Part shown: positions 1 through 64,000 of the stretch, piece after piece | How the letters are laid out: the number at the start of each line of letters is the position of its first letter | How positions within the stretch are numbered: position 1 is the first letter of the stretch | Source of the DNA: Dictyostelium discoideum | Lineage: Eukaryota | NCBI GenBank assembly: GCA_000004695.1 | Contig: CM000154.2 | Span: 2,720,001 to 2,784,000 of the forward strand | Reading direction: 5' to 3' | DNA: 64,000 nucleotides | Translations under genes and position numbers: made by a program | Notes under the pieces: generated by a model | Database searches by the model: none | What the model was told of the DNA's origin: nothing | The model's input: the letters and a program-made list of their open reading frames with translations, nothing else

Positions 1-1923
1 AAGTTATCAAATCTATTAGCACAATGTTCATCGAATCCAATTTTAGGTCATTCAATTAGTTATCATATTTTAACATCAATATTAATATTGGTAGAGAATA
101 CATCACAACATCAATATATTGAAATCAAAGTTTTCAATCAATTAATTAATACTCTTTCATTGTTTATAACTGAACCTCATTTTAGAGTTCCACCAATCTC
201 ATCAATGGATGGAACTACAACAACAACTACTAGTGGTGGTAATGTTGGTGAAGGTAAAACTATAAATGGTAAACAAAAGAAACCATTACCTTCGATTTGT
301 AATCTTTCAATTTATCTCTTACAAGTTTTAATCGATAGATTGGACCCAAACGCTTTGATCGCAGCTTTTCCAAATAATCTATTAGAGAATTTAGCTAAAT
401 TATTAAAAAACTCTTTAAATATGGTCAATGGAAATCAAATCGATAATATTACAGCCTCTTCAGTTTTAAATTTATTAATTAGCTTTTGTAAACAACCATT
501 GGTATCTGAACAATTATTAGATAATAGAATCATTCAATTATTATCTGACCATTCTTTAAAATATTTACAATTCTCAATGGATCCATATTTAGCATCAACT
601 GAAATTTCTGCTGCTACTGCTTCAATATATGGTGGTATCAATTATTATTTCCATAATAATGATGATGATTATGATAATCATCGTCAATTTAATCAAAAAA
701 AGAATAAATGGCATAGAGTTTGGACTTTGGTTATTAAATTTTTAATTTCAGTTTCAAAACCATTGGAAAGTAGTGAAAGATTCATTGAACAATTATCAAA
801 TTTCATTCTATCTCATAAGGATAGACTATTCTATTATTTCGATTTATTCAATGAATTTGGTGCAACTCAACATTCTCAATACTTTACCAAACAATGGTTC
901 CAACAATTGGAGTATATAACTTCACTATTTTCAATATTCACAAAGTATACCAAACGTTATTACCTCTCAATGAATATCTATAGAGAATTCTTATCTTTAG
1001 CTTATCGTTTATTGGTTTCAATTTCAATTCAATGTTCAGAATTAAACTTTATTGAAAATAATTTCATACCAATAACAAAGAATGAAAAACATAAAAATTT
1101 AGTACAAGTTAAAGAATTTATTGATGATTCTCAAAGGTTACAACAACAACAACTTCAACAACAACAACAACTTCAACAATCTCAATTACAACAATCAACA
1201 CCATATAGAACCAGTCATTATCAACAACAATTATTACAGTTACAACAACAATTACAAAAACAACAACAACCACAACAACAAAATATTCAAAATTCATTCT
1301 TTAAATTCTCAATTGAATCAAATTATACACATATTATTAATAATTGTTTTACAATTTTAATTCGTATTAATGAATATGTTAGATCAAGTAATGAATTTGT
1401 ACCACAACTTACAATTTATCCAAATGTTGCAACTTTTGGAACTTTTGGTCAATTATCACAATATATCATTTCAAAATTATTCCAAATTTCAAATGTTGTT
1501 GATAAATTATCAAGAAATAATAATAATAATAATAATAATAACAATAATAATAATAGTAGTTCAATTTATAATAATTTAGAAGATCAAAATTCAATTTCAG
1601 TTGACGAATTATTAGATTTAAATTTATACAAAACAAAAATTAAACAAACCCTTGAAAAGAATACATTATTATTAATACTTTATGCAAAACAAACACCACC
1701 TTCAACTTCACCACAGGAAACCCTTAGAGAAAACCAAGTTAATAATATAATAACTCATCTTTTAAAACAACAATTTAATAATAATAATAACAATAATAAC
1801 TTCTCACAAAATAGAACTCCACTAAAAAATAATAATAATAATTTAAATAATAATAACACAAGTGAAAATGATGAAAATGATGAATTTCTTAACTTTTTAT
1901 CAGATTTGCAAAGAGTGAAATAA
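1..1923 (+). CDS. 3'-terminal part of a protein-coding gene; poly-Q/poly-N-rich hypothetical protein (CDS continues upstream of the window)
   Basis: The reading frame is open from nt 1 with no stop until TAA at 1921-1923. The track ORF 88..1923 begins at an alternative TTG. Long CAA/AAT coding repeats are typical of Dictyostelium proteins. I recognise no domain. Confidence 0.55.
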   Translation, partial: KLSNLLAQCSSNPILGHSISYHILTSILILVENTSQHQYIEIKVFNQLINTLSLFITEPHFRVPPISSMDGTTTTTTSGGNVGEGKTINGKQKKPLPSICNLSIYLLQVLIDRLDPNALIAAFPNNLLENLAKLLKNSLNMVNGNQIDNITASSVLNLLISFCKQPLVSEQLLDNRIIQLLSDHSLKYLQFSMDPYLASTEISAATASIYGGINYYFHNNDDDYDNHRQFNQKKNKWHRVWTLVIKFLISVSKPLESSERFIEQLSNFILSHKDRLFYYFDLFNEFGATQHSQYFTKQWFQQLEYITSLFSIFTKYTKRYYLSMNIYREFLSLAYRLLVSISIQCSELNFIENNFIPITKNEKHKNLVQVKEFIDDSQRLQQQQLQQQQQLQQSQLQQSTPYRTSHYQQQLLQLQQQLQKQQQPQQQNIQNSFFKFSIESNYTHIINNCFTILIRINEYVRSSNEFVPQLTIYPNVATFGTFGQLSQYIISKLFQISNVVDKLSRNNNNNNNNNNNNNSSSIYNNLEDQNSISVDELLDLNLYKTKIKQTLEKNTLLLILYAKQTPPSTSPQETLRENQVNNIITHLLKQQFNNNNNNNNFSQNRTPLKNNNNNLNNNNTSENDENDEFLNFLSDLQRVK

Positions 1924-2170
1924 AAAAAACTATTAAAAAAAAAAAAAAAAATATTCCCACGTTAAAAAGTAGTCGTGTGTTTCTTGGGTTTTAAAGAAAC
2001 CATAAAATTATATTTTTAATTTATTTTAATTTTTTTTTTTTTTTGCCTTTTTTTTTTTTTTTTTTTTTTTGACTTTTTTTTTGGCTTTTTTTTTTGTTTT
2101 GTTTTTTTGGCTTTTTTTTTTGTTTTGTTTTGTTTTGTTTTTTTTCGTTTTTTTCTTACCCCTAACAATA

Positions 2171-2884
2171 ATGTCAAGACAATATTATGTGCATTCTTGT
2201 CAATTTTGTAATAGAACTATTCAATTAGAATCCCATCATACTGATATTAATCAATTAATTGAAGAACATTTAACATCATGCAAATATGATGCACTTGACA
2301 AAGATAAACATTCATGCTCTTTAGCAGACTGTTTTGTTAAACAAACTTTCAAAAATATTTGTAATGATTGTACTTTAAATTTTTGTGATAGGTAAAATTA
2401 AATTTTATTTTATTATATATACATATATATATATATATTTCTTTTTTTTTTTTTTTTTTTTCTATTTTTTTTGGAAAAAAATGTCAAAAATATCTGAAAA
2501 TAAAAAAATACATGAATATCTAATTTTTTTTTTTTTCTATTTTTTTCTTTTTTTTTTTTTTTTTTTTTTCCGAAAAAAAAAAAAAAAAGTCATAAGAAAG
2601 CAACTGATCATAGTTGTAGTTCAGTATTTTCATGGAAAAATGCATCAAATAATCCAGCTCCACAAGCTCCAAAAAAGGTTATTATTGAAAATGAATATTT
2701 AAGAGCTCAAAAGAATCAAAAGGTAGAATTGGATAAATTAAGAAAAGAAATGGCTCAAAATAAACAAGAACTAAAAATCCGAGAAGAAAAATCTGTTGAA
2801 GAGTTAAATTCTGATTTAATTTTTTTAGAACAACAACAAGTTTTATATGATCAAATCAAATCAAATAACCAAAATAGCAACAAC

Positions 2885-2977
<93 letters not shown>

Positions 2978-3415
2978 TTTAGTGATAATAATAATATTAA
3001 TTTTAGTAATAATTACGATAAATCATCATCATCATCGTCAAATGTAACACCACCACAACCAGTAGTAACCAAGAAAAAACAAGGACTACAATCAAAGGCA
3101 GAAAAAGATCAAATTGAAGAATTAAGAAAGATTAGAGAGAATAGAAAATTAGAGTATGAATCAGATGATATTTCAGTTTGTGTAACTGTTATTTTATCAA
3201 ATAATGATAAATTAACAGCTCAATTCAATAAACAAGATACTCTCAAAAAAATTCAAGAATTTGTAAATAGAAATCGTTCAGATGGTGAGGAACCATATGC
3301 ATTATGTTTAAATGCAACAGGTCAACCATTATCAAAAAATGATATAAACAAAACTCTTCAACAATTACAATTATTACCAACTCCAACTTTATATGTTATT
3401 GTAAGTTATTTATAA
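2171..3415 (+). CDS. AN1-type zinc finger plus C-terminal ubiquitin-like/UBX-like domain protein (ZFAND1-like); join(2171..2391,2590..3415)
   Basis: ATG at 2171 (MSRQYYVHSCQFC...). A GTAAAAT donor sits after 'TGT GAT AG' at 2392 and an AG acceptor at 2588-2589. The spliced junction recreates the AN1 tail ...C-D-S-H-KKATD-H-S-C (Cx2Hx5HxC). Exon 2 (track ORF 2729..3415 extended 5') carries a coiled-coil, a long poly-N tract and a C-terminal beta-grasp-like segment (ISVCVTVILSNNDKLTAQF...TPTLYVIV). Confidence 0.6.
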
Positions 3416-3999
3416 TCACTAGTAATATTAATTAAAATCTTACTAATATATATATAATAAATAATAAATAATAATACAGCTTATAAAAGATTTAAAAGAA
3501 CAAATAAAAGAAGTAAAAAGAGCTAATAATCTCAGAGGTTATTTTTTCTCGAATAAATATTTAGAAATGGCTATTTTAGCAGCTGCTTTATTTTTTGCTT
3601 ATTATCTTTATAAAAACTATCAAAAAGAAACTCTTGGAAATCGTAATCGTCATCATCATCGTGATCATCACCATCGTGGTGATTATGATGATTATTATGA
3701 CTATTATTAAAAAAAAAAAAAATAAATAAATAAATAATAAAAATAATAAAAAAAAAAAATAAAAAAAATTAAATTAAATCTCTTTTTTAGAATTTTTAAA
3801 ATTTGGTAAATCTTTTATTTTTTTTTTTTCTTTATTTATTTATTATTATTATTTTATTTATTTATTATTATCATTTTATTTATTTTTAATTATTTATTTT
3901 CCCATACACAACTTAAATGTACATTTCAAATAAAAAAAAGATATAAATAAAAAATAAATTAAATTTAATAAAAACACACGACAAACTTGCTTTGTTGTT

Positions 4000-4032
<33 letters not shown>

Positions 4033-4035
4033 AAA

Positions 4036-4278
4036 ATGGCATCAAGAGTACAAAAGAAAGATGATGATGAGTCTGATTTTTTATTTGAAAATTTAGATAA
4101 AGGTCAAGTTATTCAAGAGAAAAGAGCATTTAATGAATCACCAATTCATCCAAGAAAATGTTCATTAGTAATTTCACAATTCCTTTACCTTTTATCAAGA
4201 GGTGATAGTTTTACAAAAACAGAAGCAACTGATATTTTCTTTGCTGCTACTAAATTATTTCAATCAAAAGATGTAAGG

Positions 4279-4331
<53 letters not shown>

Positions 4332-7148
4332 ATTTTTTAGTTTGTAAGTTAACTAATTAAAATTTTTTTTTCTTTTTATAAAATAATGATTAGATTCCAT
4401 TAAGAAGATTAATGTATTTATTGTTAAAAGAATTATCAACAATTTCACAAGATGCAATCATTGTTATCAGTTCATTAACAAAAGATATGTCACATAAGAT
4501 TGAATTATATAGAGCAAATGCAATTAGAATTTTATGTAAAATCACTGATGTATGTGTTGTTTATTTTTATTTTTCTACAAGAGATTTGTTTATTAATGGT
4601 GTTTTTGGTTTTTATTTTTTATTTGTTTTTTTTTTAAATTTAATAGAGTTCAATTTTACCACAAATCGAAAGATACTTTAAACAAAGTATTGTTGAAAAA
4701 GATCCACACGTATCATCAGCAGCACTTGTTTCAAGTATTCATTTATTAAAGGTATGTCCAGAGATTGTAAAGAGATGGGCAAATGAAGTTCAAGAAGCAA
4801 TCTCAAATAAATCAAATATGGTTCAATATCATGCATTAGCATTATTACATAGAATTAAACAACATGATCGTTTAGCAGTCTCTAAATTGGTTAGTAATTT
4901 AATTAAAAATTCACTTCGTTCACCATATGCTCAATCATATTTAATTAGATGTTGTGTTGAAGTTATTGAAGAGACAAATACAGAGTAAGTTTCAAAAAAA
5001 AAAAAAAAAAAAAATCAAAAAAAAATCAAAAAAAAAATCAAAAATCAAAAATCAAAAATTCATTACTAATTTAAAATAATTTAAAAATAAATAGAGATAG
5101 AATTTTCCGTGAATATATTGAATCATGTTTAAGAAGTAAGAATGAAATGGTTGCATATGAAGCAGCACGTTCAATTTGTACATTTAAAAATGTTTCAAAT
5201 AAAGAAATTAACTCTGCTGTTGGAGTTTTACAAAACTTTTTAAATTCAACAAAACCAACTTTAAGATTTGCTGCTGTTCGTACATTAAATAAGGTAATTA
5301 TTTTATTTATTTATTTATTATTTTTTTATTTTTTCATTTTTACTAATAAATTAAATCAAAATAATTTTTTTTTTTTTTTAGTTAGCACAAACTAATCCAA
5401 CAGCAGTTATACCATGTAATTTAGATATGGAAAATTTAATTACAGATACAAATAGAAGTATTGCAACATTAGCAATTACAACATTATTAAAAGTTGGTAA
5501 TGAATCAAATGTAGAGAGATTAATTAAACAAATTGCAAACTTTTTAGGTGATATCAATGATGAATTTAAGATTGTTGTAGTTGATGCTATTACATCACTT
5601 AGTCAAAAGTTCCCAAAGAAATACAAACATTTAATTATCTTTTTAAATAAGATTCTTAGAGATGAGGGTACATTACAACTTAAACAAGCAACATTGGATG
5701 CAATTTTAACAGTGGTAAACAATATTCCAGAATCAAAAGAGATTGCATTGACCGAATTATGTGATTACATTGAGGATTGTGATTTCCCTGATCTCTCTGT
5801 ACAAATTCTTCATTTAATCGGTCAAGAGGGTCCATTAACTTCATCACCAGCTCAATACATGAGATACATTTACAATAGAGTTTTATTGGATGGTGGAATC
5901 ATTCGTGCTGCCGCAGTTACATCAATTGCTAAATTTGGTCTTCTCTATGAACCAATGAAAGAAAAGGTTGTCATTCTTCTTCAAAGATGTCTTTTGGATG
6001 AAGATGATGAAGTTCGTGATAGAGCAACACTCTATCTTAAATTATTCAAAGAAAATGATGTTCGTTATCTCAATAAAGTACTCATGGATGATGTACCTGT
6101 ACCATTGAACAATTTACAAAAGAGTTTAGAGCTTTACTTACATCAAGGTGATTTTAGTGAACCATTTGATATCGCCTCTGTTAGTACCGTGGTTGAAACT
6201 TATCAATCACCACTTCTCGGTGATGGTAAATCACCATTCTCAACTGGTGCCTCTAAAAAAGGTGATTCTGTCACTGGTACACCAAAATCAAACAATGCCT
6301 CAAACAACAACAACAACAACGAAGAATCATCAGGCCCAGAATCATTTGCTACTAAACTCTCTCAAATTCCACAATTTTCAACTTTTGGTAAACTTTTGAA
6401 ATCAAGTGAATACATTGAACTCACTGAAACTGAAACTGAATATGTTGTCAATTGTGTTAAACATATCTATCGTGAACATATCGTATTCCAATTCAATTGT
6501 ACCAACACTCTCAATGAACAACAATTATCAAATGTATCTGTTAAAATGGTACCTTCCGATCCAAAATTATTAAAATATGAATGTTCAATCCCAATCGATG
6601 TACTCCCATACGGTGAACCACAACAATGTTATGTTGCCATTCGTTACATTCCTGCCAATGGTTATCCATTATGTTCATTCAGTAATGCCCTCAAATTCAA
6701 AGTTAAAGAAGTCGATCCATCCACTGGTGAACTCGATGAACCAGGCTATGATGATCAATACAGTTTAGAGAGATTGGAAATCGTTCCAAAAGATTTCCTC
6801 AATAGAGCTTTCGTTGGTAACTTTTCCGAGGAATGGAAGAAAATGTCTGAAGATACCCAATTAGTTCAAACCTTTTCTTTAGTTGGTGTTAAATCTATCG
6901 ATGAAGCTGTAAAACAAATCATTAAAACATTAGGTATGGCCCCTGCTGAAAAATCTGAAGTTGTCACTCCAAAATCTGCCAAACATATCCTTTATCTCAC
7001 TGGTAAATCATTAAATAATCAATTGATTTATGTTAGAGCAAGAATGAAGTTGGATCAATCTCAAACTAATACTGATGTAGAATTAACAATTAAATCCGAT
7101 GATGAATCATTAAATGATTTTGTAATTTCTGCTTTCATTGAAAAATAA
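4036..7148 (+). CDS. copG: Coatomer subunit gamma (COPI); join(4036..4272,4394..4549,4647..4984,5095..5293,5382..7148), about 898 aa
   Basis: Track ORFs 4036.., 4412.., 5147.. and 5427..7148 join through GT..AG introns (donors GTAAGG 4273, GTATGT 4550, GTAAGT 4985, GTAATT 5294; acceptors ..TTAG 4393, ..ATAG 4646, ..ATAG 5094, ..TTAG 5381). The spliced protein aligns along its length with COPG of animals and fungi: N-terminus ...[56 protein letters not shown]..., internal ...[42 protein letters not shown]..., and the appendage domain. Confidence 0.9.
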
Positions 7149-7389
7149 ATTTAAATTAAAGTTAATAAAATAAAATAAAAAATAAATAATAAAATGGTAA
7201 ATTAAAAAAAAAAAACCTAAATCTATTTTAATTCTATTTTTAGTTATTTATTTTTTAATCTGCATTTTTCTCAGCTTAATTATTTCTTAAATCTCTAAAA
7301 AATAAAATTATAAAAAACTTAATAAAAATTAAAAAAACCTAAGAATATAATCTATTTTATCCTGTAAAAAAACTTTGTTTTCAACAAAT

Positions 7390-7462
7390 GCCCAGATAGC
7401 TCAGTCGGTAGAGCGCAAGGCTTTTAACCTTGTGGTCGGGGGTTCGAGCCCCCCTTTGGGCG
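7390..7462 (+). tRNA. tRNA-Lys (anticodon UUU)
   Basis: GCCCAGATAGCTCAGTCGGTAGAGCGCAAGGCTTTTAACCTTGTGGTCGGGGGTTCGAGCCCCCCTTTGGGCG folds into a canonical cloverleaf: 7-bp acceptor stem, D-arm with A-box GCTCAGTCGG, anticodon stem CAAGG/CCTTG with loop CTTTTAA, T-arm with B-box GGTTCGAGCC. An identical copy sits at 48640..48712. Confidence 0.9.
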
Positions 7463-7491
7463 AATTTTTTAGATGGAAGAATTTGATCGTA

Positions 7492-7502
7492 GGCTCGATT
7501 CC
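7492..7502 (+). promoter_or_regulatory. ex-B box-like element (GGCTCGATTCC) about 30 bp downstream of tRNA-Lys
   Basis: Matches the B-box consensus GGTTCGANTCC outside the tRNA coding region. Dictyostelium tRNA genes are known to carry an extra external B box shortly downstream. Comparable motifs follow tRNA-Asp (minus strand, 8150..8164, GAAGTTCGGAATT) and the second tRNA-Lys (48739..48753, GAGGGTTCAACTCCC). Confidence 0.35.
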
Positions 7503-7905
7503 TAATCTAACCAATTAATATTATTTAAATTGTTTCTTTTGTGAATGAATCAAAGGAAAACTGTTAAATGTAATAACCATCTTTGGTTTATAATCTACAG
7601 AGAGGAATATTCATTAAAAGGCAATATTCCATTCTTTTGCTCTAGAATTAACATTATCGCACCTTCTAAATATGGTAACTTCTATTATAAAAAATATCAA
7701 AAAATCCATAAATAAATCTATTAATTATTGTTAATTTCCTTAATGGATAAACTCTGATTAATCAATATTAAAAAGGCCTTGGAGTTTATTCCATATTAAA
7801 TTCAATGGTTTACATTTTTTTTGTCCTTCTTTTTATCTTTTATAAAAAAAAAAATCCTGTAGAAGGAGATCCATCTTTATTTTTAATAATTGCTTTTTAG
7901 AATTT

Positions 7906-8084
7906 GTATTACATTGTTTAATATTAATAAGTTTTAATAATCATAATATAAATAATAGTAATAATAATATTAATGATTAACAATTAAACAATAACAATTA
8001 AAAATAATAATTTATTTAGTTTTAGAGTTTTCGTTCAAAACTTATAAGTTGAAAATAACGAAAACTGAAAAAAATGAAAAAAAT
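7906..8084 (+). mobile_element. TRE3-like non-LTR retrotransposon 3'-terminal fragment (copy C)
   Basis: About 180 bp sharing the core ...aacaattaaacaataa(c/t)aattaaaataataatttatttagtttt(t)agagttttcgttc(g/a)aaac...aaaataacgaaaactgaaaaaaatgaaaaaaa with copies at 50383..50536 (+) and 48842..49060 (-). Its A-rich end lies about 104 bp from the 3' end of tRNA-Asp, tail to tail. That is the known integration position of TRE3-class elements. Confidence 0.45.
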
Positions 8085-8187
8085 AATTCACGTTTTACAG
8101 CATTCATAATATTGTGTGTTCATTTATTTATTAAGATCAATACATCTAAAATTCCGAACTTCGGATTGTAGGAAATTATTCAAAAAG

Positions 8188-8259
8188 CTCCCTGTCCGGG
8201 AATTGAACCCGGGCCTTTCGCGTGACAGGCGAAAATCCTCACCACTAGACCAACAAGGA
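8188..8259 (-). tRNA. tRNA-Asp (anticodon GUC)
   Basis: The reverse complement TCCTTGTTGGTCTAGTGGTGAGGATTTTCGCCTGTCACGCGAAAGGCCCGGGTTCAATTCCCGGACAGGGAG gives a cloverleaf: acceptor TCCTTGT/ACAGGGA, anticodon stem TTCGC/GCGAA, loop CTGTCAC, T-loop GGTTCAATTCC. It is convergent with tRNA-Lys. Confidence 0.85.
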
Positions 8260-8299
8260 TATTTTAATTGGAAAAATATTAAATTTTTTTTAATAAAAG

Positions 8300-8567
8300 A
8301 GTAAGAGAAAAAACATCAACAACAACACTTTTTTTATTTGATTATTTCATTTTTCATATAAAAAAAAGACTTAAAAAAAATAAAATAAAATACACTTAGA
8401 ATAAACTACTTTATTTCTTTATTTTATTGTAATTTATTTTTTTCTTTTTTTTGAAAATTTTGCGAAGCAAAATTGAAAAAAAAAGGAAAAAATAATCAGT
8501 AAGAGAAAAAACATCAACAACAACACTTTTTTTATTTGATTATTTCATTTTTCATATAAAAAAAAGA

Positions 8568-8615
<48 letters not shown>

Positions 8616-9985
8616 CCGAAAACATTCTTTCAGGGAATTTCCAGAATTTTAAATTTTTAAAGTCGAATAAAGATTTTAAAGAAAAAAAAGAAATGAATAA
8701 ATTGGCAAATACAATAATGACAGAATCAACAGAAACATTGGCAGATAAAATCAAGAAATCAAATGAACTCAGAACAAAGTTCAAATATTTAAAAAATACG
8801 TACAGAACACTTGATAAAATAAGCGAAGCAATATACCACACTCAAATTGAACTAAAACAATATAAATTCATGATCAATATCCCAGATGAGATTTCCAACA
8901 ACTTAAAAGCAGAATTGGAAATTCATTTACAAGGAGATGATAAGATAATAATAAGTAAGAATAAATTCAAAATCCTAACTGACTGCAGAACTCAAGTAAT
9001 CAAGTACTCTAACGTTTTCAACGGAGTACTAAAAGGAGTTCACAGAGCAATAATAAAACCAAAAAAGATCTTCAAAACATTCAACTGGGAAAAATCAATG
9101 GACATAGTAGAAAAAACATTGCATGAAGAAGGACTGGAAATAATCAAATTAGATAATTTAGGTGAAAACCTGATAATACACTCATTCAACTCAATTATCA
9201 GTCCAGAGCACAAAGACCAGCTAATACATTGTAAACACATAACAATACTATTCCTCACTACAACAGAAGAAACAAAAAATCAAAGAAAAACAAATAAGGA
9301 AATCGAAGACGAAATCTCAGAAAATTCAAAAATCACGGAACTACCAAATCCCGAGATAAAGGAAAACACAAGAATAAACATAAAATCAAAAGAAGAATCC
9401 AACCATAAAAACACTAGCGAATCAAAAAATAACAACAAAAACAAAATAGAAAACAGAAAAGAAAATAATAAAGAAATCAATAATGACAACATCAAAGACA
9501 AGAGCAAAAACGAAAAAGTAAAGGAAAACGAAATTGAAAATAAAAAACCCACAACAATTAGAGCAACTACAACAACCACAACGACAGAAACGACAAACAC
9601 AATAAACAATATTGAAAAGAGAAAAGTACTTCGTGTCCCACCAATAACAGTAACATATAGTGTTGACAGCAAAGAGAAAAGGAAAATGGAGTTAACTGAA
9701 GATGAAGAAGCATTAGAAGTGGTAAGAAAGATGTTCGAAAATGAAGAAGAGAACAGAATTTTTGAAGAAAAAATAAATAACCTGTTGTAGGGAATTTTCC
9801 ATAAAATTTCACTACAGTAGCGTAGTGAATTTTATTATTTAATTTCACTACAGTAGCGTAGTGAAAAAAAAAAATCACTGACCTTAAATTTTTTTTTTTT
9901 TCAAAAAACAAATAAAGTTTATTAAATTGAAATTTTATTTTTTGTTTTAATTATTATTTTATTTATTTTTATTATAATTATTGTT

Positions 9986-10025
<40 letters not shown>

Positions 10026-10066
10026 CAATTTTTTTTTTTAAATTTTTTTCAATTTTTATTTGTTTA
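8300..10066 (+). mobile_element. TRE5-A (DRE)-like tRNA-gene-targeted non-LTR retrotransposon, 5' portion (A-module-like direct repeats plus ORF1), truncated at an assembly gap
   Basis: The element begins 41-48 bp upstream of the 5' end of tRNA-Asp (8259), the diagnostic TRE5-A integration distance. An 81-bp sequence (agtaagagaaaaaacatcaacaacaac...gacttaaaaaaaa) is directly repeated at 8300..8380 and 8498..8580, as expected for A-modules. An ORF1-like CDS follows at 8693..9790. After ORF1 come two copies of the hairpin ttcactacAGTAGCgtagtgaa (9809..9830, 9848..9869), a poly-T tract and then the N-gap. Confidence 0.55.
8693..9790 (+). CDS. Retrotransposon ORF1-like protein (TRE5-A ORF1 candidate), 365 aa
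   Basis: Track ORF. The protein is basic and rich in K/E/N, and it sits inside an element anchored upstream of a tRNA gene. The antisense ORFs at 9040..9911 are low-complexity artefacts. Confidence 0.5.
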   Translation: MNKLANTIMTESTETLADKIKKSNELRTKFKYLKNTYRTLDKISEAIYHTQIELKQYKFMINIPDEISNNLKAELEIHLQGDDKIIISKNKFKILTDCRTQVIKYSNVFNGVLKGVHRAIIKPKKIFKTFNWEKSMDIVEKTLHEEGLEIIKLDNLGENLIIHSFNSIISPEHKDQLIHCKHITILFLTTTEETKNQRKTNKEIEDEISENSKITELPNPEIKENTRINIKSKEESNHKNTSESKNNNKNKIENRKENNKEINNDNIKDKSKNEKVKENEIENKKPTTIRATTTTTTTETTNTINNIEKRKVLRVPPITVTYSVDSKEKRKMELTEDEEALEVVRKMFENEEENRIFEEKINNLL

Positions 10067-10166
10067 NNNNNNNNNNNNNNNNNNNNNNNNNNNNNNNNNN
10101 NNNNNNNNNNNNNNNNNNNNNNNNNNNNNNNNNNNNNNNNNNNNNNNNNNNNNNNNNNNNNNNNNN
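10067..10166. other. Assembly gap (100 N)
   Basis: Literal run of n. Flanking sequences are repeats, so the true size and content are unknown. Confidence 0.99.
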
Positions 10167-10760
10167 ACCTTAAAAATTACCTTTAAAATTACCTTTAAAA
10201 TTACCTTTTTAATGGCTTTAAAAGCGAGGTCCTGAGTTCGAATCCGTTATTTAACGGATAAATTTTTTAAAATTTTTTTTTTAATTTTTCAAAAATTACC
10301 CAAAAGGGATTCGATCCCCCGACCCTCTATCAAAGGGTAGTCTCATCAACCATTACACCATTTGATTGCTTTGATGAAAAATTTAAAAATGATAGAATAT
10401 TTTATCCCCATTTTTTTGTGCTAAAATTAGATCTTTTTTATTAAAAACCTTAAATTTATGTTTAAAGGAAATTTAAATTCACTTTAAATCTACTTTTAAT
10501 CTACTTTAAATCCTATTTAAAATTAATTTAAAATAAATTTTAAAGGTATTTTTAAATATCTTAAAAATTATCTTAAAAATTACCTTAAAAATCACCTTTA
10601 AAATCACCTTTAAAATCACCTTTAAAATTGCTTAAAAATTTATTTTAAAGCAAATTTTAAAGGCATTTTTAAATATCTTAAAAATTACCTTAAAAATTAC
10701 CTTAAAAATGAATTTTTTAAACGCGGCTTTAAATTCAATTTAAATCCAATTTAAATCAAC
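10167..10760. repeat. Minisatellite of 12-bp units (ACCTTTAAAATC / ATCTTAAAAATT variants) with interspersed tRNA-like B-box fragments
   Basis: Directly visible tandem arrays: accttaaaaattacctttaaaattacctttaaaatt at 10167-10200 and atcttaaaaattatcttaaaaattaccttaaaaatcacctttaaaatcacctttaaaatcacc at 10551-10720. Between them lie B-box-like GAGTTCGAATCC (10240-10251) and, on the minus strand, GGATCGAATCCC (10303-10314) next to a perfect anticodon-like stem-loop ACCCT-TTGATAG-AGGGT. No complete cloverleaf can be drawn. Confidence 0.5.
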
Positions 10761-10799
10761 TTTTCTTTAAATTTGCTTTAAAGGTGCATTTTTCTTTGC

Positions 10800-11079
10800 T
10801 GTGAAATAAAATTCAACGATAACACTACAATAATAACAGAGAACCAAATAATTCATAAAATCAAAAAAGCGAGAGATGCCGAATGGGATAGAACAAGAAA
10901 GATAGTAGAAAAACAACTACGTCAAGAACTAAGATGCACTGATAACCGAGAGTCAATCAATCGGACCGCATCAATAAAAAGAAGACTCGAAAAATTCAGC
11001 CACAACTGGAACTCGAAACTCATGACCATAAACATCCCGGAACACTTCATACCATACTGCTCATATAACACCAACTACT

Positions 11080-11113
<34 letters not shown>

Positions 11114-11197
11114 ATAACAATAATAATAATAATAATAATAATATAATAATAATAATATAATAATAATAATAATAATAATAAAAATAAGAATAACAAG

Positions 11198-11241
<44 letters not shown>

Positions 11242-12078
11242 AAACTCTCCTAGAACACACTCAAATTGAGTGATGTTATTAAAAAAAAAAAAAATTTTAA
11301 TAAAATTTCCAATTCAAATAACCTCTAGGCAAATCTTTGAAGCGATCTGGAAAAAAAGAAACAAATTTAAACATGATAACACAACCATACTCATCCACAA
11401 AGAGCAAATAATAAACACACTCAAAAAAACTCAAAAAGCTGCATGGGACAAAACAATATCAAACATTAACAAACTAATCAGAATACGAACCAACAACCAA
11501 GGAGATGAAAAGAAAAAAACACAAACAATCTCAAGAGCACTCCAATATGTCAGCAAACAATGGAACTCCCCACTCAACAAATCAAAATTACCACCACACT
11601 TAAACCAATTGATCACTACCATTAACACACTCTTTGGGTAAAAAATAAATAAATAAATAAATAAGTAAATAAATAAGTAAATAATCAATAATAATAATAA
11701 TAATAATATTAATAACAACAAAATAATAGCAATATAACAACAAAAAAAAAAAATAAAAAATAAAAAAAAAAAAAAAAAAATAATAATAAAAGGAAACTAA
11801 CCCTCTTTCAGAGGCCCTGTAAATATATTACAAATAAAATGAGATCAAGGAGATGCAACTCAGAATTGGGCTATCCCATTCAACAAAACAAAATTAATAA
11901 AATATTTAAAAAGATTAAATTAAAATAACAAACCAAGTTGGAAATGGTCCTTTAATTGTAAAAAAAAAACCTAACAATATTCATTACCACACATCCCACA
12001 CCCAAGAAATAATACTTTACTTTTTAAAATACATAAATAAAATTATTAATTATTGTTTATTTCCTTTAATGGATAAAC

Positions 12079-12132
<54 letters not shown>
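10800..12132 (+). mobile_element. Cluster of retroelement fragments: ORF C-terminus plus poly(A), a 123-aa ORF, and a 3'-UTR-like module ending in a 53-nt poly(A)
   Basis: 10800..11075 is the open tail of an ORF (...RCTDNRESINRTASIKRRLEKFSHNWNSKLMTINIPEHFIPYCSYNTNYS*) followed directly by A35 and (AAT)n. The ORF 11270..11641 is a basic protein with no cellular homologue I recognise. 11801..12079 (aggaaactaaccctctttcagaggccctgtaaa...aataaaatgagatcaaggagatgcaact...ttcctttaatggataaacc) is followed by A53 at 12080..12132. A second copy of this module is at 51395..51750, and a short piece (ataaataaatctattaattattgttaatttccttaatggataaac) is at 7705..7755. Confidence 0.4.
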
Positions 12133-12135
<3 letters not shown>

Positions 12136-12173
12136 AACCAATCTGGATTGGGAAATCAATTTTTATTTTTTTA

Positions 12174-15100
12174 TTAATTACTTTTAATTTGTTTTGGAGT
12201 TATATCAAGACCAATTACATTTTGAATGAAATCTAAAATATGATGTTGTTTATGATAATGACATTCTAAAATTAATTTTTTAAAACTAATTTTTGAGAGG
12301 AAACCTTTTCTAGCGAATAATAAAGATTTCTTATCGAAAATGAATTGATGATTATAAAAAATATGTTGAAAGATATTAATTCTACCATAGATCGAAGCTT
12401 TTGATAGAAGAGAAGAGAAATGACGTTGACATTGTGAGAAACAAGCTCTAGATTCTCTTTCATCTTTATCGAGTAAAGTTAGTAACTCTGATTGTTGTTT
12501 CATTAGGGGTATACAAGATCTGATGTATTTTTCAAGTGCGACGACATCACCATATTTACCAATATCATCCAATACCAACGCCAAACCAACTGGCATAATT
12601 TTCTTTGAACCTTCATTAGTATCATCATAGTAATAACCTTTTCTTAATACGATATCCAATCTACCAGCTCTGTACAACATATGACTTTGAACGGATTGAG
12701 TTATAACACATCTACCACCAATTAATAAATCTTCACTACGATTTTCAAATATCCAATCAAAGAATCTTTTAAGATGAGTTGATTCTTGAAACATTTGTTC
12801 TGGATAATATTTTAATTCTGTACCTTCCAAAATGGTTGAAAAACTTGAAATTATCTCTTGGAAAATTAATTGTCTCTCTATATTTAAATTTAATAATGGT
12901 TCACCCGATGAAGTAGTTGGTGATAGTATTGCAGAGAGTAATAGAATTTCATTGGTTACAATTGTATATAAACCATATGGATCTTCAACTATATAAGCCA
13001 ACATTTTCAAATAGTTATTATAATTCTTTAAAGAAGAACCCCATTCAAATATGAAATGAAAATCATCGAATGAAGCTCTAACTTTTTTATTTGATACAAT
13101 TATACCTTTATCCATATCATCAAGTACCATTAATTGATCATATTTTCTTAATAGTTCAACATTTTGAAAACCATAAAAATCGGCTGTTAAAGAATTTGAT
13201 TGTGGTAAATAAAAATGATCTCTAAAATTTGAAAAACAAAATTCTAACATTTCAATTGATCTAATAAATCTTGGAATTTTTAAATTATAAATTTCACTAT
13301 TACTTTTTGCAATATAACAAAAATTTGAAATTAATGGAAATTCTTTAATAACAATTGATAATAATTCTAAATTATTATTTTCAATTATTAAATAAAATAA
13401 TAATAATCTATCTAAAATTCCACCAATTACTGTACCACCATTACCATTACCATTACCATTACTATTACCATTTTCAATTGATGAATTATAAATTTTTTTT
13501 ATAAATTTTAATTGTTTATTTAAATTATTTGGTGAAACATATTTAAATAAAAGATTTGGAGTGATTTCATTACGATATTTATTTGAAAGGAAAGCATATT
13601 TCATTTCAACTTCTTTATATTCAATCCAATAACCTGGTGAACCATATTTTAAAGATTGTTTAAAACAATTTGAATCAAAAACTCTGGTTACTCTATAATC
13701 GAATAGATCTTCATCATCCAAGTCTTGATCATAACAATTTTCATTACCATAGATTATTTTATACATAAAATTACAATAAACTTTTAGATGTGGATTAAGT
13801 GAAACGTAAAGTTCAGCTAACCTCTTTATACCATCATAATCTTCTTTTTCACCATCTTTTAATAACTGTTTTTGAATAACCTTTTTAACAAAACAATGTT
13901 TTTCTTCTTTTGTAATTTGAGTTTCAATAAATTCAATCTCTGCCATTGTATTGATTGTAAATGATGCTTGAGTAATCTCTTCCTCTTCTTCATTATCACT
14001 ATCTTCATAATGTCTTTTATAATATTGTTGTTGATATTGATTCTTTAAATCAAATGTAACAATTAGTTTACATGAATTTATTAATTGTTTAATTGTAAAT
14101 TGATTAAATACTGTTTTAGTTTTAATTTTTGAATATTCAATTGTATTATTTGATAAATTTGAATTATTATTATTATTGTTATTATTATTATTGTTATTAT
14201 TGTTATTGTTATTATTATTATTATTATTGATATTATTATTATTATTATTATTAATATTATTATTAAAAGTAAAAGAATTTAATAAATTTGAATAATTGAA
14301 AATTTGATTTTTTAAATTTTTATTAAATTGTAAAATATCATTTTCATTATTATCATTAATTAATTTTGCATCGGCAATTACTAAATTTATAATATTTGAA
14401 TAAGTGAATAATCTTAATTGAATTAATAAATTAATGATTTTAATTGATGGATTATTAATTTTTGAAAACATTTCAATATCAAATGGTTTATTATTTGGAT
14501 TTAATGACATTTGACGATGAATGGTTGTTACGATTAATTTCACCATTTTATAAGACCCACTCTTAATAGCCAATTGTAATGAATGATTCATAACTGGTCT
14601 AAATTGGAATTCCGATATCAATAGCTTTGTTGCAACCAAACAATTACATTCAATAGCTAATGAACCAACTAAATAAATATCGATTGGATATCTTTTATTA
14701 ATTCTATCAAATATGAATTCTGAATAATTTGTAAAGAGGTCCCTATAGAATGACTTATCTTGAATGGATCGAATTGAATTGAAAATCTTTTTAAACATTT
14801 TACAAAATTCATATTTTGTATTTTGATCTTCATCATCATTCACATCACCATCATTAATGGTATTATGATTACAAAATACCAATAAATCACCTCTACTAAC
14901 TTTATATTTTAATAATCCGAAATAATTTGAATCTACAATCCAAGATACATGAATGATTTGATCATATTTAAATGTTTTACTAAATATATAATTATAACAA
15001 TAAAAGAATTTATCATCACTTGAGGTCATTGGTGAGGATGATGATGACGTTGTTGTCATGGTACTTTGTTGTTGTTGTTGTTGTTGTTGCTGTTGATCAA

Positions 15101-16382
15101 AGAAACCACCTCTTGATAAATTACCAATAATCTTTCTAAATAATACAATATTTCTAAAAATTCTCCAAAATAATTGTTCTAAATGTTCAATATCTTTAAT
15201 TGGTAAATCATAGATTGTACTATTGTTTACTAATTTTTTTGAATTTGATTTTTGTTGTTGATTCTTTTCACTTTGATATTCTCTATACTTTTGTTTCTTT
15301 TTCTTATGATTTTCAATGAATGATTTAATCCTCTGAAATGTTTCACCCTTTGTATTGTTACCCATTGGGACACCCAAAGTTTTACCAATTTTTCTTAATT
15401 CCACTGCTGTTAATTTCTCTAATTTTCTAATATCAATACCTTTTAAAATATTATCTAAATAAATTTCATCATCTTTATATTCATCATTATGATATTCTTT
15501 TTTTCTTTTTAATCTTCTTAATTCATTAATTCTTTCATTTTCTGTTTGTTGTTGTTGTTGTTCTTGTTGTTGTTGTTGTTCTTGTTGTTGTTTTGGTTTT
15601 AACTGTTGGTGTATTTGTGGTAATAATGGTATTGGTGGTGGTGGTGGTTGTTGTTGTTGTTGTTGTTGTGGTGGTGGTTGTTTAGATTTTTGTTGAATTT
15701 GTTGTAAAGATTGTGAAGAAAGTTGTTGTTGTAATTGTGATTGAGATGATTGCTTTTTTAATTGTGATACATGAATTTGTTGTGAGAATCTATTATTTGG
15801 TGGTACGAAATTTTGATGAGTATTTATTAATTCTTGATAATCATTATGTCTCTCTAATAAATCTAATTGCTCTTGATTTCTTCTTTGTAAAAGTTGTTGT
15901 CTCTCTAAAATTTGTTGTCTTTGAATTTGTTGTTGAATTTCAATTTGAGTTTGATACTCTTCTTTTGAAATCTTTAAATTATTAATATCATTATCATTTT
16001 CATTTGAATTATTATTATTAGGAAGAGGAGAAGGAGTAGAAGAAAGAGAAGGAGTATTTAAATTATTTTGAATAATTAAATTATTTATAATTGGTGGCGA
16101 TACAATTTGTGGTGGTTGTACAGTTGTTGTGGTTGTTGTGGTTGTTGTGGTTGTTGTTGTAGTTTTTGTTGTTGGCAATATTGTTGGAGGTGCTATTGTA
16201 GTTGTTTGTGGTGGTGATGGTGGTGATGGCGGTGATACAATTTGTGGTGGTTGTACAGTTGTTGTTGTTACATTAGATATTGGTTTTGGTTGGAAAATGT
16301 TTTCATTATTTTTTATAAAATTTATTTGTGGTGGTGCCACAGTTGTGGTATGAGGTTTTTTCGAAGCCTCTATATCTTTCAT
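12174..16382 (-). CDS. SAP-domain-containing protein with T/P/Q-rich N-terminal region and large uncharacterised C-terminal region (1402 aa, apparently single exon)
   Basis: Track ORF. It contains a SAP (SAF-A/B, Acinus, PIAS) motif: LEKLTAVELRKIGKTLGVPMGNNTKGETFQRIKSFI. Poly-T, poly-Q and poly-N tracts surround it. I see no other recognisable catalytic domain. Confidence 0.65.
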   Translation of the reverse strand: MKDIEASKKPHTTTVAPPQINFIKNNENIFQPKPISNVTTTTVQPPQIVSPPSPPSPPQTTTIAPPTILPTTKTTTTTTTTTTTTTTVQPPQIVSPPIINNLIIQNNLNTPSLSSTPSPLPNNNNSNENDNDINNLKISKEEYQTQIEIQQQIQRQQILERQQLLQRRNQEQLDLLERHNDYQELINTHQNFVPPNNRFSQQIHVSQLKKQSSQSQLQQQLSSQSLQQIQQKSKQPPPQQQQQQQPPPPPIPLLPQIHQQLKPKQQQEQQQQQEQQQQQTENERINELRRLKRKKEYHNDEYKDDEIYLDNILKGIDIRKLEKLTAVELRKIGKTLGVPMGNNTKGETFQRIKSFIENHKKKKQKYREYQSEKNQQQKSNSKKLVNNSTIYDLPIKDIEHLEQLFWRIFRNIVLFRKIIGNLSRGGFFDQQQQQQQQQQSTMTTTSSSSSPMTSSDDKFFYCYNYIFSKTFKYDQIIHVSWIVDSNYFGLLKYKVSRGDLLVFCNHNTINDGDVNDDEDQNTKYEFCKMFKKIFNSIRSIQDKSFYRDLFTNYSEFIFDRINKRYPIDIYLVGSLAIECNCLVATKLLISEFQFRPVMNHSLQLAIKSGSYKMVKLIVTTIHRQMSLNPNNKPFDIEMFSKINNPSIKIINLLIQLRLFTYSNIINLVIADAKLINDNNENDILQFNKNLKNQIFNYSNLLNSFTFNNNINNNNNNNINNNNNNNNNNNNNNNNNNNNNNSNLSNNTIEYSKIKTKTVFNQFTIKQLINSCKLIVTFDLKNQYQQQYYKRHYEDSDNEEEEEITQASFTINTMAEIEFIETQITKEEKHCFVKKVIQKQLLKDGEKEDYDGIKRLAELYVSLNPHLKVYCNFMYKIIYGNENCYDQDLDDEDLFDYRVTRVFDSNCFKQSLKYGSPGYWIEYKEVEMKYAFLSNKYRNEITPNLLFKYVSPNNLNKQLKFIKKIYNSSIENGNSNGNGNGNGGTVIGGILDRLLLFYLIIENNNLELLSIVIKEFPLISNFCYIAKSNSEIYNLKIPRFIRSIEMLEFCFSNFRDHFYLPQSNSLTADFYGFQNVELLRKYDQLMVLDDMDKGIIVSNKKVRASFDDFHFIFEWGSSLKNYNNYLKMLAYIVEDPYGLYTIVTNEILLLSAILSPTTSSGEPLLNLNIERQLIFQEIISSFSTILEGTELKYYPEQMFQESTHLKRFFDWIFENRSEDLLIGGRCVITQSVQSHMLYRAGRLDIVLRKGYYYDDTNEGSKKIMPVGLALVLDDIGKYGDVVALEKYIRSCIPLMKQQSELLTLLDKDERESRACFSQCQRHFSSLLSKASIYGRINIFQHIFYNHQFIFDKKSLLFARKGFLSKISFKKLILECHYHKQHHILDFIQNVIGLDITPKQIKSN

Positions 16383-16532
16383 TTTCGTTCGATAAAATTA
16401 AAAAAAAAAAAAATAAAAAAAATAAAAATAAAAATAAAACATTTGCAGAAAAAAAAAAAAAAAAATTCAAAAAAAAATAAAAATAAAAAAAAAAAAAATT
16501 ATTAGTTTTTCTTTATAGATCTTGGTGATTTT

Positions 16533-16563
<31 letters not shown>

Positions 16564-17233
16564 CAATGAAAAAAAAAATAAAAAATTTAAAAAAAATTAA
16601 GATCTTTGATGAGTTAATCATAAATCAATCTTAAAAAAAAAAAAAAAAAAAATATTATTTTCAAATAAAATTAAAATCGAATTAATTTAATTAATAATAA
16701 TTAATAATAAATAAAAAAAAAAATAAAAAAAATTAACTTTTATAAACTTAAAAAAATTATAAAATAAAAAAATAAAAAAAAAGATTTTATTTGAATTAAT
16801 TATTTAAATACATATTTAATACATGTTGTTATTTAAATCATTTTTTTAAGTTTTTTTTTTATATTTTTATTTTTTTTTTTTATTTAAATAATTAAAAATA
16901 TTTCAAACCAAGCTCGCACACACACCAATCATCCACATAAATATATAAAAAAAATAAGAATATCACCACATTTTTTTAATTCTCCATATAAGTACAAAAA
17001 ACTAGTTATGTTTTACACATAAAATCTTCAATTTAAAATTTTATTTTATTTTTTATTTTTTTTTATTTTTTTTATATTTTTTTAATATTAAACTCCCTTT
17101 AAAAAAAAAAAAAAAAACTATTATTTAAAAATAAAATCAAATTAATACATAGAAAATAAAAAATCAAATAATAACATTACAAAAAAAATAAAAAAAATAA
17201 AAAAATTAAGTAAATTATAATTATCGATCTTTG

Positions 17234-17270
<37 letters not shown>

Positions 17271-17274
<4 letters not shown>

Positions 17275-18674
17275 GAGGTGATATTCATCTTTGTTCAATG
17301 ATTTTAGGTAAAAATCATTTAATTTTTTTATATTTTGCAAATTTATTTGGTAGTACATTATCATTTTTAGCAACTATTATTACAATAGTATTTTATTTAG
17401 TTAAAAAATATATTCAAAATAAATCATTTAGAGAAAATCCACACCAATATTGTCATCAACACCAATATTTCGATTCATCAAAACTTAATGAAATTAATAA
17501 TAGTGGAGTTGGTTCATATTCATCAACTCCAATCTCAATTCAAAATAATAATAATAAAAATAATAACCTCCCAAAACAAAAAAATAATGAAAAACAGCCA
17601 TTAATAAATAAAAATCATAATAACTATTGTAATTATTCGACATCAGCAACTTCATCATCATCGAGTTCATCATCATTTTCTTCGACCAATAGTGGATCAT
17701 CATATGAATATCAACAACCACAAAAAAATCAACAAACCCTATCATCATCTGATAAAAACAATACAATTCCATCAACAAATACAAAATATGAAATTGAATT
17801 ATCAATTCCACAATTTAAAGGAAACAAATGTGGGCCAAATTGTTTACTTTTTTCAAATATACCACAAATTAAAAATGCATTAGAACAAAAGAAAAATCCA
17901 AAGAAAATTGACACTTTAATATTTTATCTTTCAATATCAGGTTTGTATAATTTAAATTAATTAATTTATTTATATATATATTAATTATTTTATTTTATTT
18001 TATTTTTTTATATAGATTTTATTGCAGTATCAGGAATAATTATAGAACAATTAATAATTATATTTAATAAAGAGATATCAAAATCAATTGGATTTTGTAT
18101 TGGTGAAAGAGTTTCAATTCATTTTGGATTATTGGCAACATTATTTTGGTCAAATTGTATTGCATATTATTTATTAAGAGAAACTTATGAATTGAAACCA
18201 TATAATATTAGATTTGTTTATTTTCATATAGTTTGTTGGGGTATGGCATTGATTGGTGTTGCAAGTTTATTCTTTTCAAAGATTATAACAGTTTCAAATA
18301 TTGATCAAGGTGGTAGTTGGTGTTCAGTTTCATCATCTTATCAATTATACTTTTGGGTGATACCATTGTTTGTTTCATTCACTTGGAATTTAATATGTTA
18401 TTGTTTAATTTATAGAAAGTTTAATAAAATAATTGGAATTTATGGTATTCAATCAGTACAAATAAAAACAATCATCATTAGAAAACTTTCATTCTATTTA
18501 TTGGCATTTTTAATTACTTGGGTTTGGGATGTAATTAATAATTCAATTTTCTTATATGAAGGAAAATGTCCACCATTTGCACTTTGGATACTTCAAGAAT
18601 TTTTTTCTTCTGGTTATGGATTTTTTAATTCTTTAGCATATGCTGTTACAACTAGATTCTATAGTAGAAAATGA
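17271..18674 (+). CDS. cAMP-receptor-like (cAR/crl family) 7TM G-protein-coupled receptor; join(17271..17940,18016..18674); an alternative acceptor is at 18028
   Basis: Track ORFs 17271..17960 and 18132..18674 are joined by a phase-1 intron (donor GTTTGT at 17941, acceptor TATAG 18015 or TTGCAG 18027; both keep frame). The exon 2 motif QGGSWCSVSSSYQLYFWVIPLFVSFTWNLICYCLIYRK resembles the conserved VGNWCWIG...FIW extracellular-loop-2/TM5 region of Dictyostelium cAR1. Several hydrophobic helices are present. Confidence 0.6.
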
Positions 18675-18985
18675 TTTCTATTATAAATAGAATGAAATAA
18701 TAAAAAAATAATTTGTAAAAAAAAAAAAAAAAAAAAAATAGAATAAATATATAAATATAAAATAATAAAAATAAAATAATAATAAAAAAAAAAAAAAAAA
18801 AAGGTATTAATTCGAATAAATATAAATATAAAATTATAAAAACTAAAATTTAATTCTATCTATTTTATTCGTATAATTTTTTATGAAACTTCAGAAAATA
18901 AAAAAAAAAAAATAAAGACATGAAATTATAGGAATAAAATACATAGAGTTTTTATTTTTAAATGTTGATAATAATTATTATTAAA

Positions 18986-19030
<45 letters not shown>

Positions 19031-19033
19031 CTT

Positions 19034-19645
19034 CTAATCGTCAATTGACAAATCAATCAATTGTTCAAATGTTAAATGTTTAAGATCTTCAAATGTTTGC
19101 ACATCGACAATATCAAAACGAGCTCCTTCCTTCTTTAAATTATCATCTAATTTCTTTAAAAATTTAGAAGCTGATCTATCATTACCAATTTGAATGAATG
19201 AAATTGAAAGATCTTCATCTCTATTAAGTTTTTTAGTTGTTGATATAATTAATTTTTTAACATCGGATTCAGAGTTTGGAATACCGTCAGTAATAACCAA
19301 AATAGTTTCTGGTTTATTACCTTTTACAAAGTGATCATTAATAGCTTGGTTTAAAACACCATATAAATCTGTAGTACCACTTGGTTTTTCTCTTGCAAAT
19401 AATCCCATTACTGTTTGTGCATCTCTAATATTTTCATATTTTGGATGTCTAGAACTTGGACTTCCAAAGAAATAAATATTAATACCATCTGGATCTGCTC
19501 CACATGCAAATGGTGCAATTTTTGCTACTGCTGCTTCACATTGTTTCCATAAACCACCACTCATACCTAGGATTATATAAATAAATAAATAAAAAGACAA
19601 GGTTTAATATGTAATTAGTTACATTTAAATAAGTTATAATAGATC

Positions 19646-19682
<37 letters not shown>

Positions 19683-20343
19683 TACTACCACTCTTATCGA
19701 TAATAAGTGTATAATCTCTTGCATAACGATGTTTAACATGATCAAAGAATTTAACTAATGATACACCTGGCATAGTTGGTGCTGGTTTACCATATCCCAT
19801 TGGTTGTGGTTGACCGTATTGACCTGCTTGTGGTGGTGCGCCATATGGTGGTTGACCGTATTGACCTGCTTGTGGTGGTGCACCATAAGGTGGTTGGCCA
19901 TATTGGCCTGCTTGTGGTGGTGCACCATAAGGTGGTTGACCGTATGGTGGTTGACCATATTGACCTGCTTTTATTTTGTATTATATATATATATGATTAG
20001 ATTATTGATTATCTCTACCTAAAAACTATTTAATAAATGATAATTACCTGCTTGTGGTGGTTGGCCATATGGTGGTTGACCATATTGACCTGCTTGTGGT
20101 TTATATTGTTGTGGTGGTGGTTGACCATATTGACCTGCTTGTGGTGGTGGTTGGCCATATTGTCCTGCTTGTGGTGGTGGTGCTCCATATTGACCTGGTT
20201 GTGGTGCTCCATATTGACCTGGTTGTGGTGCTCCATATTGACCTGGTTGTGGTGCTCCATATTGTCCAGGTTGTGGTGGGCCTAAAGGTTGTTGAGAATA
20301 TTGTGGTGGGTAACCTTGTTGTGGTGGGTATCTAATTAATTAT

Positions 20344-20374
<31 letters not shown>

Positions 20375-20533
20375 TAATAAATAAATATGATTTCGATAGA
20401 TATTTATAATTGAATCACTCCAGATATAAATATGAGTTATTGAACTTTTTTTTTTTTTTTTTTTTTTTTTTTGCCACATATTGCAAATTTTTTTTTCTAT
20501 ACATTATAAATTTTTTTTTCTATACATTTATTA

Positions 20534-20564
<31 letters not shown>

Positions 20565-20700
20565 GGTCACAACGAATAATAAAAGTTGTAAATACAAACC
20601 CTTGTTGTGGTGCTCCATATTGGCCGGGTTGAGGAGGACCTAAAGGAGGTTGAGAATTTTGAGGATATCCTTTTGGTATGTTATATTCGCCTGGTTTCAT
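19034..20700 (-). CDS. von Willebrand factor A (vWA) domain protein with N-terminal Gly/Tyr/Pro/Gln-rich repeats; complement(join(19034..19566,19686..19967,20048..20331,20599..20700)), about 400 aa
   Basis: Exon 1 is [34 protein letters not shown] (track ORF 20497..20700) ending GG|GTTTGT. Exons 2 and 3 encode about 25 tandem (A)[12 protein letters not shown] repeats, resembling the GYPPQQ repeats of Dictyostelium annexin VII. Exon 3 ends in the MIDAS motif D-K-S-G-S, completed across the intron (A|GTATGT...CCTAG|GT). Exon 4 (track ORF 19034..19600) is a full vWA fold (...[14 protein letters not shown]...). Coordinates are ±1 near 20581-20600; see the caveat. Confidence 0.6.
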
Positions 20701-20843
20701 ATTTATATTGAGTGTTGTATATAATTATATTGTGTAAATAAATAAAAAATTTAAATTATTTGTAAAAAAAAAAATAGATAAAAAAAATAAAACACACAAA
20801 CAATTAATCTTGCAAGAATAAATGAAAAAAAAAAAATTAATTA

Positions 20844-20899
<56 letters not shown>

Positions 20900-21187
20900 C
20901 GCAAAATGGTGCCATATTAATTAAATTTCATTTTTTCAGACCATTTTTGCTTGGAATTTTAAAAAAAATTTTTTTTTTTGTTGGCCAAAAAAGACATTGT
21001 GATCAAATGTGTCATTTGATTTATTTTTAGCATTAATTTTTTAAAAAATTTTGAAAAGGATCATTAATTTTTTTTTTTTTTTTTTTTTGACGAAGGGTTT
21101 GTGTATGAAATGTTTTTTTATTTATTTTTAAAATTTTTTTTAAAATCGGGAAATTTATTAGAAAAAAAAAAAAAATAAAAGAGTATC

Positions 21188-21246
21188 GGCCACATAAATA
21201 CCAAATTAATTCGATTCAATTAGTTGAATTTAAAGTTATTGGCCCT
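21188..21246 (+). repeat. 57-bp conserved element, copy 1 (cggccacataaataccaaattaattcgattcaattagttgaatttaaagttattggcc)
   Basis: The second copy at 26205..26262 has 54/57 identity, in the same orientation, 5 kb away. Copy 1 lies inside the open 5' extension of the CDS at 21295. Copy 2 is intergenic, followed by poly-T. Confidence 0.6.
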
Positions 21247-21294
21247 TCTTCTGAATTAAACATTATTTGTGAAAAAACTGATACAATTGGACCA

Positions 21295-23346
21295 TTGGTG
21301 ACTTCACTATTGGCATATAACCCGGAAACACTATCGTATGGTAAATCTGTTGAAGTTGGGTTTGAAATACATTTTAAAGACGATTTAAATGGTATTGCTG
21401 ATATTAATTTTACTATAATCTCAGACAAAGATAAAAATGGTTTTGATTTTAATTGTAAGCCACCAGAAATAAAAAATACTCATACATGTTCTCCAAGATG
21501 GAATGTAACCATACCACAGACATTTTACATATCCCAAATGTCCACAATAGATAGCAAGGGTTATTCAACTGAATATCCTAATATTAATAAAGTAAACCCA
21601 ATGATGGAAATTGTAGAAACTGATTATAATAAACTGATAGTTACAAGTAGTGGTGAAATGGACACAGATATCCCAACGTTGGTTCATTTCATTTCTAATA
21701 TATCATATATAAATAATCAATCAGATAGATCGATTTTAGTTAACTTTACTATTGAAGATACCAATAGTGGTGTTTCAATTAAATATCAACCAACAATTTA
21801 TACAATCCCAGATACTTTGAATATTCTTTCATTTCCATGCAAACACGAAGAGGGTTTGATCAACAACACCAAATACCGCCAGGTAAATTTTTACTGCGAG
21901 TTAATGTTACCATATTTATATGGCTATCCAAACGGTTTCTTATTTCAAATTCATGGTGTTTATGATAATCATTTTAATTCTGCAGGTTTTTCTTATGAAA
22001 ATAGCCAAAGATTTGGTTTTTTCATAAATGTTACAGTTGGTGATGATATACCATTCATTGAATCATTTAAAACTGATGAATCATATATAACCTCAAAAGG
22101 TTTTAAATTTGGAATTTCACCTAGTGTAATATATAACTCCAACTTCACACAAGAACTATTAATATTTTCTCCTTCCCCTTTTTTAAATAACAGTTTTATT
22201 CAATTTAAACCAAATTTAACCCAAAACATTATTGGAGAAACTATTTTGATCTACATTAATACCTCGGAAGGAAAATCCAACACTATTTCAATTGAATTGC
22301 CATGTAAAGGAGAGCCATTATGTGGTGGTCAGTCTCAAGGAATTTGCACCCTAATGGGGTGTAGATGTAAACCTGAATATACCGGGACTGATTGCTCATC
22401 AAATATTATTATTATAAATCCAAATATTAACTTAACCGTTTGGTTGTCCAATGGTTTGGTTAAGTTAATATTTGGATTTATAATAATAATATTTGGACAA
22501 TTACCATACACTCACCATCAATCTTTGATTTCTGTTCATTCTTTAAGAGAAGTTGATTTCAATGGTAAATTGGTTAATGAATATATATTTAATAATTGGA
22601 GTTATTATGGTTCAAATAATAGTTTCTCATATATAACAGATGTCAATAATAAAAATGTACCTGATAATAATGTAAAGGTTGAGGTTTTAATTAGACATGA
22701 TAAAGATGGCGGTTTAGTAGAATTTGCCGGCAAAAATGTTCCAATTTTGCTGGGAGCTGTTAAGTATTATTTTTCTCTTTCTAAGTATATATTTAAATCT
22801 CAGTTAAATACATTACATTTGGTAATGCATGCTGCTGTAGAAACTTCACAAAAAGAAAATGTGTGCATGGGTAGTGAGTTTGGAATTGATGGTTTGGAAC
22901 AAGAATCTCAATACTTTAAAGTTCAAATCAATGGTTTTAGTCTATATGGACAATTTATGACAAGAGCAATAATAGATGGTAAATTTATATCAATCAGAAA
23001 CCTACAGGTTAATAGTTCAGATTTTAAAAAATCTTTAAACACCAACACACATTCTCAAATTTATTTTGCAATTGAAATTCCTAATTATGAAATAAGGGCT
23101 GAATTAGATCCAAACTTTAGTGTCCTCTTGGAAAATACCAATAAACCAAATTCTCAAAATTTTGTTTGTGTTGGTGGTAAATCAGGAGGTTTGACATCTC
23201 TGCAAATGATTGGAATTATAATATCTTGTGTGGGAATGTTTGTGGTTGTTATTGTAATAATTTGTTATATTTCATATAAAAAATCAACTTTTCTTCGTGT
23301 TAAAGCAAGATTTGTATCCTTGAAATTAAAAAGTCTCAGAGACTAA
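21295..23346 (+). CDS. Type-I membrane protein with EGF-like module, TM helix and short basic tail (683 aa in the track ORF); 5' end unresolved
   Basis: Track ORF starting at an alternative TTG. The frame is open back to 21109 with no in-frame ATG, so a signal peptide or first exon is missing or unrecognised. It contains the EGF-like CKGEPLCGGQSQGICTLMGCRCKPEYTGTDC and a C-terminal TM segment LQMIGIIISCVGMFVVVIVIICYI followed by KKSTFLRVKARF. Many N-glycosylation sequons are present. Confidence 0.5.
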   Translation: MVTSLLAYNPETLSYGKSVEVGFEIHFKDDLNGIADINFTIISDKDKNGFDFNCKPPEIKNTHTCSPRWNVTIPQTFYISQMSTIDSKGYSTEYPNINKVNPMMEIVETDYNKLIVTSSGEMDTDIPTLVHFISNISYINNQSDRSILVNFTIEDTNSGVSIKYQPTIYTIPDTLNILSFPCKHEEGLINNTKYRQVNFYCELMLPYLYGYPNGFLFQIHGVYDNHFNSAGFSYENSQRFGFFINVTVGDDIPFIESFKTDESYITSKGFKFGISPSVIYNSNFTQELLIFSPSPFLNNSFIQFKPNLTQNIIGETILIYINTSEGKSNTISIELPCKGEPLCGGQSQGICTLMGCRCKPEYTGTDCSSNIIIINPNINLTVWLSNGLVKLIFGFIIIIFGQLPYTHHQSLISVHSLREVDFNGKLVNEYIFNNWSYYGSNNSFSYITDVNNKNVPDNNVKVEVLIRHDKDGGLVEFAGKNVPILLGAVKYYFSLSKYIFKSQLNTLHLVMHAAVETSQKENVCMGSEFGIDGLEQESQYFKVQINGFSLYGQFMTRAIIDGKFISIRNLQVNSSDFKKSLNTNTHSQIYFAIEIPNYEIRAELDPNFSVLLENTNKPNSQNFVCVGGKSGGLTSLQMIGIIISCVGMFVVVIVIICYISYKKSTFLRVKARFVSLKLKSLRD

Positions 23347-23898
23347 TATTTCACTAGAAAAAAATTATTAAATAAATCATTTTATGAGAAATTTTATAAT
23401 CGAAATCTCTTTTATTTCGAAAAATGAAATTATTTGATAGAAATTGCATATTTTTTTTAAAGTAAAATTTGAACACAAATTTATTTATTCTTTCATTTCT
23501 TAAAATAATTTTTTCTAATAATTCTTTAATTTTAAAGAAATGATAGAATTATTTGTCCCATACCAAAATTATATATGATAAAATTAATAAAAACAAAAAA
23601 AGAGAAAGTTTTGAAAATGAAATTTTATTAAATGTTTACATTGGACCTATCAGTGAATAATTGAATTAATTCTAAACAAAAAAAAAGTTTTTTTTGAAAA
23701 AGATTGAGTTATCCCGGAGAAGTTCATTTTTTAAACAAAAACAAATTATTTCAAAAAAAGTTTTTTTTTTTTTAAAAAATTCCAAAATCTTTTAGCCAAA
23801 GTTTTTAAAATCTTTTTTTTTTTTTTTTTTTTTTCAAAATTTCAATTTAAAAAAAATAAAGGAAAAAACACACCAAAATTAAATAAGTAAGAATAAAA

Positions 23899-26002
23899 AT
23901 GAAATATTTATTAGTATATTTACACATATTACTATTTTGTTTATTAAAGATCAATAGCCAAAAGTATTGCACTTATAGTGGTGTTGGAGAAGATTATAAT
24001 ATCAAATTTGATGTCTTACAAACAAAGTATGTAATTTTTTTTTTTTTTCTTTCTCTTCTTTTTTTTTTTTTTTTTTTTTAAAAAAAAAACCTAATTATTT
24101 TTTCTTAAACGTTCAAACAGTGGTGGTATTGGTTTTCTATACTCATATTTAAGTGTTATTTTTACAACTTGTAATTATACTATTCCTTGTGGTAGTAATA
24201 GTAATAATGTATTGTGTGGATCATATCATTCAACTGTTCCACGCAAGTATCTTTCATTGGGATTTGTTAATGGCAGTACACATAGTTATAGCAAAGACGG
24301 ACTAATGATAACATATATATCACAGGATACAACAAATGATAATGATTGCAAAAGATATACAACAAATGTGATTTTTCAATGTAGACCAGATGGTGATGTA
24401 TCCGATTCATTAGATGTTGGCATCGACAATATACTTATTGATTCATGTATTGTTGAATTCACACTCTATTTACGTACAGTGTGTCAAACATGTCCAAACT
24501 GTTTAAAAACACATCAAACATCATGTAATGTGAAAAGTGGTTGGTGTACTTGTGATGGTAATACAAAAGGTTTAAATTGTGATCAATTAAATGCAAATAT
24601 ATCATCGGTATTAACACCAACAATTAGTGGTGGTGATGTTATAATGTCTGGTGATTTTTCAAATATTTATAATATTAGCTCAAGTATTACAATTTCAATT
24701 GGTACTTCAATTTGTAATAGTGTTATTTTCTCAAGTAATAAATCACAAATCAAATGTACGATAGGTGCAGGTGAAGGTGATCAACAAATTAAATTATCAG
24801 ATGGAAATGGTGCAACATTAATATATGATGGATTTTATTATAGAGCTCCTTGTTCAGTCGAATGTTCACCATTTGGTAAATGTAATGATCACGTTGGTAA
24901 TTGTATTTGTAATGATGTTGCAATTGGTACAGATTGTAAAACTTTAAATTTACAATTAGATTCAGTAACACCAACATTTGTAACTGGTGGTCAAGTTTAT
25001 TTAAATGGTAATTTCCTAAATGTCAAAGATCTTAGTCTAACTATTAAAATCGGTGATATAGAATGTTCAGATGTTAAATTCAACGATACTAATTTCAAAG
25101 TTTTGCAATGTATAATTCGAAAAGGTGAAGGTATTAAAGATATTATAATATCATCAGGTTTGCTATCATTTTCAAAAGCAAAAGCATTCGAATATCAATA
25201 CTACAAATGTCCACTCAATTGTTCAACACCAAATGGTACTTGTGATAATAATACTGGTAATTGTACATGCCATAATGAACATTTTGGTAATTCTTGTGAA
25301 TTTACTCGATGTCCACTCGATTGTTCGACACCAAATGGTACTTGTGATAATAATACTGGTAATTGTACATGCCATAATGAACATTTTGGTAATGGTTGTG
25401 AATTCACTCAATGCCCACTCTATTGTTCAACACCAAATGGTACTTGTGATATTAATAGTGGTATTTGTACATGTGATAATGAACATATTGGTAATGGTTG
25501 CGAAATTAAATTTATTGAATGTAAACATAAATGTTCAACCAAACATGGAATATGTGATAATGATAGTGGTAATTGTAAATGTGATACTCAAACAAAAGGA
25601 TTAACGTGTGAAGAATCAAGATTATTAATTGAATCATTAGACTCAATCAATTCAAAAGGTGGTACAATAAATATAATTGGTTATTTTGGAAATACAACAT
25701 CATTATTAACAATTAAAATTGGTGAATCACAATGTAAAAATATCAAAGTATTCAATGAAACAACATTAAAATGTGATATTGGTGAAGGTAAAGGTATTCA
25801 TAATATTACAATCATTGATGATGACCTTTCGTTCACAGCAATCAATAAGTTCCAATATCTCGATGAAAAAACAAAAATCTCAAAAATATCGAGAGGTGCA
25901 ATTGCTGGTATTGTTGTTGGTTGTGTTGTTGCTGTTTCATTAATTGGTTCTATTGCTTTTTATTATCATCACAAAAATAAAAAGGTTAATCTTTTCTTCT
26001 AA
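23899..26002 (+). CDS. Type-I membrane protein: signal peptide, MRH-like domain, IPT/TIG-like and three tandem EGF-like repeats, TM; join(23899..24026,24121..26002)
   Basis: Exon 1 is MKYLLVYLHILLFCLLKINSQ/KYCTYSGVGEDYNIKFDVLQT (track ORF 23899..). A phase-2 donor AA|GTATGT sits at 24027 and the acceptor CAAACAG at 24120. Exon 2 is the track ORF 24212..26002 extended 5'. The MRH-like Cys pattern is C..Y..G...F / CGS...LCGSY / CKRY..NVIFQC / CIVEFTLYLRTVCQTC. Three nearly identical 40-aa EGF-like repeats (CPLNCSTPNGTCDNNTGNCTCHNEHFGNSCEF) are encoded by a 120-bp tandem DNA repeat at 25201..25560. The TM is AIAGIVVGCVVAVSLIGSIAFYY. Confidence 0.65.
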
Positions 26003-26204
26003 AAACTAAAATAAAATTTAACCATTATGGTTTTTTATTACAATAATTAAAATTTCCCAATTATTTTTGATATTTTTCTTTTTTTTTTTTTCTTCCAACT
26101 ATGATTTATTTTATATAATTTTGTGTATTTTTGTGTGCTTTATTTATCTATACTAAATTCATATTAAAAATTAATAAATTTAAATTGTTATCAATTTTTT
26201 TCGG

Positions 26205-26262
26205 CCACATAAATATCAAATTAATTCGATTCGATTAGTTGAATTTAAAGTGATTGGCCAAG
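26205..26262 (+). repeat. 57-bp conserved element, copy 2
   Basis: cggccacataaatatcaaattaattcgattcgattagttgaatttaaagtgattggcc. See copy 1 at 21188..21246. Confidence 0.6.
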
Positions 26263-26762
26263 CTTTTTTTTTTTTTTTTTTTTTAAATTATTTTTTTAAA
26301 TTATTTTTTATTTTTTTTTTTTTTTTCATTTTTATTTTTTTCATTTTTTTTTTTATTCTGGCACATCACCTAACAAAAACAAAAGGTGAAATTTGTTTAT
26401 CGTGCAATAACTCTGTTTTGAAAAAATAAAAATAAAAATAAAAATAAAAATAAAAATAAAAATAAAAATAAAAATAAAAAGGATTTAAAAATTAAAAAAA
26501 AAAAAATAAAAAATAAATAAAAAATAAAAATAAAAATAAAAATAAAAAGGATTTAAAAATTAAAAAAAAAAAAAATAAAAAAAAAATAAAAAATAAAAAT
26601 AAAAATCAAAAAAATTAAAATTGAGGTGTTTTTTTGAGAAAATACCAACAATTCAATACCAATGTCTAAGACAGCCATAAATATTTTTTCCCTATTCCAC
26701 CAACTATAAAAAAAAACAAATAAAATAGTTTTATTAGTAAAATTTAAATTTTACATTTTTAG

Positions 26763-27556
26763 ATGTTATCAGAGTTTTTTAATAATATTACCTCATTTTT
26801 TGTTAATATTTTTTCATTATTTGAGGGAAAAAGAAATATAAGAATATTAATGATAGGTTTAGATGGTGCAGGTAAAAATCAATTCAATAGTTTTGATATT
26901 AGAAAAAATAATAATTTAATAAATAATAACAATTCATTTTTTAATTAAAAATTATTTTTTTTAGGCAAATCAACACTTTTATATAAATTAAAATTTGGTG
27001 ATGTTATTAGAACAATCCCAACAATTGGTTTTAATGTTGAAATAAGTATGTATCAATTTATAGGAATAAGATTGTATTAAATAATATATAATATATTATT
27101 TAAATATACATATAAAACAACCAATTTTATTAACATTAATTTACATTTTTTTTTTTTTTTCTATTTCCAAAAGTTGAATATAAAAATTTATCAATGAATG
27201 TATGGGATATAGGAGGTCAAAATAATATTAGAGCGTTATGGCGTCAATATGATCAAAGAACAGATGTATTCATCTTTGTAGTTGATTCTACTGACCGTGA
27301 AAGATTTGATGAAGTTAAACAAGAAATCAAAAATATAATTGAACAAAACAAAAATGAATCAAGTAATGCTTCATTATTAATCTTTGCAAACAAACAAGAT
27401 ATGCTCAATCCAATTACACCTGCAGAATTAGTTAATTCATTGGATTTAAATTCATTAACAAATAAAAAATGGCATGTTCAACCTTGTAGTGCAGTAAGAG
27501 GAGATGGTATTTACGAAGGTTTTGACTGGATAGTATCCAACTCTAGTGGAAAGTGA
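26763..27556 (+). CDS. ARF-family small GTPase (ARF/ARL-like, no Gly2 myristoylation site); join(26763..26871,26965..27045,27174..27556), 190 aa
   Basis: Two phase-1 introns (G|GTAAAAAT...TTTTAG|GC and A|GTATGT...CAAAAG|TT) rebuild the P-loop [76 protein letters not shown]...LLIFANKQD...[23 protein letters not shown]. These align with ARF1 switch I/II, the NKxD motif and the C-terminal SAT-GDGLYEGLDWL. Confidence 0.75.
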
Positions 27557-27774
27557 TTGCATTTATAAAGGTTTTGATTGAAGGGGTAGTATTTAACAAT
27601 AGATTATTAAATTAATTTCATTATCAAATAAAAAAATAAATATAAAACTATATAAAATGAATTGGGGGCAAAAGTAAAACAAAAACACATCTCTCCTAGA
27701 TAGATTGATGATGTTTTTTAATTCTCAATTTAATTTTAATAATTTTAAAATTTTTTATTTTTCATTAATATTAA

Positions 27775-27996
27775 GGGTTTGGGAGAGGTAGCACTCTTTT
27801 TATAAACTCTGAAATTGTGCAATACAGAGCGAATGCTATTTTAGATGTAATAAAGGCATGCCGATATCATAACATCTAAACCTCGAATAAAAAATTATTT
27901 TAAATTCGAATGCTTTCACTTAGAAAGCAAGAACGATTTTAAACGTTCTAGAACAGATACTACACTTGATTAAAGCTATTACGCTTCAAGAAGAAT
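27775..27996 (-). ncRNA. U2 spliceosomal snRNA gene, divergent in stem I (about 220 nt)
   Basis: The minus-strand transcript AUUCUUCUUGAAGCGUAAUAGCUUUA-AUCAAGUGUAGUAUCUGUUCU-AGAACGUUUAAAAUCGUUCU... contains a 21/21 match to the universally conserved U2 branch-point-interaction region GAUCAAGUGUAGUAUCUGUUCU. A perfect stem-loop IIa equivalent (AGAACG-UUUAAAA-UCGUUCU) follows, then an Sm-like AAUUUUUUA and a 3' end ...CUCUCCCAAACCC. The block is a GC-richer island in the 740-bp gap between convergent genes. A DUSE-like TCCCAAAA lies about 85 nt upstream (plus-strand 28081..28088) and a TATAAAGG about 50 nt upstream. Confidence 0.6.
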
Positions 27997-28151
27997 TGTG
28001 ACTTATGCTTTATTAAGGCAAAAAGTGATTTGATTTGTTTTTTTATTCTTCCTTTATATTATTATTAATAAAATTATAATTTTTGGGAAAAATATTTTTA
28101 ATTCTTTTGAATTAATTACAACAATTAAAAAAACATTGTTGAAATTCCATT

Positions 28152-28212
<61 letters not shown>

Positions 28213-28298
28213 AAATCAACACACATTGTTAAATTCTTTTTTAAATATCAAAAATAAACTTTTTTTTTTTTTTTTTTTATTTAATTTATTTAATTTAT

Positions 28299-30977
28299 TT
28301 ATTTATTTACTAACTTAAGAAGTTCATCAAATGTTTTAAACATATTAGTGACAAGTTCACTTCTTTCTTTAATATTAAATATTGATAATTCAAGTTTTTC
28401 AGCATCTCTAGATTTTTGTAAATCTTTAATTGCATTAACAGAATCAAAACCTGATGACATATATGAATAAGCTTTTGAAACATTAAGACAATCGACTGGA
28501 GCTAAATCTACATATCTTTGGAAATATTTTCTAATATCTTTATAATTTTCTGGCATATTGCCAATCATGGTAGAAGGCTCATCCCTTGGATTTGAAGTTT
28601 TAATATGTAGGGCATAACCTAAAAGATAGAAAACATATTCATTTACCATTGGTTTTGAAATTGTAGTATTATCGAAAATGTATTTCAAATCTTTGATAGC
28701 ATTTTCAAAATCACCAGCATAAATAAAACATTTACCACGAAGTGCCAAGAAATCGAAATCATATTTGAATTGTGGTTGATTTTTAAAGAGTTCCTTAAAT
28801 TTCAATATTAAATTGTTTCTTAATAAATCACTTTTTACATCAAGTGATTCAACAGCAAATAAAATTAAATTTGATTTTTTATCAGATTTATCCTTTGATA
28901 TATTTTTTTGACAATGTTCTTTAATTTTATCTTTTTGAATTGGTTTTAATTGAGCTACATAAAATTCTGATATTACCAATTCATACAATGGATCTAATGA
29001 TTCCTCAAGGTTACCTTGGTCAAACAATTTTTCGAAATCATTTTTTAATTCGATGGCTTTGATTAATTTCATTGCCATTTTTGAACCTTTATATGAATCC
29101 TCAACTAAACGAGGAAGATTTGCATTAAAGTCAATTTTAGATCGATTCAGAAAGGTAGATATCCTCACCTTGATTAGCAAAGTAGCTTTTGTTTGATATT
29201 TCTTTAACATTGGAATCATTACAAAAATCATCTGCCAATTTGAGATCATTCGATTTAAATGATTTATCCTGTTCCAAGATATGACCATATCTGAATACGA
29301 GTCTAGAGTAATTATCTTTTGCTTCAGCTCCCATGTCTTCACTTATTTCAGCAACTATTTTACATAGTTTAGCACTTCTAACAATGTCTCTAACTTTACC
29401 AAATATTAAATCTTGGAATTGAAGTTCATCTTGAAATAGAGTTTTACTATATAAATGCATTTATACCTTCTTCTGAATGTAATTGATTTCACAAGATTTT
29501 TCAAAAAAGTATAAACCTTTCTCAATATCCATATCGAAACCATCCTTACCGAAATAGAATCTATCTGCTAAATAGAAATTAAAGAATTGAATTTGATAAA
29601 ATGGTCCATTCTCTTCGAATTCGTGTAGATCTTTCTCTAAAGAACCATCCCTCATTCTTTTAACCTCATCTTTTGTAAAGAATGGTTTCAATGAGTAATG
29701 ATAATTTTTATTAATTTTCACTCCGTAACCTTTATCCTGAGCTTCTGATAAAATTCCTAAACCAAATGGTAGCCCAAGTGATGCAGAGTCAAATAAGAAT
29801 GGTATTGACTTTGCATAGTCTTTATCTCGGTGGAAGTTGTATTGAACCCTTTTCTAAAACACGTATAAGAAGGTCTTCATAAGGTTTATTATACTTTTTA
29901 GCGATTTGAATAATTTCATCCACCCTTTTTGCTGGGACACCTTTTGTTGGGAATTTCATATCAACTTTTTTAATATAATTATTCAATTCTTTAACTATAT
30001 CCCTTTTACCAGTATTTGCATCATAACATCTTTCTGATAGCTTCTTTTCAGTCTCTTTCTTTGTATATTGTACATCCTTGGCATCCTTATCAAATGATAA
30101 TGCAATATCATAGAAAGTTAATGCAATATCATATTGTCCGATATATTCATACGTTTGACCAATACGAAACCATCCTTTATACCACAATGGTCTTAACCCA
30201 ACTGAATCAATTGCATCATCTCTTGAATCTAATATATATTTAGATTGCGTATATCTTTGTGAAGCAAATTTATAGTTATTTACAATCCATTTATAATGTT
30301 CTAATCTTGAAATTGATTTATTACTTTTTATTATTGATATAGTTGTAGGTGAAATTTGTTCACAAGAAGCCTCCTATGCTAATTCATAAGATTCCACTGC
30401 TTCTGGATAATCTTTTTTAGTAAAATATTGGTTTCCAATATCTTTAAATTTATTAACTTTTTTTTCAACTTCTAATGTTGAATCAACTTGTTTATCTTTA
30501 AATAATTCTTTTAAATCATCGTCATCCCTATCAAATTCTAATTTACAAATTAAATTATTTTCATCTAAAACCGAAATTGATTTTTTAATATTATTAAAAT
30601 ATGTTTTAAATTCTTCATTTGATAAATATAATCTATATGATTCTTTATTTTAATAACTTTTTTTTTTAAAAAAATTAATATATATTAATATCTTTTTATT
30701 ATTTTTATTATTTATTATAAATTATTTTTTTATATTTACATTTTATATAATTTAATCTAATTTTTAATAATTCTTTATTTTCAATATCAAGTTTTGATTT
30801 ATTTAATTTAGTATATGGAGCTTGTAATACTTTTGTTAATAAAATAATATCCCAATTTGCTAATGAACCTAAATCAACTAATTTTTTTTGTTCTAATGGT
30901 AATTCTTTGTAGATTGTTATTTGATAAATATTTTCCAAATGGAGGTATAGAACTCCATTTTTGACCATTTGATTCAA
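28299..30977 (-). pseudogene. TPR/Sel1-like repeat protein gene carrying two in-frame stop codons and two frameshifts (probable pseudogene)
   Basis: Five consecutive minus-strand track ORFs (30708..30977, 29822..30187, 29461..29721, 29137..29460, 28299..29342) form one homologous reading unit. (i) TAG at 30374..30376 sits in-frame inside a TPR helix (...KDYPEAVESYELA*EASCEQ...), with an open frame for 100 codons on either side. (ii) A frame change follows within about 30 nt of 29822-29850; the -1 frame continues as Sel1-like ...DYAKSIPFLFDSASLGLPFGLGILSEAQDKGYGVKINKNYHY... (iii) An in-frame TAA sits at 29461..29463 between ...EKSCEINYIQKKV and MHLYSKTLFQDE... (iv) A frame change lies between 29137 and 29342. 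It is bridged only by an atypically GC-rich 64-nt GTGAGG..TTTAG candidate intron (29105..29168). Sel1/TPR signatures include LADRFYFGKDGFDMDIEKGLYFFEKSCE and WYKGWFRIGQTYEYIGQYDIALTFYDIALSFD. Confidence 0.5.
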
Positions 30978-31270
30978 TTAACCATCTTGATTTAAATAAT
31001 TCTATTAAAATTGGTTTACAAGAATTTAAAAATAAATTATAAATTTTAAAAAAATTAATTCTTTATCTTTTAATGTCATTTTATTATAAATAATAATAAT
31101 AACGAATTTTTGGACAATGAAAATGCATAAAAAAAAAAAAAATAAAAAAATAAAAAAATAAAAAAAAAAAAATAAAAATAAAATAAAAAATAAATAAAAA
31201 ATAAATAAAAAATAAATAAAAAATAAATTTTGAGAAAATACATGTTGCTAACACAATATGCAAAAATCAA

Positions 31271-32007
31271 GCAGCCTTATATTCAAATGGATAAATTTAT
31301 GATTTAAGACCGGAATTATCCAGCAGGAGTAACGTATAAGTATTCTAGCGACAATCTAAATTCTCAAAGATTCAAATTCTCCAAAGGTATCAGTTGTATA
31401 AACATCTTGTTTAAGTAAAAATCAAACTGTTTTATTCAATCAATCAGTATCATGCTCATTAAACAAATATATGACATGCTCTTTAGATTATCATCATCTT
31501 CCTTGTTTTCATCGTCATCCTCGTCTGTTAACGGTGGCAATAATTCATCAACTACACCAACAATATCAATATCATTAAACTCTTCCACATCAGATTCATC
31601 AACATCGGCCTCTTCAATGTCATCATCATCCTCTTCAATAGAACCTGATGAATATGTAATCACTAGTAAATTTGATATTATCAACAATAGATTAACACTT
31701 GAAAATCCATATAACAAAACAATCAGTTGTATTGGTGACCGAAATGCATACTCTATATTCAAACTTTAGTTGCACAATTGTTCCATTCAATCAAACAGAA
31801 ATTATCATAGAATGTTATAATGAAAACTCTTCAATTTTAACATTCACAGAATCTTTTGAATGTAATATTGGTTATTCAATGAAATACTCATTAAATATTC
31901 CACAAACTACTTCAATTGATGATGATATTAATAGTAGCAAAAGTAGTATCAATAACTCAAGTCACACCAATAGTGAATCTCTCCAAATCCTAAATAAAAT
32001 TAATTAA
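31271..32007 (+). pseudogene. Rearranged partial duplicate of the giant IPT/MRH gene (exon junction region plus last 0.67 kb of the CDS), frame-disrupted
   Basis: 31271..31310 matches 37561..37612 (end of the MRH exon ...LNGDLYDLRP). 31303..31323 (ggaattatccagcaggagtaa) matches 37724..37744 at the start of the last exon. 31330..32007 is about 90% identical to 47255..47925 (the final 0.67 kb of the 3380-aa ORF, including its stop region). The 9.5 kb in between is absent. The two track ORFs 31452..31769 and 31699..32007 are in different frames, so indels disrupt the copy. Confidence 0.6.
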
Positions 32008-32167
32008 TTAATTTTCATAACAATTATTTTTAGAACTTATTAAGTTTTATTTTTGTTAGATATTGAAATTATAATAGATTTATTTTTTTGTTTTTAAGTA
32101 GATAGAAGTTTTTTTTTAAATGAGTTAAAGAGTACAAAGGAACATTGTAACATAGGTTGAACTTTTT

Positions 32168-35046
32168 TTACAAATTAACTTTATAGTTGTATATTTGATC
32201 ACGCATTGCACCTTTTGATATTTTATTGGCATCTGCAAGTATTTTATTCCAAGATTCTCCGACAATATCAAATACTCTGCAATTAAATATGTCTCCATTC
32301 TTTCCCTTTAAAATTATATTTTTGGTTAATAAAAATTAATAATAATTAATAATTATAATAATTATAAAAATAATAATAATAAAAATAATAAAAGTTGATA
32401 CAAACTAAATCAGTTAATAAAAATCCTTCACGAAATTGTTGGCAATATTTGTAAAGGTCTAAACAAGGACTATAAGGACTACGGTTATATATATGATGAA
32501 CTGTAACCACTGTTTGATCTATAATTATATCTTTTCCACAAAAACTAATAACATCTTGATAAGTTTTAAATTGTTGTGTCAACATATTATTATTATTATT
32601 AAAAAAATAAACTTTGTTATTTGAGTTATAAATATTTCCAAGAAGCATTCTTAGAGCAATATCCATTTCAAACATATTGTAACCATCTTCTTGACCTAAA
32701 GGATCTATAAGTTTTTCTATACCTTCTAAAGCAAATTTAGTTATTTGTTGATCATCATCATCTCCATTTGCTTCATAGAAATATGAAATTATCTTATTTT
32801 TTTCTGTACAAAGGTACTTAGTTTGAAAATTGTTACAATTATCTTCATCTTTACAAAAAACAATATGTGGATAATAAAAATTTGACTCCCAACAAAATTG
32901 AATTGGGGCATCCAAAGTATAAAGATTGTTTTTTCTTATAACCATTTCTTGAAATGTTTTAAAATCTATTTTACCACCACCATTAATCTCTACATTCAAA
33001 TCGATTTTGTCTGATGGTGGTGGAAAACTCATTGATGATCCAGTTAGTTGATAATGTTGTTGAATTTTACTTATTCTTTCCATATCATCACTATTTTCTT
33101 TAATTACCAACCTTGAAATAAAATCATTAATACCTTCTTTAACTTTTGAGTTATAAAATGTCCTTTCTCCACTTGAACTTATATAGTAATACGAATAAAC
33201 TTTTTTTGAAAAAAATTTACTAAGAGTTGGGCTTTTGAAACAATGTACTGATCCTCCTCTATGAGCCTATTTTTGAGTGTTATGAAAAATCAATTTTATT
33301 AAAACTAGATTTTAGAAATCCATAATTTAAATATAAATTTTTACTTACCTGTTTTTCCATAAAATTATTATCACCAACACAAAACCATATATAATCATAT
33401 TGATTAGGTTGGGTTGGTACAACTTCATCAGGAAAATCTCGTTTAAATTGAATAACTGAAAAAGCTTGTTTTGAATGATCCTTTTTTCTTGTAATAATTT
33501 TATTATTAGGAGCATAACCAGTTATATCTTCAACTTGATATACTTTACGTTCAAGATTTGTAACTTTTCCTGTTTCAATGTCATTATAATGTTGAGTTTG
33601 TAAATAAAAGTTTCCTAATAGTGAAATTTGTTGACCACCAAAATCCATCTTTAAGGTTGAAATGTATGTCCAAATGTTTATTAAATTTTTATAACTCAAT
33701 TTACTGGGATCCATATATCTTCTTACACCATTAATATAGTTTTTCCCTAATTGGTTATCTTTGTTATAAAATTGTTTTTGATAAAAATATAATTTTTCTG
33801 AATATTGGTTATAAAGTGTTTCTAAATGTTGCTTTTTACTGTATTCCGAAAAATAATATGCCTGGTTTAAAAAGTTAATTTTTTTTTTTTTTTAATAAAT
33901 AAGGTAATTTAAAGATTTTGATTAGATTAATGAAAATACACATACATGCTTTGCCAAAACATACAATGGGAATTTATCATTTTGGTCCAATATTTTAACA
34001 TCTTTAACAATTCCGGCTGTTACTTGAGATTCTCGAATATTAATATTTTCGTAATGAATATTTCTCTTTTGAAAATCATTTGTATCAGGTATTCTCATAA
34101 AGCTAACTCTTGGAAATTTGGCAGGATCTAAATCATCTAATATATTTGTTAACTCTAATGATGAGAGTCCCCAATTGACCGCCAAACCATTAACGTAACC
34201 AATAACTGAATTTGTTAATACCAAATGTCTATAGATACCAACTTCAATCCCTGTTTTTGAAATCGGATAGCAATATGCATACTGTGCTTGTTGTAATTTT
34301 GGGTTCTTATCTTTTGGTATTAAATTCAAAAATTAATATTAATAATAAAGGAATGAAATTGGTTAAATGTATGAAATAATGAACCATTACCTCTTAAATT
34401 TTTATCTTTATGATTAAAAACTTCTAAACCAGGATTAAATCCACCTGTTTGTGGCTTTTTTGCAAATTTTCCTTTCTCCATAGTTTCATCATTTCTACTT
34501 GTTCTAAACAAAGGAAATGCTGTAAAACTATGCATCACATGTATACCACCATCTTTGTTCCTACAAGTTCACAATGTGTTTAAAATAATAAATCAATTTT
34601 TAAATTAAGAAATTAATTTTCCTTTTTTTTTTTTTTTTTTTTTTAAAAAATTTAAATAAAATTAAAAATTAAAATATTAATATTTACCAAATAAAAAATC
34701 CTTTTGAATGTCCACCTATTGGATCTTTATCTCTTGTTTCATCTGGATGATCATTGTAGGTAACATAATTATAATCTGGGTTTTCCATTTGGTTGAATGT
34801 TAATAAAAACGCTGATTCACTATCATATCTTAATGAATATTCAATTCCTATTTTTTCAGTTATGGTATCAGAGAAACTATTCCAATAATAAATTCCACCT
34901 TCTTCAGGTAACTGGTAAATGTACCATTTTCTTATTTTATCGTTCAATCCAATATCTTTTCCTCCTTGTAAACACATGGGCTGACAATAAAATAATTGAA
35001 TATTAAATATAATTAAAATTAAAAAAATTAAAATAATCTTTTTCAT
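32168..35046 (-). CDS. Secreted multi-exon protein, possible Ntn-hydrolase/phospholipase-B-like enzyme; complement(join(32168..32305,32406..33266,33348..33861,33946..34310,34391..34560,34688..35046))
   Basis: Exon 1 (track ORF 34684..35046) starts with a signal peptide MKKIILIFLILIIFNIQLFYCQP and ends TG|GTAAAT. Five further GT..AG introns join the track ORFs 34326.., 33922.., 33280.. and 32346.. in frame. The final 45-aa exon GKNGDIFNCRVFDIVGESWNKILADANKISKGAMRDQIYNYKVNL* replaces the implausible read-through tail ...INFYYFYYYYFYNYYNY. The functional call rests only on overall size, secretion and motifs such as AHRGGSVHCF, and it is weak. Exon 4 is 1 nt off a multiple of 3 (caveat at 33301). 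Confidence 0.45.
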
Positions 35047-35099
35047 TTTATTTGTTGTAATTATTTTTTTTATTCTTTTTAAAGAAATTAAATTATTTT

Positions 35100-35119
35100 A
35101 AAAATTAAAATAATTATAA

Positions 35120-35178
<59 letters not shown>

Positions 35179-35621
35179 TTTTTTAAAAACCCAAATTTTG
35201 GAAATTTTGGAAAATAAAATTTTTTTCCCCCCAGGGGGGGAAAAGGGAAAATTTCCCAAAATTTTTTAAATTTTTTAAAAAAAACCCCCCAAAAAAAAAA
35301 AAAAAAAAACCCAAAAGGTTTTTTAATTTTTTCCAATTTTTTTTTAAACCTTCAAAAAAAAAAAAAAAAAAAAAAAAATTACATTTTTAAAACATTTTCC
35401 AAACTTTAAATTATAAAACCGGGGCAAAATTTGGGAAAATTTTTTTTATTATTATAAATCCCTCCCTAAAAAAAAACCAAACAAAAGGGGTGTTGCCCAA
35501 AAAATTTTAAGGAGGGCCCCCCCCCGGTTTAAAATTGAAAAAAAAAGTTAAATTAAATTTATAAACGGTAAAACCTTTTTTTTTTTTTTAAAAAAAAAAC
35601 TTTTTTTTTTATAAAAAAAAA

Positions 35622-35675
<54 letters not shown>

Positions 35676-35690
35676 CCATTTTTGATTGTG
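35100..35690. other. Probable low-quality or artefactual sequence (stuttered homopolymer doublets)
   Basis: Strings such as ttttccccccagggggggaaaagggaaaatttcccaaaatttttt...ccccccaaaaaaa...ggagggcccccccccggttt have every base expanded into short homopolymers. This is unlike the surrounding genomic texture and typical of poor base-calling at a read end or contig join. Confidence 0.4.
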
Positions 35691-35695
35691 ATAAA

Positions 35696-36379
35696 ATGAA
35701 TAAAAAATTTATTTTATTATTTATATTTTTATTATTTTCACTGATAAAAAGTGAAAATATCATAATTATAAATAATGAAACTTTTTTAAATCAAACAAAT
35801 TTAATTTTAAATTCATATTATTCACTAAATGATAATATTTTCAAAACTTCAATAATAAATAATGAATTAATATTCCAAGATTCAAGTATAACATTTTTAA
35901 ATCAACATGAAAAAACATCAATTTACAAAGAAGATTTATTAATTAAAAATGGAGAATATCAATTAAATGGTAAATCAACAATTCCAATAATTTTTATAAG
36001 TTTACAACAAATTTTAAATTCAATAAATCCAGTATTGGAATTATCAAATATTGAACCAATAACCAAAATTACAGCAATTGTAAATTCTTATGATGGTAAT
36101 GTGATTGTAGAAGGTTATGAAAGAATTCCAATTTTTTATAATGAATTACAAAATAAAGTTGAATTTTATCAATCAATTTCAGATATTATTGCTCATATGA
36201 TTATTGATTCAATTAAACCAAACCTTGTTTCAAAAAATAAAGATAGTTTATTTCAAAATTATGATTTAACAATTAACGATTGGGAAGAATCAATATCATT
36301 TTTAAAAGGTTTTAAGAATTTTTTTTCAATTTTAATTAAAAAGGTAATTAATCATTTAAAAAAAAAAAAAAAAAACTAA
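35696..36379 (+). CDS. Secreted 227-aa protein with signal peptide; either an independent gene or the signal-peptide exon of the downstream giant gene (junction unresolved)
   Basis: Track ORF MNKKFILLFIFLLFSLIKS|ENIIIINNETF... A canonical donor AAG|GTAATTAAT at 36344 is phase 0. A clean 87-nt mini-exon candidate (36454..36540, acceptor CCTATAG, donor AAAG|GTACGT, open only in phase 0) follows. The next exon of the giant gene at 36690 requires a phase-2 donor. No consistent splice path was found, so it is kept separate. Confidence 0.45.
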   Translation: MNKKFILLFIFLLFSLIKSENIIIINNETFLNQTNLILNSYYSLNDNIFKTSIINNELIFQDSSITFLNQHEKTSIYKEDLLIKNGEYQLNGKSTIPIIFISLQQILNSINPVLELSNIEPITKITAIVNSYDGNVIVEGYERIPIFYNELQNKVEFYQSISDIIAHMIIDSIKPNLVSKNKDSLFQNYDLTINDWEESISFLKGFKNFFSILIKKVINHLKKKKKN

Positions 36380-36689
36380 AATGATTATGGATAAATTATT
36401 AATTAATTTTTTTTTTTTTTTTTTTTCTATTTTGTTATTTCCCATACCTATAGATTGCATTCCCAAAATTATCAGATTCTGTAACTGAATCAATCTATAA
36501 TGATAAATCAAATTCATACATAAACATTAAACATATAAAGTACGTATAAAAATCTGATTTTTAATTTACAAAAAAAAAATATCTTTTCTCAACATAATAA
36601 CTTTTTTTTTCATTTTCGATTTTTCTATTTTTATTTTTTATTATTTTAATTTTTTTTTTTTTTTTTAATTTTTTTTATTTTTTTAATAG

Positions 36690-39600
36690 GCCAAAAAATA
36701 ATCCCACATTCTCTTCATTATCAATTTCATCAACATTGTTGGATTTATATCAAGGAAATGTTGATAAACAAAATAAACCAGTTTTCTTTGAAAAGATAAC
36801 ATTGTTGTCAATGATTACAAGTTTAAAAAATAAACAAGTTATCGATATTGAATCATTTTCAAAAGTATTATTAGAAAATAATAATTTAGAAATTGGTAAA
36901 TCAATTGAAAATATATTATTTTTAAATAAAATAATTTCAACTTGTTCACTAGTTAATTGTTCAACTAATACATCATCCTCTTCAAGATCAATAAAAGCAA
37001 TTTTAAATCCATCAACATTTAACAATACAATTTCACAATGTATTTATTATGATAAAACTAGAAATCAATATTATGATTTAACTCCATTAATGTTGTATGT
37101 ATTTATATATTTTTAAAATAGTATCAATAATAATAGGAATATTGAATAATATAATATTAATATTTTTATTATTAAATTATATATTATATTATTCAATATT
37201 ATTAGACCATCAAATCAATTTTATAATGTAACTAAAGCATCAGTTACAGGAGGTGCAGTTTTTTTTAATTTTTGTACGAAAATTACAAAATGTGATTCAA
37301 TTGCATCAACAACCAAACAATCAGTGGCTTGTCAATCAACCATTGAACTAGCTTCTCTTAATCTTGCACATACTACAACTTTTCCAACCACTGATGGTTT
37401 AACACTTGCATATACAGCACCTGCTACAGGTACTTGCTCACCTTCAAGAAAATTGTCATATGTTTTCGTATGTAATCTTGCTCAAGAAATGTTAGCTGAT
37501 GTCACTGTAACTGCCAATGCATGTACTTTTACTCTTACCATTCAAACAAAATATGCATGCAAGAATCAAGCAGTCTTTTATTTAAATGGAGATCTTTATG
37601 ATTTAAGACCATTACAATTGTAAGTTTACACCCCTTTTTTTTTATGATCATAATAAATTATTAATAAAATCTTTATATTATTAGAACATATCCAAAACAA
37701 TTTCAAGTTAGATTAACACCATGGAATTATCCAGCAGGAGTAATTAGATATGTTTATTTCAATATTTTTGCAAAATCTAAAATGTGTGAAAATACAACAA
37801 CTGGATCAAATCATGCATGCTATATCGATAGTACAAATAGTGGAGTGATTGTTCCAATGAAGGAGCCAGTCTATACAATTGAAACTCAAGATTTAATTAA
37901 AATTCAATATTTTAGTACAGCCCCTTATTTTCCAAGTTGCCCAAATCCTGTATTGGAAATTAATATCAAATGTAATCCAACAGTTGATTATCAATTCCCA
38001 AGTTCAGTTTCTTATGAAGATATGTGTAGTTATCCAATTCTTATTATTGAATCAAGATATGCATGTCCAACAATGCGTTTCTTAAATGGTAAACAATTTT
38101 ATAGTTTAGAATCCTTACAAAAACAATCAACTAATCCATATCAAGTAGCATTTGGATCCAATTATAAATTACTTTTTAATTTTGGTGGTATTGTTGATAC
38201 ATGTGTACAAGCTATGCCAGCAACAAATCCAACAAAAAGAATTCAAGCTTGTCAAATTCATAATACCAATCAAACTGATGTTCGTATAATTGGTGTTGTT
38301 AATTTAGGTCCATTCGTTAAATTCTCTTACAATTCAATGACATTAGAGTATTTTACAGAAACATTAACAAGTGAATGTCCAACCAATGGCAATCGTAGAT
38401 CTATTAGATTAGTATTAACCTGTAATCCAACCACAGATTATTTAGTAACTAGTGTAGTCGAAAGTCCATTATGTGTCTTCCAAGTAAATATAGGCTCAAA
38501 GTATGCTTGTGATTCATTGATATTTTTCAATGGGTATAGTTTTACAGATTTAACACCATTGAAATCCCTCCAAAGATACACTGATATCAGTGGTGGTAAC
38601 ACTCTTACTCGTTTATATTATTCAATTGGTGAAGCTCATCCAAGTTGTTATACACATGCAACTGCCAATTCATCATTAATTTATCAATCATGTACTTTTC
38701 CAAACTCAACAGTTTCACAAATTGGTGGATTAAAGAATAGTTCTTATTCATTTATAAATGGTGGTAAGAGTTTACAAATTACCTATTCATCAGATGTTAG
38801 TAGTAAAGTTAAATGTGGCGTTTCCTCAACCCAAACTTTTAATGCCCTTACATTTCAATGTGATCCAGTAAATGAATTTGTTCAATCCCTATATACTATT
38901 CCAAGTGTTTGCTATTATGAGGTTAAAATTAATTCATCATATGCATGTTCATTTCCAAAACTTGAAGATTCACCCAAAGCTATAACATCAATCTCTCAAC
39001 CAAACGGTTTTGCCGGTGATCAGTTAACCATCAATGGTGTAGCGCTCCATCAAACAGATAAGGTTATTTTCTCTACACTATTATTTGATGGATCAGTTCA
39101 TAATGAAGTTGCAACAATTATTTCAAAAACATCAAATCAAATCATAGTTCAAATACCATATGGTTATAGAGATTCTGTAATTTATCTCATATCTGCACTT
39201 GGAGTAAAAAGTAATAGTGTTCCATTTTATTTTTCTCCAAATGTTGATCTTTTAATTCCAGAATTTGAAATAAATAAAATAAATAAAATTTATTTAATTG
39301 GTAATGGTTTAGGTTCATTATTTTCAGCAGTACCAAGTTATTGGGTAAATGTATATGCCACAAGAAATTTCACAGGAAGATTCAAGAGTGAATTAACTTG
39401 TGTTTTTGATAGATATTGTTCTACAGGTGGATCCCAATTTCAACCTATACCTTTACCAAATGGTCAACCAGGTATAACATGTATTGAAAGTGAATATTAT
39501 TTAAATAATACCTCTCTTAGATCAAATTTAACAGATGTAGTGGTTTGTCTTGAAATTCCTTATAATATTGGTACTGGTACGATTGATGCTATTGTTTTCG

Positions 39601-42600
39601 GTCCTGGTAGTCTTTCTCAAGTGTTCTCTTCATCCTATAGGTATAAAGCCCCAACTATTATACCACCAAGTATTGATAGTAATGTTAAATTAGTGGTTCA
39701 AAATGAAATAATTACAATCAAAGGTGCAGGTTTTCCAAATTACTCCTATAATAAATATAGTTCAAATCTTGCATGGGAGAAAAGCTATGTTTCATTTGGA
39801 CCTTCTTATCAATGTTTAAATGTTGATTGGAGAAAAACAAATGAAATCTATTGTAAAATACCACCTGGAATTGGATCAAATCTTTTATTATCAGTTACTG
39901 TTGGTGATATCACCTCTAAAGCCTCTCTAAATACAACAAATAATTATTATATTTCTTATAATACTCCAACTTTAACACCAAATATTTTATTTTCTGGTGA
40001 ACCAAGTACTCCATCTAAAATCACAATCACTGGTAATTATTTTATTCCAATTGAATTAGTGGTTGCTGCAACTAGTACTCCAAGCATAATCAATTCATTG
40101 GAAAATTATATAATGATTGGTAATGGTAGAAAATGTGAAAATGTTCAATGGATTGATATAAATACAGTTATTTGTACTCCACCAATTTCAACAAGTTCAA
40201 ATCTCGATCAGTTATATCCAATCTCTATAACAGTTGGTGGTCAAACATCAATTGGTGGTAATGTAAATTTTAGATATTACAATGCTTCTTGTTTTTTCCC
40301 TTGTAATTCAAAACCAACCGTAAATACTCCTTCAAATTTTGTATCAACTTTATATGAAAATGGAATTTGTTCAAATCAATTAGATAATAATAATATTCCA
40401 AATGGTAAATCAATTCAACAATTAGAACAATTTTTCATTGATAATTGGACACCAAATACAATTAACAATGATTGGAAATCTGGTCAATTTTATAAAACAT
40501 TCTTTAGAGAACCAAAACAAACCATTTCAAGCTTATCTCAATTTATTGTACAACAATCAAATGATTCAATTTGTGCCTACGATAATTTATCAGTTACTCC
40601 ATATATATCAGTTCAAGATTTAATTACAATTAGCAATGATTTAAATAATTTAGTTGAAAATTCATTTAAAACTTTAGAAATCGAAAATGGATTCCAAATT
40701 TCCTATTATAATGTAACAAGCAATTCAAATGGTAATGGTCTTGCAATTGTAAAAAGCAATGATAAATTATGTAGTTTCGTTGAAAGTTCCTATGATGTTC
40801 CAAGTTTAAATCAAGCATTACAATTATGTTTTGAATCTTGCTATTTCTATTTTTGTAATGATACTACTCAAAATTATCAAATATTATTAGCTAATTCAAA
40901 TGATTTAAAAAGTATTCTATTAAAATCTGGTATTTGTTCAAATGATATCGAACAATATAATTTCCAACTATTAGAATCCATACTATCGAATCAATTATTT
41001 TATAATGAATTTGAAAGTGATTGGTCAAGAGGTCCACTTTTAAATTTACTTTCAAATACATCAAAGGCAATCAATCAAATATCACCATTTATCAAATTAA
41101 ATTTTCCATTAACATATAGTTGTATCTATGATACACCATCAGCAAGTAAAATTACAATTTCAAAATTAATAGATATAGTTGATGATTATAGAAGATTAAT
41201 TGTTAATAAAGTTTATAATGAAACTAAGGATTATGGTGGTGGTATTTTGAAATCTTATTTTTTCAAATTAAATAGTGATAGTAATACTAAAGGTCTTGTA
41301 ATAGTTACTCGTGATAATAAGATTTGTAGTATCGTTGATTCTTTATATTCAGATTTTACTTCAGATTCAGTTATTACAACTTGTGATATGATTTACTCTA
41401 TTACATCTGTTCAAGTTATAAACGATTCAGTTAAACCATATAGGGTCAGATTTGAATTACTTGGAAATTTCGTTGGTGATATTAAATTTGGTGATGATCA
41501 AATTTGTAATCTCGTTTCAACAGAATTTACAGGTCTTTATGGATATAGGGAATGTTTATTTGATGATATTAAAAATTCAGCCACATTAACATATCAAGCA
41601 AATGGTATTACCATAGTCGATGATTTTAGATTTAAATTCCCACAACCAATAATTACAAATATTGAATATTCAACCACACCATTAGTAATTGCAAATTCAG
41701 ATATTACAATCACAGGTTTAAATTTATTTAGAGATAATGATGTAGTGAATTTTAAAAACTTAAAAGTAATGATCAATCAACTTGATGTTACATCAACAAT
41801 TAAAGATTCAACAATAAACCCAACAACTGGTTTTTCAACATTTAAAATCAAAGCAATTGGTAGGGGAGAGGCAAACAGAATCATTGTTTATTCAGATGAT
41901 TTTGAAATTCGAACTAATAAATCAATTATGGGTGTAGATTTTTCTCTTATTTATACTTTAGAATCACCAATTTTATCATCATTATCAAGCACAACAGGTC
42001 AACGTGGTGACATGATTAAATTATTTGGTTATTTCCCACAATGTATTCAATGTAATGAAACCATCATTTTATTTGGTGACAATCAAGTTTCTGATTTTAC
42101 AATTATAAGTTCAACAGAAATTCAAGTTATTGTACCATATGGTTTCGATAAAGTACCCATAATAGTAATGATTAATCAAGTTTTCAATCATGATGATAAT
42201 TGGGTTTATTTTTCATATCCACAACCAGAAATTCATCAAATTATAAAGAGTTCAAGCATTGAAACCTCATCAAATAGTCCATTTTGGGTTTTTGGTATTG
42301 GCTTAAATCCACTTCCAACAAATCCAGATTCATTCTTTACAGCTTCTTTACTATCAACTATTTACGATGCTGATAATGATGTAGATGGTGATAATCTTAA
42401 ATTGGAATGTGAATTTTCAGACTTTTGTTATAGAAACAAAGTTTATTATATTGATGGTGGTGATGGCACTGAAAATAATCAAACAATTCCAAGACCAACT
42501 TCTCAAATTGATCCAAATAATTTTGATCCATGTATAGAGTTGAAATCTCAATATTTTGAGAATGTAGAATTTGATACATATGTTTGTTATTTAATTCCTG

Positions 42601-45600
42601 GTATTGGTAAAGATTCTGTTGTTGAAATTCAAATCATTCAAGATAATGTTTCAATTAAAAGTAGTTTCAACTATTCCTATGATTTACCATTAATTAATTC
42701 ACTTGAAATTTTACAAAGTAATGGTAGTGATTCTTCCTCTTCCTCTTCTTCTTCTTCTTTTGAATTAATAAGAAATAGTACAAATGGTGGTTTAAATTTA
42801 ATTATTGATGGTTTAAATTTCCCACCAACCGAAATATTTACATTGTATAGTAATGAAGATATTTTTACAGAAAATGATTGGATTCCAATTGAATGGTCAG
42901 TGAGTAATTTATTAATTGGCGAATTTGGTTGTAAAAATATTAGTTGGATAAATTCAAGCACAATCGAAGCGATTATTCCTCCAGGTGTTGGTAAAAATTT
43001 ATCAGTTTCAGTATTGGTTGGTGGTCAATTACCATCTACCAACACTAATTACTCATATTCATATGATTTACCATCATTGGATAATAAAGAGTATACAGTA
43101 TCAACCGATGGTAATAAATTTATTACAATAACAGGTACAAACTTTGTTCCTCTCGAATTAGCAAAACAATTTAATGAAAATCCAAATCAATATCAAACTG
43201 AAAATTTTGTTGAAATTACTTTTAATAAAAGTCATACACAACATTGTGTCGGTATTAAATGGATAAATTCAACAACATTAGAATGTAAAGTTTTACCAGG
43301 TATTGGAAAGAATCATAGTATATCAGTAACAATTGGTAATCAACATTCAATCTCAAACACAACTTTTTCATATAGCAAACCAATTATACCATCAAATAAA
43401 TTTTACTCATCATCAACTCATGGCAATGATGAAATTACAATTGAAGGTGATAATTTTATACCAAAAGATTTAGTAAATCAATATAACAGAAACAATGAAA
43501 ACATCAATGACAATGGTGAAAAAATTAACAGTATATTCATTGATGATAAAGAATGTACATCAATTGTATGGATTAATTCAAAACAAGTAAAATGTAATGT
43601 ACCAGTTGGTCAAGGAACCAATTTAAAGATTAAGGTTATAGTTGGATCACAAGAAGTAATAAGACCAAATATTTTCTCATATAATCCACCAAAAATTAGC
43701 TCAATTGAACCAACAAAAGGTAGAATAAATATCGATAATCAAATCATCACTATCAAAGGAACAAATTTTGGAGTTTCACCAAAGGTACTCATTGATCAAG
43801 TTGATCAATGTTCAAATGTATCACTCGTTTCAAATGATACTTTACAATGTACATTACCAAAATCAACCAGTGAAGGAATAAAGTCAATTTTAGTACAAGT
43901 TGAAAACCAACGTTCAAATTCAAAAGAATTTGAATACTATGGCCCACCAACAATTGAAAACATTCAAACTCCATCATTTATTTCATTTGATGGCGGTGAT
44001 AGAATAACATTAATAGGTAAAAACTTTTTAGAACATGGTGCTCCAATCGATAATTTAGTTTTGGTATTACAAAATCAAAATAATAATATTTCAATTAATG
44101 CTATAGATGTAAAAAGTACATCAATTGTATTTGAAACTATAGAAGGTTCAGACTATACTAAAATATATATCGATTTAAATGGTCAAATATCAAATAGTGT
44201 TTTCATGTTTTATTCAAATCCAAAAATTACCAATATCACACCACCAAGTGGTCAATACAATCAAGCAAATACAATTGTAATTAGTGGTTATAATCTTGCA
44301 TTGGAAGATCATAAATCAGATTTAAAGATTAAAATTGGTTCAAATAATTGTGGTGATATAGCAATTCAATCATCAGAATCTGTATCATGCTCAGTACCAA
44401 TCGTTACTAAATCAGAATCTGGTACAAAACCTGTTATTCTAACTTTTTCTCATCATCTTTCAACATCTTCAGAATATACTTACACAAAACAAGATAGTGA
44501 AAGTCAAGAAACTAGTGAAAGTCATGAAACAGATTCTACCACCACTACTACCACATTATCAACAACAACAATTTCAACTACCACTGGTGGCTCATCTACA
44601 ACTACATCAAGTCAATCAACTACTGGCCAATCATCGTCAACATCAACAACTGGAAATCCACCCACAACAATTATTAATACAATTCCATTCGGCTTTGTAT
44701 TTCCCCCACTTCCACCCCTTCCACCAATTCCGATTCCACTTCCACCTCTTCCACCAATTCCAAAAGGAGACTTCCTAAAGTTTGGAGAGTTTAAATTTGG
44801 ACCATTTGATTGGGACTTCCCAGGTACAAATGGAATTGCCTTACCAATTTTACCAATTGGTTTACCAGGTCTTCCTGTTGGTTTAGATTTACCTTCAATG
44901 GGTTATCCATTTGGTTTACCAACAACAGCTCCATGCGCACCAAGAACTCTTAGTTTATTGGCAAGAGCTATTAAATCTGTTGGTGGAATCGTTGGAAGAA
45001 TATTTTCACCACCGGTATTTGATCTTCCTTTCTTTGATCCTTGTAAAGATGATGATGGTACTGATGACAGTGATGACAGTGATGGTAGTGAATATACAAC
45101 CTACAATTCAGCTTCAACAACTACAACTGTTGGTTCAACTACAACTAGTGGATCAACAACAACTGGAGGAGAATCAACAACTGGAGGATCAACAACAACT
45201 GGTGGAGAATCAACAACTGGAGGACCAACAGCAACTGGTGGAGAATCAACAACTGGAGGATCAACAACAACAACTGGAGGAGAATCAACGACTACAACTG
45301 GTGGAGAATCTTCAACGACTGGTGGTGAAACTCCAACACCATCAATAACCCCAACTCCAACACCAACAATAACACCTATTCCTCTTGACTCATCCACTGT
45401 ACTTTGTAACTATAATGCTGATCAAACTATCTTAACAATTTTAAACAATGGCTTAAATAGAGTTTGTTGTACTGATGAAAAAGAATCAAGCTTCTGTTAT
45501 TTTGAAAGTATAGAATGTAGAAAAAATAAGCAAAACAACAATATTTCATGTTTGAGCTATCCATTAGGAGGTGAAGCAATTGATTTCGATGAAAGTGTTA

Positions 45601-47924
45601 AATGTTATATTGCAAGTGAAACCGTATCATGTTTGTTATCAATTTTAGATCCACTTTCAATTCCAGAACCAATATTACCAAATCAAAATTTACAATGTTT
45701 CATCCACACTAATGAAACATATCCAAGTATTTCCATTAAAAATATTAGATCTAATACCTCTTATATTGGTGATGATAATTCAGTTACTCAAAATAGCTTC
45801 TCTTCTGAGCATAAATGTGTTATAAATACTTTAAACAATACAATTGATTGTTCCGATGTAAATAATTTAGAGCCAACCTTAACATTTAACAAATCATTTA
45901 AAGTATTTATCGATAATAAAATGAATTGTTTAATTGAAAATCCATTTTCATCTGAAACAGGTTCAAGTGATAATAGTTCAAACTCCTCAAGTGATTCAAA
46001 TTCATCAAGTGATAATAGTTCAAACTCTTCCTCAAGCAATTCAAACTCATCTTCCGAATATTCATCTTCAGGTTCAAATTCATCCTCATCTTCAAGTGGT
46101 AGCACCTCAAGTTCATCATCATCAAACAATAGTAGCTCAAACTCATCGTCAAGTGACAGTGGTTCAAATTCTTCATTAGAAAATAGTAGCAGTAATAATA
46201 ATTCAAATTCATCATCAAGTGATAACGGCTCAAACTCTTCCTCAAGTAATTCAAACTCATCTTCTGAATATTCATCTTCGGGTTCAAATCCATCATCATC
46301 TTCAAGTGGTAGCACCTCAAGTTCATCATCAACAAACAATAGTAGCTCAAACTCTTCATCAAGTGACAGTGGTTCAAACTCTTCGTCAGGAAATAGTAGC
46401 GGTAGTAGTTCAAATTCATCTTCAAGTTCAAACTCGTCAACATCATCAAGTGAAACACAAAATAGCTCAGAATCTTATGAAAATAGTATAAAGTGTAATT
46501 TCGATACCAACAAAACTACTCTATTAATTGAAAATATTTTGAATCATTCAATATCATGCTCTGATGAATTCAATAATAATTTCACATCCACTGCTCAAAT
46601 TACATGTGAAATATTATTAAATTATAATAATAATACAAATAATTTCTATTCCAATTGCTCTACAAGCGAGAATGAATCCTACATACTTGGTCAATCCATT
46701 AAATGCTCAATTGATGAATATTTGACTTGTTCATTAAATTCACCAACTATTAACAACAATAGTAGCAGTATCAATGGTAGTAGTGGTATTAGTAGTAGTG
46801 ATAGTAGCGTTAACAATAGTACAAGTAGTGACAACAACAACAATAACAATAGCAATAATACTAGTATAGACTCATCTAATAGTAAATCAACAATTTCAAT
46901 CATCTATGATATTGTAGATAAAAGTATGGTTGTAGAAAATCAAGACAAAGAAGAGATCATATGTTTTGGTGATTATACATCAATATTAATTTATTCTGAT
47001 GATTTTGGTTGTTCGATCGTTATGATAAATGGAACAAATTTAATTAAATGTTCAAATAATAATACAGAAACTATGGAAGAGTTAACCTTTTATCAATCAG
47101 TAGAATGTAAAATTGATGATTCAACTCAATCATATTCACTAGTTATTCCGTCACCACCAATTGTTGATCAAGTTATAGAGTGCCATTTCAATTTAAATCG
47201 TACTACACTTGATATTGAAAATAATGGTAGTCATGTTATCACATGCAGTGACAATTTAAATTCTCAAAGATTCAACTTCTCCAAAGGTATCGGTTGTATG
47301 ACTAATGAAACAACAAATCAAATATCTTGTTTTAGTGAAAATCAAACTGCTTTTTTCAATCAATCAGTATCATGCTCATTAAACAAATATATGACATGCT
47401 CTTTAGATGTTGTTTCATTATCATCATCTTCCTCTTCATCTTCATCCTCGTCTGTTAACGGTGGCAATAATTCATCAACACCAACAGTGTCAATGTCATT
47501 AAACTCTTCCACATCAGATTCATCAACATCGGCCTCTTCAATGTCATCATCATCCTCCTCTTCAATAGAACCTAATGAATATGTAATTACTAGTAAATTT
47601 GATATTATCAACAATAGATTAACACTTGAAAATCTATATAACAAAACAATCAGCTGTATTGGTGACCGAAATGCTACCTATACTCTATATTCAAACTTTA
47701 GTTGCACAATTGTTCCATTCAATCAAACAGAAATTATCATAGAATGTTATAATGAAAACTCTTCAATTTTAACATTCACAGAATCTTTTGAATGTAATAT
47801 TGGTTTTTCATTGAAATATTCATTAACTATTCCACAAACTACCCCAACTGATGATGATATTAATAGAAGCAAAAGTAGTATCAATAACTCAAGTCACACC
47901 AATAATAAATCTCAAGAATTTTAA
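36690..47924 (+). CDS. Giant extracellular protein (>3680 aa): N-terminal MRH-like repeats, about 15 IPT/TIG repeats, Pro-rich and very long Ser/Thr/Asn-rich tracts, C-terminal Cys-containing repeats; join(36690..37094,37206..37619,37685..47924), 5' end incomplete
   Basis: Track ORFs 36736..37116, 37324..37623 and 37782..47924 connect through two phase-2 introns. Each donor is TT|GTATGT or TT|GTAAGT (37095, 37620) and each acceptor is TTATTAG|A (37205, 37684), so a Leu codon TT+A is completed at the end of each MRH-like unit (...DLTPLML / ...DLRPLQL). MRH-like units carry the motif C..C..Y.F.C...C.F.....KYAC + F.NG..F.L..L. IPT/TIG-like units include PKAITSISQPNGFAGDQLTINGV.. and PTIIPPSIDSNVKLVVQNEIITIKGAGF... 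The first exon starts mid-codon (phase 2) at 36690 after TAATAG, so a further upstream exon is required. Confidence 0.65.
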
Positions 47925-48639
47925 TTTTTCTTAAAATGCCAAACCAATCTAACAATTTATAATTAAATAAATCTATTGATAGAAATTTTTTTTATTAATT
48001 ATCTAAAATATTGGTAGATTTATGTCCCAATTAAGTCTACAGCAAAAATTTATTTCTTTGTTAATTATTTTTATTTTCAAAATTCTTTTTATTGGATATT
48101 AACAAATTATTTTACAATCCAAGTATATTTTTTTTTTTTTTTTTTTTTTTTGTATTGATTAATTACAGTTTTTCAAGAAAAGGAAAATAATAAATAATTA
48201 TAATTTTTTTTTTTTTTTAAATATTAATTTATTATATGCTGAATCTTTAAGCAATAATAGTTTTTTTTTTAGTTTATATTTTGTTTTAAAATTTATATTT
48301 ATATGAATTGAATCAACAATTACTCTATTTGGTAGTATTGTGCTTGATAAACAATAATCTTTTATAATTTGGTTTTTAATATTTTTAATTTTTTTGATGT
48401 ATTCGATTTTTTAACAAATTGGGAGGGTATCTTTTGATGATGCTAATTTATAATTTTTAACTTTATTTATATAATCCAAGGTCGCTGATTCATACCATTT
48501 TTAAGAATTATATCATTGTATAATGTTTTGGCTTGGATTTGGTTGTCGTTGTGGAGTTTGTCCTAGGTGTGCAAGTCAATCTATTTACCACTAATTTTTG
48601 CATATCTATATGTGTATTATAATTTACAATTTTAAAAAT

Positions 48640-48712
48640 GCCCAGATAGCTCAGTCGGTAGAGCGCAAGGCTTTTAACCTTGTGGTCGGGGGTTCGAGCC
48701 CCCCTTTGGGCG
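48640..48712 (+). tRNA. tRNA-Lys (anticodon UUU), second identical copy
   Basis: Same 73-nt sequence as 7390..7462. An ex-B-like GAGGGTTCAACTCCC lies 27 bp downstream. Confidence 0.9.
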
Positions 48713-48841
48713 AAATTTTTAAATTAATATCGTTGATCGAGGGTTCAACTCCCAGTTTAATGTAATGCCAATATTGATCATAATAAATAAAGGAACACAC
48801 AATTAATATTATATGAATGCTGTAAAGCGTGAATCAAAACT

Positions 48842-49060
48842 AACTTTATTTTTTTTCATTTTTTTCAGTTTTTATAATTTTCGAGTTTTCGTTATTTTCG
48901 ACCTAGAAGTTTCGAACGAAAACTCTAAAATATATAAAAACTAAATAAATTAATTATTATTTTAATTATTATTGTTTAATTGTTAATCATTATTATTATT
49001 ACTATTATTAATATTATGATTATTAAAAACTTATTAATATTAAACAATGTAATTCATTAC
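48842..49060 (-). mobile_element. TRE3-like retrotransposon 3'-terminal fragment (copy A, inverted)
   Basis: This is the reverse complement of the copies at 7906..8084 and 50383..50536. Its A-rich 3' end (seen here as tttttttcatttttttcagttttt) faces the 3' end of tRNA-Lys 130-137 bp away. It shares the same 5' boundary (..gaattacattgtttaatattaataag) as copy C. Confidence 0.45.
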
Positions 49061-49170
49061 ATATCCCCCTTCTTGACAAGATCGGGAAAAATGAAATGAG
49101 AATATTAATTGTGGATGATTAATTATTATATCAATTGGCTTATATTAAATTTTGATTGATTTTTTTTTTT

Positions 49171-49255
49171 TTTTTTTTTAATTTGATTTGATTTGATTTG
49201 ATTTGATTTGATTTGATTTGATTTGATTTGATTTGATTTGATTTGATTTTTTTTT
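49171..49255. repeat. (ATTTG)17 microsatellite preceded by T20
   Basis: Direct read: atttgatttgatttg... x17. Confidence 0.95.
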
Positions 49256-49432
49256 GATTTCCAAAGATGCAGACCTTGAAAATTTCTTGAAATTGTTAAA
49301 TAACAAAACTGTCACTACGACTTGAACAACTCTATTACCTAAATTTCTTGCATGGATTCGCAACACTGAATCTAATGACTGGAACTTCAATTCACTATTA
49401 CTATCACTTCTTAACTATCTTTTACTATTTCA

Positions 49433-49700
49433 GGATGGACTATCATAAGCGTGAGATTTTCACTTTAACCATTACAACTATATATATAATCGACATTGTT
49501 TATACATATCAGTAAACCAAACTTTACTTTCCTCTTCTACTACTACCACTACTACTACTATTACTTCTGGACGGACTATCGTTTAGCGTGAGATTTATCA
49601 CTTCAACCATTACAACTATATATATATAATCAACATTGTTTATACATATTAGTAAACCAAACTTTATACTACTTCTACTATTACTATTATTACTACTTCT
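49433..49700 (+). repeat. Tandem duplication of a 132-136-bp non-coding unit inside a GC-richer (about 35%) unique block 49260..50040
   Basis: Unit 1 (49433..49568) and unit 2 (49569..49700) are about 85% identical: gga(t/c)ggactatc(ataa/gttta)gcgtgagatt(t)tcac(t)t(t/c)aaccattacaactatatatataatc(g/a)acattgtttatacata(tc/tt)agtaaaccaaacttta...tactacttct. No ORF of any length is present, and the composition is unlike flanking intergenic DNA. Confidence 0.6.
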
Positions 49701-50382
49701 AATGAACACCACGATGGATACCAGTTCATTATGTTTGCAACTTTAAAATCATTATAATAAGATTCAACATTGAATATCTTAATACGACTACTTAAGGAGA
49801 CTTTCGCATTACTATTATTTCTACTAGTGATACGCAAACATAGACATCTATTTGCGCTCTGCAGTGATAACCGACACCGCCACTTAGTATTGTAATAAAC
49901 CTTTATATCCATGAATTCTATTAATCTATGGTGATGGTTTGCACATCATACTATCGTGGTTTTATTATAACTCTTTTGATGTATGATTTAGTTTAAATAT
50001 TGTTTACACACATTGTCAACAAGTATTAACCTAACATCTATTGCTATTTTTTTTTTTTTTTTTATGATTATTAAATTTTAAAACTATATCTTGTTTAACA
50101 ATTATTTTAAATGACATAATTTTATTTGTTTGCGAATTATGAATTCATATTCATAATTTCATCCCCTCATTAAAATTTATGACGATCAGCCAACCATTAA
50201 AACGAGCAGGTACTGATTAAATAATTATATCAAAGGATAGATAGTGATACAATTAAATAATTTGAGTAATGATGATACTTTACGAAAGAAAAAAAATAAT
50301 AATGGTAATTTTCTTTTTTTTTTTTTTTTTTAACAAGCAAATATTAACTATGATATCTATTATGTATGGGCATACTCTTAGA

Positions 50383-50536
50383 ATAATAATGATTAACAAT
50401 TAAACAATAATAATTAAAATAATAATTAATTTATTTAGTTTTTAATATTTTAGAGTTTTCGTTCGAAACTTTTAGGTCCAAAATAACGAAAACTCGAAAA
50501 TTATAAAAACTGAAAAAAATGAAAAAAAATAAAGTT
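50383..50536 (+). mobile_element. TRE3-like retrotransposon 3'-terminal fragment (copy B, 5'-truncated)
   Basis: ...aataataatgattaacaattaaacaataataattaaaataataattaatttatttagtttttaatattttagagttttcgttcgaaacttttaggtccaaaataacgaaaactcgaaaattataaaaactgaaaaaaatgaaaaaaaataaag is inverted relative to copy A 1.3 kb away. No tRNA gene is visible within 150 bp of its 3' end. Confidence 0.4.
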
Positions 50537-51369
50537 AGTTTTGATTTATTCTTATATCTTATTTTTATTAATTTAATTCCTATATTTTTTAAAATAATAA
50601 AAAGTTTCATTTAATATATATATATTTTTTTTTTTATAAAATTTATTATTTTTTATCTTATTTTTTAGGGATTACTTATATTTTAATAAAATATGTTGAA
50701 TATTATAAAATTTTCCAATTTATAATTTCTTTTATTATTTTTTAAACATCTTATTTTTAAAACCTTAATTAAAAAAATTTATAACCTTCTTATATATTAT
50801 CTCATTTTTTTAGTATTTAATATAATAATAAAATATGTTAAAAATTATCTTATGTTTCAATTTTTAATATATTTTATTATTTTTTTATTATTATTATTTA
50901 TCTTATTTTTTAATATATTTTATTAAAAAATAATAAAGGTTTCATTTTTTCTAAATAATCTTATTTTTTTATATCCTATTTTCTAATAATTATTTTAATT
51001 ATTTTTAAAAAAAAAATAACCCCGAATTAAAAAAATTTAAAAATTCTAATATATTTTCTTATTTTTTAGTATTAATTAAATTTTAATAAAAAATGCTATT
51101 TTTTTTTTTATAATAAGTTTCATTTTTTTATAAATTTTATAAATATTATTTTTTTTATTTTTTTGTTATTATTAATCTTATTTTTTAATAATTTTTATTA
51201 ATTTATAAAATAGCATTACAAACTTTTATTAAAATTTAATTTAATTAATTATATTTTAACATTTTACTAGGTTTTTTTTTTCTGGTGAAAATAAAAAAAG
51301 ATTTAGAAAAAAGTTTGGACAAAAAAGATGTTTTAATCAAAAGTAATAATACAATTCAGAATTCGAAAC

Positions 51370-51394
<25 letters not shown>

Positions 51395-51400
<6 letters not shown>

Positions 51401-51750
51401 CTAACCCCTCTTTTAGAGACCCTGTAAAAAAAAAAAAAAAAAAAAAAACTAAAAATAAAATGAGATCTAGCATCTCAAGGAGAAGCAACTAATAATTGAG
51501 TTATCCAATTCAAAAAAAAAATATGCAAATATAAGATAATAAAAAAATGAATTGAATTTCTAATCTTAATCTAAAAAAAATACAAAATATAAACTTAATT
51601 TTTTTTCAAAAAAACCAATTTTTAGATTAAAAAATTTAAACTATAATCATTCACATTATTACAAAAAAAGTGTAAACAAATTCACATAATAATTGGAATA
51701 ATGCAAAAAACTTTTTTTTTTAATTATTAATAAAAAAAAATAAAGTACTT
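51395..51750 (+). repeat. Second, diverged copy of the retroelement 3'-UTR-like module seen at 11801..12079
   Basis: agtaaactaacccctcttttagagaccctgtaaa...ctaaaaataaaatgagatctagcatctcaaggagaagcaact matches aggaaactaaccctctttcagaggccctgtaaa...aataaaatgagatcaaggagatgcaact. Both copies end within 100 bp of the stop codon of a minus-strand gene. Confidence 0.4.
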
Positions 51751-51755
51751 TATTT

Positions 51756-52199
51756 TTATAGAATCAAGGAAATAATAAAGAAGACAAAGGCAGAGAACAA
51801 AACCATTGGCTTTAAAGAGTTTGATGAGCTAGCTCCGTCAATTGGAGGATCAGCATAAACTGAAAATTCAACACCACTTATTGTGTAAGGATTACATATT
51901 CCGATGTAAGCTGTTTTAGATGTAAGAGTAGCCATACCACAACCAATTGAGGCAGATACGATATATGAAGAATTTAAAGAATTGATGTTTGGACTGACGG
52001 TAATGTATGGGAGGGCATAGTTACAAGTTGCTTCTTTTGATAAAACTGTACATTGATTAACATTGATGGAAATATCTGTATATTCAGGATTGGAGCAACT
52101 TCTACCGCAAAAGATTCTTGCATTGATATGTTGGACTGTGATAGCACTTGAAAGACCCAAAATAGAAATTAAAATTAAAAGAATTGCTAAAAATTTCAT
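51756..52199 (-). CDS. Ponticulin-like small secreted, probably GPI-anchored, protein (147 aa)
   Basis: Track ORF. It has an N-terminal signal peptide MKFLAILLILISILGLSSA, six Cys and a Ser-rich stretch (DGASSSNS) followed by a C-terminal hydrophobic tail MVLFSAFVFFIISLIL, typical of a GPI-attachment signal. The size and architecture match the Dictyostelium ponticulin-like family. The family assignment comes from architecture only. Confidence 0.45.
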   Translation of the reverse strand: MKFLAILLILISILGLSSAITVQHINARIFCGRSCSNPEYTDISINVNQCTVLSKEATCNYALPYITVSPNINSLNSSYIVSASIGCGMATLTSKTAYIGICNPYTISGVEFSVYADPPIDGASSSNSLKPMVLFSAFVFFIISLIL

Positions 52200-53147
52200 T
52201 TTATTTTTTTTATTTGTTTTTATTAACTTATTTAAATATATTTATTTGAATTTAAAAAAAAAAAAAGAGAAAATTAAAAAAAAAATTGTAAGAAAAATAA
52301 ATAGCAAGGAAAAAAAAAAAAAAAAAAAAATAAAGAGAAAAAAAAAAGGAAAAAAAAAAAAAAAAAATTAATTTTTATTCCTATTTTTCCCTCATTTTCT
52401 GGGATTATTTTTTAAAAATTGGGAAAAAAAAAATCACATTCCAAAAAAAAACATCAAACCTAAAAAAAAAAAAGATATTTTTAATTTTTTTTTTTTTTTT
52501 CAAAAACTATTTTTTTTGGATTTTTTTTTTTATTATCCCAATTTGCGACTTTTGCTTAATTAATAATTCAAGTAATTGATTTTTTTTTTTATACCTAAAC
52601 ATTATCGTTGTAACTTTTATATTTTATTTCCTTTTTTATTTTATCTTTTAAAATTTAATTAAATTTTTTTTTTTTTTTTTTTCAAACCAATTTTGGTGCC
52701 AAAAAAAAAAAAAAAATAATCAAAAAAAATTAAATTTTTCCATACGAAAAAAAAAAAAAAAAAGGAAAAAATTAAGTTTTTCCTCTTAAAAAAATAAACT
52801 TTGTTTCAACCAATTATAGAATCATTATTATTTTAGGTTCATCAGGTACTTTGAAATCAGAAAGAGGATTTTCTTTATTTTTTAAGTTAACTTAATCAAT
52901 ACCCGCATTAGGTATGCAACGGTCGTTTCAAAAAAATTTAAAATAAATTAAAAAACATTTCAACCTTTTGGCATATCCAATAGTTTAAATTTTTATCGAT
53001 ATTTCCTTTTTGAGAATTTGGGCAACAGTGTGAAACTTTAAACCAAAATTTTAAAAAACTAAACAAATGCAGATTATATTTATTATTGATTTATTTTCAT
53101 TCAAAAGCAGTTGTATTTTTTTAGGGTAATATATAATCCTTATTCAA

Positions 53148-53188
<41 letters not shown>

Positions 53189-53420
53189 TCTTTAAAATTC
53201 CATAAATAATATTTATTTTATAATATTGAAAAAAATGTAATTATTTTTTTAAGTATTTTTATAATTTCCTAAACCATAATTTTTTATAATTTTGGCATAA
53301 AAAAAAAAAAAAAAACAATAGCATATTACAAATCCAAGTGCCACATAAAAATTTTCATTTTTTTTTTTTTTTTTTTAATTTTTTTTTTTTTCACTGTTCA
53401 ATTATAACACAAAGATTATC

Positions 53421-54944
<1,524 letters not shown>

Positions 54945-55036
54945 TTTTAAAATAATATAAAATAAAATTTAAATAAATTATTACTATTATTATATTATTA
55001 TTATTACTTTTTTTTTTTTTTTAAATTTTATTTATT

Positions 55037-55076
<40 letters not shown>

Positions 55077-55104
55077 TTGTTTAAATTTGAGGGTTTTTTT
55101 GGAT

Positions 55105-57239
55105 TTATTTTTTTTGTTTTTTTGAAGCTTGTTGTTGTTTTTGTTGTGATTTTTTAACTAATGGAGCTGGTTTCTTTGGTTGTGGTGCAACTTTAACATT
55201 ACCATTTACATCTTTACCAGATTCAACTTTATTTCTCTTTTCTAAAAGTGTTTGATTAGCAGTAGCTCTTTGTTGATTAGTTTCTTTAACTTTATTATAA
55301 ATCCATTTATCTTTCTTTCTAATCATTAACTCAGCTAATTTAGTATCTTCTTCAGCTTGTTTTTGTTTATTTAATTCATCTCTTTGTTTCTTTGTGAGAA
55401 CTGGTTTAGCAACTTGTTCTGATTCTGATTCTGATTCTGATTCTTCTTCACCATCTTCTTCTTCTTCTTCTTCTTCGCCATCTTCTTCACCATCTTCCTC
55501 TTCTTCATCATCATCATCAACTTCTGAAGATTTTCTCTTTTTACTTTGTTCTTTTCTAAGTTCTTCAGTGTAACGAGTTTCAAGATGTTCAAGATCTTCA
55601 TCATCTTCATCATCAGATTCACCATCAGAGTCAACTTGTTTACGATTATCATTATCATTATCATTATCATCATCTTGTTCAGCGTTGGTATTGATTTTGG
55701 CATCAGCAAATTCTTTTGAATTGATTAAAGCATCGAGAGCTTGTTTACGAGCTGGAATGTAAGAGTCTTCTTCATACTCTACAAATGGTGAAAGATGAGC
55801 AGGTGGGATAACACCAATGGTATATTCAGAGTATGGAAGGAGGAGTTTACTATTGACTGAATCGAAAACCCATTGTGGTTGAATGTATTCTCTAGTGTTG
55901 TGAACTTTTACGGAATTTGATCTATCGACGATTTGATGAGTGATTGATTGATTAACCTCTTTAACTTTATCACCACTACCTGGGAAAGAAACTCTACCAC
56001 CAAATGAAAGAATTACAAACTCTAACATATGACGTGGTACTTCACGAGAAATATAGAAATGGAAACCTTTAAACAATGTTGTAACATCCATAATCTTTGG
56101 AATATTATCAGATTCATTACCAACCAAATCTTCGAAATCCTTTGAAATACCACTTGAATTAACTTGTAACATATTTGTATCCTCTTCAACGATTTGTTCT
56201 TTAATTTCTTTTTCTTCTTTTGAATTGATTTTTGAGATTTTCTCCTCTAATTTCTTTAATTTTGGATCAACTGGTGTGGTGGCAGCAGCGGCAGCAGTAG
56301 TAGATTTAGATTTCTTAGTTGTGTTGTTGGTTTTAGTTTGTTGTTGTGGTTTTGATTCGAAAATATTAATTAATGAATCACATTTTCTTAATTTTGCATC
56401 ATCAATTGTTGGTGGATAAGTTAAACCGATTGAAGTGAAAAGACGATAGTTTACAAATTTCATAAGGGCTTGATAAAATTCTAAAAAGCTAATCATTACA
56501 CCATAATCTACTTCTTTCTCTTTCTTTGAGAGATAGTTGAGTGGTGTAATCCAAGTGATGGTTTCACCCATAACATCGGCTTGGTAATAGACACCCTTGA
56601 CAGAGACAAACACTTTTCTTAATGATTTACTTTGAATGATGTAATATTGGAATTCACGTGCTAATCTTTCACATGCTAAAATTTGATTTTCACGAACTTT
56701 TGCTGATGCATCCATGTTGGCGAATAAATGAATCAATGATAAACAATCATCTAAATCCTTTAATGCATCTTGGAAGGTTGGATAACGCTCTTTAATAATA
56801 TGATCCAATGTAATCATTGGTCTATTCTCCTTCAAATTCTTTAATGCTCCAAATTGTTTCTTATTAATTAATTTCTTTTCTCTATCTTTAAATACTTTTC
56901 TTGCTCTAATAATCTCCAAAACTTTTTCATTTTGTAAATACTTAATATCTTTTGAATAATAATATGTCTTATGTTTTCCTTTAAATTTCTTTTTTGGATC
57001 TCTTGGGTGAATACCTTTAAGAATACATAATTTTCTATAGTTTTTTAATAATAATAAAAATAAATTAATAAATTAATAAAAAAACCAATAAACATATTAA
57101 TTAATAAAATAATAAAATAATAAATAATTTACCTAAAAATTTTTAAAGAGATTTGTAATTTCTTAACTGCTTCATTTCTAGTGATAAACTTTAAATTTTC
57201 ACCCTTTTCTCCTTTTTTGAATTTTTTAATACCACCCAT
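55105..57239 (-). CDS. Pescadillo homolog (ribosome biogenesis, BRCT domain); complement(join(55105..57034,57133..57239)), 678 aa
   Basis: Exon 1 is MGGIKKFKKGEKGENLKFITRNEAVKKLQISLKIF-AG|GTAAAT. Exon 2 follows CTATAG| with A-KLCILKGIHPRDPKKKFKGKHKTYYYSKDIKYLQNEKVLEIIRARKVF... (track ORF 55105..56919 extended 5'). It aligns throughout with PES1: [29 protein letters not shown]..., LDHIIKERYPTF.DALKDLDDCLS, FYISREVPR...SFGG (BRCT), ...IQPQWVFDSVN, and an acidic C-terminal tail. Confidence 0.85.
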
Positions 57240-57691
57240 TTTAATTTAATATTTGGTTGTATTTTTGTGTTTTTGTAATTTTTTAAAAAAATAAATATAA
57301 AAAAAATATTAATTATCTAAATAATTATCTAAATATTTATATAAATATAAAGATGAATTACGACGACACAAAAAAAAAAAATAATAAAAAATAAAAAAAA
57401 AAAAAAGATTCGTTTTTTTTTTTATAAATTTTTTTTCGTTTTTTTGAAAAAAAAAAAGTTTTTTATTTTTTAATTTTTATTTTTTTTTATTTTTATTTTT
57501 ATTTTTATTTTTATTTTTATTTTTATTAATTTTAATTATTTCCAAATTTTATTTTTTTGGATTGATCGAGAAAAAAAAAAAAAAAAAAAAAAAGAGTTTA
57601 TTTTTAGATTTGATTAAAATGGAAAATAAAAAATATTATTTTTATTTTTATTTTATTTTATTTTTTTTTTTTATTATTTTTTTACTATTTT

Positions 57692-57789
57692 TGGGTCAGA
57701 TGATGTAGTTAAAGATTGACATATCTATTATGCTAACGTAAAAATTCGATTTGATGATTCATACTTTGTTCTTGGATGATCATCCATTT
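57692..57789 (-). ncRNA. Candidate box C/D snoRNA-like element (weak)
   Basis: The minus strand reads aaaUGG-AUGAUCA...(about 75 nt)...CAUCAU-CUGA-CCCA. It has a D box CUGA, a 3-bp terminal stem UGG/CCA and an imperfect C box (GGAUGA). The C-box region is part of a perfect 12-bp palindrome GGATGATCATCC, so a protein-binding-site interpretation is equally possible. Confidence 0.2.
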
Positions 57790-58817
57790 ATGTTTTTTTT
57801 TTTTTTTTTTTTTTTTGTTGTGTTTATTTAATCTAAAAAAATAAAATAAAAAAATCAATTGGACAAGTCCCCTTATTTTTATTTATTTATTTTTTTAATT
57901 TAAATTAAATTCTTCATCTGTAATATAACGACATATAATGTGTTTCTATCTCTACATAATTCTAATACCTTGTCTAATTCAACACCTTAGCAATCTTTAT
58001 TGCTTCTATATAATTACACCTGAAATCATCCCAACTGATTTTATCTTTGTCTTCTTTACCATCATTTATCTCTTTTAACAGGTAATGTTCTAAATAATAT
58101 TGACATACTGCTACTAAATATACTTGTTCACCAATAAGTGCTGCATCTTGTATTAATTGTATCACTATTAAAACTTTCTTTGGGATTACTTACTCGAGTA
58201 CATTAACGTTTGCATTTGTTTTTCTAACTGTTCAATAGCGTATGAAAGAAAATAAGGAAAGTGAATTTTAAAAAAAAATTTGAATTAAAAATAAAAAAAA
58301 ATATAAAATAAAATAAAATAAAAAAATATTAAATAAAAAATAAATAAAATAAAAAATTTAATTTGATAAAAATAGAATTTCAAAATATTATTTATTTTTA
58401 ATTAAATTATTTATTTTTTTTTAATTAATTTTTTCTTATTTTGTTTAGTTCATCATTCAAGATCAGTTTCAAATCCAGTTTTTAAACTATCCTTTTGGTA
58501 TTACTATATCGTGTGATAAAATTATAAATAAATTAATATATTTTAAAAAAAAAGAAATAAATTAAAAAAACTTCAAGTGGAATTTACTATTTTTTTAAAT
58601 TACCAATAAAAATAATACCATCCCTAGTGTGTATTTTCATAGTTTTGGAATTTAATTTAAATAAATTTTTATTTTTTTTTTATTTTTTTTATTTTTTTTA
58701 TTTTTTATTTTAATTTAACTTGTTTGACTTCAAATTTAATTTTTCAATTTTTTTTTTATTTATTTTATTTTTTTTTTATTTTTTTTTTTTTTCATTTATT
58801 TTTTTTTTTTTTTTTCA

Positions 58818-59470
58818 ATGATAAACTGTTGTAGAATTGGTTCAAGGTTATTTAACACAAAAAATAAAATAATCCTTGGAACTTCTTTTAATAAATCAAT
58901 ATTAATTCCAACTATAAATAATAATAGTTATAATAATAAATTTATTTTTAATATTAAAAGAGATTATACAGTAAATAATAAAATGTCAGAAAGTGGTGCA
59001 AAAGCAGGCGCCACTGAAGAAAATGTAAGTATATAAATCTACATTTTTAATATAGATATTTTATGATATTAATATCATATTCCATTTCTTATTATTAATT
59101 ATAAAAGAATAGAATTGACCCAAAGGACACACTATTTGCAAAATTTGTTTCAGGTCAAATCCAAGTACCAAAAGTTTACGAGGATGAATATTGTATTGCA
59201 ATCAATGATATTAACCCACAAGCACCAGTACATATTTTAGTTATCCCAAAACTTGCCGTTGGTGGTGTTAGTGATGTTGCCAATGTTGATCTTGAAAAAT
59301 ACAAAGAAGCCATGGGTCATATCATGTCAAAAATTCATCATATCGCTTCTCTTAAAGGTGCTGATTCTTACAGATTGGTCATTAATGATGGTGTTTTAGG
59401 TCAACAATCTGTTAGATGGTTACATATTCATATCCTTGGTGGTAGACAAATGAATTGGCCACCAGGCTAA
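58818..59470 (+). CDS. HIT-family protein (HINT-like histidine triad nucleotide-binding protein), copy 1, with about 55-aa N-terminal extension; join(58818..59024,59108..59470)
   Basis: Exon 1 is MINCCRIGSRLFNTKNKIILGTSFNKSILIPTINNNSYNNKFIFNIKRDYTVNNK-MSESGAKAGATEEN|GTAAGT. Exon 2 follows AAAAG| with NRIDPKDTLFAKFVSGQIQVPKVYEDEYCIAINDINPQAPVHILVIPK...GADSYRLVINDGVLGQQSVRWLHIHILGGRQMNWPPG*. It carries the histidine triad HIHILGG and a C-terminus matching HINT1 ...HLHVLGGRQMHWPPG. The basic, hydroxylated N-extension resembles a mitochondrial presequence; this is an inference. Confidence 0.8.
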
Positions 59471-59633
59471 TTTCAATTTTCAAAGAAAAAAATAAAAAAA
59501 AAAAAATAAAAAAAAAAAAGGAATATAAAGTATTGCCAACTGAAATGAACACAAATTAAAACCATTAATAAACATAATTTTATTTTAATAAATCACACTA
59601 ATTAAATGACTTTTGCAATTCAAAATTTACCTT

Positions 59634-60110
59634 TTATTTTTTAAGTGATATTTTAGATATTTTTAAGGATTCTCCATTTGAAATGATTTCAATCCAAATC
59701 CCATCATCTTTTTCTTTTGATTTATAATTAAAATCATCTTCTGCAAAATGCTTTAATTTATTGTAGAAACCTATATTGGAACCAACTTCATCTCTTACTA
59801 GTAGCAATAAAGAAAACTTACTATTGGAACGTGTATAATAAAAAATATATCCTTTAGATAGATCATCTTTAACGGTTTTCATTTGAGATGGATTATTTAT
59901 CATTTTTCCTATAACATCATAGTACATATGGGATCCCGTATTTTTTGCCTGCAAAGCAAGGGTTTTTTCATTATACTTAATTACAAAATCACAACCATGT
60001 ATTTTTTCGTAGGCCTTGCCTATTTTTTCTACCACCACACCATCAACTCTTGACAAAGCAAGTGCTAAAAATCGGTAATACTTTCTTCATTTGGAAAACT
60101 TACTTCATTT
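59634..60110 (-). CDS. Hypothetical protein, partner gene of the HIT cassette, copy 1 (track ORF 59634..60056 plus 5' open frame); N-terminus frame-disrupted relative to copy 2
   Basis: The protein ...PNEESITDFLALALSRVDGVVVEKIGKAYEKIHGCDFVIKYNEKTLALQAK... is paralogous to copy 2 (MENFKINIGKLKSTGLEIDFPKEESITNFLALALQRFIEAKVQKVCKHFEAINGCDFIIYYKGKKLGLQAK...). In copy 1 the homologous start (ATGGACCAATTTAAAGAAAAT.., MDQFKENIKKQTKSK) is in a different frame and hits TGA. No splice rescues it. Confidence 0.4.
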
Positions 60111-60234
60111 GCTTTTTGTTTGCTTTTTTATATTTTCTTTAAATTGGTCCATTTGTTCAAAAAATTCTAAAATATAATCATTTTTGAAACAATATTTAAA
60201 TCTTCGTAAGAAAACCTAGTCGATATATAATATT

Positions 60235-60270
<36 letters not shown>

Positions 60271-60626
60271 TATTAATTTGACAAGTTACCTATTTTCTTC
60301 TTTATTTTTTTTTTCCATTTTTTTATTATTTGTTTTTTAATTTTTATAAAAAAAAAAAAACAGAAAGAGTGATCAGAAAAAAAAAATCAAAATATTTTTT
60401 ACGTCGTCCCCAAAAAAAAAGTCAAAAAAAATCAAATGCATTTTTTTTACAATACCCCAACAATTCCAACTTTTTTTTTTTTTTAAGCGCATTTTAATAC
60501 AAATAAATAATAAAAATAATTTAATAAAAATATATATTAATAAGTCACAACTACAAATTTAAAATGATTAATAATCTCTTATTATCTTTTGGAATTGATA
60601 AAAAACCAAAAAAACAATGGATAAAT

Positions 60627-60765
<139 letters not shown>

Positions 60766-60777
60766 TTATTATTGTAT

Positions 60778-61632
60778 TTAAAAATTATTGCAAATATTAG
60801 AGTTATCATTATCAATGTCCATTTCAGTATTTATGGGTTTTATTTGGAGATCTTTTTCTGTGGTGATTGTTGAAGTGGTTGCAGTAATAGTTGTTTCATT
60901 AATATTTCCGTTATAATTATTATTACCATTGTTATTTTCGCTATTTCTGCAATTAATATCATCACTACTAATATCATCATTACAAACCATCTTTGATTTT
61001 TTAAAAAGACTTTGACTAATTATATCATCGTCGTCCTCATTATCATCCCTATCATTATCATCACCTTGTTGACTAGGTATTGCTCTTTTTACATTAAATT
61101 TATTTTGTTGTTGTTGTTGTTGTTTTTGTTTTTGTTGTTGTTGTTGTTGTTGATGATTTATGATATTAGGACTAATTATTTTATTATCCATATTTGCAGC
61201 TATATTATTTTTATTATTATTATTATTACTATTATTATTATTATTATTATTAATATTATCGTTTTCATTGATATATTCTAGTAAAGCTTTCTTTATTGAA
61301 TTAAAAACGGAAAGAAGTTGATCTTCCAAGAAATTAATTTTTTCATTCATCTTCATCATTGTTTCATGCATTTTTGTAAGTTTATCATTTCCAAAGCTTA
61401 ATGGTACAATTTCATTTTTATCCTCAACAATAATATTATTATTTCCACCAACACCATAACTAAAAATAAAAAAAGAAATAAAAAAAACATTAGTTAACCT
61501 TTTATAAAAAAAAAAAAAAAAAAATCTTATAAAATACTTACTATGTTATTGAACCAATATCAATAACGAAATGATTTAAGATTTTGAATTTTTGTGATGT
61601 TTTGTTGAATTTCCTTCCTAATGGCGAATTAC
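60778..61632 (-). CDS. 3' two exons of a multi-exon gene: complement(join(60778..61459,61633-about 61915..61632)); Asn/Gln/Asp-rich protein with a CxxC...HxC zinc-knuckle-like segment
   Basis: The terminal exon is the track ORF 60778..61371 extended 5' to the acceptor TTTTTAG| at 61460. The upstream exon ...FEVKQFDHLWISHRHQHQEAQQDSNEQQIEEHQFNEIPTLEEVINSILIFSCLSCKTPIGDSTLIVNKSHECDMYMTLTNTFVMKKLGGSVML ends TT|GTAATT at 61632 (phase 2). The splice gives ...VML-F-YGVGGNNNIIVEDKNEIVPLSFGNDKLTKMHETMMK... The start codon was not found and lies further upstream, at or beyond 61915. SCLSCKTPIGDS...SHEC loosely resembles Yippee/Mis18-type motifs (weak). Confidence 0.4.
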
Positions 61633-63055
61633 AATAACATTACAGATCCTCCAAGTTTTTTCATTACAAAGGTGTTTGTTAATGTCATATACATATCACA
61701 CTCGTGAGATTTATTAACGATTAATGTTGAATCACCAATTGGTGTTTTACAAGATAAGCAACTAAATATTAAAATAGAATTTATAACTTCTTCCAATGTA
61801 GGTATTTCATTAAACTGATGCTCTTCTATTTGTTGTTCATTACTATCTTGTTGTGCCTCTTGATGTTGATGACGATGCGAAATCCAAAGATGGTCAAATT
61901 GCTTTACTTCAAATTGAAATCAATACCAAAGATAACAAATGTAATACTTTACAAACTGAAACCAATATATTATTGAAAGAGATCAAAACTTCAACATGAA
62001 TTCAATGCTGCTGCTAATCAAGATCAAAATGGTATGACCATTGAAGAACAATCCTCTACCTCTACTACTACCACCACTTGTGCCACTGGTTCATCATCAT
62101 CAACTTCACATTTGGATAATATTGACTCTAGTAAACTTCCAACTGGTCCAGAACAATCTGAATTATTTAATCCAGATACTATATCCTTCTCTTTATTTGA
62201 TTCAAATCAAGAGTTTATTAAACTATCAGTTCATGGTGATATGGTTCCAAATCTGGTTTCTCTTTCCCAGATGGTATTCAACCATTCAAAGGTATCAAAT
62301 CTGTCACCGTTTGGATAACCGGTCGTCCAAGACCTCATGTAATAATTCTATTCTTGCTCCTAATTTAATCAAATTTTTTATTTCTTTGTCATGATTTATT
62401 ATATTTTCTTCTGTGTCATTCTTTTCTATTTTTGTTTTTTCTAACTGTTGTTTTAACTCTGATTCTGTATATTCACTCATTGATAGTATCACTTTTTTTC
62501 AAAAATTATGAGAGAAATGAGGTGAAATCACAAATTTGTAATTTGTTAAATTAAAAAAATAAAATTAAATCTCAAAATAAAAAAAAAAATTTATGAAGCA
62601 GAGTGAGGAAATATTAAAATGGGTCAGGATCTTGGGTGTTTTTATATGGTAAAAAAAAAAAAAACCACTTTTTTTAATTTTAAAAAATTAATTTGTAAAT
62701 TGAAAAAATTCCTCACTCTTCGGGTTAATAAATAAAAAAAAAAATTAAAATTAATAAATAAAAAAAAATTAAAATTAATTTTAATTTGGCAAATTACAAA
62801 TTTAATTTTTCAATTTTTTTTTTTTTTTAAATCTTTTTTTTTTTTAAACCTTTTTTTTTTAAACCTTTTTTTTTTATTTTTTTTCATTTATTTTTTAAAT
62901 ATTTTTTTTTAATTATAAACTGTTGTAGAATTGGTTCAAGATTATTTAACACAAAAAATAAAATAATCCTTGCAACTTCATTTAATAAACCAATATTATT
63001 TCCAACTATAAATAATAATAATTTCATTTTTAATATTAAAAGAGATTATACAGTA

Positions 63056-63088
<33 letters not shown>

Positions 63089-63089
<1 letters not shown>

Positions 63090-63551
63090 TGTCAGAAAGT
63101 GTAGGGAATGTAAGTATATAAATCTACATTTTTAATAAATTTATATTTATTAATACCATATTCCTTTTCTTATTATTAAATATAAAAGATAAGAATTGAC
63201 CCAAGGGATACAATATTTGCAAAAATTATTTCTGGTGCAATCCCATCAAAAAAATTTTACGATGATGAATATTGTATTGCAATCGAAGATATTAACCCAC
63301 AAGCACCAGTACATCTTTTAGTTATTCCAAAACTTGCCGTTGGTGGTCTTAGTGATGTCGCCAATGTTGACCTTGAAAAATACAAAGAATCTATGGGTCA
63401 TATCATGTCAAAAATTCATCATATCGCTTCTCTTAAAGGTGCTGATTCTTACAGATTGGTCATTAATGAAGGTGTTTTAGGTCAACAATCTGTTAGATGG
63501 TTACATATTCATATCCTTGGTGGTAGACAAATGAATTGGCCACCAGGCTAA
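63089..63551 (+). CDS. HIT-family protein (HINT-like), copy 2, lacking the N-terminal extension; join(63089..63109,63189..63551), 127 aa
   Basis: Exon 1 is MSESVGN|GTAAGT. Exon 2 follows ATAAAAG| with IRIDPRDTIFAKIISGAIPSKKFYDDEYCIAIEDINPQAPVHLLVIPK...VINEGVLGQQSVRWLHIHILGGRQMNWPPG*. It is about 88% identical to copy 1 at protein level. The position homologous to copy 1's upstream ATG (58818) reads ATT here (62913..62915: ..TTAATTATAAACTGTTGTAGAATTGG), so the extension cannot be translated from that site. Confidence 0.75.
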
Positions 63552-63652
63552 TTTCAATTAAAGAATTCTTCATTGTACCTATTTAAACCTTTTACTAATA
63601 ATAGTAAAGAAAATTCACCATTGGCACGTACATAATAAAAAAATATATCCTT

Positions 63653-63952
63653 TTAATGGATCACTAGCAACAATTTCACTTTGAGATAGGTTTTTTTTAA
63701 TTTTTTTAAAATAGTATTGTATGTTTGGCATCCAATAGTTTTTGCCTGCAAACCAAGTTTTTTTCCTTTATAATAAATAATAAAATCACAACCATTGATT
63801 GCTTCGAAGTGCTTGCACACTTTTTGTACCTTTGCTTCTATAAATCTTTGCAAAGCTAATGCTAAAAAATTGGTAATGCTTTCTTCTTTTGGAAAATCTA
63901 TTTCTAGTCCAGTTGATTTTAGTTTTCCTATATTTATTTTAAAATTTTCCAT
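63653..63952 (-). CDS. Hypothetical protein, partner gene of the HIT cassette, copy 2 (99 aa; C-terminally truncated by a frameshift relative to copy 1)
   Basis: Track ORF MENFKINIGKLKSTGLEIDFPKEESITNFLALALQRFIEAKVQKVCKHFEAINGCDFIIYYKGKKLGLQAKTIGCQTYNTILKKLKKTYLKVKLLLVIH*. DNA downstream of the stop (about 63600..63650) still aligns with copy 1's ...KGYIFYYTRSNSKFSLL region (59800..59870) but in another frame. Homopolymer T6 in copy 1 (59846..59851, reading AAAAAA on the coding minus strand) is T7 in copy 2 (63639..63645). Confidence 0.4.
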   Translation of the reverse strand: MENFKINIGKLKSTGLEIDFPKEESITNFLALALQRFIEAKVQKVCKHFEAINGCDFIIYYKGKKLGLQAKTIGCQTYNTILKKLKKTYLKVKLLLVIH

Positions 63953-64000
63953 TCGATAGAAAAATTGTAAAACTGATGAAAGAAGGAAACATTTTTTTAA

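Follow-up and report, generated by a model that had tools for sequence, protein, structure and literature searches.

The 64-kb window (the whole stretch of DNA analysed here, from chromosome 5 of D. discoideum AX4) holds an ordinary D. discoideum tRNA-gene transposon cluster, of a kind already documented, several details of which were misread in the first-pass annotation. Taken as a whole, the locus is very probably best explained by a stack of TRE5 elements upstream of a tRNA-Asp gene, together with older layers and a spacer of mixed content. The view of the region as a tRNA-gene-centred cluster of position-specific retroelements is supported; and the convergent tRNA-Lys(UUU)/tRNA-Asp(GUC) pair, the assembly gap at 10067-10166, the 12-bp arrays and the ORF/poly(A) pieces that had been listed all exist.

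The retroelements upstream of tRNA-Asp(GUC) lie head to tail, every one directed away from the tRNA gene and each having entered by target-primed reverse transcription: the youngest, which we term X, nearest the gene; then a second element, Y; and beyond Y an older 3' end with A(53). Targeting may follow the scheme published for TRE5-A, by which the ORF1 protein recognises TFIIIB/TFIIIC assembled on the B box of the tRNA gene; recognition that would lead to integration about 50 bp upstream and in a fixed orientation. The spacer between the convergent genes contains a short TRE3-lineage 3' end, oriented like tRNA-Lys, plus an unclassified 238-bp repeat past the ex-B box of tRNA-Asp. The tRNA genes and their boxes are located as follows:

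7389-7463, + strand: tRNA-Lys(UUU), 'Lys1' (ARAGORN; Rfam tRNA, 72.6 bits)
7486-7501, + strand: ex-B box of Lys1, ATCGTAGGCTCGATTC, 2 mismatches to GTCNNNNGTTCRANYC, at +23 to +38 after the tRNA
8151-8166, - strand: weak ex-B-like box of tRNA-Asp, aatccgaagttcggaatt, at +21 to +36
8187-8259, - strand: tRNA-Asp(GUC), target of the TRE5 stack (ARAGORN; Rfam, 61 bits)
48639-48713, + strand: second tRNA-Lys, 'Lys2' (ARAGORN; Rfam)
48736-48751: ex-B box of Lys2, 1 mismatch to GTCNNNNGTTCRANYC, at the same offset as for Lys1 (+23 to +38)

The suggestion that each tRNA is followed by an ex-B-like box holds for Lys1 and Lys2 (1-2 mismatches) and, with regard to position, for tRNA-Asp; the box of the latter fits the 16-nt consensus poorly and is absent from the sites found at ≤2 mismatches.

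Element X and its insertions

The features of X, a single TRE5-type non-LTR retrotransposon, are given below, those lacking a strand being unoriented.

8288-8298: target-site duplication of X, 5' copy, 11 bp, TTTTAATAAAA
8300-11294, + strand: element X (matches to full-length copies, ortholog, target-site duplication)
8300-8588, + strand: 5' UTR of X, one A-module-like unit (198 bp) and part of a second (91 bp)
8693-9782, + strand: ORF1 of X, codons 1-363 of 454 (AX4 DDB_G0289387, partial)
9783-10066: 284 bp that neither belong to X nor occur at the orthologous locus; either an AX4-specific insertion or the end of a chimeric contig
10067-10166: assembly gap, 100 N
10167-10803: non-coding foldback element of 760 bp (right 637 bp present), in ORF2 of X (terminal inverted repeats)
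10804-11294, + strand: 3' end of X, comprising the last 92 codons of ORF2, an A/ATA-rich 3' UTR, a short terminal hairpin sequence and poly(A)
11295-11305: target-site duplication of X, 3' copy, 11 bp, TTTTAATAAAA

The first base of X (8300) lies 40 nt from the 5' end of tRNA-Asp, the two being head to head; a TRE5-type element had thus been rightly placed here at canonical distance and orientation. Full-length copies at three other loci (L002-L004) correspond, at 92-99.5% identity, to positions 8300-9782 in their 5' part and to 10804-11296 in their 3' part, and at the orthologous locus of a second assembly (L005) X is full length, about 5.46 kb; alignment of L005 with window positions 5385-9782 and 10167-17000 runs at 99.7-99.9%, with the complete element in between. 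Target-site duplications, which the first-pass annotation had suggested looking for, were found at both X (11 bp) and Y (10 bp); the 11-mer of X occurs five times in 64 kb, two of these at the two X junctions. The matches to full-length copies, the duplication at both junctions and the L005 ortholog show X to be one insertion. On the strength of the duplication and the ortholog, 10804-11294 belongs to X: what had been described as a 'further ORF-plus-poly(A) fragment' is really the element's own 3' end, and ORF-plus-poly(A) pieces number two, not one.

In the second assembly, the full-length element bears A-like repeats and two reading frames, a 454-aa ORF1 and ORF2 (about 1,144 aa), the latter encoding APE and reverse-transcriptase domains, a non-LTR architecture reflected in profile matches (RVT_1, E = 5e-37; Exo_endo_phos profile covered whole). 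In the window, the direct repeats of the 5' UTR (8300-8390 and 8498-8588) are 91 bp long, rather than the 81 bp first given, 97.8% identical, and amount to 1.46 copies of the 198-bp unit, of which other copies of the element have up to about 5.5 in tandem. The reading frame of ORF1 spans 8693-9790 (365 aa); its part within X (8693-9782) is 100% identical to proteins P0001 and P0011, and ORF1 equals AX4 protein DDB_G0289387. In five copies of the element, each at a different tRNA gene, the start lies 40-53 nt from the gene's 5' end, the arrangement being head to head throughout, and those in L003, L004 and L002 have matching junction sequences that resemble target-site duplications. This position and orientation agree with the 34-82 bp listed for TRE5-B (PMC5006619 Table 1) and with the published arrangement in which the element's 5' end faces that of the tRNA (PMC5391098).

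The interior of X is lost in this assembly, its middle being replaced by 284 foreign bp and the N gap; where the window has 9783-10166, the sister assembly has 3,624 bp (3,501 bp of X and 123 bp of the foldback element). That the 284 bp are a real AX4-specific insertion in ORF1, for example the end of an LTR element, and not an assembly chimera, seems to us rather improbable. The break at 9782/9783 is sharp, the new sequence starts TGTTG like an LTR end, and the adjoining gap is of unknown content; but the segment is missing from an orthologous locus that is elsewhere 99.7-99.9% identical, has no second occurrence in the approximately 230 kb fetched, and the AX4 gene, annotated as 'partial', ends 2 nt past the break. 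Copies of X are, moreover, about 99% identical to each other, inviting mis-joining of reads.

The foldback element, complete in L005 (15557-16316), has terminal inverted repeats CACAGCAAAGAAAAA..CACCTTTAAA and a 2-bp duplication, AA, relative to intact X; its DNA folds at -131 versus -72 kcal/mol (z = -13). Within it lie:

10167-10208 and 10472-10709: 12-bp arrays
10229-10244, + strand: perfect B-box motif
10308-10323, - strand: B-box motif with 1 mismatch, convergent with the preceding motif

The minisatellite and tRNA-like pieces noted previously are not separate items, being parts of one inserted DNA element with terminal inverted repeats. Two B-box motifs are indeed present (the 64-kb window has six, against 1.03 expected by chance); the 'tRNA-like fragments' said to bear them give no tRNA call with ARAGORN at default settings or Rfam at E ≤ 10, a degenerate cloverleaf near 10308-10323 appearing at relaxed ARAGORN thresholds only.

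Family assignment and the layers beyond X

X is most likely TRE5-B; an assignment made by elimination and from published structural descriptions, not by consensus match. It had been annotated as TRE5-A, the diagnostic sequences of which (primer sites, Ile-10 of ORF1, C-module, 3' B-module; PMC4559204, PMC3159450) are all missing; X is not a member of that family. The published TRE5-A primers Rep-108/109/75/176 have no match in X, whereas Rep-108 matches TRE5-A derivatives in L003; residue 10 of ORF1 is Thr in X, while TRE5-A has Ile-10 (PMC3159450), as seen in the L003 TRE5-A ORF1, which begins MKITNNTTNI; and the published C-module positions (T15/C26/A35/C38) are satisfied by window positions 51441-51511, not by the 3' end of X. 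The N-termini of the two ORF1 proteins are 39% identical over 56 aa. The lack of both a 3' B-module and a C-module in X is as published for TRE5-B (PMC3159450), one intact full-length copy of which is listed for AX4 (PMC5006619). At least four AX4 genes encode a complete 454-aa ORF1, as against that single intact TRE5-B; integrity of ORF1 is not, however, integrity of the element.

Two further layers follow X:

11307-11893, + strand: element Y, 5'-truncated and of TRE5 lineage (ORF2 C-terminus, A/T-rich stretch, C-module-like tail)
11970-12132, + strand: oldest layer, a second M2-type 3' end (see below), then A(53) (TRF, alignment)

The ORF2 of Y stops at 11641, its end being 61% identical to D. 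citrinum P0018 and 35% identical to X; the C-module-like tail (11790-11884) is 74-78% identical to TRE5-A C-modules. Y is flanked by its own 10-bp target-site duplication, TTAATAAAAT (11297-11306 and 11894-11903), and the target site overlaps that of X, so that the same few nucleotides were hit twice. By elimination and from published structural descriptions, rather than by consensus match, we infer that Y is TRE5-C-like; it could alternatively be an old relative of TRE5-A. In the oldest layer, 12026-12078 is 90.6% identical to 7701-7752 in the inter-tRNA spacer.

The inter-tRNA spacer

The spacer, described initially as 725 bp made up 'entirely' of retroelement debris, measures 723 bp, about 46% of which matches any repeat; the matching parts are these two alone:

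7683-7774, + strand: M2, a TRE3-lineage 3'-terminal module with degenerate A tail, in tRNA-Lys1 orientation
7905-8142, no strand: M1, an unclassified repeat with defined ends, TGTA...GATCAATA

Aligned with five further copies, M2 shows 75-91% identity, and A-rich runs come after most of these; in L002, L003 and L004, other copies are found on the distal side of TRE3-type elements. Not predicted by the simple model are two TRE3-lineage M2-type 3' ends at TRE5-like positions: one stops 48 bp upstream of tRNA-Lys2; the other, in pre-insertion coordinates, is some 106 bp upstream of tRNA-Asp.

M1 corresponds to the roughly 200-bp module already reported in three copies, which we find at 7905-8142, 48772-49062 and 50382-50546 (7905-8142 and 49056-48772 being 78% identical). 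It had been taken for a TRE3 3' end, two copies ending 104 and ~135 bp from their tRNAs, tail to tail, a reading that is not supported. Those distances were measured to an internal A-rich stretch; in the alignment, homology reaches +45 for Asp and +59 for Lys2, counted from the 3' end of each tRNA. Neither end of M1 carries poly(A); the repeat lacks a target-site duplication, matches none of the TRE3/TRE5 references, and is dissimilar to three TRE3-type references; the tail-to-tail orientation, in turn, goes against the published rule that TRE3 elements lie in tRNA orientation (PMC5911963) and against all five reference loci, where the TRE3-type element does so. The scheme of TRE5-A upstream, TRE3 3' modules tail to tail at 104/~135 bp and a separate ORF-plus-poly(A) fragment is very improbable, and largely refuted already. 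It draws on the TRE5 position of X, a 5' UTR (8305-8697) sharing 77% identity with a TRE5-A derivative of L003 in the latter's 5' A/B region, and the location of M1, with its A-rich stretch, inside the published TRE3 window of 40-150 bp (PMC5911963). Set against this are the missing TRE5-A diagnostics, the inclusion of 10804-11294 in X, the dissimilarity and orientation just described, and M1 homology that runs 60 nt beyond the A-rich stretch, at which none of the copies ends.

A tentative, if possible, reading is that M1 is a tRNA-targeted remnant of another class, either a solo LTR (Skipper-2/DGLT-type) or the 5' UTR of an unsampled TRE3 family, sitting just past ex-B in tRNA orientation. 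Both tRNA-adjacent copies are oriented identically relative to their tRNA and start 8-20 nt beyond the ex-B box, the repeat has discrete shared ends (TG first, CA last), and insertion on the downstream side of tRNA genes is documented for two families, Skipper-2 and TRE3 (PMC5006619). There is, though, no visible target-site duplication; lengths of 238 bp to 291 bp differ from the published Skipper-2 LTR (208 bp), as does the distance (8-23 bp for Skipper-2); and with two tRNA-adjacent copies, their position and orientation could be coincidence. The third copy, 98% identical to that at Lys2 over 166 bp but inverted, is unlike an LTR arrangement and speaks instead for M1 as the long terminal inverted repeat of a DNA transposon or foldback element, with 48772-49062 and 50382-50546 around a roughly 1.3-kb non-coding body, the Asp copy a solo end and its proximity to the tRNA incidental. 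We regard this as unlikely: whilst the lack of poly(A) and an internal 11-bp perfect hairpin (GAGTTTTCGTT...AACGAAAACTC) would fit, the right arm is missing its outer 60 bp, no transposase-like ORF lies between the arms, and two of the three copies adjoin ex-B boxes, both facing the same way relative to them.

Comparison with known elements

X resembles TRE5-B in its position (some 40-50 bp upstream of tRNA genes, 5' end toward that of the tRNA), in having two ORFs, the second of which encodes APE and RT domains, in being related to TRE5-A yet distinct (C-module and 3' B-module both missing), and in size, full-length copies measuring about 5.5-6.3 kb according to how many 198-bp 5' repeats they have, for a published consensus of 5,971 bp (PMC5006619). 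The window copy differs in its missing interior (gap) and in the 760-bp DNA-element insertion in ORF2. With the experimentally studied TRE5-A (DRE), X shares target position, orientation, poly(A) and target-site duplication, as well as its 5' architecture (an A-module-like unit of some 200 bp with a partial repeat, and an A-run ahead of ORF1; 5' UTR 77% identical), but lacks primer matches and any C-module or duplicated B-module, has Thr-10, and ends in a different ORF2 C-terminus. Y is like TRE5-C in consisting of an ORF2 3' end, A-rich stretch and C-module-like tail with no intervening B-module, upstream of a tRNA (PMC3159450), although its best protein match is the D. citrinum element (61%).

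M2 behaves as expected of TRE3 (TRE3-A to TRE3-D) at 7683-7774, downstream of tRNA-Lys1 and in tRNA orientation, and its terminal module is common to the copies distal to TRE3-type elements at three other loci; two M2 copies depart from this in lying upstream of tRNA genes, while M1 has no TRE3 hallmark other than position. Finally, the 760-bp insertion recalls the MITE-like/foldback DNA transposons (thug, DDT, Tdd) in its 15+10-bp terminal inverted repeats, subterminal 11-12-bp arrays, non-coding character, strong foldback structure and 2-bp duplication, and stands apart from them in being seen as a single copy and in having a pair of convergent B-box motifs as well as a degenerate tRNA-like core.

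The tRNA genes and element X

ARAGORN and Rfam concur on three tRNA genes in the window:

7389-7463, + strand, tRNA-Lys(UUU)
8187-8259, - strand, tRNA-Asp(GUC)
48639-48713, + strand, a second tRNA-Lys

The tRNA-Lys(UUU) gene at 7389-7463 and the tRNA-Asp(GUC) gene form a convergent pair with a 723-bp spacer. An ex-B-like box had been placed after each tRNA gene in the first-pass annotation, and both tRNA-Lys genes do carry such a motif at +23 to +38, with two mismatches to the published 16-nt consensus at tRNA-Lys(UUU) and one at the second gene; the tRNA-Asp motif, at +21 to +36, is weaker. Because motifs with two mismatches are common in the window (29 against 20.8 expected), the box of tRNA-Lys(UUU) is supported mainly by its position, which equals the offset seen at the second tRNA-Lys. 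Elsewhere, we see a U2 spliceosomal snRNA gene at 27784-27996 (- strand; Rfam 92.5 bits, model matched full-length) and a single 3,380-aa ORF at 37782-47924 (+ strand), encoding a large Ser/Thr/Asn-rich repetitive protein and ending ~700 bp before the second tRNA-Lys.

A TRE5-type element upstream of tRNA-Asp had been recognised from the start, and element X (8300-11294) indeed begins 40 nt from that gene in the orientation of TRE5. The AX4 protein DDB_G0289387, annotated as ‘partial’, is identical to the product of its ORF at 8693-9790, which places the window on chromosome 5 of D. discoideum AX4; an exact protein look-up of the truncated 365-aa ORF1 returned no record. We compared X with copies at four loci of assembly GCA_054883475.1, found via contigs encoding the full 454-aa ORF1, whose 5' parts are 98.5-99.5% identical to window 8300-9782. 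The element opens with a 198-bp unit (8300-8497), the first 91 bp of which recur at 8498-8588, with up to ~5.5 tandem copies in other copies of X. The full-length copy at locus L003 encodes an ORF1 of 454 aa and an intact ORF2 of ~1,144 aa, the latter matching both RVT_1 (E = 5e-37) and Exo_endo_phos (E = 0.0018, full Pfam profile spanned), and thereby confirms a two-ORF non-LTR architecture with APE and RT; the poly(A) of X itself lies at 11281-11294. Pfam searches with ORF1 and both ORF2 C-terminal fragments gave no domain match. At five independent loci, each with a different tRNA gene, the 5' end of X lies 40, 42, 47, 50 and ~48-53 nt from the tRNA, and in all five it faces the tRNA 5' end with the tRNA on the opposite strand; X is thus integrated ~50 bp upstream of tRNA genes, as TRE5 elements are.

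The limits of the insertion are set by an 11-mer, TTTTAATAAAA, that occurs five times in the 64 kb and lies both directly before X (8288-8298) and directly past its poly(A) (11295-11305), providing the target-site duplication that the first-pass annotation had proposed to look for. The second assembly's orthologous locus (L005), located through a flanking 1,402-aa gene, is 99.86% identical to window 5385-9782 and 99.66% identical to window 10167-17000, and holds 3,624 bp in place of 284 unrelated bp and 100 N; this stretch comprises 3,501 bp absent from the window's X together with 123 bp from the start of a 760-bp insertion in its ORF2. Because the duplication is present at both junctions and the full element in L005, 10804-11294 belongs to the same element as 8300-9782; what had been taken for a further ORF-plus-poly(A) fragment is actually the 3' end of X. 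An alternative duplication, ‘ttaaattttttttt’, considered for a short element at 8300-9872, lies off the junctions, the real pair being 8288 with 11295.

At the assembly level, the gap at 10067-10166 conceals ~3.6 kb, and the 284 bp that precede it (9783-10066) are probably misplaced. This segment opens with TGTTGTAGGG, continues with two copies of ATTTCACTACAGTAGCGTAGTGAA and is then T-rich; it is absent from L005 and has no match in any fetched sequence, nor does the 9783 motif match the metagenome and viral contig collections. An insertion specific to AX4 is the less likely reading; the likelier one is a contig end wrongly joined in the AX4 reference, because copies of X are ~99% identical and the AX4 gene is ‘partial’, ending 2 nt past the 9782/9783 break. 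We also asked whether 9783-9875 might be a deletion derivative's B-module-like 3' end, and dropped this, as its local alignments with X, the TRE5-A B- and C-modules and the tail of the neighbouring element Y are no better than those of shuffled sequence.

Family of X, and a second insertion at the same target

Three TRE5 families have been described in AX4, among them TRE5-B, without C-module and without 3' B-module, and TRE5-C, of which only a short, C-module-bearing 3' sequence is known (PMC3159450, PMC5006619). For TRE5-A, the published descriptions include qPCR primers for ORF1/ORF2 (Rep-108, Rep-109, Rep-75 and Rep-176; PMC4559204), a 3'-terminal C-module of 134-137 bp with T15, C26, A35 and C38 (numbered from its 3' terminus), and an ORF1 Ile-10, mutated as I10* (PMC3159450). 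Our family call uses such printed sequence facts, not consensus sequences.

On all of these points X departs from TRE5-A, the family to which it had been likened: primer sites, Ile-10, C-module and duplicated B-module are all absent. With up to four mismatches allowed, none of the four primers finds a site in X, whether that of the window or those of L001-L005. In L003, three short elements distinct from X are hit by Rep-108; their ORF1 starts MKITNNTTNI, with Ile-10 as in TRE5-A, and the ORF1 of X starts MNKLANTIMT, with Thr-10. No register of the X 3' end fits T15/C26/A35/C38. Window 51441-51511 fits them directly, and the terminal module of the L003 TRE5-A-type elements does so at all four positions if extended by one terminal C, a base present in the window copy. 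The 5' UTR/ORF1-start sequence of X does not recur in its 3' UTR, as that of the TRE5-A copy at L003 18949 does. In its own right, 51283-51520 (+ strand) is a genuine TRE5-A 3' end, consisting of a B-module end, an A-run and a C-module with T15/C26/A35/C38, next to which no tRNA gene is detectable.

X and TRE5-A are nonetheless relatives, with 77% identity in the 5' UTR and 39% over 56 aa of the ORF1 N-terminus (first 74 aa of TRE5-A ORF1 compared); the figure to be expected of TRE5-B is an ORF1 ~25% identical to that of TRE5-A. X resembles TRE5-B in its TRE5 position, its kinship with TRE5-A and its lack of both C-module and 3' B-module. Because TRE5-A is excluded and TRE5-C carries a C-module, X is most likely TRE5-B, an assignment reached by elimination from published descriptions and not by direct match.

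Element Y, a 5'-truncated element of the TRE5 lineage (11307-11893), begins immediately past the 3' duplication of X. The C-terminus of its ORF2 shares 61% identity with a D. citrinum element and 35% with X; the stop codon ends at 11641 and is followed by ~150 bp of A/T-rich sequence and a tail (11790-11884) that is 74-78% identical to TRE5-A C-modules. TRE5-C is published as an ORF2 end with no B-module and a C-like module ~78% identical to that of TRE5-A (PMC3159450). Y shares the ORF2 end, the lack of a 3' B-module, the C-module-like tail and the location upstream of a tRNA gene, and by this match to the description would be TRE5-C-like.

Y is flanked by its own duplication, TTAATAAAAT, at 11297-11306 and 11894-11903. 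Nine bases are common to the targets of Y and X; the two insertions therefore hit virtually the same nucleotides, 30-40 nt upstream of the tRNA gene. The same behaviour is seen upstream of tRNA-Asn in L003 (8801-15890), a site likewise used twice, where TTAATAGTTG occurs three times and brackets the full-length TRE5-B-like copy of X as well as the TRE5-A ‘A-B-C’ deletion derivative next to it. With two TRE5 insertions in overlapping 10-11-bp targets at one tRNA gene, 30-40 nt upstream, the locus is a clean textbook case.

Repeat M1 and the M2 modules

Two kinds of recognisable repeat, M1 (238 bp, 7905-8142) and the M2 module at 7683-7774, together make up ~46% of the spacer between the convergent tRNA genes, which had been described as ‘entirely’ retroelement debris; only the M2 module is demonstrably a piece of retroelement.

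The three copies of M1, reported as a 200-bp TRE3-like 3' module, do exist. The published range for TRE3 elements is 40-150 bp from the tRNA gene, on its downstream side (PMC5911963). In our alignment, the copies at tRNA-Asp and the second tRNA-Lys are homologous up to 45 and 59 nt, respectively, from the tRNA 3' ends, 8-20 nt beyond the ex-B boxes, and these proximal ends fall within the TRE3 range; the ends proposed at 104 and 135 bp correspond to an A-rich stretch inside the repeat, and no copy terminates there. Poly(A) is lacking at both ends of every M1 copy, nor do the copies show a target-site duplication. TRE3-type elements lie downstream of the tRNA gene and in tRNA orientation at five of five reference loci, which is also the rule stated in review (PMC5911963), so that the tail-to-tail arrangement proposed for M1 would run opposite to it. 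M1 does not match X, Y or TRE5-A, nor does it give any match other than low-complexity ones with three TRE3-type references (L008 1485-6830, L008 7900-12300 and L003 3260-8690, from loci L003, L004 and L006-L008), among which TRE3-D is not represented; its core has no match in the metagenome and viral contig collections.

A TRE3 3' end is thus not supported. A solo LTR would require a 3-5-bp target-site duplication, and none accompanies any choice of TG...CA boundary; as the 5' end of a TRE3 type, M1 shows no similarity to those in L003, L004 and L008. It is possible that M1 is a remnant of another tRNA-targeted element, and also possible that it is a DNA transposon's long inverted end; M1 is left unclassified.

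Relative to the copy at the second tRNA-Lys (48772-49062), the third copy (50382-50546) is inverted; it matches the core of that copy with 98% identity over 166 bp. The ~1.3 kb between this pair (49063-50381) lacks a long ORF and contains (TTTGA)14 at 49177-49249 and two ~140-bp direct repeats near 49430 and 49570.

M2 is a 3'-terminal module common to six copies, most of them followed by an A-rich run, and at 7683-7774 it is oriented as tRNA-Lys(UUU). It lies distal to TRE3-type elements in L002, L003 and L004, where, as at tRNA-Lys(UUU), it is downstream and in tRNA orientation. Two further copies, 48128-48590 and 11970-12132, are placed on the upstream side of tRNA genes. The former (- strand) has its truncated 5' end 48 nt upstream of the second tRNA-Lys and points away from it, a TRE5-like placement; its ORF2 end weakly resembles that of a TRE3-type element (29% over 65 aa). 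The latter (+ strand) is an M2-type end likewise upstream of tRNA-Asp, and forms the outermost layer of the cluster there: 11970-12079 followed by A(53) is another 3' end, the last 53 bp of which are 90.6% identical to 7701-7752. The two share a terminal module (...ttaattattgtttatttcctttaatggataaac...), and their lineage is apparently TRE3. M2 was also considered as the 3' end of a TRE3-type element ‘Z’ in L002, a candidate set aside since 99%-identical copies of Z in L006-L008 stop before M2.

The foldback element and comparison with known systems

Targeting of tRNA genes by TRE5 and TRE3 is knowledge dating from the 1990s, and a catalogue of the AX4 transposable elements already exists. The general idea of a tRNA-centred landing pad for position-specific retrotransposons, textbook Dictyostelium biology, is borne out; the family assignments, the TRE3 module with its distances and the ‘entirely debris’ spacer find no support—a caution that family names given by eye and ‘published distances’ can mislead even where the general idea holds. 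The locus holds nothing beyond known kinds of element, and little in it is new; the sole candidate for something that might be undescribed is the 760-bp B-box-bearing foldback element within ORF2 of X.

The window holds the right 637 bp of this element (10167-10803), the complete copy being L005 15557-16316. It has terminal inverted repeats of 15+10 bp (CACAGCAAAGAAAAA, then CACCTTTAAA), duplicated AA on insertion into a site that is uninterrupted in other copies of X, folds at -131 kcal/mol against -72 for shuffles (z = -13) and has no coding capacity. The minisatellite and tRNA-like fragments noted earlier are real as to the 12-bp arrays and the B boxes, all of which sit within this one insertion. 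A perfect B-box motif at 10229-10244 converges with a one-mismatch motif on the opposite strand (10308-10323); the 64 kb holds six such motifs at up to one mismatch (1.03 expected), the other four being accounted for by the three tRNA genes plus one ex-B box. Only at relaxed thresholds does ARAGORN report a degenerate cloverleaf in the element, and Rfam, at E<=10, gives no tRNA match in the tRNA-like region.

It is conceivable, though we think it improbable, that this is an undescribed tRNA-derived DNA element with a pol III promoter, and that the M2 placements reflect targeting by distance from a B box and not by side or orientation of the tRNA. Were that so, the element could plant TFIIIC sites, and hence new TRE landing pads, at each point of insertion. 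No second copy is present in the window and eight loci (~230 kb), a departure from the multiple dispersed copies of a MITE or foldback transposon; in its terminal inverted repeats, short duplication, non-coding sequence and precise fit to the empty site, the element resembles MITE/foldback DNA transposons.

Follow-up and report, generated by a model that had tools for sequence, protein, structure and literature searches.

Divergent U2 small nuclear RNA (snRNA) species of Dictyostelium discoideum are said to combine the hallmarks of U2 with an extra predicted 5' stem-loop, and these variants are reportedly developmentally regulated and enriched in the cytoplasm. Several rnu2 genes (rnu2a, rnu2b, rnu2c, and others) are listed in dictyBase, which counts 18 rnu genes in all, and developmentally regulated U2 variants in D. 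discoideum are named in the title of a 2006 report (Hinas et al. 2006, Eukaryot Cell 5:924). Two further reports describe animal snRNA variants or isoforms (e.g., human variant U1 and those of Drosophila) as multicopy families with divergent, differentially expressed members (PMC5159530, PMC4291461). With regard to promoters, the spliceosomal RNA genes of D. discoideum and D. purpureum carry a DUSE (Dictyostelium upstream sequence element) ~63 bp upstream; the consensus of this element is [AT]CCCA[AT]AA, and it precedes the transcription start by ~60 to 63 nt (PMC3188802, PMC7919456). At Class I RNA genes, a distant DUSE is accompanied by a TGTG box located ~60 nt after the DUSE.

Here we describe a U2 gene that lies on the minus strand of a 64,000-nt stretch of DNA (i.e., the whole stretch that was analyzed, called the window below; all positions refer to it). 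The source organism is D. discoideum; a neighboring exon (27194..27556) matches ADP-ribosylation factor F of AX4 (arrF; DDB_G0289435) with 100% identity. The arrF gene lies on the plus strand and ends at 27556, and an open reading frame (ORF) for a TPR-like protein lies on the minus strand and ends at 28299, so that the two genes are convergent with the U2 gene between them. The G+C content is 0.31 in the U2 match, compared with 0.105 to 0.135 just upstream and 0.20 downstream, in agreement with an initial annotation of this DNA that had described a GC-richer block between convergent genes. Homologues of the TPR-like ORF were found in two "Dictyostelium cf. discoideum" genomes (L001 and L002, called the siblings below), and in both of them a U2 gene is located just downstream of the TPR-like homologue (84.8 and 86.7 bits).

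Other features of the window were observed in passing. Among 5.8 billion proteins, homologues of the TPR-like gene (28299-29342, minus strand) were found only in the D. discoideum complex. A homopolymer of ~70 T on the minus strand (28152-28221) occupies the space between the TPR-like stop codon and the U2 promoter block. The window also contains two identical genes for tRNA-Lys(UUU), separated by 41 kb (7389-7463 and 48639-48713, both on the plus strand) and a tRNA-Asp(GUC) gene (8187-8259, minus strand).

Family match and folding of the RNA

An Rfam scan of the whole window returned a match to the U2 model RF00004 at 27784..27996 of the minus strand (92.5 bits; E = 3.9e-17). The match is full length (i.e., model positions 1 to 192 of 192), and its score compares with a gathering score of 46 bits, which bears out the family assignment that the initial annotation had made from motifs. 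That assignment drew on a 21-nt match to the invariant branch-point pairing region of U2. This 21-mer is present and exact (AUCAAGUGUAGUAUCUGUUCU; 27970..27950, minus strand); the string quoted at the time ran to 22 letters, and its leading G is an A in the window. No second match to AUCAAGUGUAGUAUCUGUUCU occurs in the window even when 3 mismatches are allowed, and none was found in 100 shuffles. The 21-mer includes GUAGUA, the branch-point recognition sequence (27963..27958, minus strand). An Sm-like motif had also been noted, and it is found as AAUUUUUUA (27896..27888, minus strand) between stem-loops IIb and III, where it aligns to AUUUUUG of the model. The site has no G after the U run, and the Sm-like site of L001 has one U fewer than that of the window. 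At the other end of the RNA, the minus-strand read terminates in ...CCCAAACCC at 27775, the position at which the 3' end ...CUCUCCCAAACCC had previously been placed. This is a putative 3' end; the Rfam model stops at 27784, and the tail (...ACCUCUCCCAAACCC; 27775..27788, minus strand) differs from the sibling genomes in its last three bases.

The single-sequence fold of the RNA formed stem I and stem-loops IIa, IIb, III, and IV (z = -4.2), and all five helices are present in both the minimum-energy and the centroid folds. Across the three orthologues, standard pairs fill 164 of the 165 pair cells (99.4%), compared with 36 to 46% when the partners are slid. Stem-loop I (27970..27989, minus strand; fold and alignment) is built from the arms UUGAAGC (27989..27983) and GCUUUAA (27976..27970), whose seven consecutive standard pairs enclose the 6-nt loop GUAAUA. 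The loop measures 6, 4, and 5 nt across the three genomes, and the stem is invariant. Stem I had been considered strongly diverged, a description that holds for its sequence but not for its structure, since the 7-bp stem is intact; the mismatch in the Rfam alignment arises because the consensus register is forced on this stem.

The 3' arm of stem I carries GCU and AAUC, which are the segments that pair with U6 in helices Ib and Ia, respectively. The helix Ib segment GCU is kept and can pair with AGC of the Rfam U6 consensus. The helix Ia segment AAUC (GAUC in the U2 consensus) can make four Watson-Crick pairs with GAUU of the U6 consensus GAUUAGC; the G-to-A change improves pairing with consensus U6.

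Stem-loop IIa (AGAACG, loop UUUAAAAU, CGUUCU; 27930..27949, minus strand; Rfam and fold) has the perfect 6-bp stem that had been ascribed to it. Its loop sequence UUUAAA can, by base complementarity, pair with UUUAAA at 27904..27899, which would give a stem IIc-like alternative. Three more stem-loops were recovered on the minus strand by both Rfam and the fold, i.e., stem-loop IIb (GCUUUC, loop UAAGU, GAAAGC; 27912..27928), stem-loop III (27840..27880), and stem-loop IV (27789..27838), the last of which keeps the conserved U2 motif AUUGCAC in its loop (27823..27817). In other organisms, the AUUGCAC loop of U2 stem-loop IV is bound by U2B''/U2A'. A hairpin around the Sm site (UUCGAAU/AUUCGAG) is also predicted, with invariance as its sole support. 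RNAalifold proposed a long-range pairing between the GUAGUA block and the 3' end; we rejected this pairing because the lower stem of stem-loop IV, with which it is in competition, is supported by the Rfam model as well as by the single-sequence fold.

The window RNA agreed with U2 on every sequence and structure criterion tested, and we are highly confident that the gene, as far as its sequence can tell, is a functional member of the U2 family. A U2-derived RNA could also be expressed and conserved for a role lying mainly outside splicing (e.g., a cytoplasmic or regulatory role). The variants described in 2006 are said to be cytoplasm enriched and developmentally regulated, the 5' end and the stem I sequence of the window RNA differ from the universal consensus, and the 5' leader discussed below would adjoin the part of U2 that engages U6 in helix II, all of which would suit such a role. 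Against it, GUAGUA, GCU/AAUC, stem-loop IIa, the Sm site, and the loop of stem-loop IV are intact and invariant, and we consider a mainly nonsplicing function very unlikely because it would not need all of the splicing elements.

Promoter position and putative 5' leader

The initial annotation had pointed out a DUSE-like motif ~85 nt upstream of the gene. We found it as TCCCAAAA (28081..28088, minus strand), an exact match to [AT]CCCA[AT]AA, and its distance to the Rfam 5' end at 27996 is 92 nt from its first base and 85 nt from its last. The window contains 17 matches to the DUSE motif, about as many as chance alone would give (20.9). The weight of this one therefore comes from its position, strand, and conservation, the motif being invariant in all three genomes (i.e., the window and the two siblings). 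Measured instead to A28026, the distances are 62 nt from the first base and 55 nt from the last. A TATA-like TATAAA (28053..28058, minus strand), which is kept in both siblings, lies 32 to 27 nt before the same A28026; taken alone it is weak evidence because the DNA is ~87% A+T.

On the basis of the published DUSE spacing, the start should fall at about 28026-28018, and from this spacing together with the conserved TATAAA 32 nt before A28026 we infer a start near 28026. Transcription thus probably begins ~30 nt upstream of the canonical 5' end of U2, and an RNA that is longer by ~30 nt on this side would explain the odd distance of the DUSE.

The alternative is an ordinary U2 RNA of ~215 to 220 nt that starts at the canonical A27996, its DUSE being simply distant or its 5' end that of a trimmed precursor, with no functional leader. 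Position 1 of the Rfam model does fall at 27996, where the usual AU start is found, and the hairpin predicted in the putative leader (see below) is not significant. However, spliceosomal RNA genes are reported with a DUSE at ~63 bp, and the conserved TATAAA lies 32 nt before 28026, with no TATA-like sequence ~30 nt before 27996 in the window sequence. The upstream region of the window U2 gene also contains no TGTG box, unlike Class I genes with a distant DUSE. We therefore regard a start at the canonical position as unlikely and retain the upstream start near A28026.

With this start, which is set by the DUSE spacing, the putative leader covers 27997..28026 of the minus strand. It could form an interrupted 7-bp hairpin (ACUU-UU-UGC, loop CUUAAUAAA, GCA-U-AAGU; 28026..28001), a prediction shared by all three orthologues; its energy of -2.4 kcal/mol (z = -0.5) does not set the hairpin apart from those of shuffled sequences. 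The leader is 93% identical to the siblings, a level that does not exceed the conservation of the promoter spacer (89 to 96%), and the substitutions fall in the predicted loop. The leader and the altered sequence of stem I place the gene most likely among the divergent U2 variants of 2006. On balance, we lean toward a window U2 that is both 5' extended and of the variant class, a reading that relies on the DUSE spacing and on what is said of those variants.

Constraint, copies, and flanking sequences

Identity of the RNA core to its syntenic orthologues amounts to 97.6% for L001 and 96.7% for L002 (5 mismatches in 209 positions and 7 in 212, respectively; i.e., 2.4 to 3.3%). The neighboring TPR-like ORF exhibits 8.8, 9.2, and 12.4% mismatches to L001 at codon positions 1, 2, and 3, and the C-terminal part of this gene appears to evolve almost neutrally relative to L001. 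The corresponding values against L002 are 9.4, 4.9, and 6.4%. Compared with the ORF (31 of 249 third codon positions for L001; 29 of 420 positions of all kinds for L002), the RNA core contains fewer changes, with binomial p values of 1.9e-7 for L001 and a marginal 0.019 for L002; the test of constraint against L002 is weak (Fisher p = 0.07). Overall, the RNA core diverges 2 to 5 times more slowly than the ORF.

The changes within the RNA are unevenly placed: 3 of the 110 paired columns are variable, compared with 16 of the 143 unpaired columns (Fisher p = 0.014). Two of the three paired changes keep the pair (C-G to U-G and G-U to A-U), and the third creates a U-U. Stem-loop IIb contains both kinds, i.e., the C-G to U-G change in L002 and a U-A to U-U change in L001. 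No compensatory double changes were found among the three near-identical orthologues, because the three sequences are too similar; the structural support thus comes from the Rfam model. Judged from these alignments, the comparison shows purifying selection on the window U2 gene.

In a second D. discoideum assembly (GCA_054883475.1), two places on one chromosome-scale record of 5.29 Mb match the window locus with ~99.3% identity. The whole EGF/TIG-arrF-U2-TPR locus occurs twice on this record, in the same orientation and 175 kb apart (L004, CM142511.1 2811059-2817851; L005, CM142511.1 2636275-2643066). Over 5.5 kb, 8 mismatches and 6 gaps separate the two loci. The U2 gene is present in both, within a 436-nt block that is identical between them although the flanks differ. 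D. discoideum has at least two identical copies of the window U2 in this assembly.

Two options had been left standing in the initial annotation, i.e., a variant U2 gene of Dictyostelium and a U2 pseudogene that keeps only the core. The former is favored here: the DNA comes from D. discoideum, the promoter motif has been conserved, and a leader of ~30 nt would explain the distance of the DUSE. A pseudogene or decaying duplicate would accord with the 25 nt at the 5' end that depart from the consensus, with an Rfam score that is moderate for U2, and with the one U-U mismatch in stem-loop IIb of L001. The full-length model match with every helix intact, the conserved promoter motif, and the identity of the 436-nt block in both copies despite their differing flanks nevertheless oppose it. 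So does the slow divergence of the RNA, which is 97 to 98% identical at the syntenic site, with its changes concentrated in loops, compared with an ORF that differs by 9 to 12% (L001) and 5 to 9% (L002). We consider decay of the gene to be extremely unlikely, and the variant U2 gene remains our preferred reading.

Similarity to the siblings extends beyond the RNA on both sides. It begins ~45 nt upstream of the DUSE with a conserved block (28089..28131, minus strand) that is 84% identical to L001 and 98% identical to L002; the T homopolymer farther upstream does not align. Downstream of the RNA, a second conserved block (27704..27774, minus strand) is 95 to 96% identical to both siblings, and the similarity stops at ~27701-27704, i.e., ~70 to 80 nt after the RNA, where synteny breaks. 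This downstream block may be a 3'-end formation signal for the U2 RNA. Its interpretation as the 3' untranslated region of arrF was rejected, since the siblings have no arrF at this position.

The synteny break itself concerns arrF and an EGF/TIG (tgr-like) gene (window ~21200-27704), both of which are missing from that place in the siblings. Arf paralogues at other places likewise have Tgr/TIG genes as neighbors, an arrangement suggesting that Arf and Tgr genes move or duplicate as modules. U2 was absent from the Arf-gene loci of D. firmibasis (L006 and L009) and from the locus of a D. discoideum Arf paralogue (L008), and a protein search with concatenated DNase II exons provided no more distant syntenic loci.

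A single metagenome scan with a 25-mer specific to the variant yielded nothing but an unrelated, GC-rich contig. This contig (JGI Ga0247575_1014688; L007 1397-1625, minus strand) is not dictyostelid. It carries a U6 snRNA (76.9 bits) that is cut by the contig end, and the terminal UUUU of this U6 runs straight into a 5'-truncated U2 (66.1 bits) that starts with AAUCAAGUGUAGUA and is without the 5' end and stem I. This head-to-tail U6-U2 fusion could be a chimeric retro-pseudogene produced by template switching, or something stranger.

Constraint on the gene and on ~115 nt of its flanks in the siblings argues that the variant class is functional and not junk. A stronger proposal would be that the leader-bearing U2 is a distinct paralogue that has been kept by selection at least since the split between D. 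discoideum and "cf. discoideum", with its own flanking control blocks (~45 nt upstream of the DUSE and ~70 nt downstream of the RNA) and a role unlike that of the major U2 (e.g., in a stage-specific spliceosome or in the cytoplasm). We consider this proposal quite improbable. The idea of a distinct paralogue dates from 2006; if it is true, the new elements would be the constraint seen in the comparison and the conservation of the flanks.

Proposed RNA product and comparison with described U2 RNAs

As a whole, the data are best explained by a working D. discoideum U2 gene that is 5' extended and probably of the variant class, an explanation that we hold to be probable. RNA polymerase II would most probably transcribe the gene from the minus strand, under the control of the DUSE (28088..28081) and the TATA-like box (28058..28053). 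Given the geometry of this promoter, transcription would start near A28026, ~30 nt upstream of where a canonical U2 begins, and the product would be an RNA of ~245 to 250 nt in which a short 5' leader precedes a complete U2. According to established U2 biology, the Sm-like site would assemble the Sm ring, AUUGCAC of stem-loop IV would bind U2B''/U2A', and stem-loop IIa together with the 5' region would carry SF3a/SF3b. GUAGUA would pair with the intron branch site, and GCU..AAUC would pair with U6 in helix I.

The window U2 is a kind of gene already known; both U2 genes and divergent variants had been described in D. discoideum in 2006. It matters little beyond correct annotation, and any Rfam scan detects the locus with a score twice the threshold. 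A start ~30 nt upstream is a simple explanation for the odd distance of the DUSE.

Compared with RF00004, the window RNA exhibits the full-length model match, the branch-point block, stem-loops I to IV, the Sm site, and the AUUGCAC loop. It differs from the family in the 25 nt at its 5' end (AUUCUUCUUGAAGCGUAAUAGCUUU versus AUCGCUUCUCGGCCUUUUGGCUAAG), in the helix Ia segment (AAUC instead of GAUC), in two bulged bases (UU instead of AA), in its A/U-rich stems, and in an Sm site without the G; in addition, the RNA probably has a leader of ~30 nt before the canonical 5' end. The described D. discoideum U2 variants, as they are reportedly constituted, come from the same species, and the window gene shares with them the upstream DUSE and the U2 hallmarks; a 5' extension such as theirs is implied by the promoter spacing of the window gene. 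The extra hairpin predicted in the window is, however, thermodynamically weak. The snRNA variants of animals mostly carry point differences and keep the same ends, whereas the window U2 would add a 5' extension that is set by the spacing of its promoter.

Follow-up and report, generated by a model that had tools for sequence, protein, structure and literature searches.

A fairly recent non-processed pseudogene of a TPR/Sel1-type gene in Dictyostelium discoideum AX4

A stretch of 64,000 nucleotides of Dictyostelium discoideum DNA (the window) contains, on its minus strand, a reading unit of TPR/Sel1 type that is broken by stop codons and frame changes. The question raised by this locus is whether a product is still made from it, by splicing or by recoding, or whether the gene is dead. 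The locus is a real, fairly recent, non-processed pseudogene. A literature search returned nothing on the locus; the source of the assemblies and a HEPN survey were found.

Extent of the locus and its intact orthologs

The pseudogene occupies positions 28299-31079 of the window (minus strand), from the ancestral ATG (31079-31077) to the ancestral TAA (28301-28299). The first-pass annotation had placed the gene start at 30977; the actual ATG lies at 31079, which lengthens the 5' end by about 100 nt. Its alignment with the intact ACTFIR gene (L012, 10001-12830) runs over the full length, with conservation of the start and stop codons and of both splice sites, donor and acceptor. ACTFIR_002016 (KAM9970169.1, 911 aa) and ACTFIW_008103 (KAM9974644.1) are intact orthologs from tropical 'D. 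discoideum' isolates (Holland et al., 2025, PMC12745789) and are uninterrupted at every site of an AX4 lesion. The ACTFIR gene consists of an ATG, 118 codons, an intron of 94 nt and an open reading frame of 796 codons, yielding 911 aa. The same 796-codon frame is present in ACTFIW. Both genes occupy the position that the AX4 locus has on chromosome 5, flanked by a DNase II-like gene and arrF, and share its exon-intron structure; identity to AX4 is about 95% for coding nucleotides and 88% for protein. Their frames are uninterrupted, whereas the AX4 copy carries eight disabling lesions.

The exon 1 remnant (30740-31079, minus strand) corresponds to ancestral codons 1-118 and the first base of codon 119. 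It is followed by the sole real intron (30657-30739, minus strand; 83 nt, GTAAAT...AAAG, 3.6% GC) and by the exon 2 remnant (28299-30656, minus strand), the counterpart of the 796-codon frame of ACTFIR and ACTFIW. Because the intron survives at the orthologous position and the neighbouring genes run collinear with those of L001 (ACTFIW) and L012 (ACTFIR), the pseudogene is not a retrocopy. Collinearity of these two loci with the window includes the intergenic DNA, at about 91% nucleotide identity. The window itself is AX4-type DNA: its copG exon matches XP_636291.1 at 100%, and the adjacent arrF does not differ from XP_636231.1. A homolog search with the C-terminal exon of the DNase II-like neighbour as query came back empty, and arrF together with an exhaustive search was used instead. 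In the public ACTFIW model, the one-codon first exon and the 3' end are artefacts. At codon 11, ACTFIW has a run of six T and ACTFIR a run of seven; the shorter run reflects a true frameshift or else a homopolymer error.

A functional paralog had been expected. None was found in the AX4 genome, none lies within the 64-kb window, and no AX4 protein from the locus was among the matches of either protein search. Instead, intact orthologs occur in other lineages, and a second copy occurs in the independent Nanopore-plus-Illumina assembly GCA_054883475.1 (AX4-like). This second copy is equally dead.

Lesions and the timing of inactivation

Four interruptions had been listed before, and all four are present on the minus strand: the TAG at 30376-30374, the TAA at 29463-29461 and two frame changes. 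The frame change near 29835 is one extra C at 29836, and the one within 29137-29342 is a 5-nt deletion at 29150/29149. The count of four was too low. Relative to the ACTFIR ortholog, AX4 has seven frameshifting indels (-7, -8, -1, +1, +5, +4 and -5 nt), one nonsense codon and one in-frame 27-nt deletion, that is, eight disabling lesions and an in-frame loss. The earlier list lacked the deletions after 31054 (7 nt), 30919 (8 nt), 30648 (1 nt) and 29694 (27 nt, in-frame), as well as the 5-nt insertion at 29483-29479. The direction of each indel is read from the intact frame of ACTFIR and ACTFIW and not from an outgroup, because D. firmibasis, which has no family member beside arrF, lacks the gene at this locus.

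All lesions are described here in minus-strand order. Lesion 1 (31053-31054) is a deletion of 7 nt (TTTAAAT) from ancestral codons 9-11; it shifts the frame into a TAA 17 codons from the ATG. Translation from the ancestral ATG thus ends after 17 codons, and a full-length product is impossible. Lesion 2 (30918-30919) is a deletion of 8 nt (AAATTATC) around codon 57, which brings a new ATG at 30968 into frame with the remainder of exon 1. Lesion 3 (30647-30648) removes one T around codon 122, nine bases past the splice acceptor. Lesion 4 (30374-30376) is the nonsense change TTG>TAG at ancestral codon 213, within the first TPR. Lesion 5 (29836) is the inserted C, outside a homopolymer run. The in-frame deletion of 27 nt (29693-29694) takes away ancestral codons ~440-448 (LAMQCALVP) and with them part of the first Sel1-like repeat. 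Lesion 6 (29479-29483), an insertion of 5 nt (ATTAC), pairs with lesion 7 (29461-29464), an insertion of 4 nt (ATAA) that creates the in-frame TAA at 29463-29461. Lesion 8 (29149-29150) is the 5-nt deletion, around codon 627, by which one copy of a TGAAT tandem pair is gone.

Coding sequence continues past the lesions, as had been proposed, in open stretches of 91, 183, 130, 107 and 347 codons. Such lengths are not random: at 0.097 stops per random codon of local composition, their probabilities range from 9e-5 down to 4e-16.

Constraint acts on the intact orthologs. The dN/dS is 0.19 between ACTFIR and ACTFIW and about 0.30 between AX4 and either of them. On the AX4 branch it is 0.32, an apparent rise based on few changes (about 46 synonymous and 67 nonsynonymous, versus 16 and 13). 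With 0.19 between the intact genes and 0.32 on the AX4 branch, this branch was therefore mostly spent under constraint, which fits the earlier description as recently inactivated. Under a simple two-rate model, the time after inactivation would cover roughly the last sixth of the AX4-to-intact-clade divergence (dS about 0.016). In the AX4 lineage the gene may have been no longer needed, or its function may have been lost, after which the lesions accumulated. The interval 31079-28299 (minus strand) is very probably a non-processed pseudogene at its ancestral chromosomal position in the AX4/AX2 lineage of D. discoideum.

Alternatives to a dead gene

Loss of the full-length gene could leave a function behind, in a truncated protein or in a regulatory or antisense RNA. 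The relic has kept its start codon, splice sites and stop codon, the 8-nt deletion joins the ATG at 30968 to the reading frame of the remaining exon 1, and the relic was copied as part of a 13-kb segmental duplication. Copying along with neighbouring genes, however, needs no selection. The reading frame from 30968 meets a stop about 30 codons past the intron, owing to the 1-nt deletion of lesion 3. The C-terminal frame of 347 codons starts with GTG and has no ATG near its entry into the ancestral frame. In two sister lineages, ACTFIY and ACTFIZ, the gene has decayed independently and much more severely, which speaks for a dispensable locus. A residual function is quite unlikely on these grounds, and the AX4 copy would be a relic without function.

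Lower still is the probability that the gene is functional and that several very short introns splice out every lesion. GCA_054883475.1 annotates both copies as a product of 765 aa spanning exactly 30968-28299, so at least one public assembly models the locus as a protein, which is possible only via implausible mini-introns. GT-AG combinations were enumerated exhaustively. No path whatever exists from the native ATG. From the ATG at 30968, paths that remove less than 460 nt need the real intron and at least five mini-introns of 40-99 nt and 16-42% GC, each of them within sequence that codes for protein in the orthologs. A first enumeration (introns of at least 45 nt, exactly 372 nt in total) gave zero solutions; when the intron minimum was relaxed to 38-40 nt, 15 six-intron solutions gave exactly 765 aa. 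In each of these solutions, the five extra introns measure 39-99 nt with 16-42% GC, whereas real local introns have 3.6-13% GC, and a GTAAGT-like donor is missing from them. Examples of the predicted mini-introns are 30571-30528, 30457-30374 and 29492-29430. They would cut the continuous conserved coding sequence of ACTFIR and ACTFIW, TPR and Sel1 helices included. Downstream of the real intron, some 28 codons would be translated in the wrong frame (IKNHIDYIYQMKNLKHILIILKNQFR), and the model depends on a start codon that exists solely through the 8-nt deletion. A product of the 765-aa type is what a gene predictor forced to yield an open reading frame would produce. The 64-nt intron considered in the first-pass annotation does exist as a GT...AG string (29168-29105), with a GC content of 34% and not 38%; the enumeration, set against the GC content of real local introns, leaves no plausible splicing that removes the lesions.

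Errors of sequencing or assembly in the reference, with a gene that is intact in the organism, have next to no probability left. In favour of this explanation stand two single-base indels among the lesions and a genome of extreme AT content that is difficult to assemble. Neither single-base lesion, however, sits in a long homopolymer run. Across 31156-28279, the entire gene, nine contigs assembled from at least seven separate SRA runs are 99.9-100% identical to the window, and GCA_054883475.1 carries the same sequence in two copies with identical lesions. The same lesions in at least seven runs and in a second assembly are therefore not errors, as had already been argued; this explanation is refuted. 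Programmed recoding, by stop-codon readthrough and ribosomal frameshifting, has nothing specific in its favour beyond the formal possibility given by the long open stretches after the lesions, would have to combine eight separate events of five different sizes and directions for a protein that the orthologs make without recoding, and is just as negligible.

The ancestral protein and repeated loss of its gene

With the pseudogene as the preferred reading, the decayed product can be described from its remnants and its relatives. The ancestral gene had two exons and encoded an all-helical protein of 911 residues. The order in this protein is an HEPN-like domain of the DZIP3 type (without the catalytic RNxxAH), TPR, Sel1-like repeats and a lineage-specific helical tail. 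Most likely, it was a protein-binding scaffold.

The remnant of the N-terminal helical domain (30563-31055, minus strand) covers ancestral residues 9-150 and is homologous to DZIP3-type HEPN, without RNxxAH. Pfam HEPN_DZIP3 gave no match to the Dictyostelium protein itself (P0012) at E<=0.1. Residues 1-150 of P0012 matched the PF18738-bearing proteins P0148, P0145 and P0146 with E-values of 1.6e-9, 6.9e-8 and 3.1e-6, respectively. BLASTP between P0012 and P0145 (E=7e-25) covered residues 9-468 and spanned HEPN_DZIP3, TPR and the first Sel1 of P0145. The catalytic motif [IV]RNxxAH (Rx4-6H) is kept in 16 of the 16 aligned non-dictyostelid members and in none of the six dictyostelid members; the segment aligned to RNxxAH reads LNYIKFI in P0012 and P0001.

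The TPR remnant (30077-30457, minus strand) comprises Pfam TPR_1/TPR_2 matches at 30457-30356 and 30178-30077. On the repaired AX4 sequence, TPR_1 scored above threshold (42 bits versus a cutoff of 27.8, E=6.7e-11), and on P0012 it scored 35.8 bits. The TPR region of the structure model has a pLDDT of about 90. The family profile matches the TPR domains of Hop, PP5, SGTA and RPAP3, and a search of solved structures with the TPR part only was dominated by designed consensus TPRs. A carboxylate-clamp TPR of the Hop/PP5/SGTA type, in which Lys/Asn/Asn/Lys/Arg would hold an EEVD tail, is no more than a lead.

Two remnants of Sel1-like repeats (29440-29817, minus strand) lie at 29817-29694 and 29580-29440 and align with canonical Sel1 repeats of relatives. 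In the assignment to a TPR/Sel1 family, the TPR part is supported by Pfam; the Sel1 part falls below threshold in the protein itself but is clear at family level. Pfam Sel1 reached 12.4 bits on the AX4 segment (cutoff 30.7, E=0.26) and gave no match on P0012 at E<=0.1. Significant Sel1 matches occur at the aligned positions of the relatives P0140, P0142-P0145 and P0148. The family profile matches solved Sel1-repeat proteins with E-values up to 8.5e-94, and Foldseek with the whole model also returns SLR proteins. The C-terminal remnant (28302-29352, minus strand; ancestral residues ~560-911) is lineage-specific and is modelled as all-helical with low confidence.

A published survey describes the DZIP3/hRUL138-like HEPN family as mainly animal, expanded in a lineage-specific manner and fused to TPRs (Anantharaman et al., 2013, PMC3710099, Table 1). 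Eukaryotic proteins with HEPN (PF18738), TPR and Sel1 have the same domain order as the Dictyostelium protein, which differs from them in an additional helical tail of about 350 residues and in the absence of the HEPN catalytic motif. D. purpureum (GCA_000190715.1) encodes members of this family, P0139 with 680 aa and P0142 with 598 aa. Among homologs from outside the D. discoideum complex, P0139 stands closest (26% identity over 635 columns, E=1.6e-43); it shares the domain order of the D. discoideum-complex protein and likewise lacks the HEPN motif. An 'Arf' Pfam match beside P0139 made it a candidate syntenic ortholog. However, arrF had no tblastn match there, and the adjoining small GTPase translates as a Ras/Rab-type protein and is not an arrF ortholog, so the apparent synteny was rejected. 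Orthology of P0139 or P0142 to the D. discoideum gene is not established.

Two further lineages deposited as 'D. cf. discoideum', ACTFIZ (L016) and ACTFIY (L017), also carry pseudogenes at this position, on the downstream side of the DNase II-like gene; arrF was not near the locus in either. Their lesion sets are completely different from that of AX4, and none overlap. In ACTFIZ there are eight frameshifts and five in-register stops, and 105 nt are deleted; ACTFIY has lost about 1.5 kb and its splice donor and contains three stops. The flanking sequences give the tree (FIZ,(AX4,(FIY,(FIW,FIR)))). From the non-overlapping lesions in two cryptic sister lineages and AX4, it follows that the gene was lost at least three times.

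Gene-intact isolates still form macrocysts with the lab strain (PMC12745789), and the lab strain that does so carries a dead copy. The HEPN/TPR/Sel1 ancestry with lineage-specific animal expansion, the fast evolution, with the nearest D. purpureum member at 26% identity, and the at least three separate losses within the D. discoideum complex bring a conflict gene to mind. That the gene was conflict-related or immunity-like, under relaxed or fluctuating selection and not simply randomly lost, is rather unlikely.

In the AX4/AX2 annotation, the locus should carry a pseudogene label, with the 911-aa ACTFIR protein as the correct ancestral product. Within the dictyostelids there is a clade of DZIP3-like HEPN/TPR/Sel1 proteins in which the HEPN catalytic motif is gone. 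No long-standing question is opened by the locus, and its biological weight is modest. What it offers is a clean and datable example of a single fast-evolving scaffold gene being lost repeatedly and independently in very closely related social-amoeba lineages. If the gene did act in conflict, its functional or non-functional state would be a segregating and possibly ecologically meaningful difference among near-interfertile lineages.

Structure of the relic and its intact orthologs

The TPR/Sel1-family gene relic (window 31079-28299, minus strand, two exons) is a genuine non-processed pseudogene of fairly recent origin, which supports the first-pass interpretation. When its repaired translation was searched against 5.8 billion proteins, one cluster matched, including ACTFIW_008103 and ACTFIR_002016 (911 aa), both from assemblies labelled D. 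discoideum. Such a search had been proposed to find a functional paralog. Intact genes were recovered, but they are orthologs: for more than 20 kb both loci align collinearly with the window at ~91% nucleotide identity, intergenic DNA included, which makes them orthologous segments from a diverged lineage rather than paralogs. The ACTFIR gene is complete, with an ATG, 118 codons, a 94-nt intron and a single 796-codon ORF ending in ELLKIINK and the stop codon. ACTFIW has the same 796-codon ORF; its sole coding length difference, T6 instead of T7 at codon 11, is either a real (fresh) frameshift or a homopolymer error. The public ACTFIW_008103 model (9932, 10001-13051 of its locus, L001) begins with a one-codon first exon and an 87-nt 'intron' taken from coding sequence, and its 3' end is artefactual, a non-homologous tail having been spliced on.

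Compared with the ACTFIR gene, the relic carries eight disabling lesions and one in-frame deletion (window coordinates, minus strand). Deletions of 7 nt after 31054, 8 nt after 30919 and 1 nt after 30648, nine bases into exon 2, are followed by a TTG to TAG nonsense mutation in codon 213 (30376-30374), within the first TPR. One extra C is located at 29836, and 27 nt are deleted in frame after 29694. Two insertions, ATTAC (5 nt, 29483-29479) and ATAA (4 nt, 29464-29461), come next, the latter creating the TAA at 29463-29461. A 5-nt deletion after 29150 removed one copy of a TGAAT tandem pair. The first-pass annotation had named a TAG at 30374, a TAA at 29461 and frame changes at about 29835 and within 29137-29342. 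All four are present, the last between 29342 and 29140, but the true number of disabling lesions is twice as high. Its gene boundary at 30977 was misplaced, the ATG lying ~100 nt further upstream at 31079.

Reading from this ancestral ATG ends after 17 codons. The start and stop codons are retained, as are the splice donor and acceptor. Coding-like sequence does continue beyond the lesions, as previously described. Three-frame minus-strand translation yields open stretches of 91, 183, 130, 107 and 347 codons, each with a chance probability between 9e-5 and 4e-16 at a stop probability of 0.097 per random codon, computed from local base composition.

Splicing and sequencing error as alternatives

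Splicing cannot rescue the relic. All GT...AG paths keeping the ORF open to the native stop were enumerated, and this exhaustive enumeration found none from the native ATG at 31079. Paths do exist from an alternative start, ATG 30968, which is in frame solely through the 8-nt deletion. Those with few introns lose at least 1.1 kb. Paths losing less than 460 nt require the real intron (30739-30657, minus strand, 83 nt, 3.6% GC) and at least five mini-introns of 40-99 nt and 16-42% GC; the other true local introns, two in arrF, have 9.7% and 13.3% GC. The mini-introns all fall within sequence coding without a break in the orthologs, and ~28 codons are read out of frame. A 64-nt candidate intron suggested earlier was located at 29168-29105, but with 34% rather than 38% GC. 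Fifteen six-intron solutions yield exactly 765 aa, the length of the gene model on window 30968-28299 in GCA_054883475.1, and this model is therefore best read as a gene-predictor artefact.

The lesions are not sequencing errors, in agreement with the first-pass annotation. At least seven separate SRA runs gave contigs that contain the truncated 107-aa and 121-aa ORFs exactly, match the window at 99.9-100% over 31156-28279 and, since the intron is unspliced, represent genomic DNA; the relic is present twice in the independent long-read assembly GCA_054883475.1, whose arrF and copG are AX4-identical; and neither single-base lesion lies at a long homopolymer run. Long homopolymer and low-complexity tracts (~60 T/A; T-rich repeats) flank the relic at 28136-28290 and 31100-31270, where short-read contigs from independent runs all terminate.

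GCA_054883475.1 probably corresponds to the AX2-214 assembly published by Holland et al. (2025, PMC12745789). A ~13-kb block (window ~22194-35117) occurs in it twice on a single chromosome, ~175 kb apart, comprising a partial ComC-like gene, an EGF/TIG-repeat gene, arrF, the TPR pseudogene, a 156-aa model and a DNase II-like gene. One copy is flanked as in the window, the other adjoins a reverse-transcriptase element. Over the pseudogene coding sequence the copies show no difference, against 0.4% divergence in the DNase II region; the duplication is therefore later than the decay, or the copies were homogenised.

Ancestral protein and family

The earlier TPR/Sel1 assignment holds in part. In Pfam, the repaired relic matches TPR_1 significantly (E=6.7e-11), and Sel1 occurs in homologs but reaches only E=0.26 in the relic itself; the family is corrected to HEPN-like/TPR/Sel1. 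Remote homologs share 22-29% identity over about the first 470 residues. Several carry HEPN_DZIP3 (PF18738), TPR and Sel1, the dictyostelid ones TPR and Sel1. The ACTFIR protein aligns with a HEPN_DZIP3-bearing homolog (P0145) over residues 9-468 (E=7e-25), and its residues 1-150 alone matched three HEPN_DZIP3-bearing proteins (1.6e-9 to 3e-6). HEPN domains typically have RNase activity (PMC3710099). Across 22 aligned family members, the signature [IV]RNxxAH is present in 16/16 non-dictyostelid members and lost in 6/6 dictyostelid ones, intact orthologs included, which makes such activity unlikely in the dictyostelid proteins.

Among solved structures, the family profile matched Sel1-repeat proteins (up to 8.5e-94) and TPR domains of the Hop/PP5/SGTA/RPAP3 type. 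The AlphaFold model of the ACTFIR protein is all-helical, with good confidence at residues 4-150, 180-330 and 380-540, and retrieved TPR/SLR scaffolds exclusively in Foldseek. The ancestral protein is best read as a predicted non-catalytic protein-binding scaffold; a putative chaperone-tail-binding TPR clamp is a lead. Orthology of the closest D. purpureum member (P0139) is not demonstrable. A GTPase gene next to it was considered as evidence of synteny, a reading that was rejected.

Genomic setting, repeated loss and age

GC content in the window ranges from 15 to 35%, and its introns are short and extremely AT-rich. Two of its genes mark it as AX4-type D. discoideum. The coatomer-gamma (copG) exon (5427-7148) matches AX4 XP_636291.1 at 100% identity, from which the copG copies of eight other Dictyostelium assemblies differ. 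Immediately downstream of the relic, a three-exon reconstruction of arrF (ADP-ribosylation factor F, 26763-27555) is identical to AX4 XP_636231.1. Directly upstream, a partial copy of the 3' end (47247-47913) of a giant gene (ORF 37782-47924) lies at 31347-31981 (plus strand), with 89% identity. Two frame changes mark this fragment as another gene relic, for which one public assembly has a 156-aa protein model. A 5-kb segment (21242-26201) with the ComC-like (ORF 21295-23346) and EGF/TIG-repeat (ORF 24212-26002) genes is absent from the orthologous ACTFIW and ACTFIR loci; either the AX4 lineage gained it by insertion or the other lineage lost it. In the DNase II-like neighbour, the C-terminal ORF of 306 codons (32349-33266, minus strand) shares only ~77% identity with its ACTFIW counterpart. 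It had no homologs in the 5.8-billion-protein search, although gene models of 781-797 aa cover it in several assemblies; an index gap may account for this, or a lineage-specific extension that evolves very fast.

The exhaustive protein search also retrieved fragmentary orthologs from ACTFIZ and ACTFIY. The syntenic ACTFIZ gene, annotated in three pieces, shows its own eight frameshifts together with five in-register stops and the loss of 105 nt; among the 1-nt indels, three lie within A runs and are possibly errors, the remaining lesions are not. The ACTFIY copy has lost ~1.5 kb and the splice donor and bears further lesions. No AX4 coding lesion is common to ACTFIZ or ACTFIY. Distances in the flanking DNase II-like gene (FIW-FIR 0.019; FIY to this pair ~0.075; AX4 to FIY, FIW and FIR ~0.12; FIZ to all 0.16-0.18) give the tree (FIZ,(AX4,(FIY,(FIW,FIR)))), with which a copG protein comparison including outgroups agrees. 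Two intact lineages are thus nested among three decayed ones, which implies at least three losses of the gene. From NCBI naming and the strain table of PMC12745789, ACTFIR and ACTFIW should be isolates CR116C and OT3A, and ACTFIY and ACTFIZ the possible cryptic species M4B and S6B. CR116C and OT3A retain macrocyst formation with AX2 (PMC12745789). In D. firmibasis, arrF is present with no family member closer than 10 kb, and in ACTFIZ and ACTFIY tblastn found no arrF at up to 6 kb from the decayed gene; the arrF/TPR-gene neighbourhood is therefore structurally unstable across these lineages.

By the Nei-Gojobori method on 890 shared codons, dN/dS is 0.19 between ACTFIR and ACTFIW (16 synonymous, 13 nonsynonymous differences) and 0.29-0.31 between AX4 and either. 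The three-point AX4 branch (dS 0.099, dN 0.032) has a ratio of 0.32, in line with the recent inactivation proposed earlier. Assuming an omega of 0.19 while functional and 1 thereafter, these small counts would place ~16% of the branch (dS ~0.016) after inactivation. Read qualitatively, constraint acted on the gene during most of its history, and inactivation came fairly recently. The relic is a feature of an ordinary kind, of value for annotation correction and as a small example of a fast-evolving HEPN-like/TPR/Sel1 gene being lost repeatedly.

Follow-up and report, generated by a model that had tools for sequence, protein, structure and literature searches.

The closest described counterparts of the locus reported here are non-processed duplicated pseudogenes, which adjoin their parent on the same strand, carry stop codons and frameshifts, shrink by progressive deletion, and are found as orthologues across related lineages in which decay proceeds independently in each. 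The relic that we describe shares all of these features. It differs in lacking the parental intron and flanking noncoding DNA, in having a DNase II gene between copy and parent, and in being unusually fragmented, with four pieces that include a 16-nt inversion. With processed pseudogenes it has in common the loss of the sole intron in the copied range, a 5' truncation, and a nearly complete 3' coding end, but it has no precise exon-exon junction, 3' untranslated region (UTR), poly(A) tract, or target-site duplication, and it is not dispersed. Junctions made by template switching (FoSTeS/MMBIR) offer a further comparison. An inverted, locally templated stub, microhomologies of 2 to 6 nt at two junctions, and collinear segments from a nearby template are shared, whereas one junction of the relic is blunt and its mosaic grew over time, not necessarily in one event. 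In D. discoideum itself, according to PMC3159450, non-LTR elements are active, TRE5-A is specific for its own RNA, and processed pseudogenes are absent.

The window analyzed here is a stretch of 64,000 nt from D. discoideum chromosome 5 with a G+C content of 24%. The parent of the relic is a giant gene on its forward strand (35696 to 47924, stop codon at 47922 to 47924) whose product of ~3900 aa is MRH-like with IPT/TIG domains, carries a predicted signal peptide, and would be secreted or displayed at the surface. Pfam identified at least eight IPT/TIG domains and N-terminal Cys-rich repeats above the cut-off for PRKCSH_1 (MRH-type). These repeats are adjacent to exon 3, and for exon 3 itself Pfam gave just a weak ATG27-like match (E = 0.05). 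The intron that follows exon 3 (37620 to 37684, forward strand) is 65 nt long, bounded by GT...AG, and in phase 2, with the frame continuous across it, and the last exon runs from 37685 to 47924. Among six parents, the length of this intron varies and the flanking exons are conserved. When the C-terminal module of the parent was searched against 1.84 billion representative proteins, a set that does not hold the giant proteins themselves, the only relatives were two gene models predicted on the relic. tRNA genes with repeat remnants lie near the 3' end of the parent. Between the relic and the parent stands a DNase II family gene on the reverse strand (32346 to 35046; PF03265; XP_636236.2).

The same locus was found by protein-identity look-ups in further assemblies, the 3' end of the parent in the L1 lineage being located through its downstream neighbor. 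These assemblies are GCA_054883475.1, an independent, chromosome-level D. discoideum assembly in which the region is present twice (L002 and L003); GCA_054859355.1 (L001, joined to L008) and GCA_054859385.1 (L004), from a lineage about 90 to 96% identical; GCA_054859205.1 (L005) and GCA_054859235.1 (L006), both labeled "D. cf. discoideum"; and GCA_054859145.1 (L007) from D. citrinum. The gene order TPR (reverse), copy (forward), DNase II (reverse), and giant gene (forward) was seen in the first five of these. A boundary of the segmental duplication in GCA_054883475.1, whose copies are spaced by ~175 kb, falls in the interval that holds the DNase II and giant genes.

Comparison of positions 31000 to 32300 with the window by BLASTN showed that the stretch from 31247 to 31981 on the forward strand is composed of pieces of the giant gene, drawn from about 37541 to 37610, 37723 to 37744, and 47247 to 47913. 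On the strand that also carries the parent, the relic stands 5.7 kb upstream of it, an arrangement found in all six D. discoideum-complex assemblies. The three matches bear out the proposal of a first-pass annotation that this is a rearranged duplicate which keeps only the ends of the neighboring giant gene. Segment 1 (31247 to 31311, forward), interrupted by a TAA in frame, is the counterpart of the exon 3 end (coding ...YACKNQAVFYLNGDLYDLRP). Its core, 31258 to 31311, is identical to 37557 to 37610 at 47 of 54 positions (E about 1e-12), and the match probably extends across a 4-nt deletion to 31247, opposite 37541. Segment 2 (31312 to 31333, forward) derives from 37723 to 37744 within the last exon, where the parent codes for NYPAGV. 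All 21 positions of 31312 to 31332 are identical to 37723 to 37743, and the final C is the state found in the L1, L4, L5, and D. citrinum parents (GTAAC). Segment 3 (31347 to 31981, forward) represents the last 0.67 kb of the coding sequence (47247 to 47913), with 601 of 629 ungapped columns identical (95.5%; E = 0) and six indels (20, 10, 3, 3, 3, and 5 nt), several of them frameshifting. The reported match to the end of the coding sequence holds for this 0.67 kb but stops a few codons early; in every lineage, homology ends at about 47913 to 47918, ~10 nt before the stop codon, and the 3' flank of the parent has no counterpart beside the relic. The pieces occupy three different frames, stops and frameshifts are present in all frames, as the first-pass annotation had said of frameshifts, and the parental start and promoter region are absent. 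Segment 2, the inverted stub described below, and segment 3 share one frame (NYPAGV-TYKYS-SDNLNSQRF), for which the chance probability is 1/3.

Segments 1 and 2 meet at gacc|ggaa, where parent positions 37611 to 37722 are missing. The 65-nt intron accounts for part of these 112 nt, the rest being exon sequence, 9 nt before it and 38 nt after it; the loss of the intron and the 38 nt had been recognized earlier, and the additional 9 nt had not. The ends of the deletion read acc|at ... cat|gg, so the deleted stretch begins and finishes with "at" rather than with gt/ag splice sites, and the spliced exon junction ...caatt|aacat... is absent from the relic. Because the intron was lost within a gap that includes 47 nt of exon and whose ends are not splice sites, its absence does not represent intron excision. 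The same deletion has erased the informative exon junction, so the splice-junction criterion neither proves nor excludes a cDNA template. The join is blunt and without microhomology, and a direct repeat nearby, ACCAT, is not cleanly used.

The sequence that follows segment 2 had been described as a 20-nt novel linker, and it proved not to be novel. Read in reverse complement, positions 31333 to 31348 (cgtataagtattctag) give ctagaata(ta)cttatac, with 15 of 16 positions matching and a 2-nt gap; none of 5000 random 16-mers from the window matched as well. The orthologous copies have the forward form at this same position, and its source is parent 44469 to 44486 (tcagaatatacttacac, forward strand), which also begins the piece from 44470 to 44576 that is kept in the L001, L004, and L006 copies. 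From the "ag" at 31347 onward, the bases already align to the parent from 47247 on, leaving a 2-nt "ag" overlap with the stub. The inverted form, also present in L002 and L003, is confined to the window's lineage. An imperfect microhomology of 3 to 7 nt (CTAGATAT / TCAGAATAT) surrounds the 37749|44470 junction, and the microhomology suggested in the first-pass annotation is found, imperfectly, here and not at gacc|ggaa. The L001 stub ctagaatatacttatac does not continue parent 37741 to 37757, as parent 44466 to 44490 matched it far better.

Each lineage has kept its own selection of parental pieces. The window, L002, and L003 retain 37541 to 37610, 37723 to 37744, the inverted 44469 to 44486, and 47247 to 47913, and the window copy lacks 44487 to 47246. 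L001 and L004 retain 37557 to 37610, 37723 to 37749, 44470 to about 44590, 46748 to 47183, and 47623 to 47908. The 5' part is gone from L005, which keeps 46793 to 47182 and 47623 to 47913, while L006 keeps the acc|ggaatt junction, 44473 to 44572, and part of 46751 to 46834, its 3' part having been deleted into the flank. The 5' boundary of segment 1 and the gacc|ggaa join are common to the window, L001, and L004; acc|ggaatt and 37749|44470 occur in L006 as well; and 47184 to 47622 is missing from L001, L004, and L005. The sharing of these features among orthologues shows the 5' boundary, the 112-nt junction, and the 37749|44470 junction to be ancestral by sequence comparison, and the 44590|46748 junction is probably ancestral too. 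By the same reasoning, the loss of 47184 to 47622 in L001, L004, and L005, the 5' loss in L005, and the 3' loss in L006 are shown to be later and independent events, as are a further deletion of ~0.6 kb and the 16-nt inversion in the lineage of the window. Because the lineages keep different pieces over shared junctions, the ends-only shape is the end state of stepwise deletion. The 9.5 kb reported as missing between the pieces is indeed absent, but reconstruction from the orthologues resolves this gap into three or more separate deletions, one of them lineage specific; it is not a property of the original copy. The alternative offered in the first-pass annotation, that DNA deletion made the junctions, is upheld.

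Decay has continued up to the recent past. After position 31399, L003 retains 20 nt (gattaatgaaacaacaaatc) that L002 and the window lack, and because the L003 version has not undergone this deletion, the event must be very recent. In the last 290 nt, independent frameshifts of 5 nt in the window, 1 nt and 39 nt in L004, and 1 nt in L005 leave no conserved open reading frame (ORF). Neither the parental intron nor flanking noncoding DNA was found in any D. discoideum-complex copy, and a tblastn search with the whole parent protein against 28000 to 32300 returned no further relics and no second DNase II gene (DNase II') upstream of the relic. With regard to age, when changes were counted among three taxa in 618 ungapped columns of segment 3, 21 were unique to the copy, 10 to the window parent, and 12 to the L1 parent. 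In the 3' block of six sequences, pairwise distances range from 2 to 6%, the tree is nearly star-like, and a single site groups the copies apart from the parents, as against several private to each sequence. These values are consistent with a duplication not long before the diversification of the D. discoideum complex and a copy that would have evolved about twice as fast as the weakly constrained C terminus of the parent. Gene conversion between copy and parent was considered, as two sites group a copy with the parent of its own lineage, yet the three-taxon counts require none.

D. citrinum provides a second duplication at the same locus. There, a tandem duplication has left DNase II-2 followed by a giant-gene remnant, DNase II-1, and then the giant gene. 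The remnant keeps upstream noncoding DNA and part of an intron (about 36628 to 36937 and 37158 to 37415), and for this reason the event is clearly a DNA-level one. The same two genes are involved as in D. discoideum, and in both cases, the internal giant-gene copy has been cut down to a short remnant. They differ in that the D. citrinum remnant is a 5' part (about 36628 to 37415) with no detectable 3' part, the D. discoideum relic runs from 37541 onward, and the second DNase II gene is kept in D. citrinum. A tblastn search of the region between the D. citrinum DNase II genes gave no match to the parent C terminus, and a copy of the D. discoideum-complex type was not found in D. citrinum. Identity between the two D. 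citrinum DNase II paralogues is 69%, whereas with the D. discoideum protein they share only 47 to 48%. Given these values, the event in D. citrinum probably arose independently and serves as an analogy rather than an intermediate.

Could the apparent duplicate be a product of assembly, or could it be a gene? Collapse or mis-join, which the first-pass annotation had named as the outcome that would undo its finding, gains some credence from the structure of the window, which is a mosaic of two 99.2%-identical paralogous segments that lie ~175 kb apart in GCA_054883475.1. With L1 as the outgroup, its derived alleles are shared with L002 at 31097 to 32580 and with L003 at 33389 to 34941, and AX4 has a second DNase II protein that is flagged "partial." Local chimerism of the AX4 reference is one possibility, recombination between the duplicates another. 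A chimera, however, would alter only which allele is present (20 nt or not) and not the existence or structure of the relic. The L003 relic adjoins the giant gene with the same internal junctions, the structure thus being found identically twice in GCA_054883475.1, and orthologues stand at the locus in four more assemblies from other lineages; these independent assemblies refute an artefact for the relic, and we give that explanation next to no weight. As for a gene, the translation of the relic is exactly that of DDB_G0289405 (XP_636235.1, Q54HJ8), a hypothetical protein of 156 aa from D. discoideum AX4, and a functional, Ser-rich protein derived from the C-terminal module of the giant gene might be proposed. 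The model is annotated in AX4 and in a second assembly, and the last ~290 nt are well conserved among lineages (2 to 6% pairwise differences). This divergence, however, equals that of the weakly constrained parental region, and the copy branch is about twice as long. The model (31476 to 32007, forward) starts exon 1 at an internal ATG at 31476, joins two relic frames through a predicted intron at about 31666 to 31726, and ends exon 2 at 32007. That intron removes ~61 nt that are coding in the parent, and the product runs eight codons out of the parental frame, regaining it only past the 5-nt deletion. Models at the relic in other lineages differ (195 aa or 177 aa) or are absent, the terminal block carries the independent frameshifts and the 39-nt deletion, no Pfam domain was found in DDB_G0289405, and we found no papers on it. 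As the ORF is not conserved in the orthologues, we consider a functional small gene highly implausible, and the AX4 model is, on the features of the locus, most likely an annotation artefact.

The two remaining explanations concern how the copy was made. The first-pass annotation had preferred a processed, internally deleted retrocopy. On that account, spliced giant-gene mRNA would have been reverse transcribed, truncated at the 5' end, and inserted upstream of its parent, and later deletions would have removed the exon junction, the interior, the 3' UTR, and the poly(A) tract. The sole intron of the copied range is missing, copies mediated by LINEs are usually 5'-truncated with a nearly complete 3' coding end, and both active non-LTR elements and, near the 3' end of the parent, tRNA genes with repeat remnants are at hand in D. 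discoideum. A cDNA with a 47-nt deletion also needs as many events as genomic DNA with a 112-nt deletion; both histories being single step, the junction itself does not decide between DNA and RNA. What speaks against the retrocopy lies largely beyond that junction. Although the deletion ends that are not splice sites and the 47 nt of exon lost with the intron already sit poorly with it, homology also stops ~10 nt short of the stop codon in all lineages, and no similarity to the parent 3' UTR was seen downstream of the relic (the local-alignment score of 31 was reached by 64 of 500 shuffles). Beside the relic, there is no poly(A) tract, the longest downstream A run being 4. Target-site duplications are likewise absent, the two flanks having nothing longer in common than a low-complexity 9-mer, TAAATAAAA, in an (AAATA)n tract. 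A local DNA duplication would be expected to leave the copy where it lies, beside the parent and in the same orientation, an analogous DNA-level duplication is present at this locus in D. citrinum, and TRE5-A is reported to act on its own RNA in a genome reported to be free of processed pseudogenes (PMC3159450). An mRNA-derived copy is, on these sequence features, very improbable, as is the related reading in which the relic would be transcribed from the divergent TPR-gene promoter, convergent with DNase II, to yield an RNA acting on the giant gene. A DNA-level origin could also have been a single episode. In this case, the mosaic of 37541 to 37610, 37723 to 37749, and 44470 onward would have been produced at once as repair or replication switched repeatedly from template to template along the gene nearby (in the manner of MMBIR/FoSTeS or by synthesis-dependent break repair), and the later 16-nt inversion with its deletion would be a second event of that kind. 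All three ancestral junctions predate the lineage split despite a nearly star-like copy tree, the segments are collinear and near their template, 37749|44470 lies at an imperfect microhomology, and the lineage-specific junction, with its short, inverted, templated stub and 2-nt "ag" overlap, is typical of template switching. Against this, gacc|ggaa shows no microhomology and does not cleanly use the ACCAT repeat, large deletions followed the split in each lineage, so that ordinary stepwise deletion suffices, and D. citrinum shows that a whole unit can be duplicated in tandem at this locus and then decay. We therefore regard such one-step assembly as unlikely, though it deserves to be kept in mind.

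Taken together, our analysis suggests, with a probability of roughly 0.87, that this stretch is a pseudogene relic, non-processed and DNA-duplicated, of the giant MRH-like/IPT-TIG gene next to it. It has significant homology to a functional parent and bears disabling mutations, it is linked to that parent, and its neutral decay differs in the window, L001/L004, L005, and L006. We propose that a local, DNA-level duplication placed a copy of the giant-gene body into the 3' flank of the DNase II gene, a copy that would have begun in exon 3 or farther upstream and extended to ~10 nt before the stop codon or farther. This would have taken place in the ancestor of the D. discoideum complex, after its split from the sampled D. 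citrinum. The mechanism may have been a tandem duplication of a unit containing DNase II and the giant gene, with a junction at ~47918|31985 and subsequent loss of DNase II' and the 5' part, or a templated insertion during break repair. Since no trace of DNase II' was found, the tandem-unit version requires an additional deletion. Having neither a promoter nor an intact frame, the copy would then have evolved neutrally and shrunk through deletion. The ancestral losses, shown by the comparison of lineages, comprise everything 5' of ~37541, the 112 nt from 37611 to 37722 that took the intron, 6.7 kb from ~37750 to 44469 at an AGA/TAT microhomology, and probably 2.2 kb from ~44590 to 46747. In the lineage of the window, ~0.6 kb more was deleted and the 16-nt stub inverted, producing the ends-only shape, followed by small indels of which the 20-nt one is still polymorphic; the other lineages each lost different pieces. 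The relic is most likely without function.

These findings bear on the annotation of D. discoideum, in which DDB_G0289405 (Q54HJ8) and its counterparts in the new assemblies are to be flagged as pseudogene fragments and not as hypothetical proteins. If the mRNA origin were true after all, the relic would be the first processed pseudogene recognized in D. discoideum, whose genome is reported to have none. The event belongs to a known class and alters no understanding of a pathway. The interval holding the DNase II and giant genes has undergone more than one duplication, as the D. discoideum complex and D. citrinum show, and the six-genome series offers a small, clean case of the fast dismantling of a dead duplicate by deletion in an AT-rich, compact genome, including a micro-inversion at one deletion junction.

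In D. discoideum assembly GCA_054883475.1, the region holding the relic (the pseudogene fragment derived from the giant MRH-like/IPT-TIG gene) and the neighbouring DNase II gene is present in two versions lying ~175 kb apart. These versions, L002 and L003, are located on CM142511.1 at 2.63 and 2.81 Mb, are 99.2% identical to each other, and both correspond to about 22200-35120 of the window. L002 diverges from the window sequence at about 35117-35125, within the A-rich intergenic tract that separates the DNase II gene from the giant gene, and past this breakpoint it runs into other genes, one with a 529-aa product and the other a Peptidase_M3 gene. A second DNase II protein, XP_002649109.1, is also present in AX4 and is marked 'partial'. 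Copy number also varies among the window, L002 and L003 for the internal tandem repeat (unit of about 102 nt) found at 25207-25586 in the upstream EGF/TIG gene.

When the related lineage L1 is used as an outgroup, window positions 31097-34941 are a mosaic of the two duplicates. Derived alleles are shared with L002 across 31097-32580, the 20-nt deletion among them, and with L003 across 33389-34941. The switch from L002-like to L003-like sequence falls within the DNase II gene. The mosaic reflects either a chimeric or collapsed stretch of the reference or an exchange between the duplicates, by recombination or gene conversion.

The DNase II family gene itself (32346-35046, reverse strand) is evolving very fast. 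Its proteins are just 76% identical between lineages whose giant-gene DNA is about 96% identical, and identity is 68-75% with the counterparts from 'D. cf. discoideum' and 47-48% with those from D. citrinum. The D. citrinum gene is present as a tandem duplicate, and the two copies share a block of near identity at residues about 190-300, a pattern that suggests gene conversion.

Gene calls for the giant proteins (about 3900-4030 aa) are present in six assemblies. The giant proteins were absent from the results of both protein libraries, where the C-terminal query returned only the two gene models of the relic. When a very long protein draws no match in these libraries, that should not be taken to mean that it has no homologues. 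The giant gene also has an internal tandem repeat at 45994-46427, in its Ser/Thr/Gly-rich portion, with a unit of about 207 nt and 89% identity.

Two tRNA-Lys(UUU) genes, at 7389-7463 and 48639-48713, are both trailed by related repeats (7905-8142, 48772-49056 and 48832-48997/50382-50546), among which is an inverted 166-nt pair with 98% identity immediately downstream of the giant gene. They are probably what is left of retroelements that target tRNA genes. The assembly has a gap at 10067-10166, represented by 100 N. Further downstream, a local direct duplication with copies about 4 kb apart is made up of one pair of segments that is 86% identical (58740-59487 and 62824-63565) and a second that is 72% identical (59792-60172 and 63589-63972).

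Follow-up and report, generated by a model that had tools for sequence, protein, structure and literature searches.

A five-exon locus of Dictyostelium discoideum read as one gene for a secreted MRH-TIG protein whose MRH array probably grew by exon duplication

Background

The window, that is, the whole stretch of 64,000 nt of Dictyostelium discoideum DNA that was analysed here (GC content 24%), contains an open reading frame of 3,380 aa at 37782..47924 on the forward strand, with shorter coding segments upstream of it. A previous sequence-only reading took this frame to be only the last exon of a gene for a giant protein with MRH-like modules and IPT/TIG repeats, and left the first exon unresolved. 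The locus therefore raises two questions. Do the segments belong to one complete gene, and if so, how did its MRH array come about? In our reading, to which we assign a probability of about 0.82, the locus is a single complete dictyostelid gene with a secreted modular product, and its MRH array was formed by exon duplication with later intron loss.

Results

Five-exon gene model

Five exons on the forward strand give one uninterrupted spliced reading frame of 3,930 aa with no internal stop. Exon 1 (35696..36343, 648 nt) is open from its ATG, ends in phase 0, and encodes a predicted signal peptide (aa 1-19, 35696-35752) followed by the beginning of a family-specific N-terminal domain; its donor is AAAAAG/GTAATT at 36344 (slashes mark exon borders). 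Exon 2 is a micro-exon of 86 nt (36454..36539, phase 0 to 2) that encodes IAFPKLSDSVTESIYNDKSNSYINIKHI-K, has the borders CTATAG/ATTGCA and TATAAA/GTACGT, and closes the frame. Exon 3 (36690..37094, 405 nt, phase 2 to 2) completes the N-terminal domain, which extends to aa 361, and then encodes the initial ~19 residues of MRH1 (C362...YYDLTPLM). Exon 4 (37206..37619) has 414 nt, or 138 codons, with symmetric 2-2 phases. It carries the MRH1 body and the N-terminal hairpin of MRH2, and resembles a duplication unit. Exon 5 (37685..47924, 10,240 nt including the stop) is a continuous frame in register with the 3,380-aa frame, and encodes the remainder of MRH2, MRH3, MRH4, the TIG arrays, a pair of domains here called domain X, linkers and C-terminal Cys modules; an AT scan found no AT-rich intron-like segment inside it. 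All four introns are GT-AG, and AT content is 67-82% in the exons and 83-92% in the introns. Since transcript data were not part of the evidence, the splice junctions are predictions from homology and splice consensus.

The homology is close at the level of exon borders. The end of exon 1, ...SFLKGFKNFFSILIKK, aligns with ...SFLKGFKIFLNILVKK of D. purpureum and ...LKGFINFLQISIKK of a paralogue, and in both of them the exon also closes there in phase 0. The D. purpureum equivalent of exon 2 is likewise 86 nt long (10232-10317 of locus L001), encodes ISFPNLSSDKINSIYDYQSKSYINLAKF-R and has identical phases, and tblastx matches 36457-36528 of the window to 10235-10306 of that locus. In the D. discoideum paralogue P0007 the exon-1 end is identical in position and the counterpart of exon 2 has 83 nt. 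BLASTP against D. purpureum XP_003287029 gave a continuous match from aa 198 to aa 645 that spans every junction there, and exon 5 is colinear with two adjacent D. purpureum gene models. For the first ~100 residues of exon 1, no counterpart was detected at the D. purpureum locus; they align weakly with paralogues. Independent Logan genomic contigs are 99.92% identical to the window over 36658-45197, with no indels.

These results confirm several parts of the sequence-only reading. The 3,380-aa frame does lie in the last exon, but makes up only part of it, as that exon begins at 37685; the two upstream exons, 36690..37094 and 37206..37619, are present in the model; and the exon with the signal peptide closes in phase 0 (at 36343). 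The earlier statement that no in-frame bridge leads from that exon to the next was mistaken, because the 86-nt exon converts phase 0 to phase 2; it is the phase-2 donor exon for which a search between 35000 and 36690 had been proposed. As exon 2 supplies the link, neither an assembly error nor a hidden exon is required, and the homology-supported model is complete without any extra exon. The idea that each upstream exon amounts to one MRH-like module is wrong for exon 3, which is no MRH module but the end of the non-MRH N-terminal domain plus only ~19 residues of MRH1; exon 4 combines the MRH1 body with the MRH2 hairpin.

One could instead propose two genes, with 35696-36379 as a small gene for a secreted protein and the giant starting downstream, e.g. 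at the ATG at 37782 or within exon 3. The frame 35696..36379 does carry its own in-frame stop 36 nt past the proposed donor, and the public D. purpureum model also begins internally, at the position of aa 168. However, homologue alignments run unbroken through exons 1, 2 and 3, and both the exon-1 end and the micro-exon keep position and phase in the orthologue and a paralogue. Moreover, the paralogue DDB_G0290815 has an equivalent signal peptide and N-terminal domain within one protein, and exon 3 begins in phase 2 without a start codon context of its own. We consider two separate genes very improbable.

Upstream, the single gene faces a divergent neighbour. On the reverse strand, 33280..35046 holds a gene of the DNase II family with a signal peptide and the motifs GHSKG and DHSKQ (Pfam DNase_II, 30.8 bits at 34687-35046 and 17 bits at 33283-33714), possibly with more exons reaching down to ~32346. 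The 650 nt between the two genes (35047..35695), which include a stretch of "stuttered" homopolymers earlier called poor in quality, presumably act as a bidirectional promoter. The segment 35100-35690 need not conceal anything: this is plain intergenic sequence between divergent genes in which no coding exon is required. That a true 5' exon was hidden or destroyed there by an assembly or base-calling error is hardly credible: the stretch does resemble stuttered homopolymers, with G/C runs unusual for the genome, and the independent contigs obtained cover 36658-45197 and not this part, but a complete homology-backed model exists without it, it is flanked on either side by the start codon of a gene that is read away from it, and the paralogous loci L002 and L003 have comparable, exon-free spacers of 460-500 nt.

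Domain architecture of the predicted protein

The order of domains is signal peptide, N-terminal domain, four MRH modules, TIG array, two copies of domain X, second TIG array, linkers and six Cys modules. The N-terminal domain (~340 aa) is novel and family-specific; neither an MRH pattern nor a Pfam match was found in aa 20-361, and the alignment across the family shows an invariant SFLKGF motif.

The four tandem MRH modules (37039..38948; aa 362-498, 499-645, 646-793 and 794-939) are broken by introns 3 and 4. That the N-terminal part is lectin-like in this sense had been proposed before, and it is borne out by a Pfam PRKCSH_1 match of 25.3 bits against a cutoff of 23 (query aa 1-1000). A four-module profile matched PDB sequences of CI-MPR (1.1e-6) and CD-MPR (0.01). 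The single modules are all under Pfam thresholds, so the sequence-profile match is marginal. An AF2 model of MRH3 has a pLDDT of 83.7 and a pTM of 0.82, and in a Foldseek search of the PDB the best 50 of 55 matches (E<=1e-3) were all CD-MPR, CI-MPR, OS-9, XTP3-B, Yos9 or GNPTG, with E-values as low as 8e-8 and TM of 0.6-0.7. As modelled, MRH3 adopts the flattened beta-barrel fold of MRH domains (P-type lectins). The disulfide-forming Cys framework of MRH domains is conserved in the four modules, the invariant columns being C49, C97, C109, C126 and C138 in the four-module alignment, and C48, C64, C121, C138 and C150 in the alignment that includes the orthologue.

In order to score the sugar-binding residues, the modules were aligned to domains 3 and 9 of CI-MPR. 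Work on MPR, OS-9 and GIIbeta has established a Gln-Arg-Glu-Tyr tetrad that, to our knowledge, every sugar-binding MRH domain requires in order to bind mannose. MRH1 has Q, R, no match at the third position, and F; MRH2 has only E and Y; MRH3 has Q, R, E and F; MRH4 has only Y. None of the four modules has the complete tetrad, MRH3 having Phe for Tyr; the third module keeps the full Gln-Arg-Glu-Tyr in paralogues and in D. purpureum (after correction of the gene model). Because no module carries the full tetrad, canonical lectin activity of the 3,930-aa protein is uncertain although the MRH fold is predicted.

Pfam TIG (PF01833) scored 160.8 bits against a cutoff of 20.9, in six stretches of aa 1470-3930. 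With a local iterative HMM as well as Pfam TIG, the first array (38973..40277, aa 948-1382) was resolved into three clear TIG domains plus a fourth that is degenerate and expanded, and the second (41646..44483, aa 1839-2784) into eight clear and one degenerate. The array reported earlier is real, but instead of about 15 IPT/TIG domains there are 11 clear copies (E<1e-17 with the local HMM) and two degenerate ones. The domain X pair (40344..41444; aa 1405-1590 and 1594-1771) consists of alpha+beta domains of ~175 aa with four conserved Cys and a DW..GQFY motif that belong to no known family, and may be a new fold. By translation, the linker region (44484..45383, aa 2785-3084) is successively Thr/Ser-rich and mucin-like, Pro-rich (PPLPPLPPIPIP...) and Thr/Gly-rich; its other reading frames hold low-complexity shadows only. 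The six Cys modules (45384..47831, aa 3085-3900), of ~85 aa each with Ser/Asn-rich linkers between them, share conserved Cys, N and F positions in a six-copy alignment and have no Pfam match; BLASTP links them to P0020, and they also occur at the C-terminus of DDB_G0290813.

The expected Ser/Asn/Thr richness was found, with 584 residues in windows of at least 60% Ser/Asn/Thr, and a Pfam search of the protein for EGF domains, also suggested earlier, returned none. As anticipated, no TM-like hydrophobic segment is present besides the N-terminal signal: the best internal 19-aa Kyte-Doolittle window is 1.64 and Pro/Gly-rich, and a hydrophobic C-terminus is absent. The protein contains 110 N-glycosylation sequons and 99 Cys, and is predicted to be secreted and heavily glycosylated.

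Phase-2 introns and growth of the MRH array

Intron 3 (37095..37205, 111 nt) follows YYDLTPLM-L, has the ends TT/GTATGT...TATTATTAG/A and splits Leu380 as TT/A in phase 2; it holds a 20-nt perfect inverted repeat (37138-37157 and 37181-37200). Intron 4 (37620..37684, 65 nt) follows LYDLRPLQ-L, has the ends TT/GTAAGT...TATTATTAG/A and splits Leu518 in the same way and phase. Homologues of intron 3 were found in D. purpureum, P0007 and P0008 of P. violaceum, and of intron 4 in D. purpureum, P0007 and P0003. Both introns read as the sequence-only reading described them, but its stereotyped donor and acceptor amount to two cases whose ends match the general splice consensus; in the homologous genes, GTA[AT]GT donors occur in 9 of 14 introns at the MRH position versus 6 of 14 other introns. 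The split Leu is no hallmark either. It is incidental, as homologous introns divide Arg, Glu, Asn, Ile or Thr codons.

The conserved trait is position together with phase: within the MRH module, the intron directly follows the YxDLxPLx motif. A phase-2 intron is found there in four of four modules of the D. purpureum orthologue, in 4/4 of the paralogue P0007, in 3/4 of the paralogue P0003, and in MRH1 of the MRH-only Polysphondylium gene (P. violaceum P0008). Between MRH introns lie exons of about the size of a module (414 and 426 nt) with symmetric 2-2 phases. This sharing across orthologue, paralogues and the Polysphondylium gene speaks for the earlier proposal that modules were added by exon duplication, and supports a probable origin of the MRH modules by tandem duplication of an intron-bounded exon. 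Introns 3 and 4 would be copies of one ancestral intron located after the N-terminal beta-hairpin of the MRH domain (YxDLxPLx), and the array would have grown by tandem duplication of the symmetric exon from one intron to the next. The copies in MRH3 and MRH4 would later have been lost in the D. discoideum gene, fusing the downstream parts into a 10.2-kb exon. No residual similarity was found between the bodies of introns 3 and 4, so the case for duplication is built on position and phase.

The look-alike introns might also be independent insertions into similar proto-splice sites in DLxPLxL-coding sequence. In favour of this, the intron bodies cannot be aligned, one paralogue intron (in P0007) lies 3 codons further along, and a similar sequence context recurs wherever the motif is conserved. 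Nevertheless, phase and position recur in up to four of four modules, and they do so in the D. purpureum orthologue, in both P0007 and P0003, and in the MRH-only gene from a different genus. The intervening exons are symmetric and module-sized, and inheritance with loss is a far more parsimonious account than about 14 parallel gains. We thus regard independent insertion as improbable, and exon duplication as the better account.

Discussion

A dictyostelid family

The gene belongs to an uncharacterised, dictyostelid-specific family whose members carry no annotation beyond hypothetical, MRH-domain or IPT/TIG-domain protein. They include D. purpureum DICPUDRAFT_77883 (XP_003287029) with the adjacent model, D. 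cf. discoideum KAM9999923/4, D. firmibasis KAK5575791, and D. discoideum DDB_G0290815 and DDB_G0290813, which newer strain annotations unite into one protein of 2,456 aa. Members have in common a colinear order of N-terminal domain, four MRH modules, TIG, two copies of domain X, TIG and Cys-rich C-terminus, as well as exon boundaries, micro-exon, phase-2 MRH introns and the head-to-head DNase II neighbour. The present gene shows the exon landmarks (exon 1 ending in ...KK in phase 0, an exon 2 of 83-86 nt across the family, phase-2 introns after YxDLxPLx) and, by BLASTP and tblastx, the domain order, with domain X twice in each member. Identity to its relatives is just 25-32%. The present gene differs from them in having lost the MRH3 and MRH4 introns and in the Tyr to Phe change in MRH3; its Ser/Asn/Thr-rich linkers are also longer, and its Cys modules at the C-terminus more numerous. 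The N-terminal domain is missing from some paralogues (P0003), and in P0019 the TIG array is followed by an Ala-rich hydrophobic stretch without a counterpart here. Colinearity with both adjacent D. purpureum models, together with weak tblastx matches to the DNase II gene upstream of them, supports the XP_003287029 gene as the probable orthologue.

Possible function

The protein would be exported to the extracellular matrix or cell surface, where the TIG rod and the Cys modules would have a scaffolding and cross-linking role. A mannose-type glycan or a protein ligand would be bound by the MRH array, and by MRH3 in particular. Taken jointly, these steps are tentative, and we put them at somewhat under even odds.

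A role other than matrix or adhesion is suggested by the neighbouring gene. The protein might work, in a lumen or after secretion, together with the DNase II-type enzyme encoded next to it, and its MRH modules might recognise N-glycans on this enzyme that carry mannose phosphate or another modification. The head-to-head pair is found at all four loci examined (the window, L001, L002 and L003), distant paralogues included. The neighbour combines a signal peptide with the two HxK motifs, and in Heterostelium a DNase_II domain shares a 4,959-nt exon with the TIG repeats of a giant that contains domain X. Adjacency may however merely reflect co-duplication, the Heterostelium fusion protein is without a detected MRH domain, and MRH3 is without the tetrad Tyr. 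We consider such a partnership unlikely. It can be widened to the dictyostelids, with MRH-TIG giants and DNase II-type secreted nucleases as a conserved functional pair and domain X as a new fold, a proposal that we hold to be speculative and of low probability. The genes would then have been co-duplicated, driven by a common bidirectional promoter and fused in Heterostelium, and the MRH/TIG/domain-X scaffold would tether or recognise the glycosylated nuclease, either in the extracellular matrix (e.g. to process DNA outside the cell) or within the lumen of endolysosomes. We know of no mannose-6-phosphate receptor in Dictyostelium; if true, the proposal would describe a non-membrane, MPR-like lectin-enzyme partnership.

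Significance

For annotation, the gain is an intact predicted secreted protein of 3,930 aa in place of a 3,380-aa frame and orphan fragments. Public models of relatives are split or truncated: the D. purpureum gene is divided into two models with a mis-spliced MRH3, and the AX4 annotation keeps DDB_G0290815 and DDB_G0290813 as separate genes. The locus would also be a clean small case of a domain array that grew through duplication of an exon with symmetric phases whose borders do not coincide with those of the structural domain, with lineage-specific intron loss afterwards. The family consists of uncharacterised lectin-fold and Ig-fold giants in a model organism of multicellular development, and its conserved pairing with a DNase II gene is a concrete functional lead that can be tested.

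Comparison with known systems

Heterostelium album PPL_04319 (3,774 aa), annotated as an IPT/TIG domain-containing protein, is also a giant with TIG repeats (20 stretches) and has one copy of domain X; it differs in having a complete DNase_II domain in the same exon and no detected MRH module.

By Foldseek, the MRH3 model has the fold of CI-MPR/CD-MPR, OS-9, XTP3-B, glucosidase II beta and GNPTG. Landmarks in common with MPR-type lectins are the N-terminal YDLxPL strand, the C-terminal YAC, conserved Cys, and the Gln, Arg and Glu of the sugar-binding tetrad in MRH3, while sequence similarity to them is marginal. A tandem MRH array is also found in CI-MPR, although here it has only four modules. 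Unlike CI-MPR and CD-MPR, the 3,930-aa protein has neither a type I membrane anchor (no TM segment) nor a cytosolic sorting tail, and none of the MPR or ER-quality-control lectins is fused to TIG arrays and other domains as this protein is.

Extracellular arrays of IPT/TIG Ig-like domains are known from Tgr proteins and from cell-surface proteins of the plexin/Met type. Tgr proteins (TgrB1/TgrC1) span the membrane once, have no MRH modules and show high polymorphism. In general architecture, they have in common with the present protein IPT/TIG Ig-like arrays in a social amoeba. They differ in that the present protein has no TM segment and does not show high allelic polymorphism, since 7 of 8,540 nt (0.08% over 8.5 kb) differ from the one conspecific strain compared. 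Because extracellular IPT/TIG arrays are common to the Tgr proteins and to the predicted 3,930-aa protein, a role in adhesion or recognition is plausible for the latter.

A five-exon model for the giant gene

We show here that the predicted giant MRH-TIG gene is a single gene of five exons (35696-36343, 36454-36539, 36690-37094, 37206-37619 and 37685-47924, plus strand). Apart from its great size, it is an ordinary member of a family that is annotated but uncharacterised. The sequence-only reading was sound in part: the 3380-aa ORF (37782..47924) is present in the ORF list, an exon at 36690 starting in phase 2 is borne out by the sequence, and the signal-peptide exon does end in phase 0, at 36343 with the donor GTAATT. 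That reading had concluded that no in-frame bridge joins the latter two, and it had left the first exon unresolved. The bridge is an 86-nt plus-strand exon at 36454-36539, with the acceptor CTATAG| at 36453 and the donor |GTACGT, which is open in the frame of exon 1 and joins it to the exon at 36690. Since 86 = 28x3+2, this exon hands the next one the phase 2 that it needs. The puzzle of the absent bridge arose because the 86-nt exon was overlooked, and the first exon is resolved by it together with its counterparts in D. purpureum and in P0007, a D. discoideum MRH-TIG paralogue.

Joined, the five exons give an 11,793-nt CDS with one terminal stop and a 3,930-aa product. AT content is 67-82% in the exons and 83-92% in the four introns, in agreement with the model. 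The GC content of the window is 19-33% (mean about 24%), its intergenic DNA contains long A/T homopolymer tracts and its introns are short, AT-rich and GT-AG. Its ORF list is bacterial-style, so that genes are necessarily fragmented in it. A scan of the 10.2-kb last exon for intron-like segments, including hidden in-frame introns, found none, and over 8.5 kb the locus is 99.92% identical to independent genomic contigs from public sequencing runs. Other reading frames of the Thr/Pro-rich stretch at 44497-46491 were rejected as low-complexity shadows only. Logan contigs carrying a 99-aa ORF fragment, considered as transcript evidence, proved to be unspliced genomic DNA.

The poor-quality stretch at 35100-35690 had been suspected of concealing part of the 5' end, and it need not hide an exon: it falls within the 650 nt that separate the start codons of two divergently transcribed genes, and the corresponding spacers at paralogous loci are 460-500 nt. 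The stretch is stuttered, with runs such as CCCAAATTTTGGAAATTTTGG and CCCCCCAGGGGGGGAAAAGGGAAAATTTCCC and a 50-nt T run, and its G/C homopolymers are atypical of the D. discoideum genome. This stutter is probably due to low-quality base calling or assembly, and has no effect on the gene model. An independent contig covering 35100-35690 was sought and not found.

Homologues and their annotation

An exhaustive HMMER search with aa 1-953 of the protein as query found twelve relatives, and sources were traced for nine of these. The nearest annotated relatives are all from Dictyostelium, Polysphondylium or Heterostelium, and the protein is a clear member of a family annotated as "MRH domain-containing" or "IPT/TIG domain-containing" hypothetical proteins. 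The predicted MRH-TIG family is shown here to be dictyostelid-specific.

The D. purpureum protein XP_003287029 aligned continuously with aa 198-645 over all four exon junctions, with a junction match of ESISFLKGFKNFFSILIKK-IAFPKLSDSVTESIYNDKSNSYINIKHIK in the window vs ESVSFLKGFKIFLNILVKK-ISFPNLSSDKINSIYDYQSKSYINLAKFR in D. purpureum. Exon mapping at its locus (L001) placed the end of exon 1 at ...VKK|GTAATT in phase 0, the same boundary as in the window gene. Exon 2 (10232-10317) is exactly 86 nt and ends AG|GTAAAT in phase 2, and it is followed by two TT|A introns with boundaries as in the window gene. Colinearity with the window gene extends over both of the adjacent D. purpureum models (L001 10001-15033 and 15384-21851), and the minus-strand gene upstream of them weakly matches its window counterpart; the locus is therefore the orthologue, split in the public annotation. 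A counterpart of the first ~100 exon-1 residues was not found at this locus. The public annotation (L001 10001-21851) presents the orthologue as two models of 1,446 and 2,041 aa, and the first of these is given an internal start. It also has 185 nt (12038-12222) removed as an intron; the true intron is much smaller, and the removed segment holds MRH3 coding sequence (…VSIVYYSSFAAECPSVHQYR / …EILFLFVCDPNN…).

The paralogue P0007 corresponds to AX4 DDB_G0290815 and DDB_G0290813 merged. Its exon 1 ends ...SIKK| in phase 0, its exon 2 is 83 nt, and its signal peptide and N-terminal domain are equivalent to those of the window protein. At this paralogue's locus (L002 3001-11358, against the AX4 proteins P0018 and P0020), DDB_G0290815 (MRH, 1,544 aa) and DDB_G0290813 (IPT/TIG, 901 aa) correspond to one 2,456-aa protein in the annotations of newer D. 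discoideum strains, so the AX4 annotation of this paralogue is probably split.

Intron positions and exon duplication

The two introns between the downstream exons are as first described. Intron 37095-37205 reads TT|GTATGT...ATATTATTAG|A and intron 37620-37684 reads TT|GTAAGT...ATATTATTAG|A; both are in phase 2 and split a TT|A Leu codon, which ends YYDLTPLM-L and LYDLRPLQ-L, respectively. Their supposedly stereotyped splice hexamers are not special: of 28 introns mapped across this gene and related ones, 14 lie at the MRH position, and 9 of these carry GTA[AT]GT, as do 6 of the 14 that lie elsewhere. When the bodies of the two look-alike introns were aligned, no similarity was found beyond exon flanks and splice sites. 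The conserved feature of these predicted introns is position and phase, namely a phase-2 intron directly after a (Y/F)xDLxPLx motif. The D. purpureum orthologue has such an intron in each of its four MRH modules (split codons TT|A, TT|A, AG|A and GA|A), as does P0007 (AA|T, TT|A, AT|A and AC|T, one of them three codons further along). It is also present in three of four modules in a second paralogue, P0003 (TT|A, TT|G and AC|A), and in MRH1 of an MRH-only protein from Polysphondylium violaceum (TT|A). The splitting of a Leu codon is thus incidental, since homologous introns also split AG|A, GA|A, AA|T, AT|A, AC|T and AC|A.

On the AF2 model the intron site lies in the loop after the N-terminal beta-hairpin of the MRH module, so that an exon between two such introns carries one module's body together with the following module's hairpin. 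Its length is 414 nt in the window gene and 426 nt in D. purpureum, both symmetric 2-2. Exon 36690-37094, earlier taken for an MRH module, encodes mostly the N-terminal domain. The suggestion that modules were added by exon duplication is nevertheless backed by the shared intron position and phase and by the symmetric exons, which would be expected if an intron-bounded exon had been duplicated in tandem. The intron pattern of the window gene is shown here to be that of a putative exon duplication followed by loss: the MRH array would have grown by tandem duplication of an intron-bounded exon, and the intron copies in MRH3 and MRH4 would have been lost later.

Intron 3 (37095-37205) also contains a 20-nt perfect inverted repeat (37138-37157 / 37181-37200, AATATTGAATAATATAATAT / ATATTATATTATTCAATATT) with a 23-nt loop, ending 5 nt ahead of the acceptor. 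The repeat may have arisen by chance, given the AT-rich DNA, or may form a hairpin that makes the intron effectively shorter.

Domain architecture

The MRH modules occupy aa 362-498, 499-645, 646-793 and 794-939. Pfam gave a PRKCSH_1 match of 25.3 bits (cutoff 23), and a four-module profile matched CI-MPR (1.1e-6) and CD-MPR (~0.01) along the whole domain. With the AF2 model of MRH3 (pLDDT 83.7, pTM 0.82) as structure query, only MPR, OS-9, XTP3-B, Yos9 and GNPTG structures were retrieved. Taken together, these matches establish the predicted MRH fold. Alignment of the modules with domains 3 and 9 of CI-MPR shows that none of the four has a complete Gln-Arg-Glu-Tyr tetrad; the nearest to it is MRH3, which has Q, R, E and Phe. 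The full tetrad is present in the third module of the paralogues, and in that of D. purpureum after correction of the mis-spliced model. This family probably includes true mannose-type lectins; lectin activity of the window protein is uncertain.

Pfam TIG scored 160.8 bits, and a local iterative HMM resolved 11 clear TIG domains and two expanded, degenerate ones. Domain X, an alpha+beta domain of ~175 aa, occurs in two copies (window 40344-41444, aa 1405-1771) with four conserved Cys and a DW..GQFY motif. Its AF2 model is confident, and searches gave neither a Pfam match nor, in the PDB, a sequence match or a structural neighbour. Domain X may represent a new fold that is confined to giant proteins of dictyostelids. 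Sequence and fold searches gave no known relatives of the N-terminal domain. In the C-terminal third, linkers rich in Thr/Ser, Pro and Thr/Gly precede six Cys modules of ~85 aa each, which have long Ser/Asn-rich runs between them (window 45384-47831, aa 3085-3900). The modules share the pattern C.f....l.ieN....i.C.d...........C....N...i.C.......F..S..C.i......C.L of conserved Cys, Asn and Phe; they are also found at the C-terminus of DDB_G0290813, and searches matched them to no known family. Windows of >=60% Ser/Asn/Thr cover 584 residues of the protein, which has 110 N-glycosylation sequons and 99 Cys. A check for EGF domains detected none. The sole TM-like hydrophobic stretch is the N-terminal signal, in line with the earlier statement that there is no TM segment. 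We show that the predicted product is modular, carries a signal peptide and lacks a membrane anchor.

Neighbouring genes

A DNase II family gene (32346-35046, minus strand) lies immediately upstream, head-to-head with the MRH-TIG gene. It has Pfam DNase_II matches, and its product carries a signal peptide as well as the motifs GHSKG and DHSKQ. A divergent DNase II neighbour is also present at three of three other loci: the orthologue (L001 6994-9353) and two paralogue loci (L002 1-2540 and L003 1-2502). Since the neighbour is found at 4/4 loci, some of them paralogues with no more than ~25-30% identity, the two genes seem to be duplicated and retained together. In Heterostelium album PPL_04319 (3,774 aa), one 4,959-nt exon (L009 6047-11005, aa 447-2099) encodes, without interruption, both a whole DNase_II domain (aa 1609-1937) and several TIG repeats; the protein also has one copy of domain X. 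This is a genuine DNase_II/TIG fusion, a Rosetta-stone-type link to the gene pair. The pairing may reflect co-duplication only. Pairing and fusion nonetheless offer a testable lead for a functional link.

One report (PMC12954983) gives an Asp413Tyr mutation in DDB_G0283243, a chr4 "MRH domain-containing protein". The window gene could be DDB_G0283243; in our model the residue is Asp410 (GAT, 37294), not 413. No alternative splice choices add three codons to the model, and a search of the neighbouring gene IDs of DDB_G0283243 found nothing linking it to the window gene.

Another TIG-containing gene of the window (21295-26002, plus strand) has ORFs with DUF7035/DUF7034/ComC supersandwich domains, then EGF and one TIG; it encodes a ComC-like protein, secreted or adhesive, and is not related to the MRH-TIG genes. 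The window also holds coatomer gamma (5427-7148), pescadillo (55105-56919, minus strand) and three tRNA genes (7389-7463, 8187-8259 and 48639-48713; tRNA-Lys(UUU) twice and tRNA-Asp(GUC)), one tRNA-Lys lying ~700 nt past the stop codon of the giant gene.

Proposed role and comparison with known families

The window gene is of interest mainly as a tidy case of exon duplication and intron loss, for domain X and for the DNase II pairing. In the literature, MRH-TIG members appear only in lists of mutations or failed knock-outs. The product would be secreted and heavily glycosylated, and would then act as an extended matrix or cell-surface component. Its TIG arrays could form a rod, its Cys modules could mediate cross-linking or matrix binding, and its MRH array could bind a mannose-type glycan or a protein ligand.

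The protein has the fold of the MPR/MRH lectins in common with them. However, it is not an MPR, because it has no TM segment and no sorting tail, and its tetrad is incomplete. With the Tgr-type adhesion proteins it shares IPT/TIG arrays. Unlike them, it lacks a membrane anchor. Only 7 of 8,540 nt distinguish its gene from that of a second strain.
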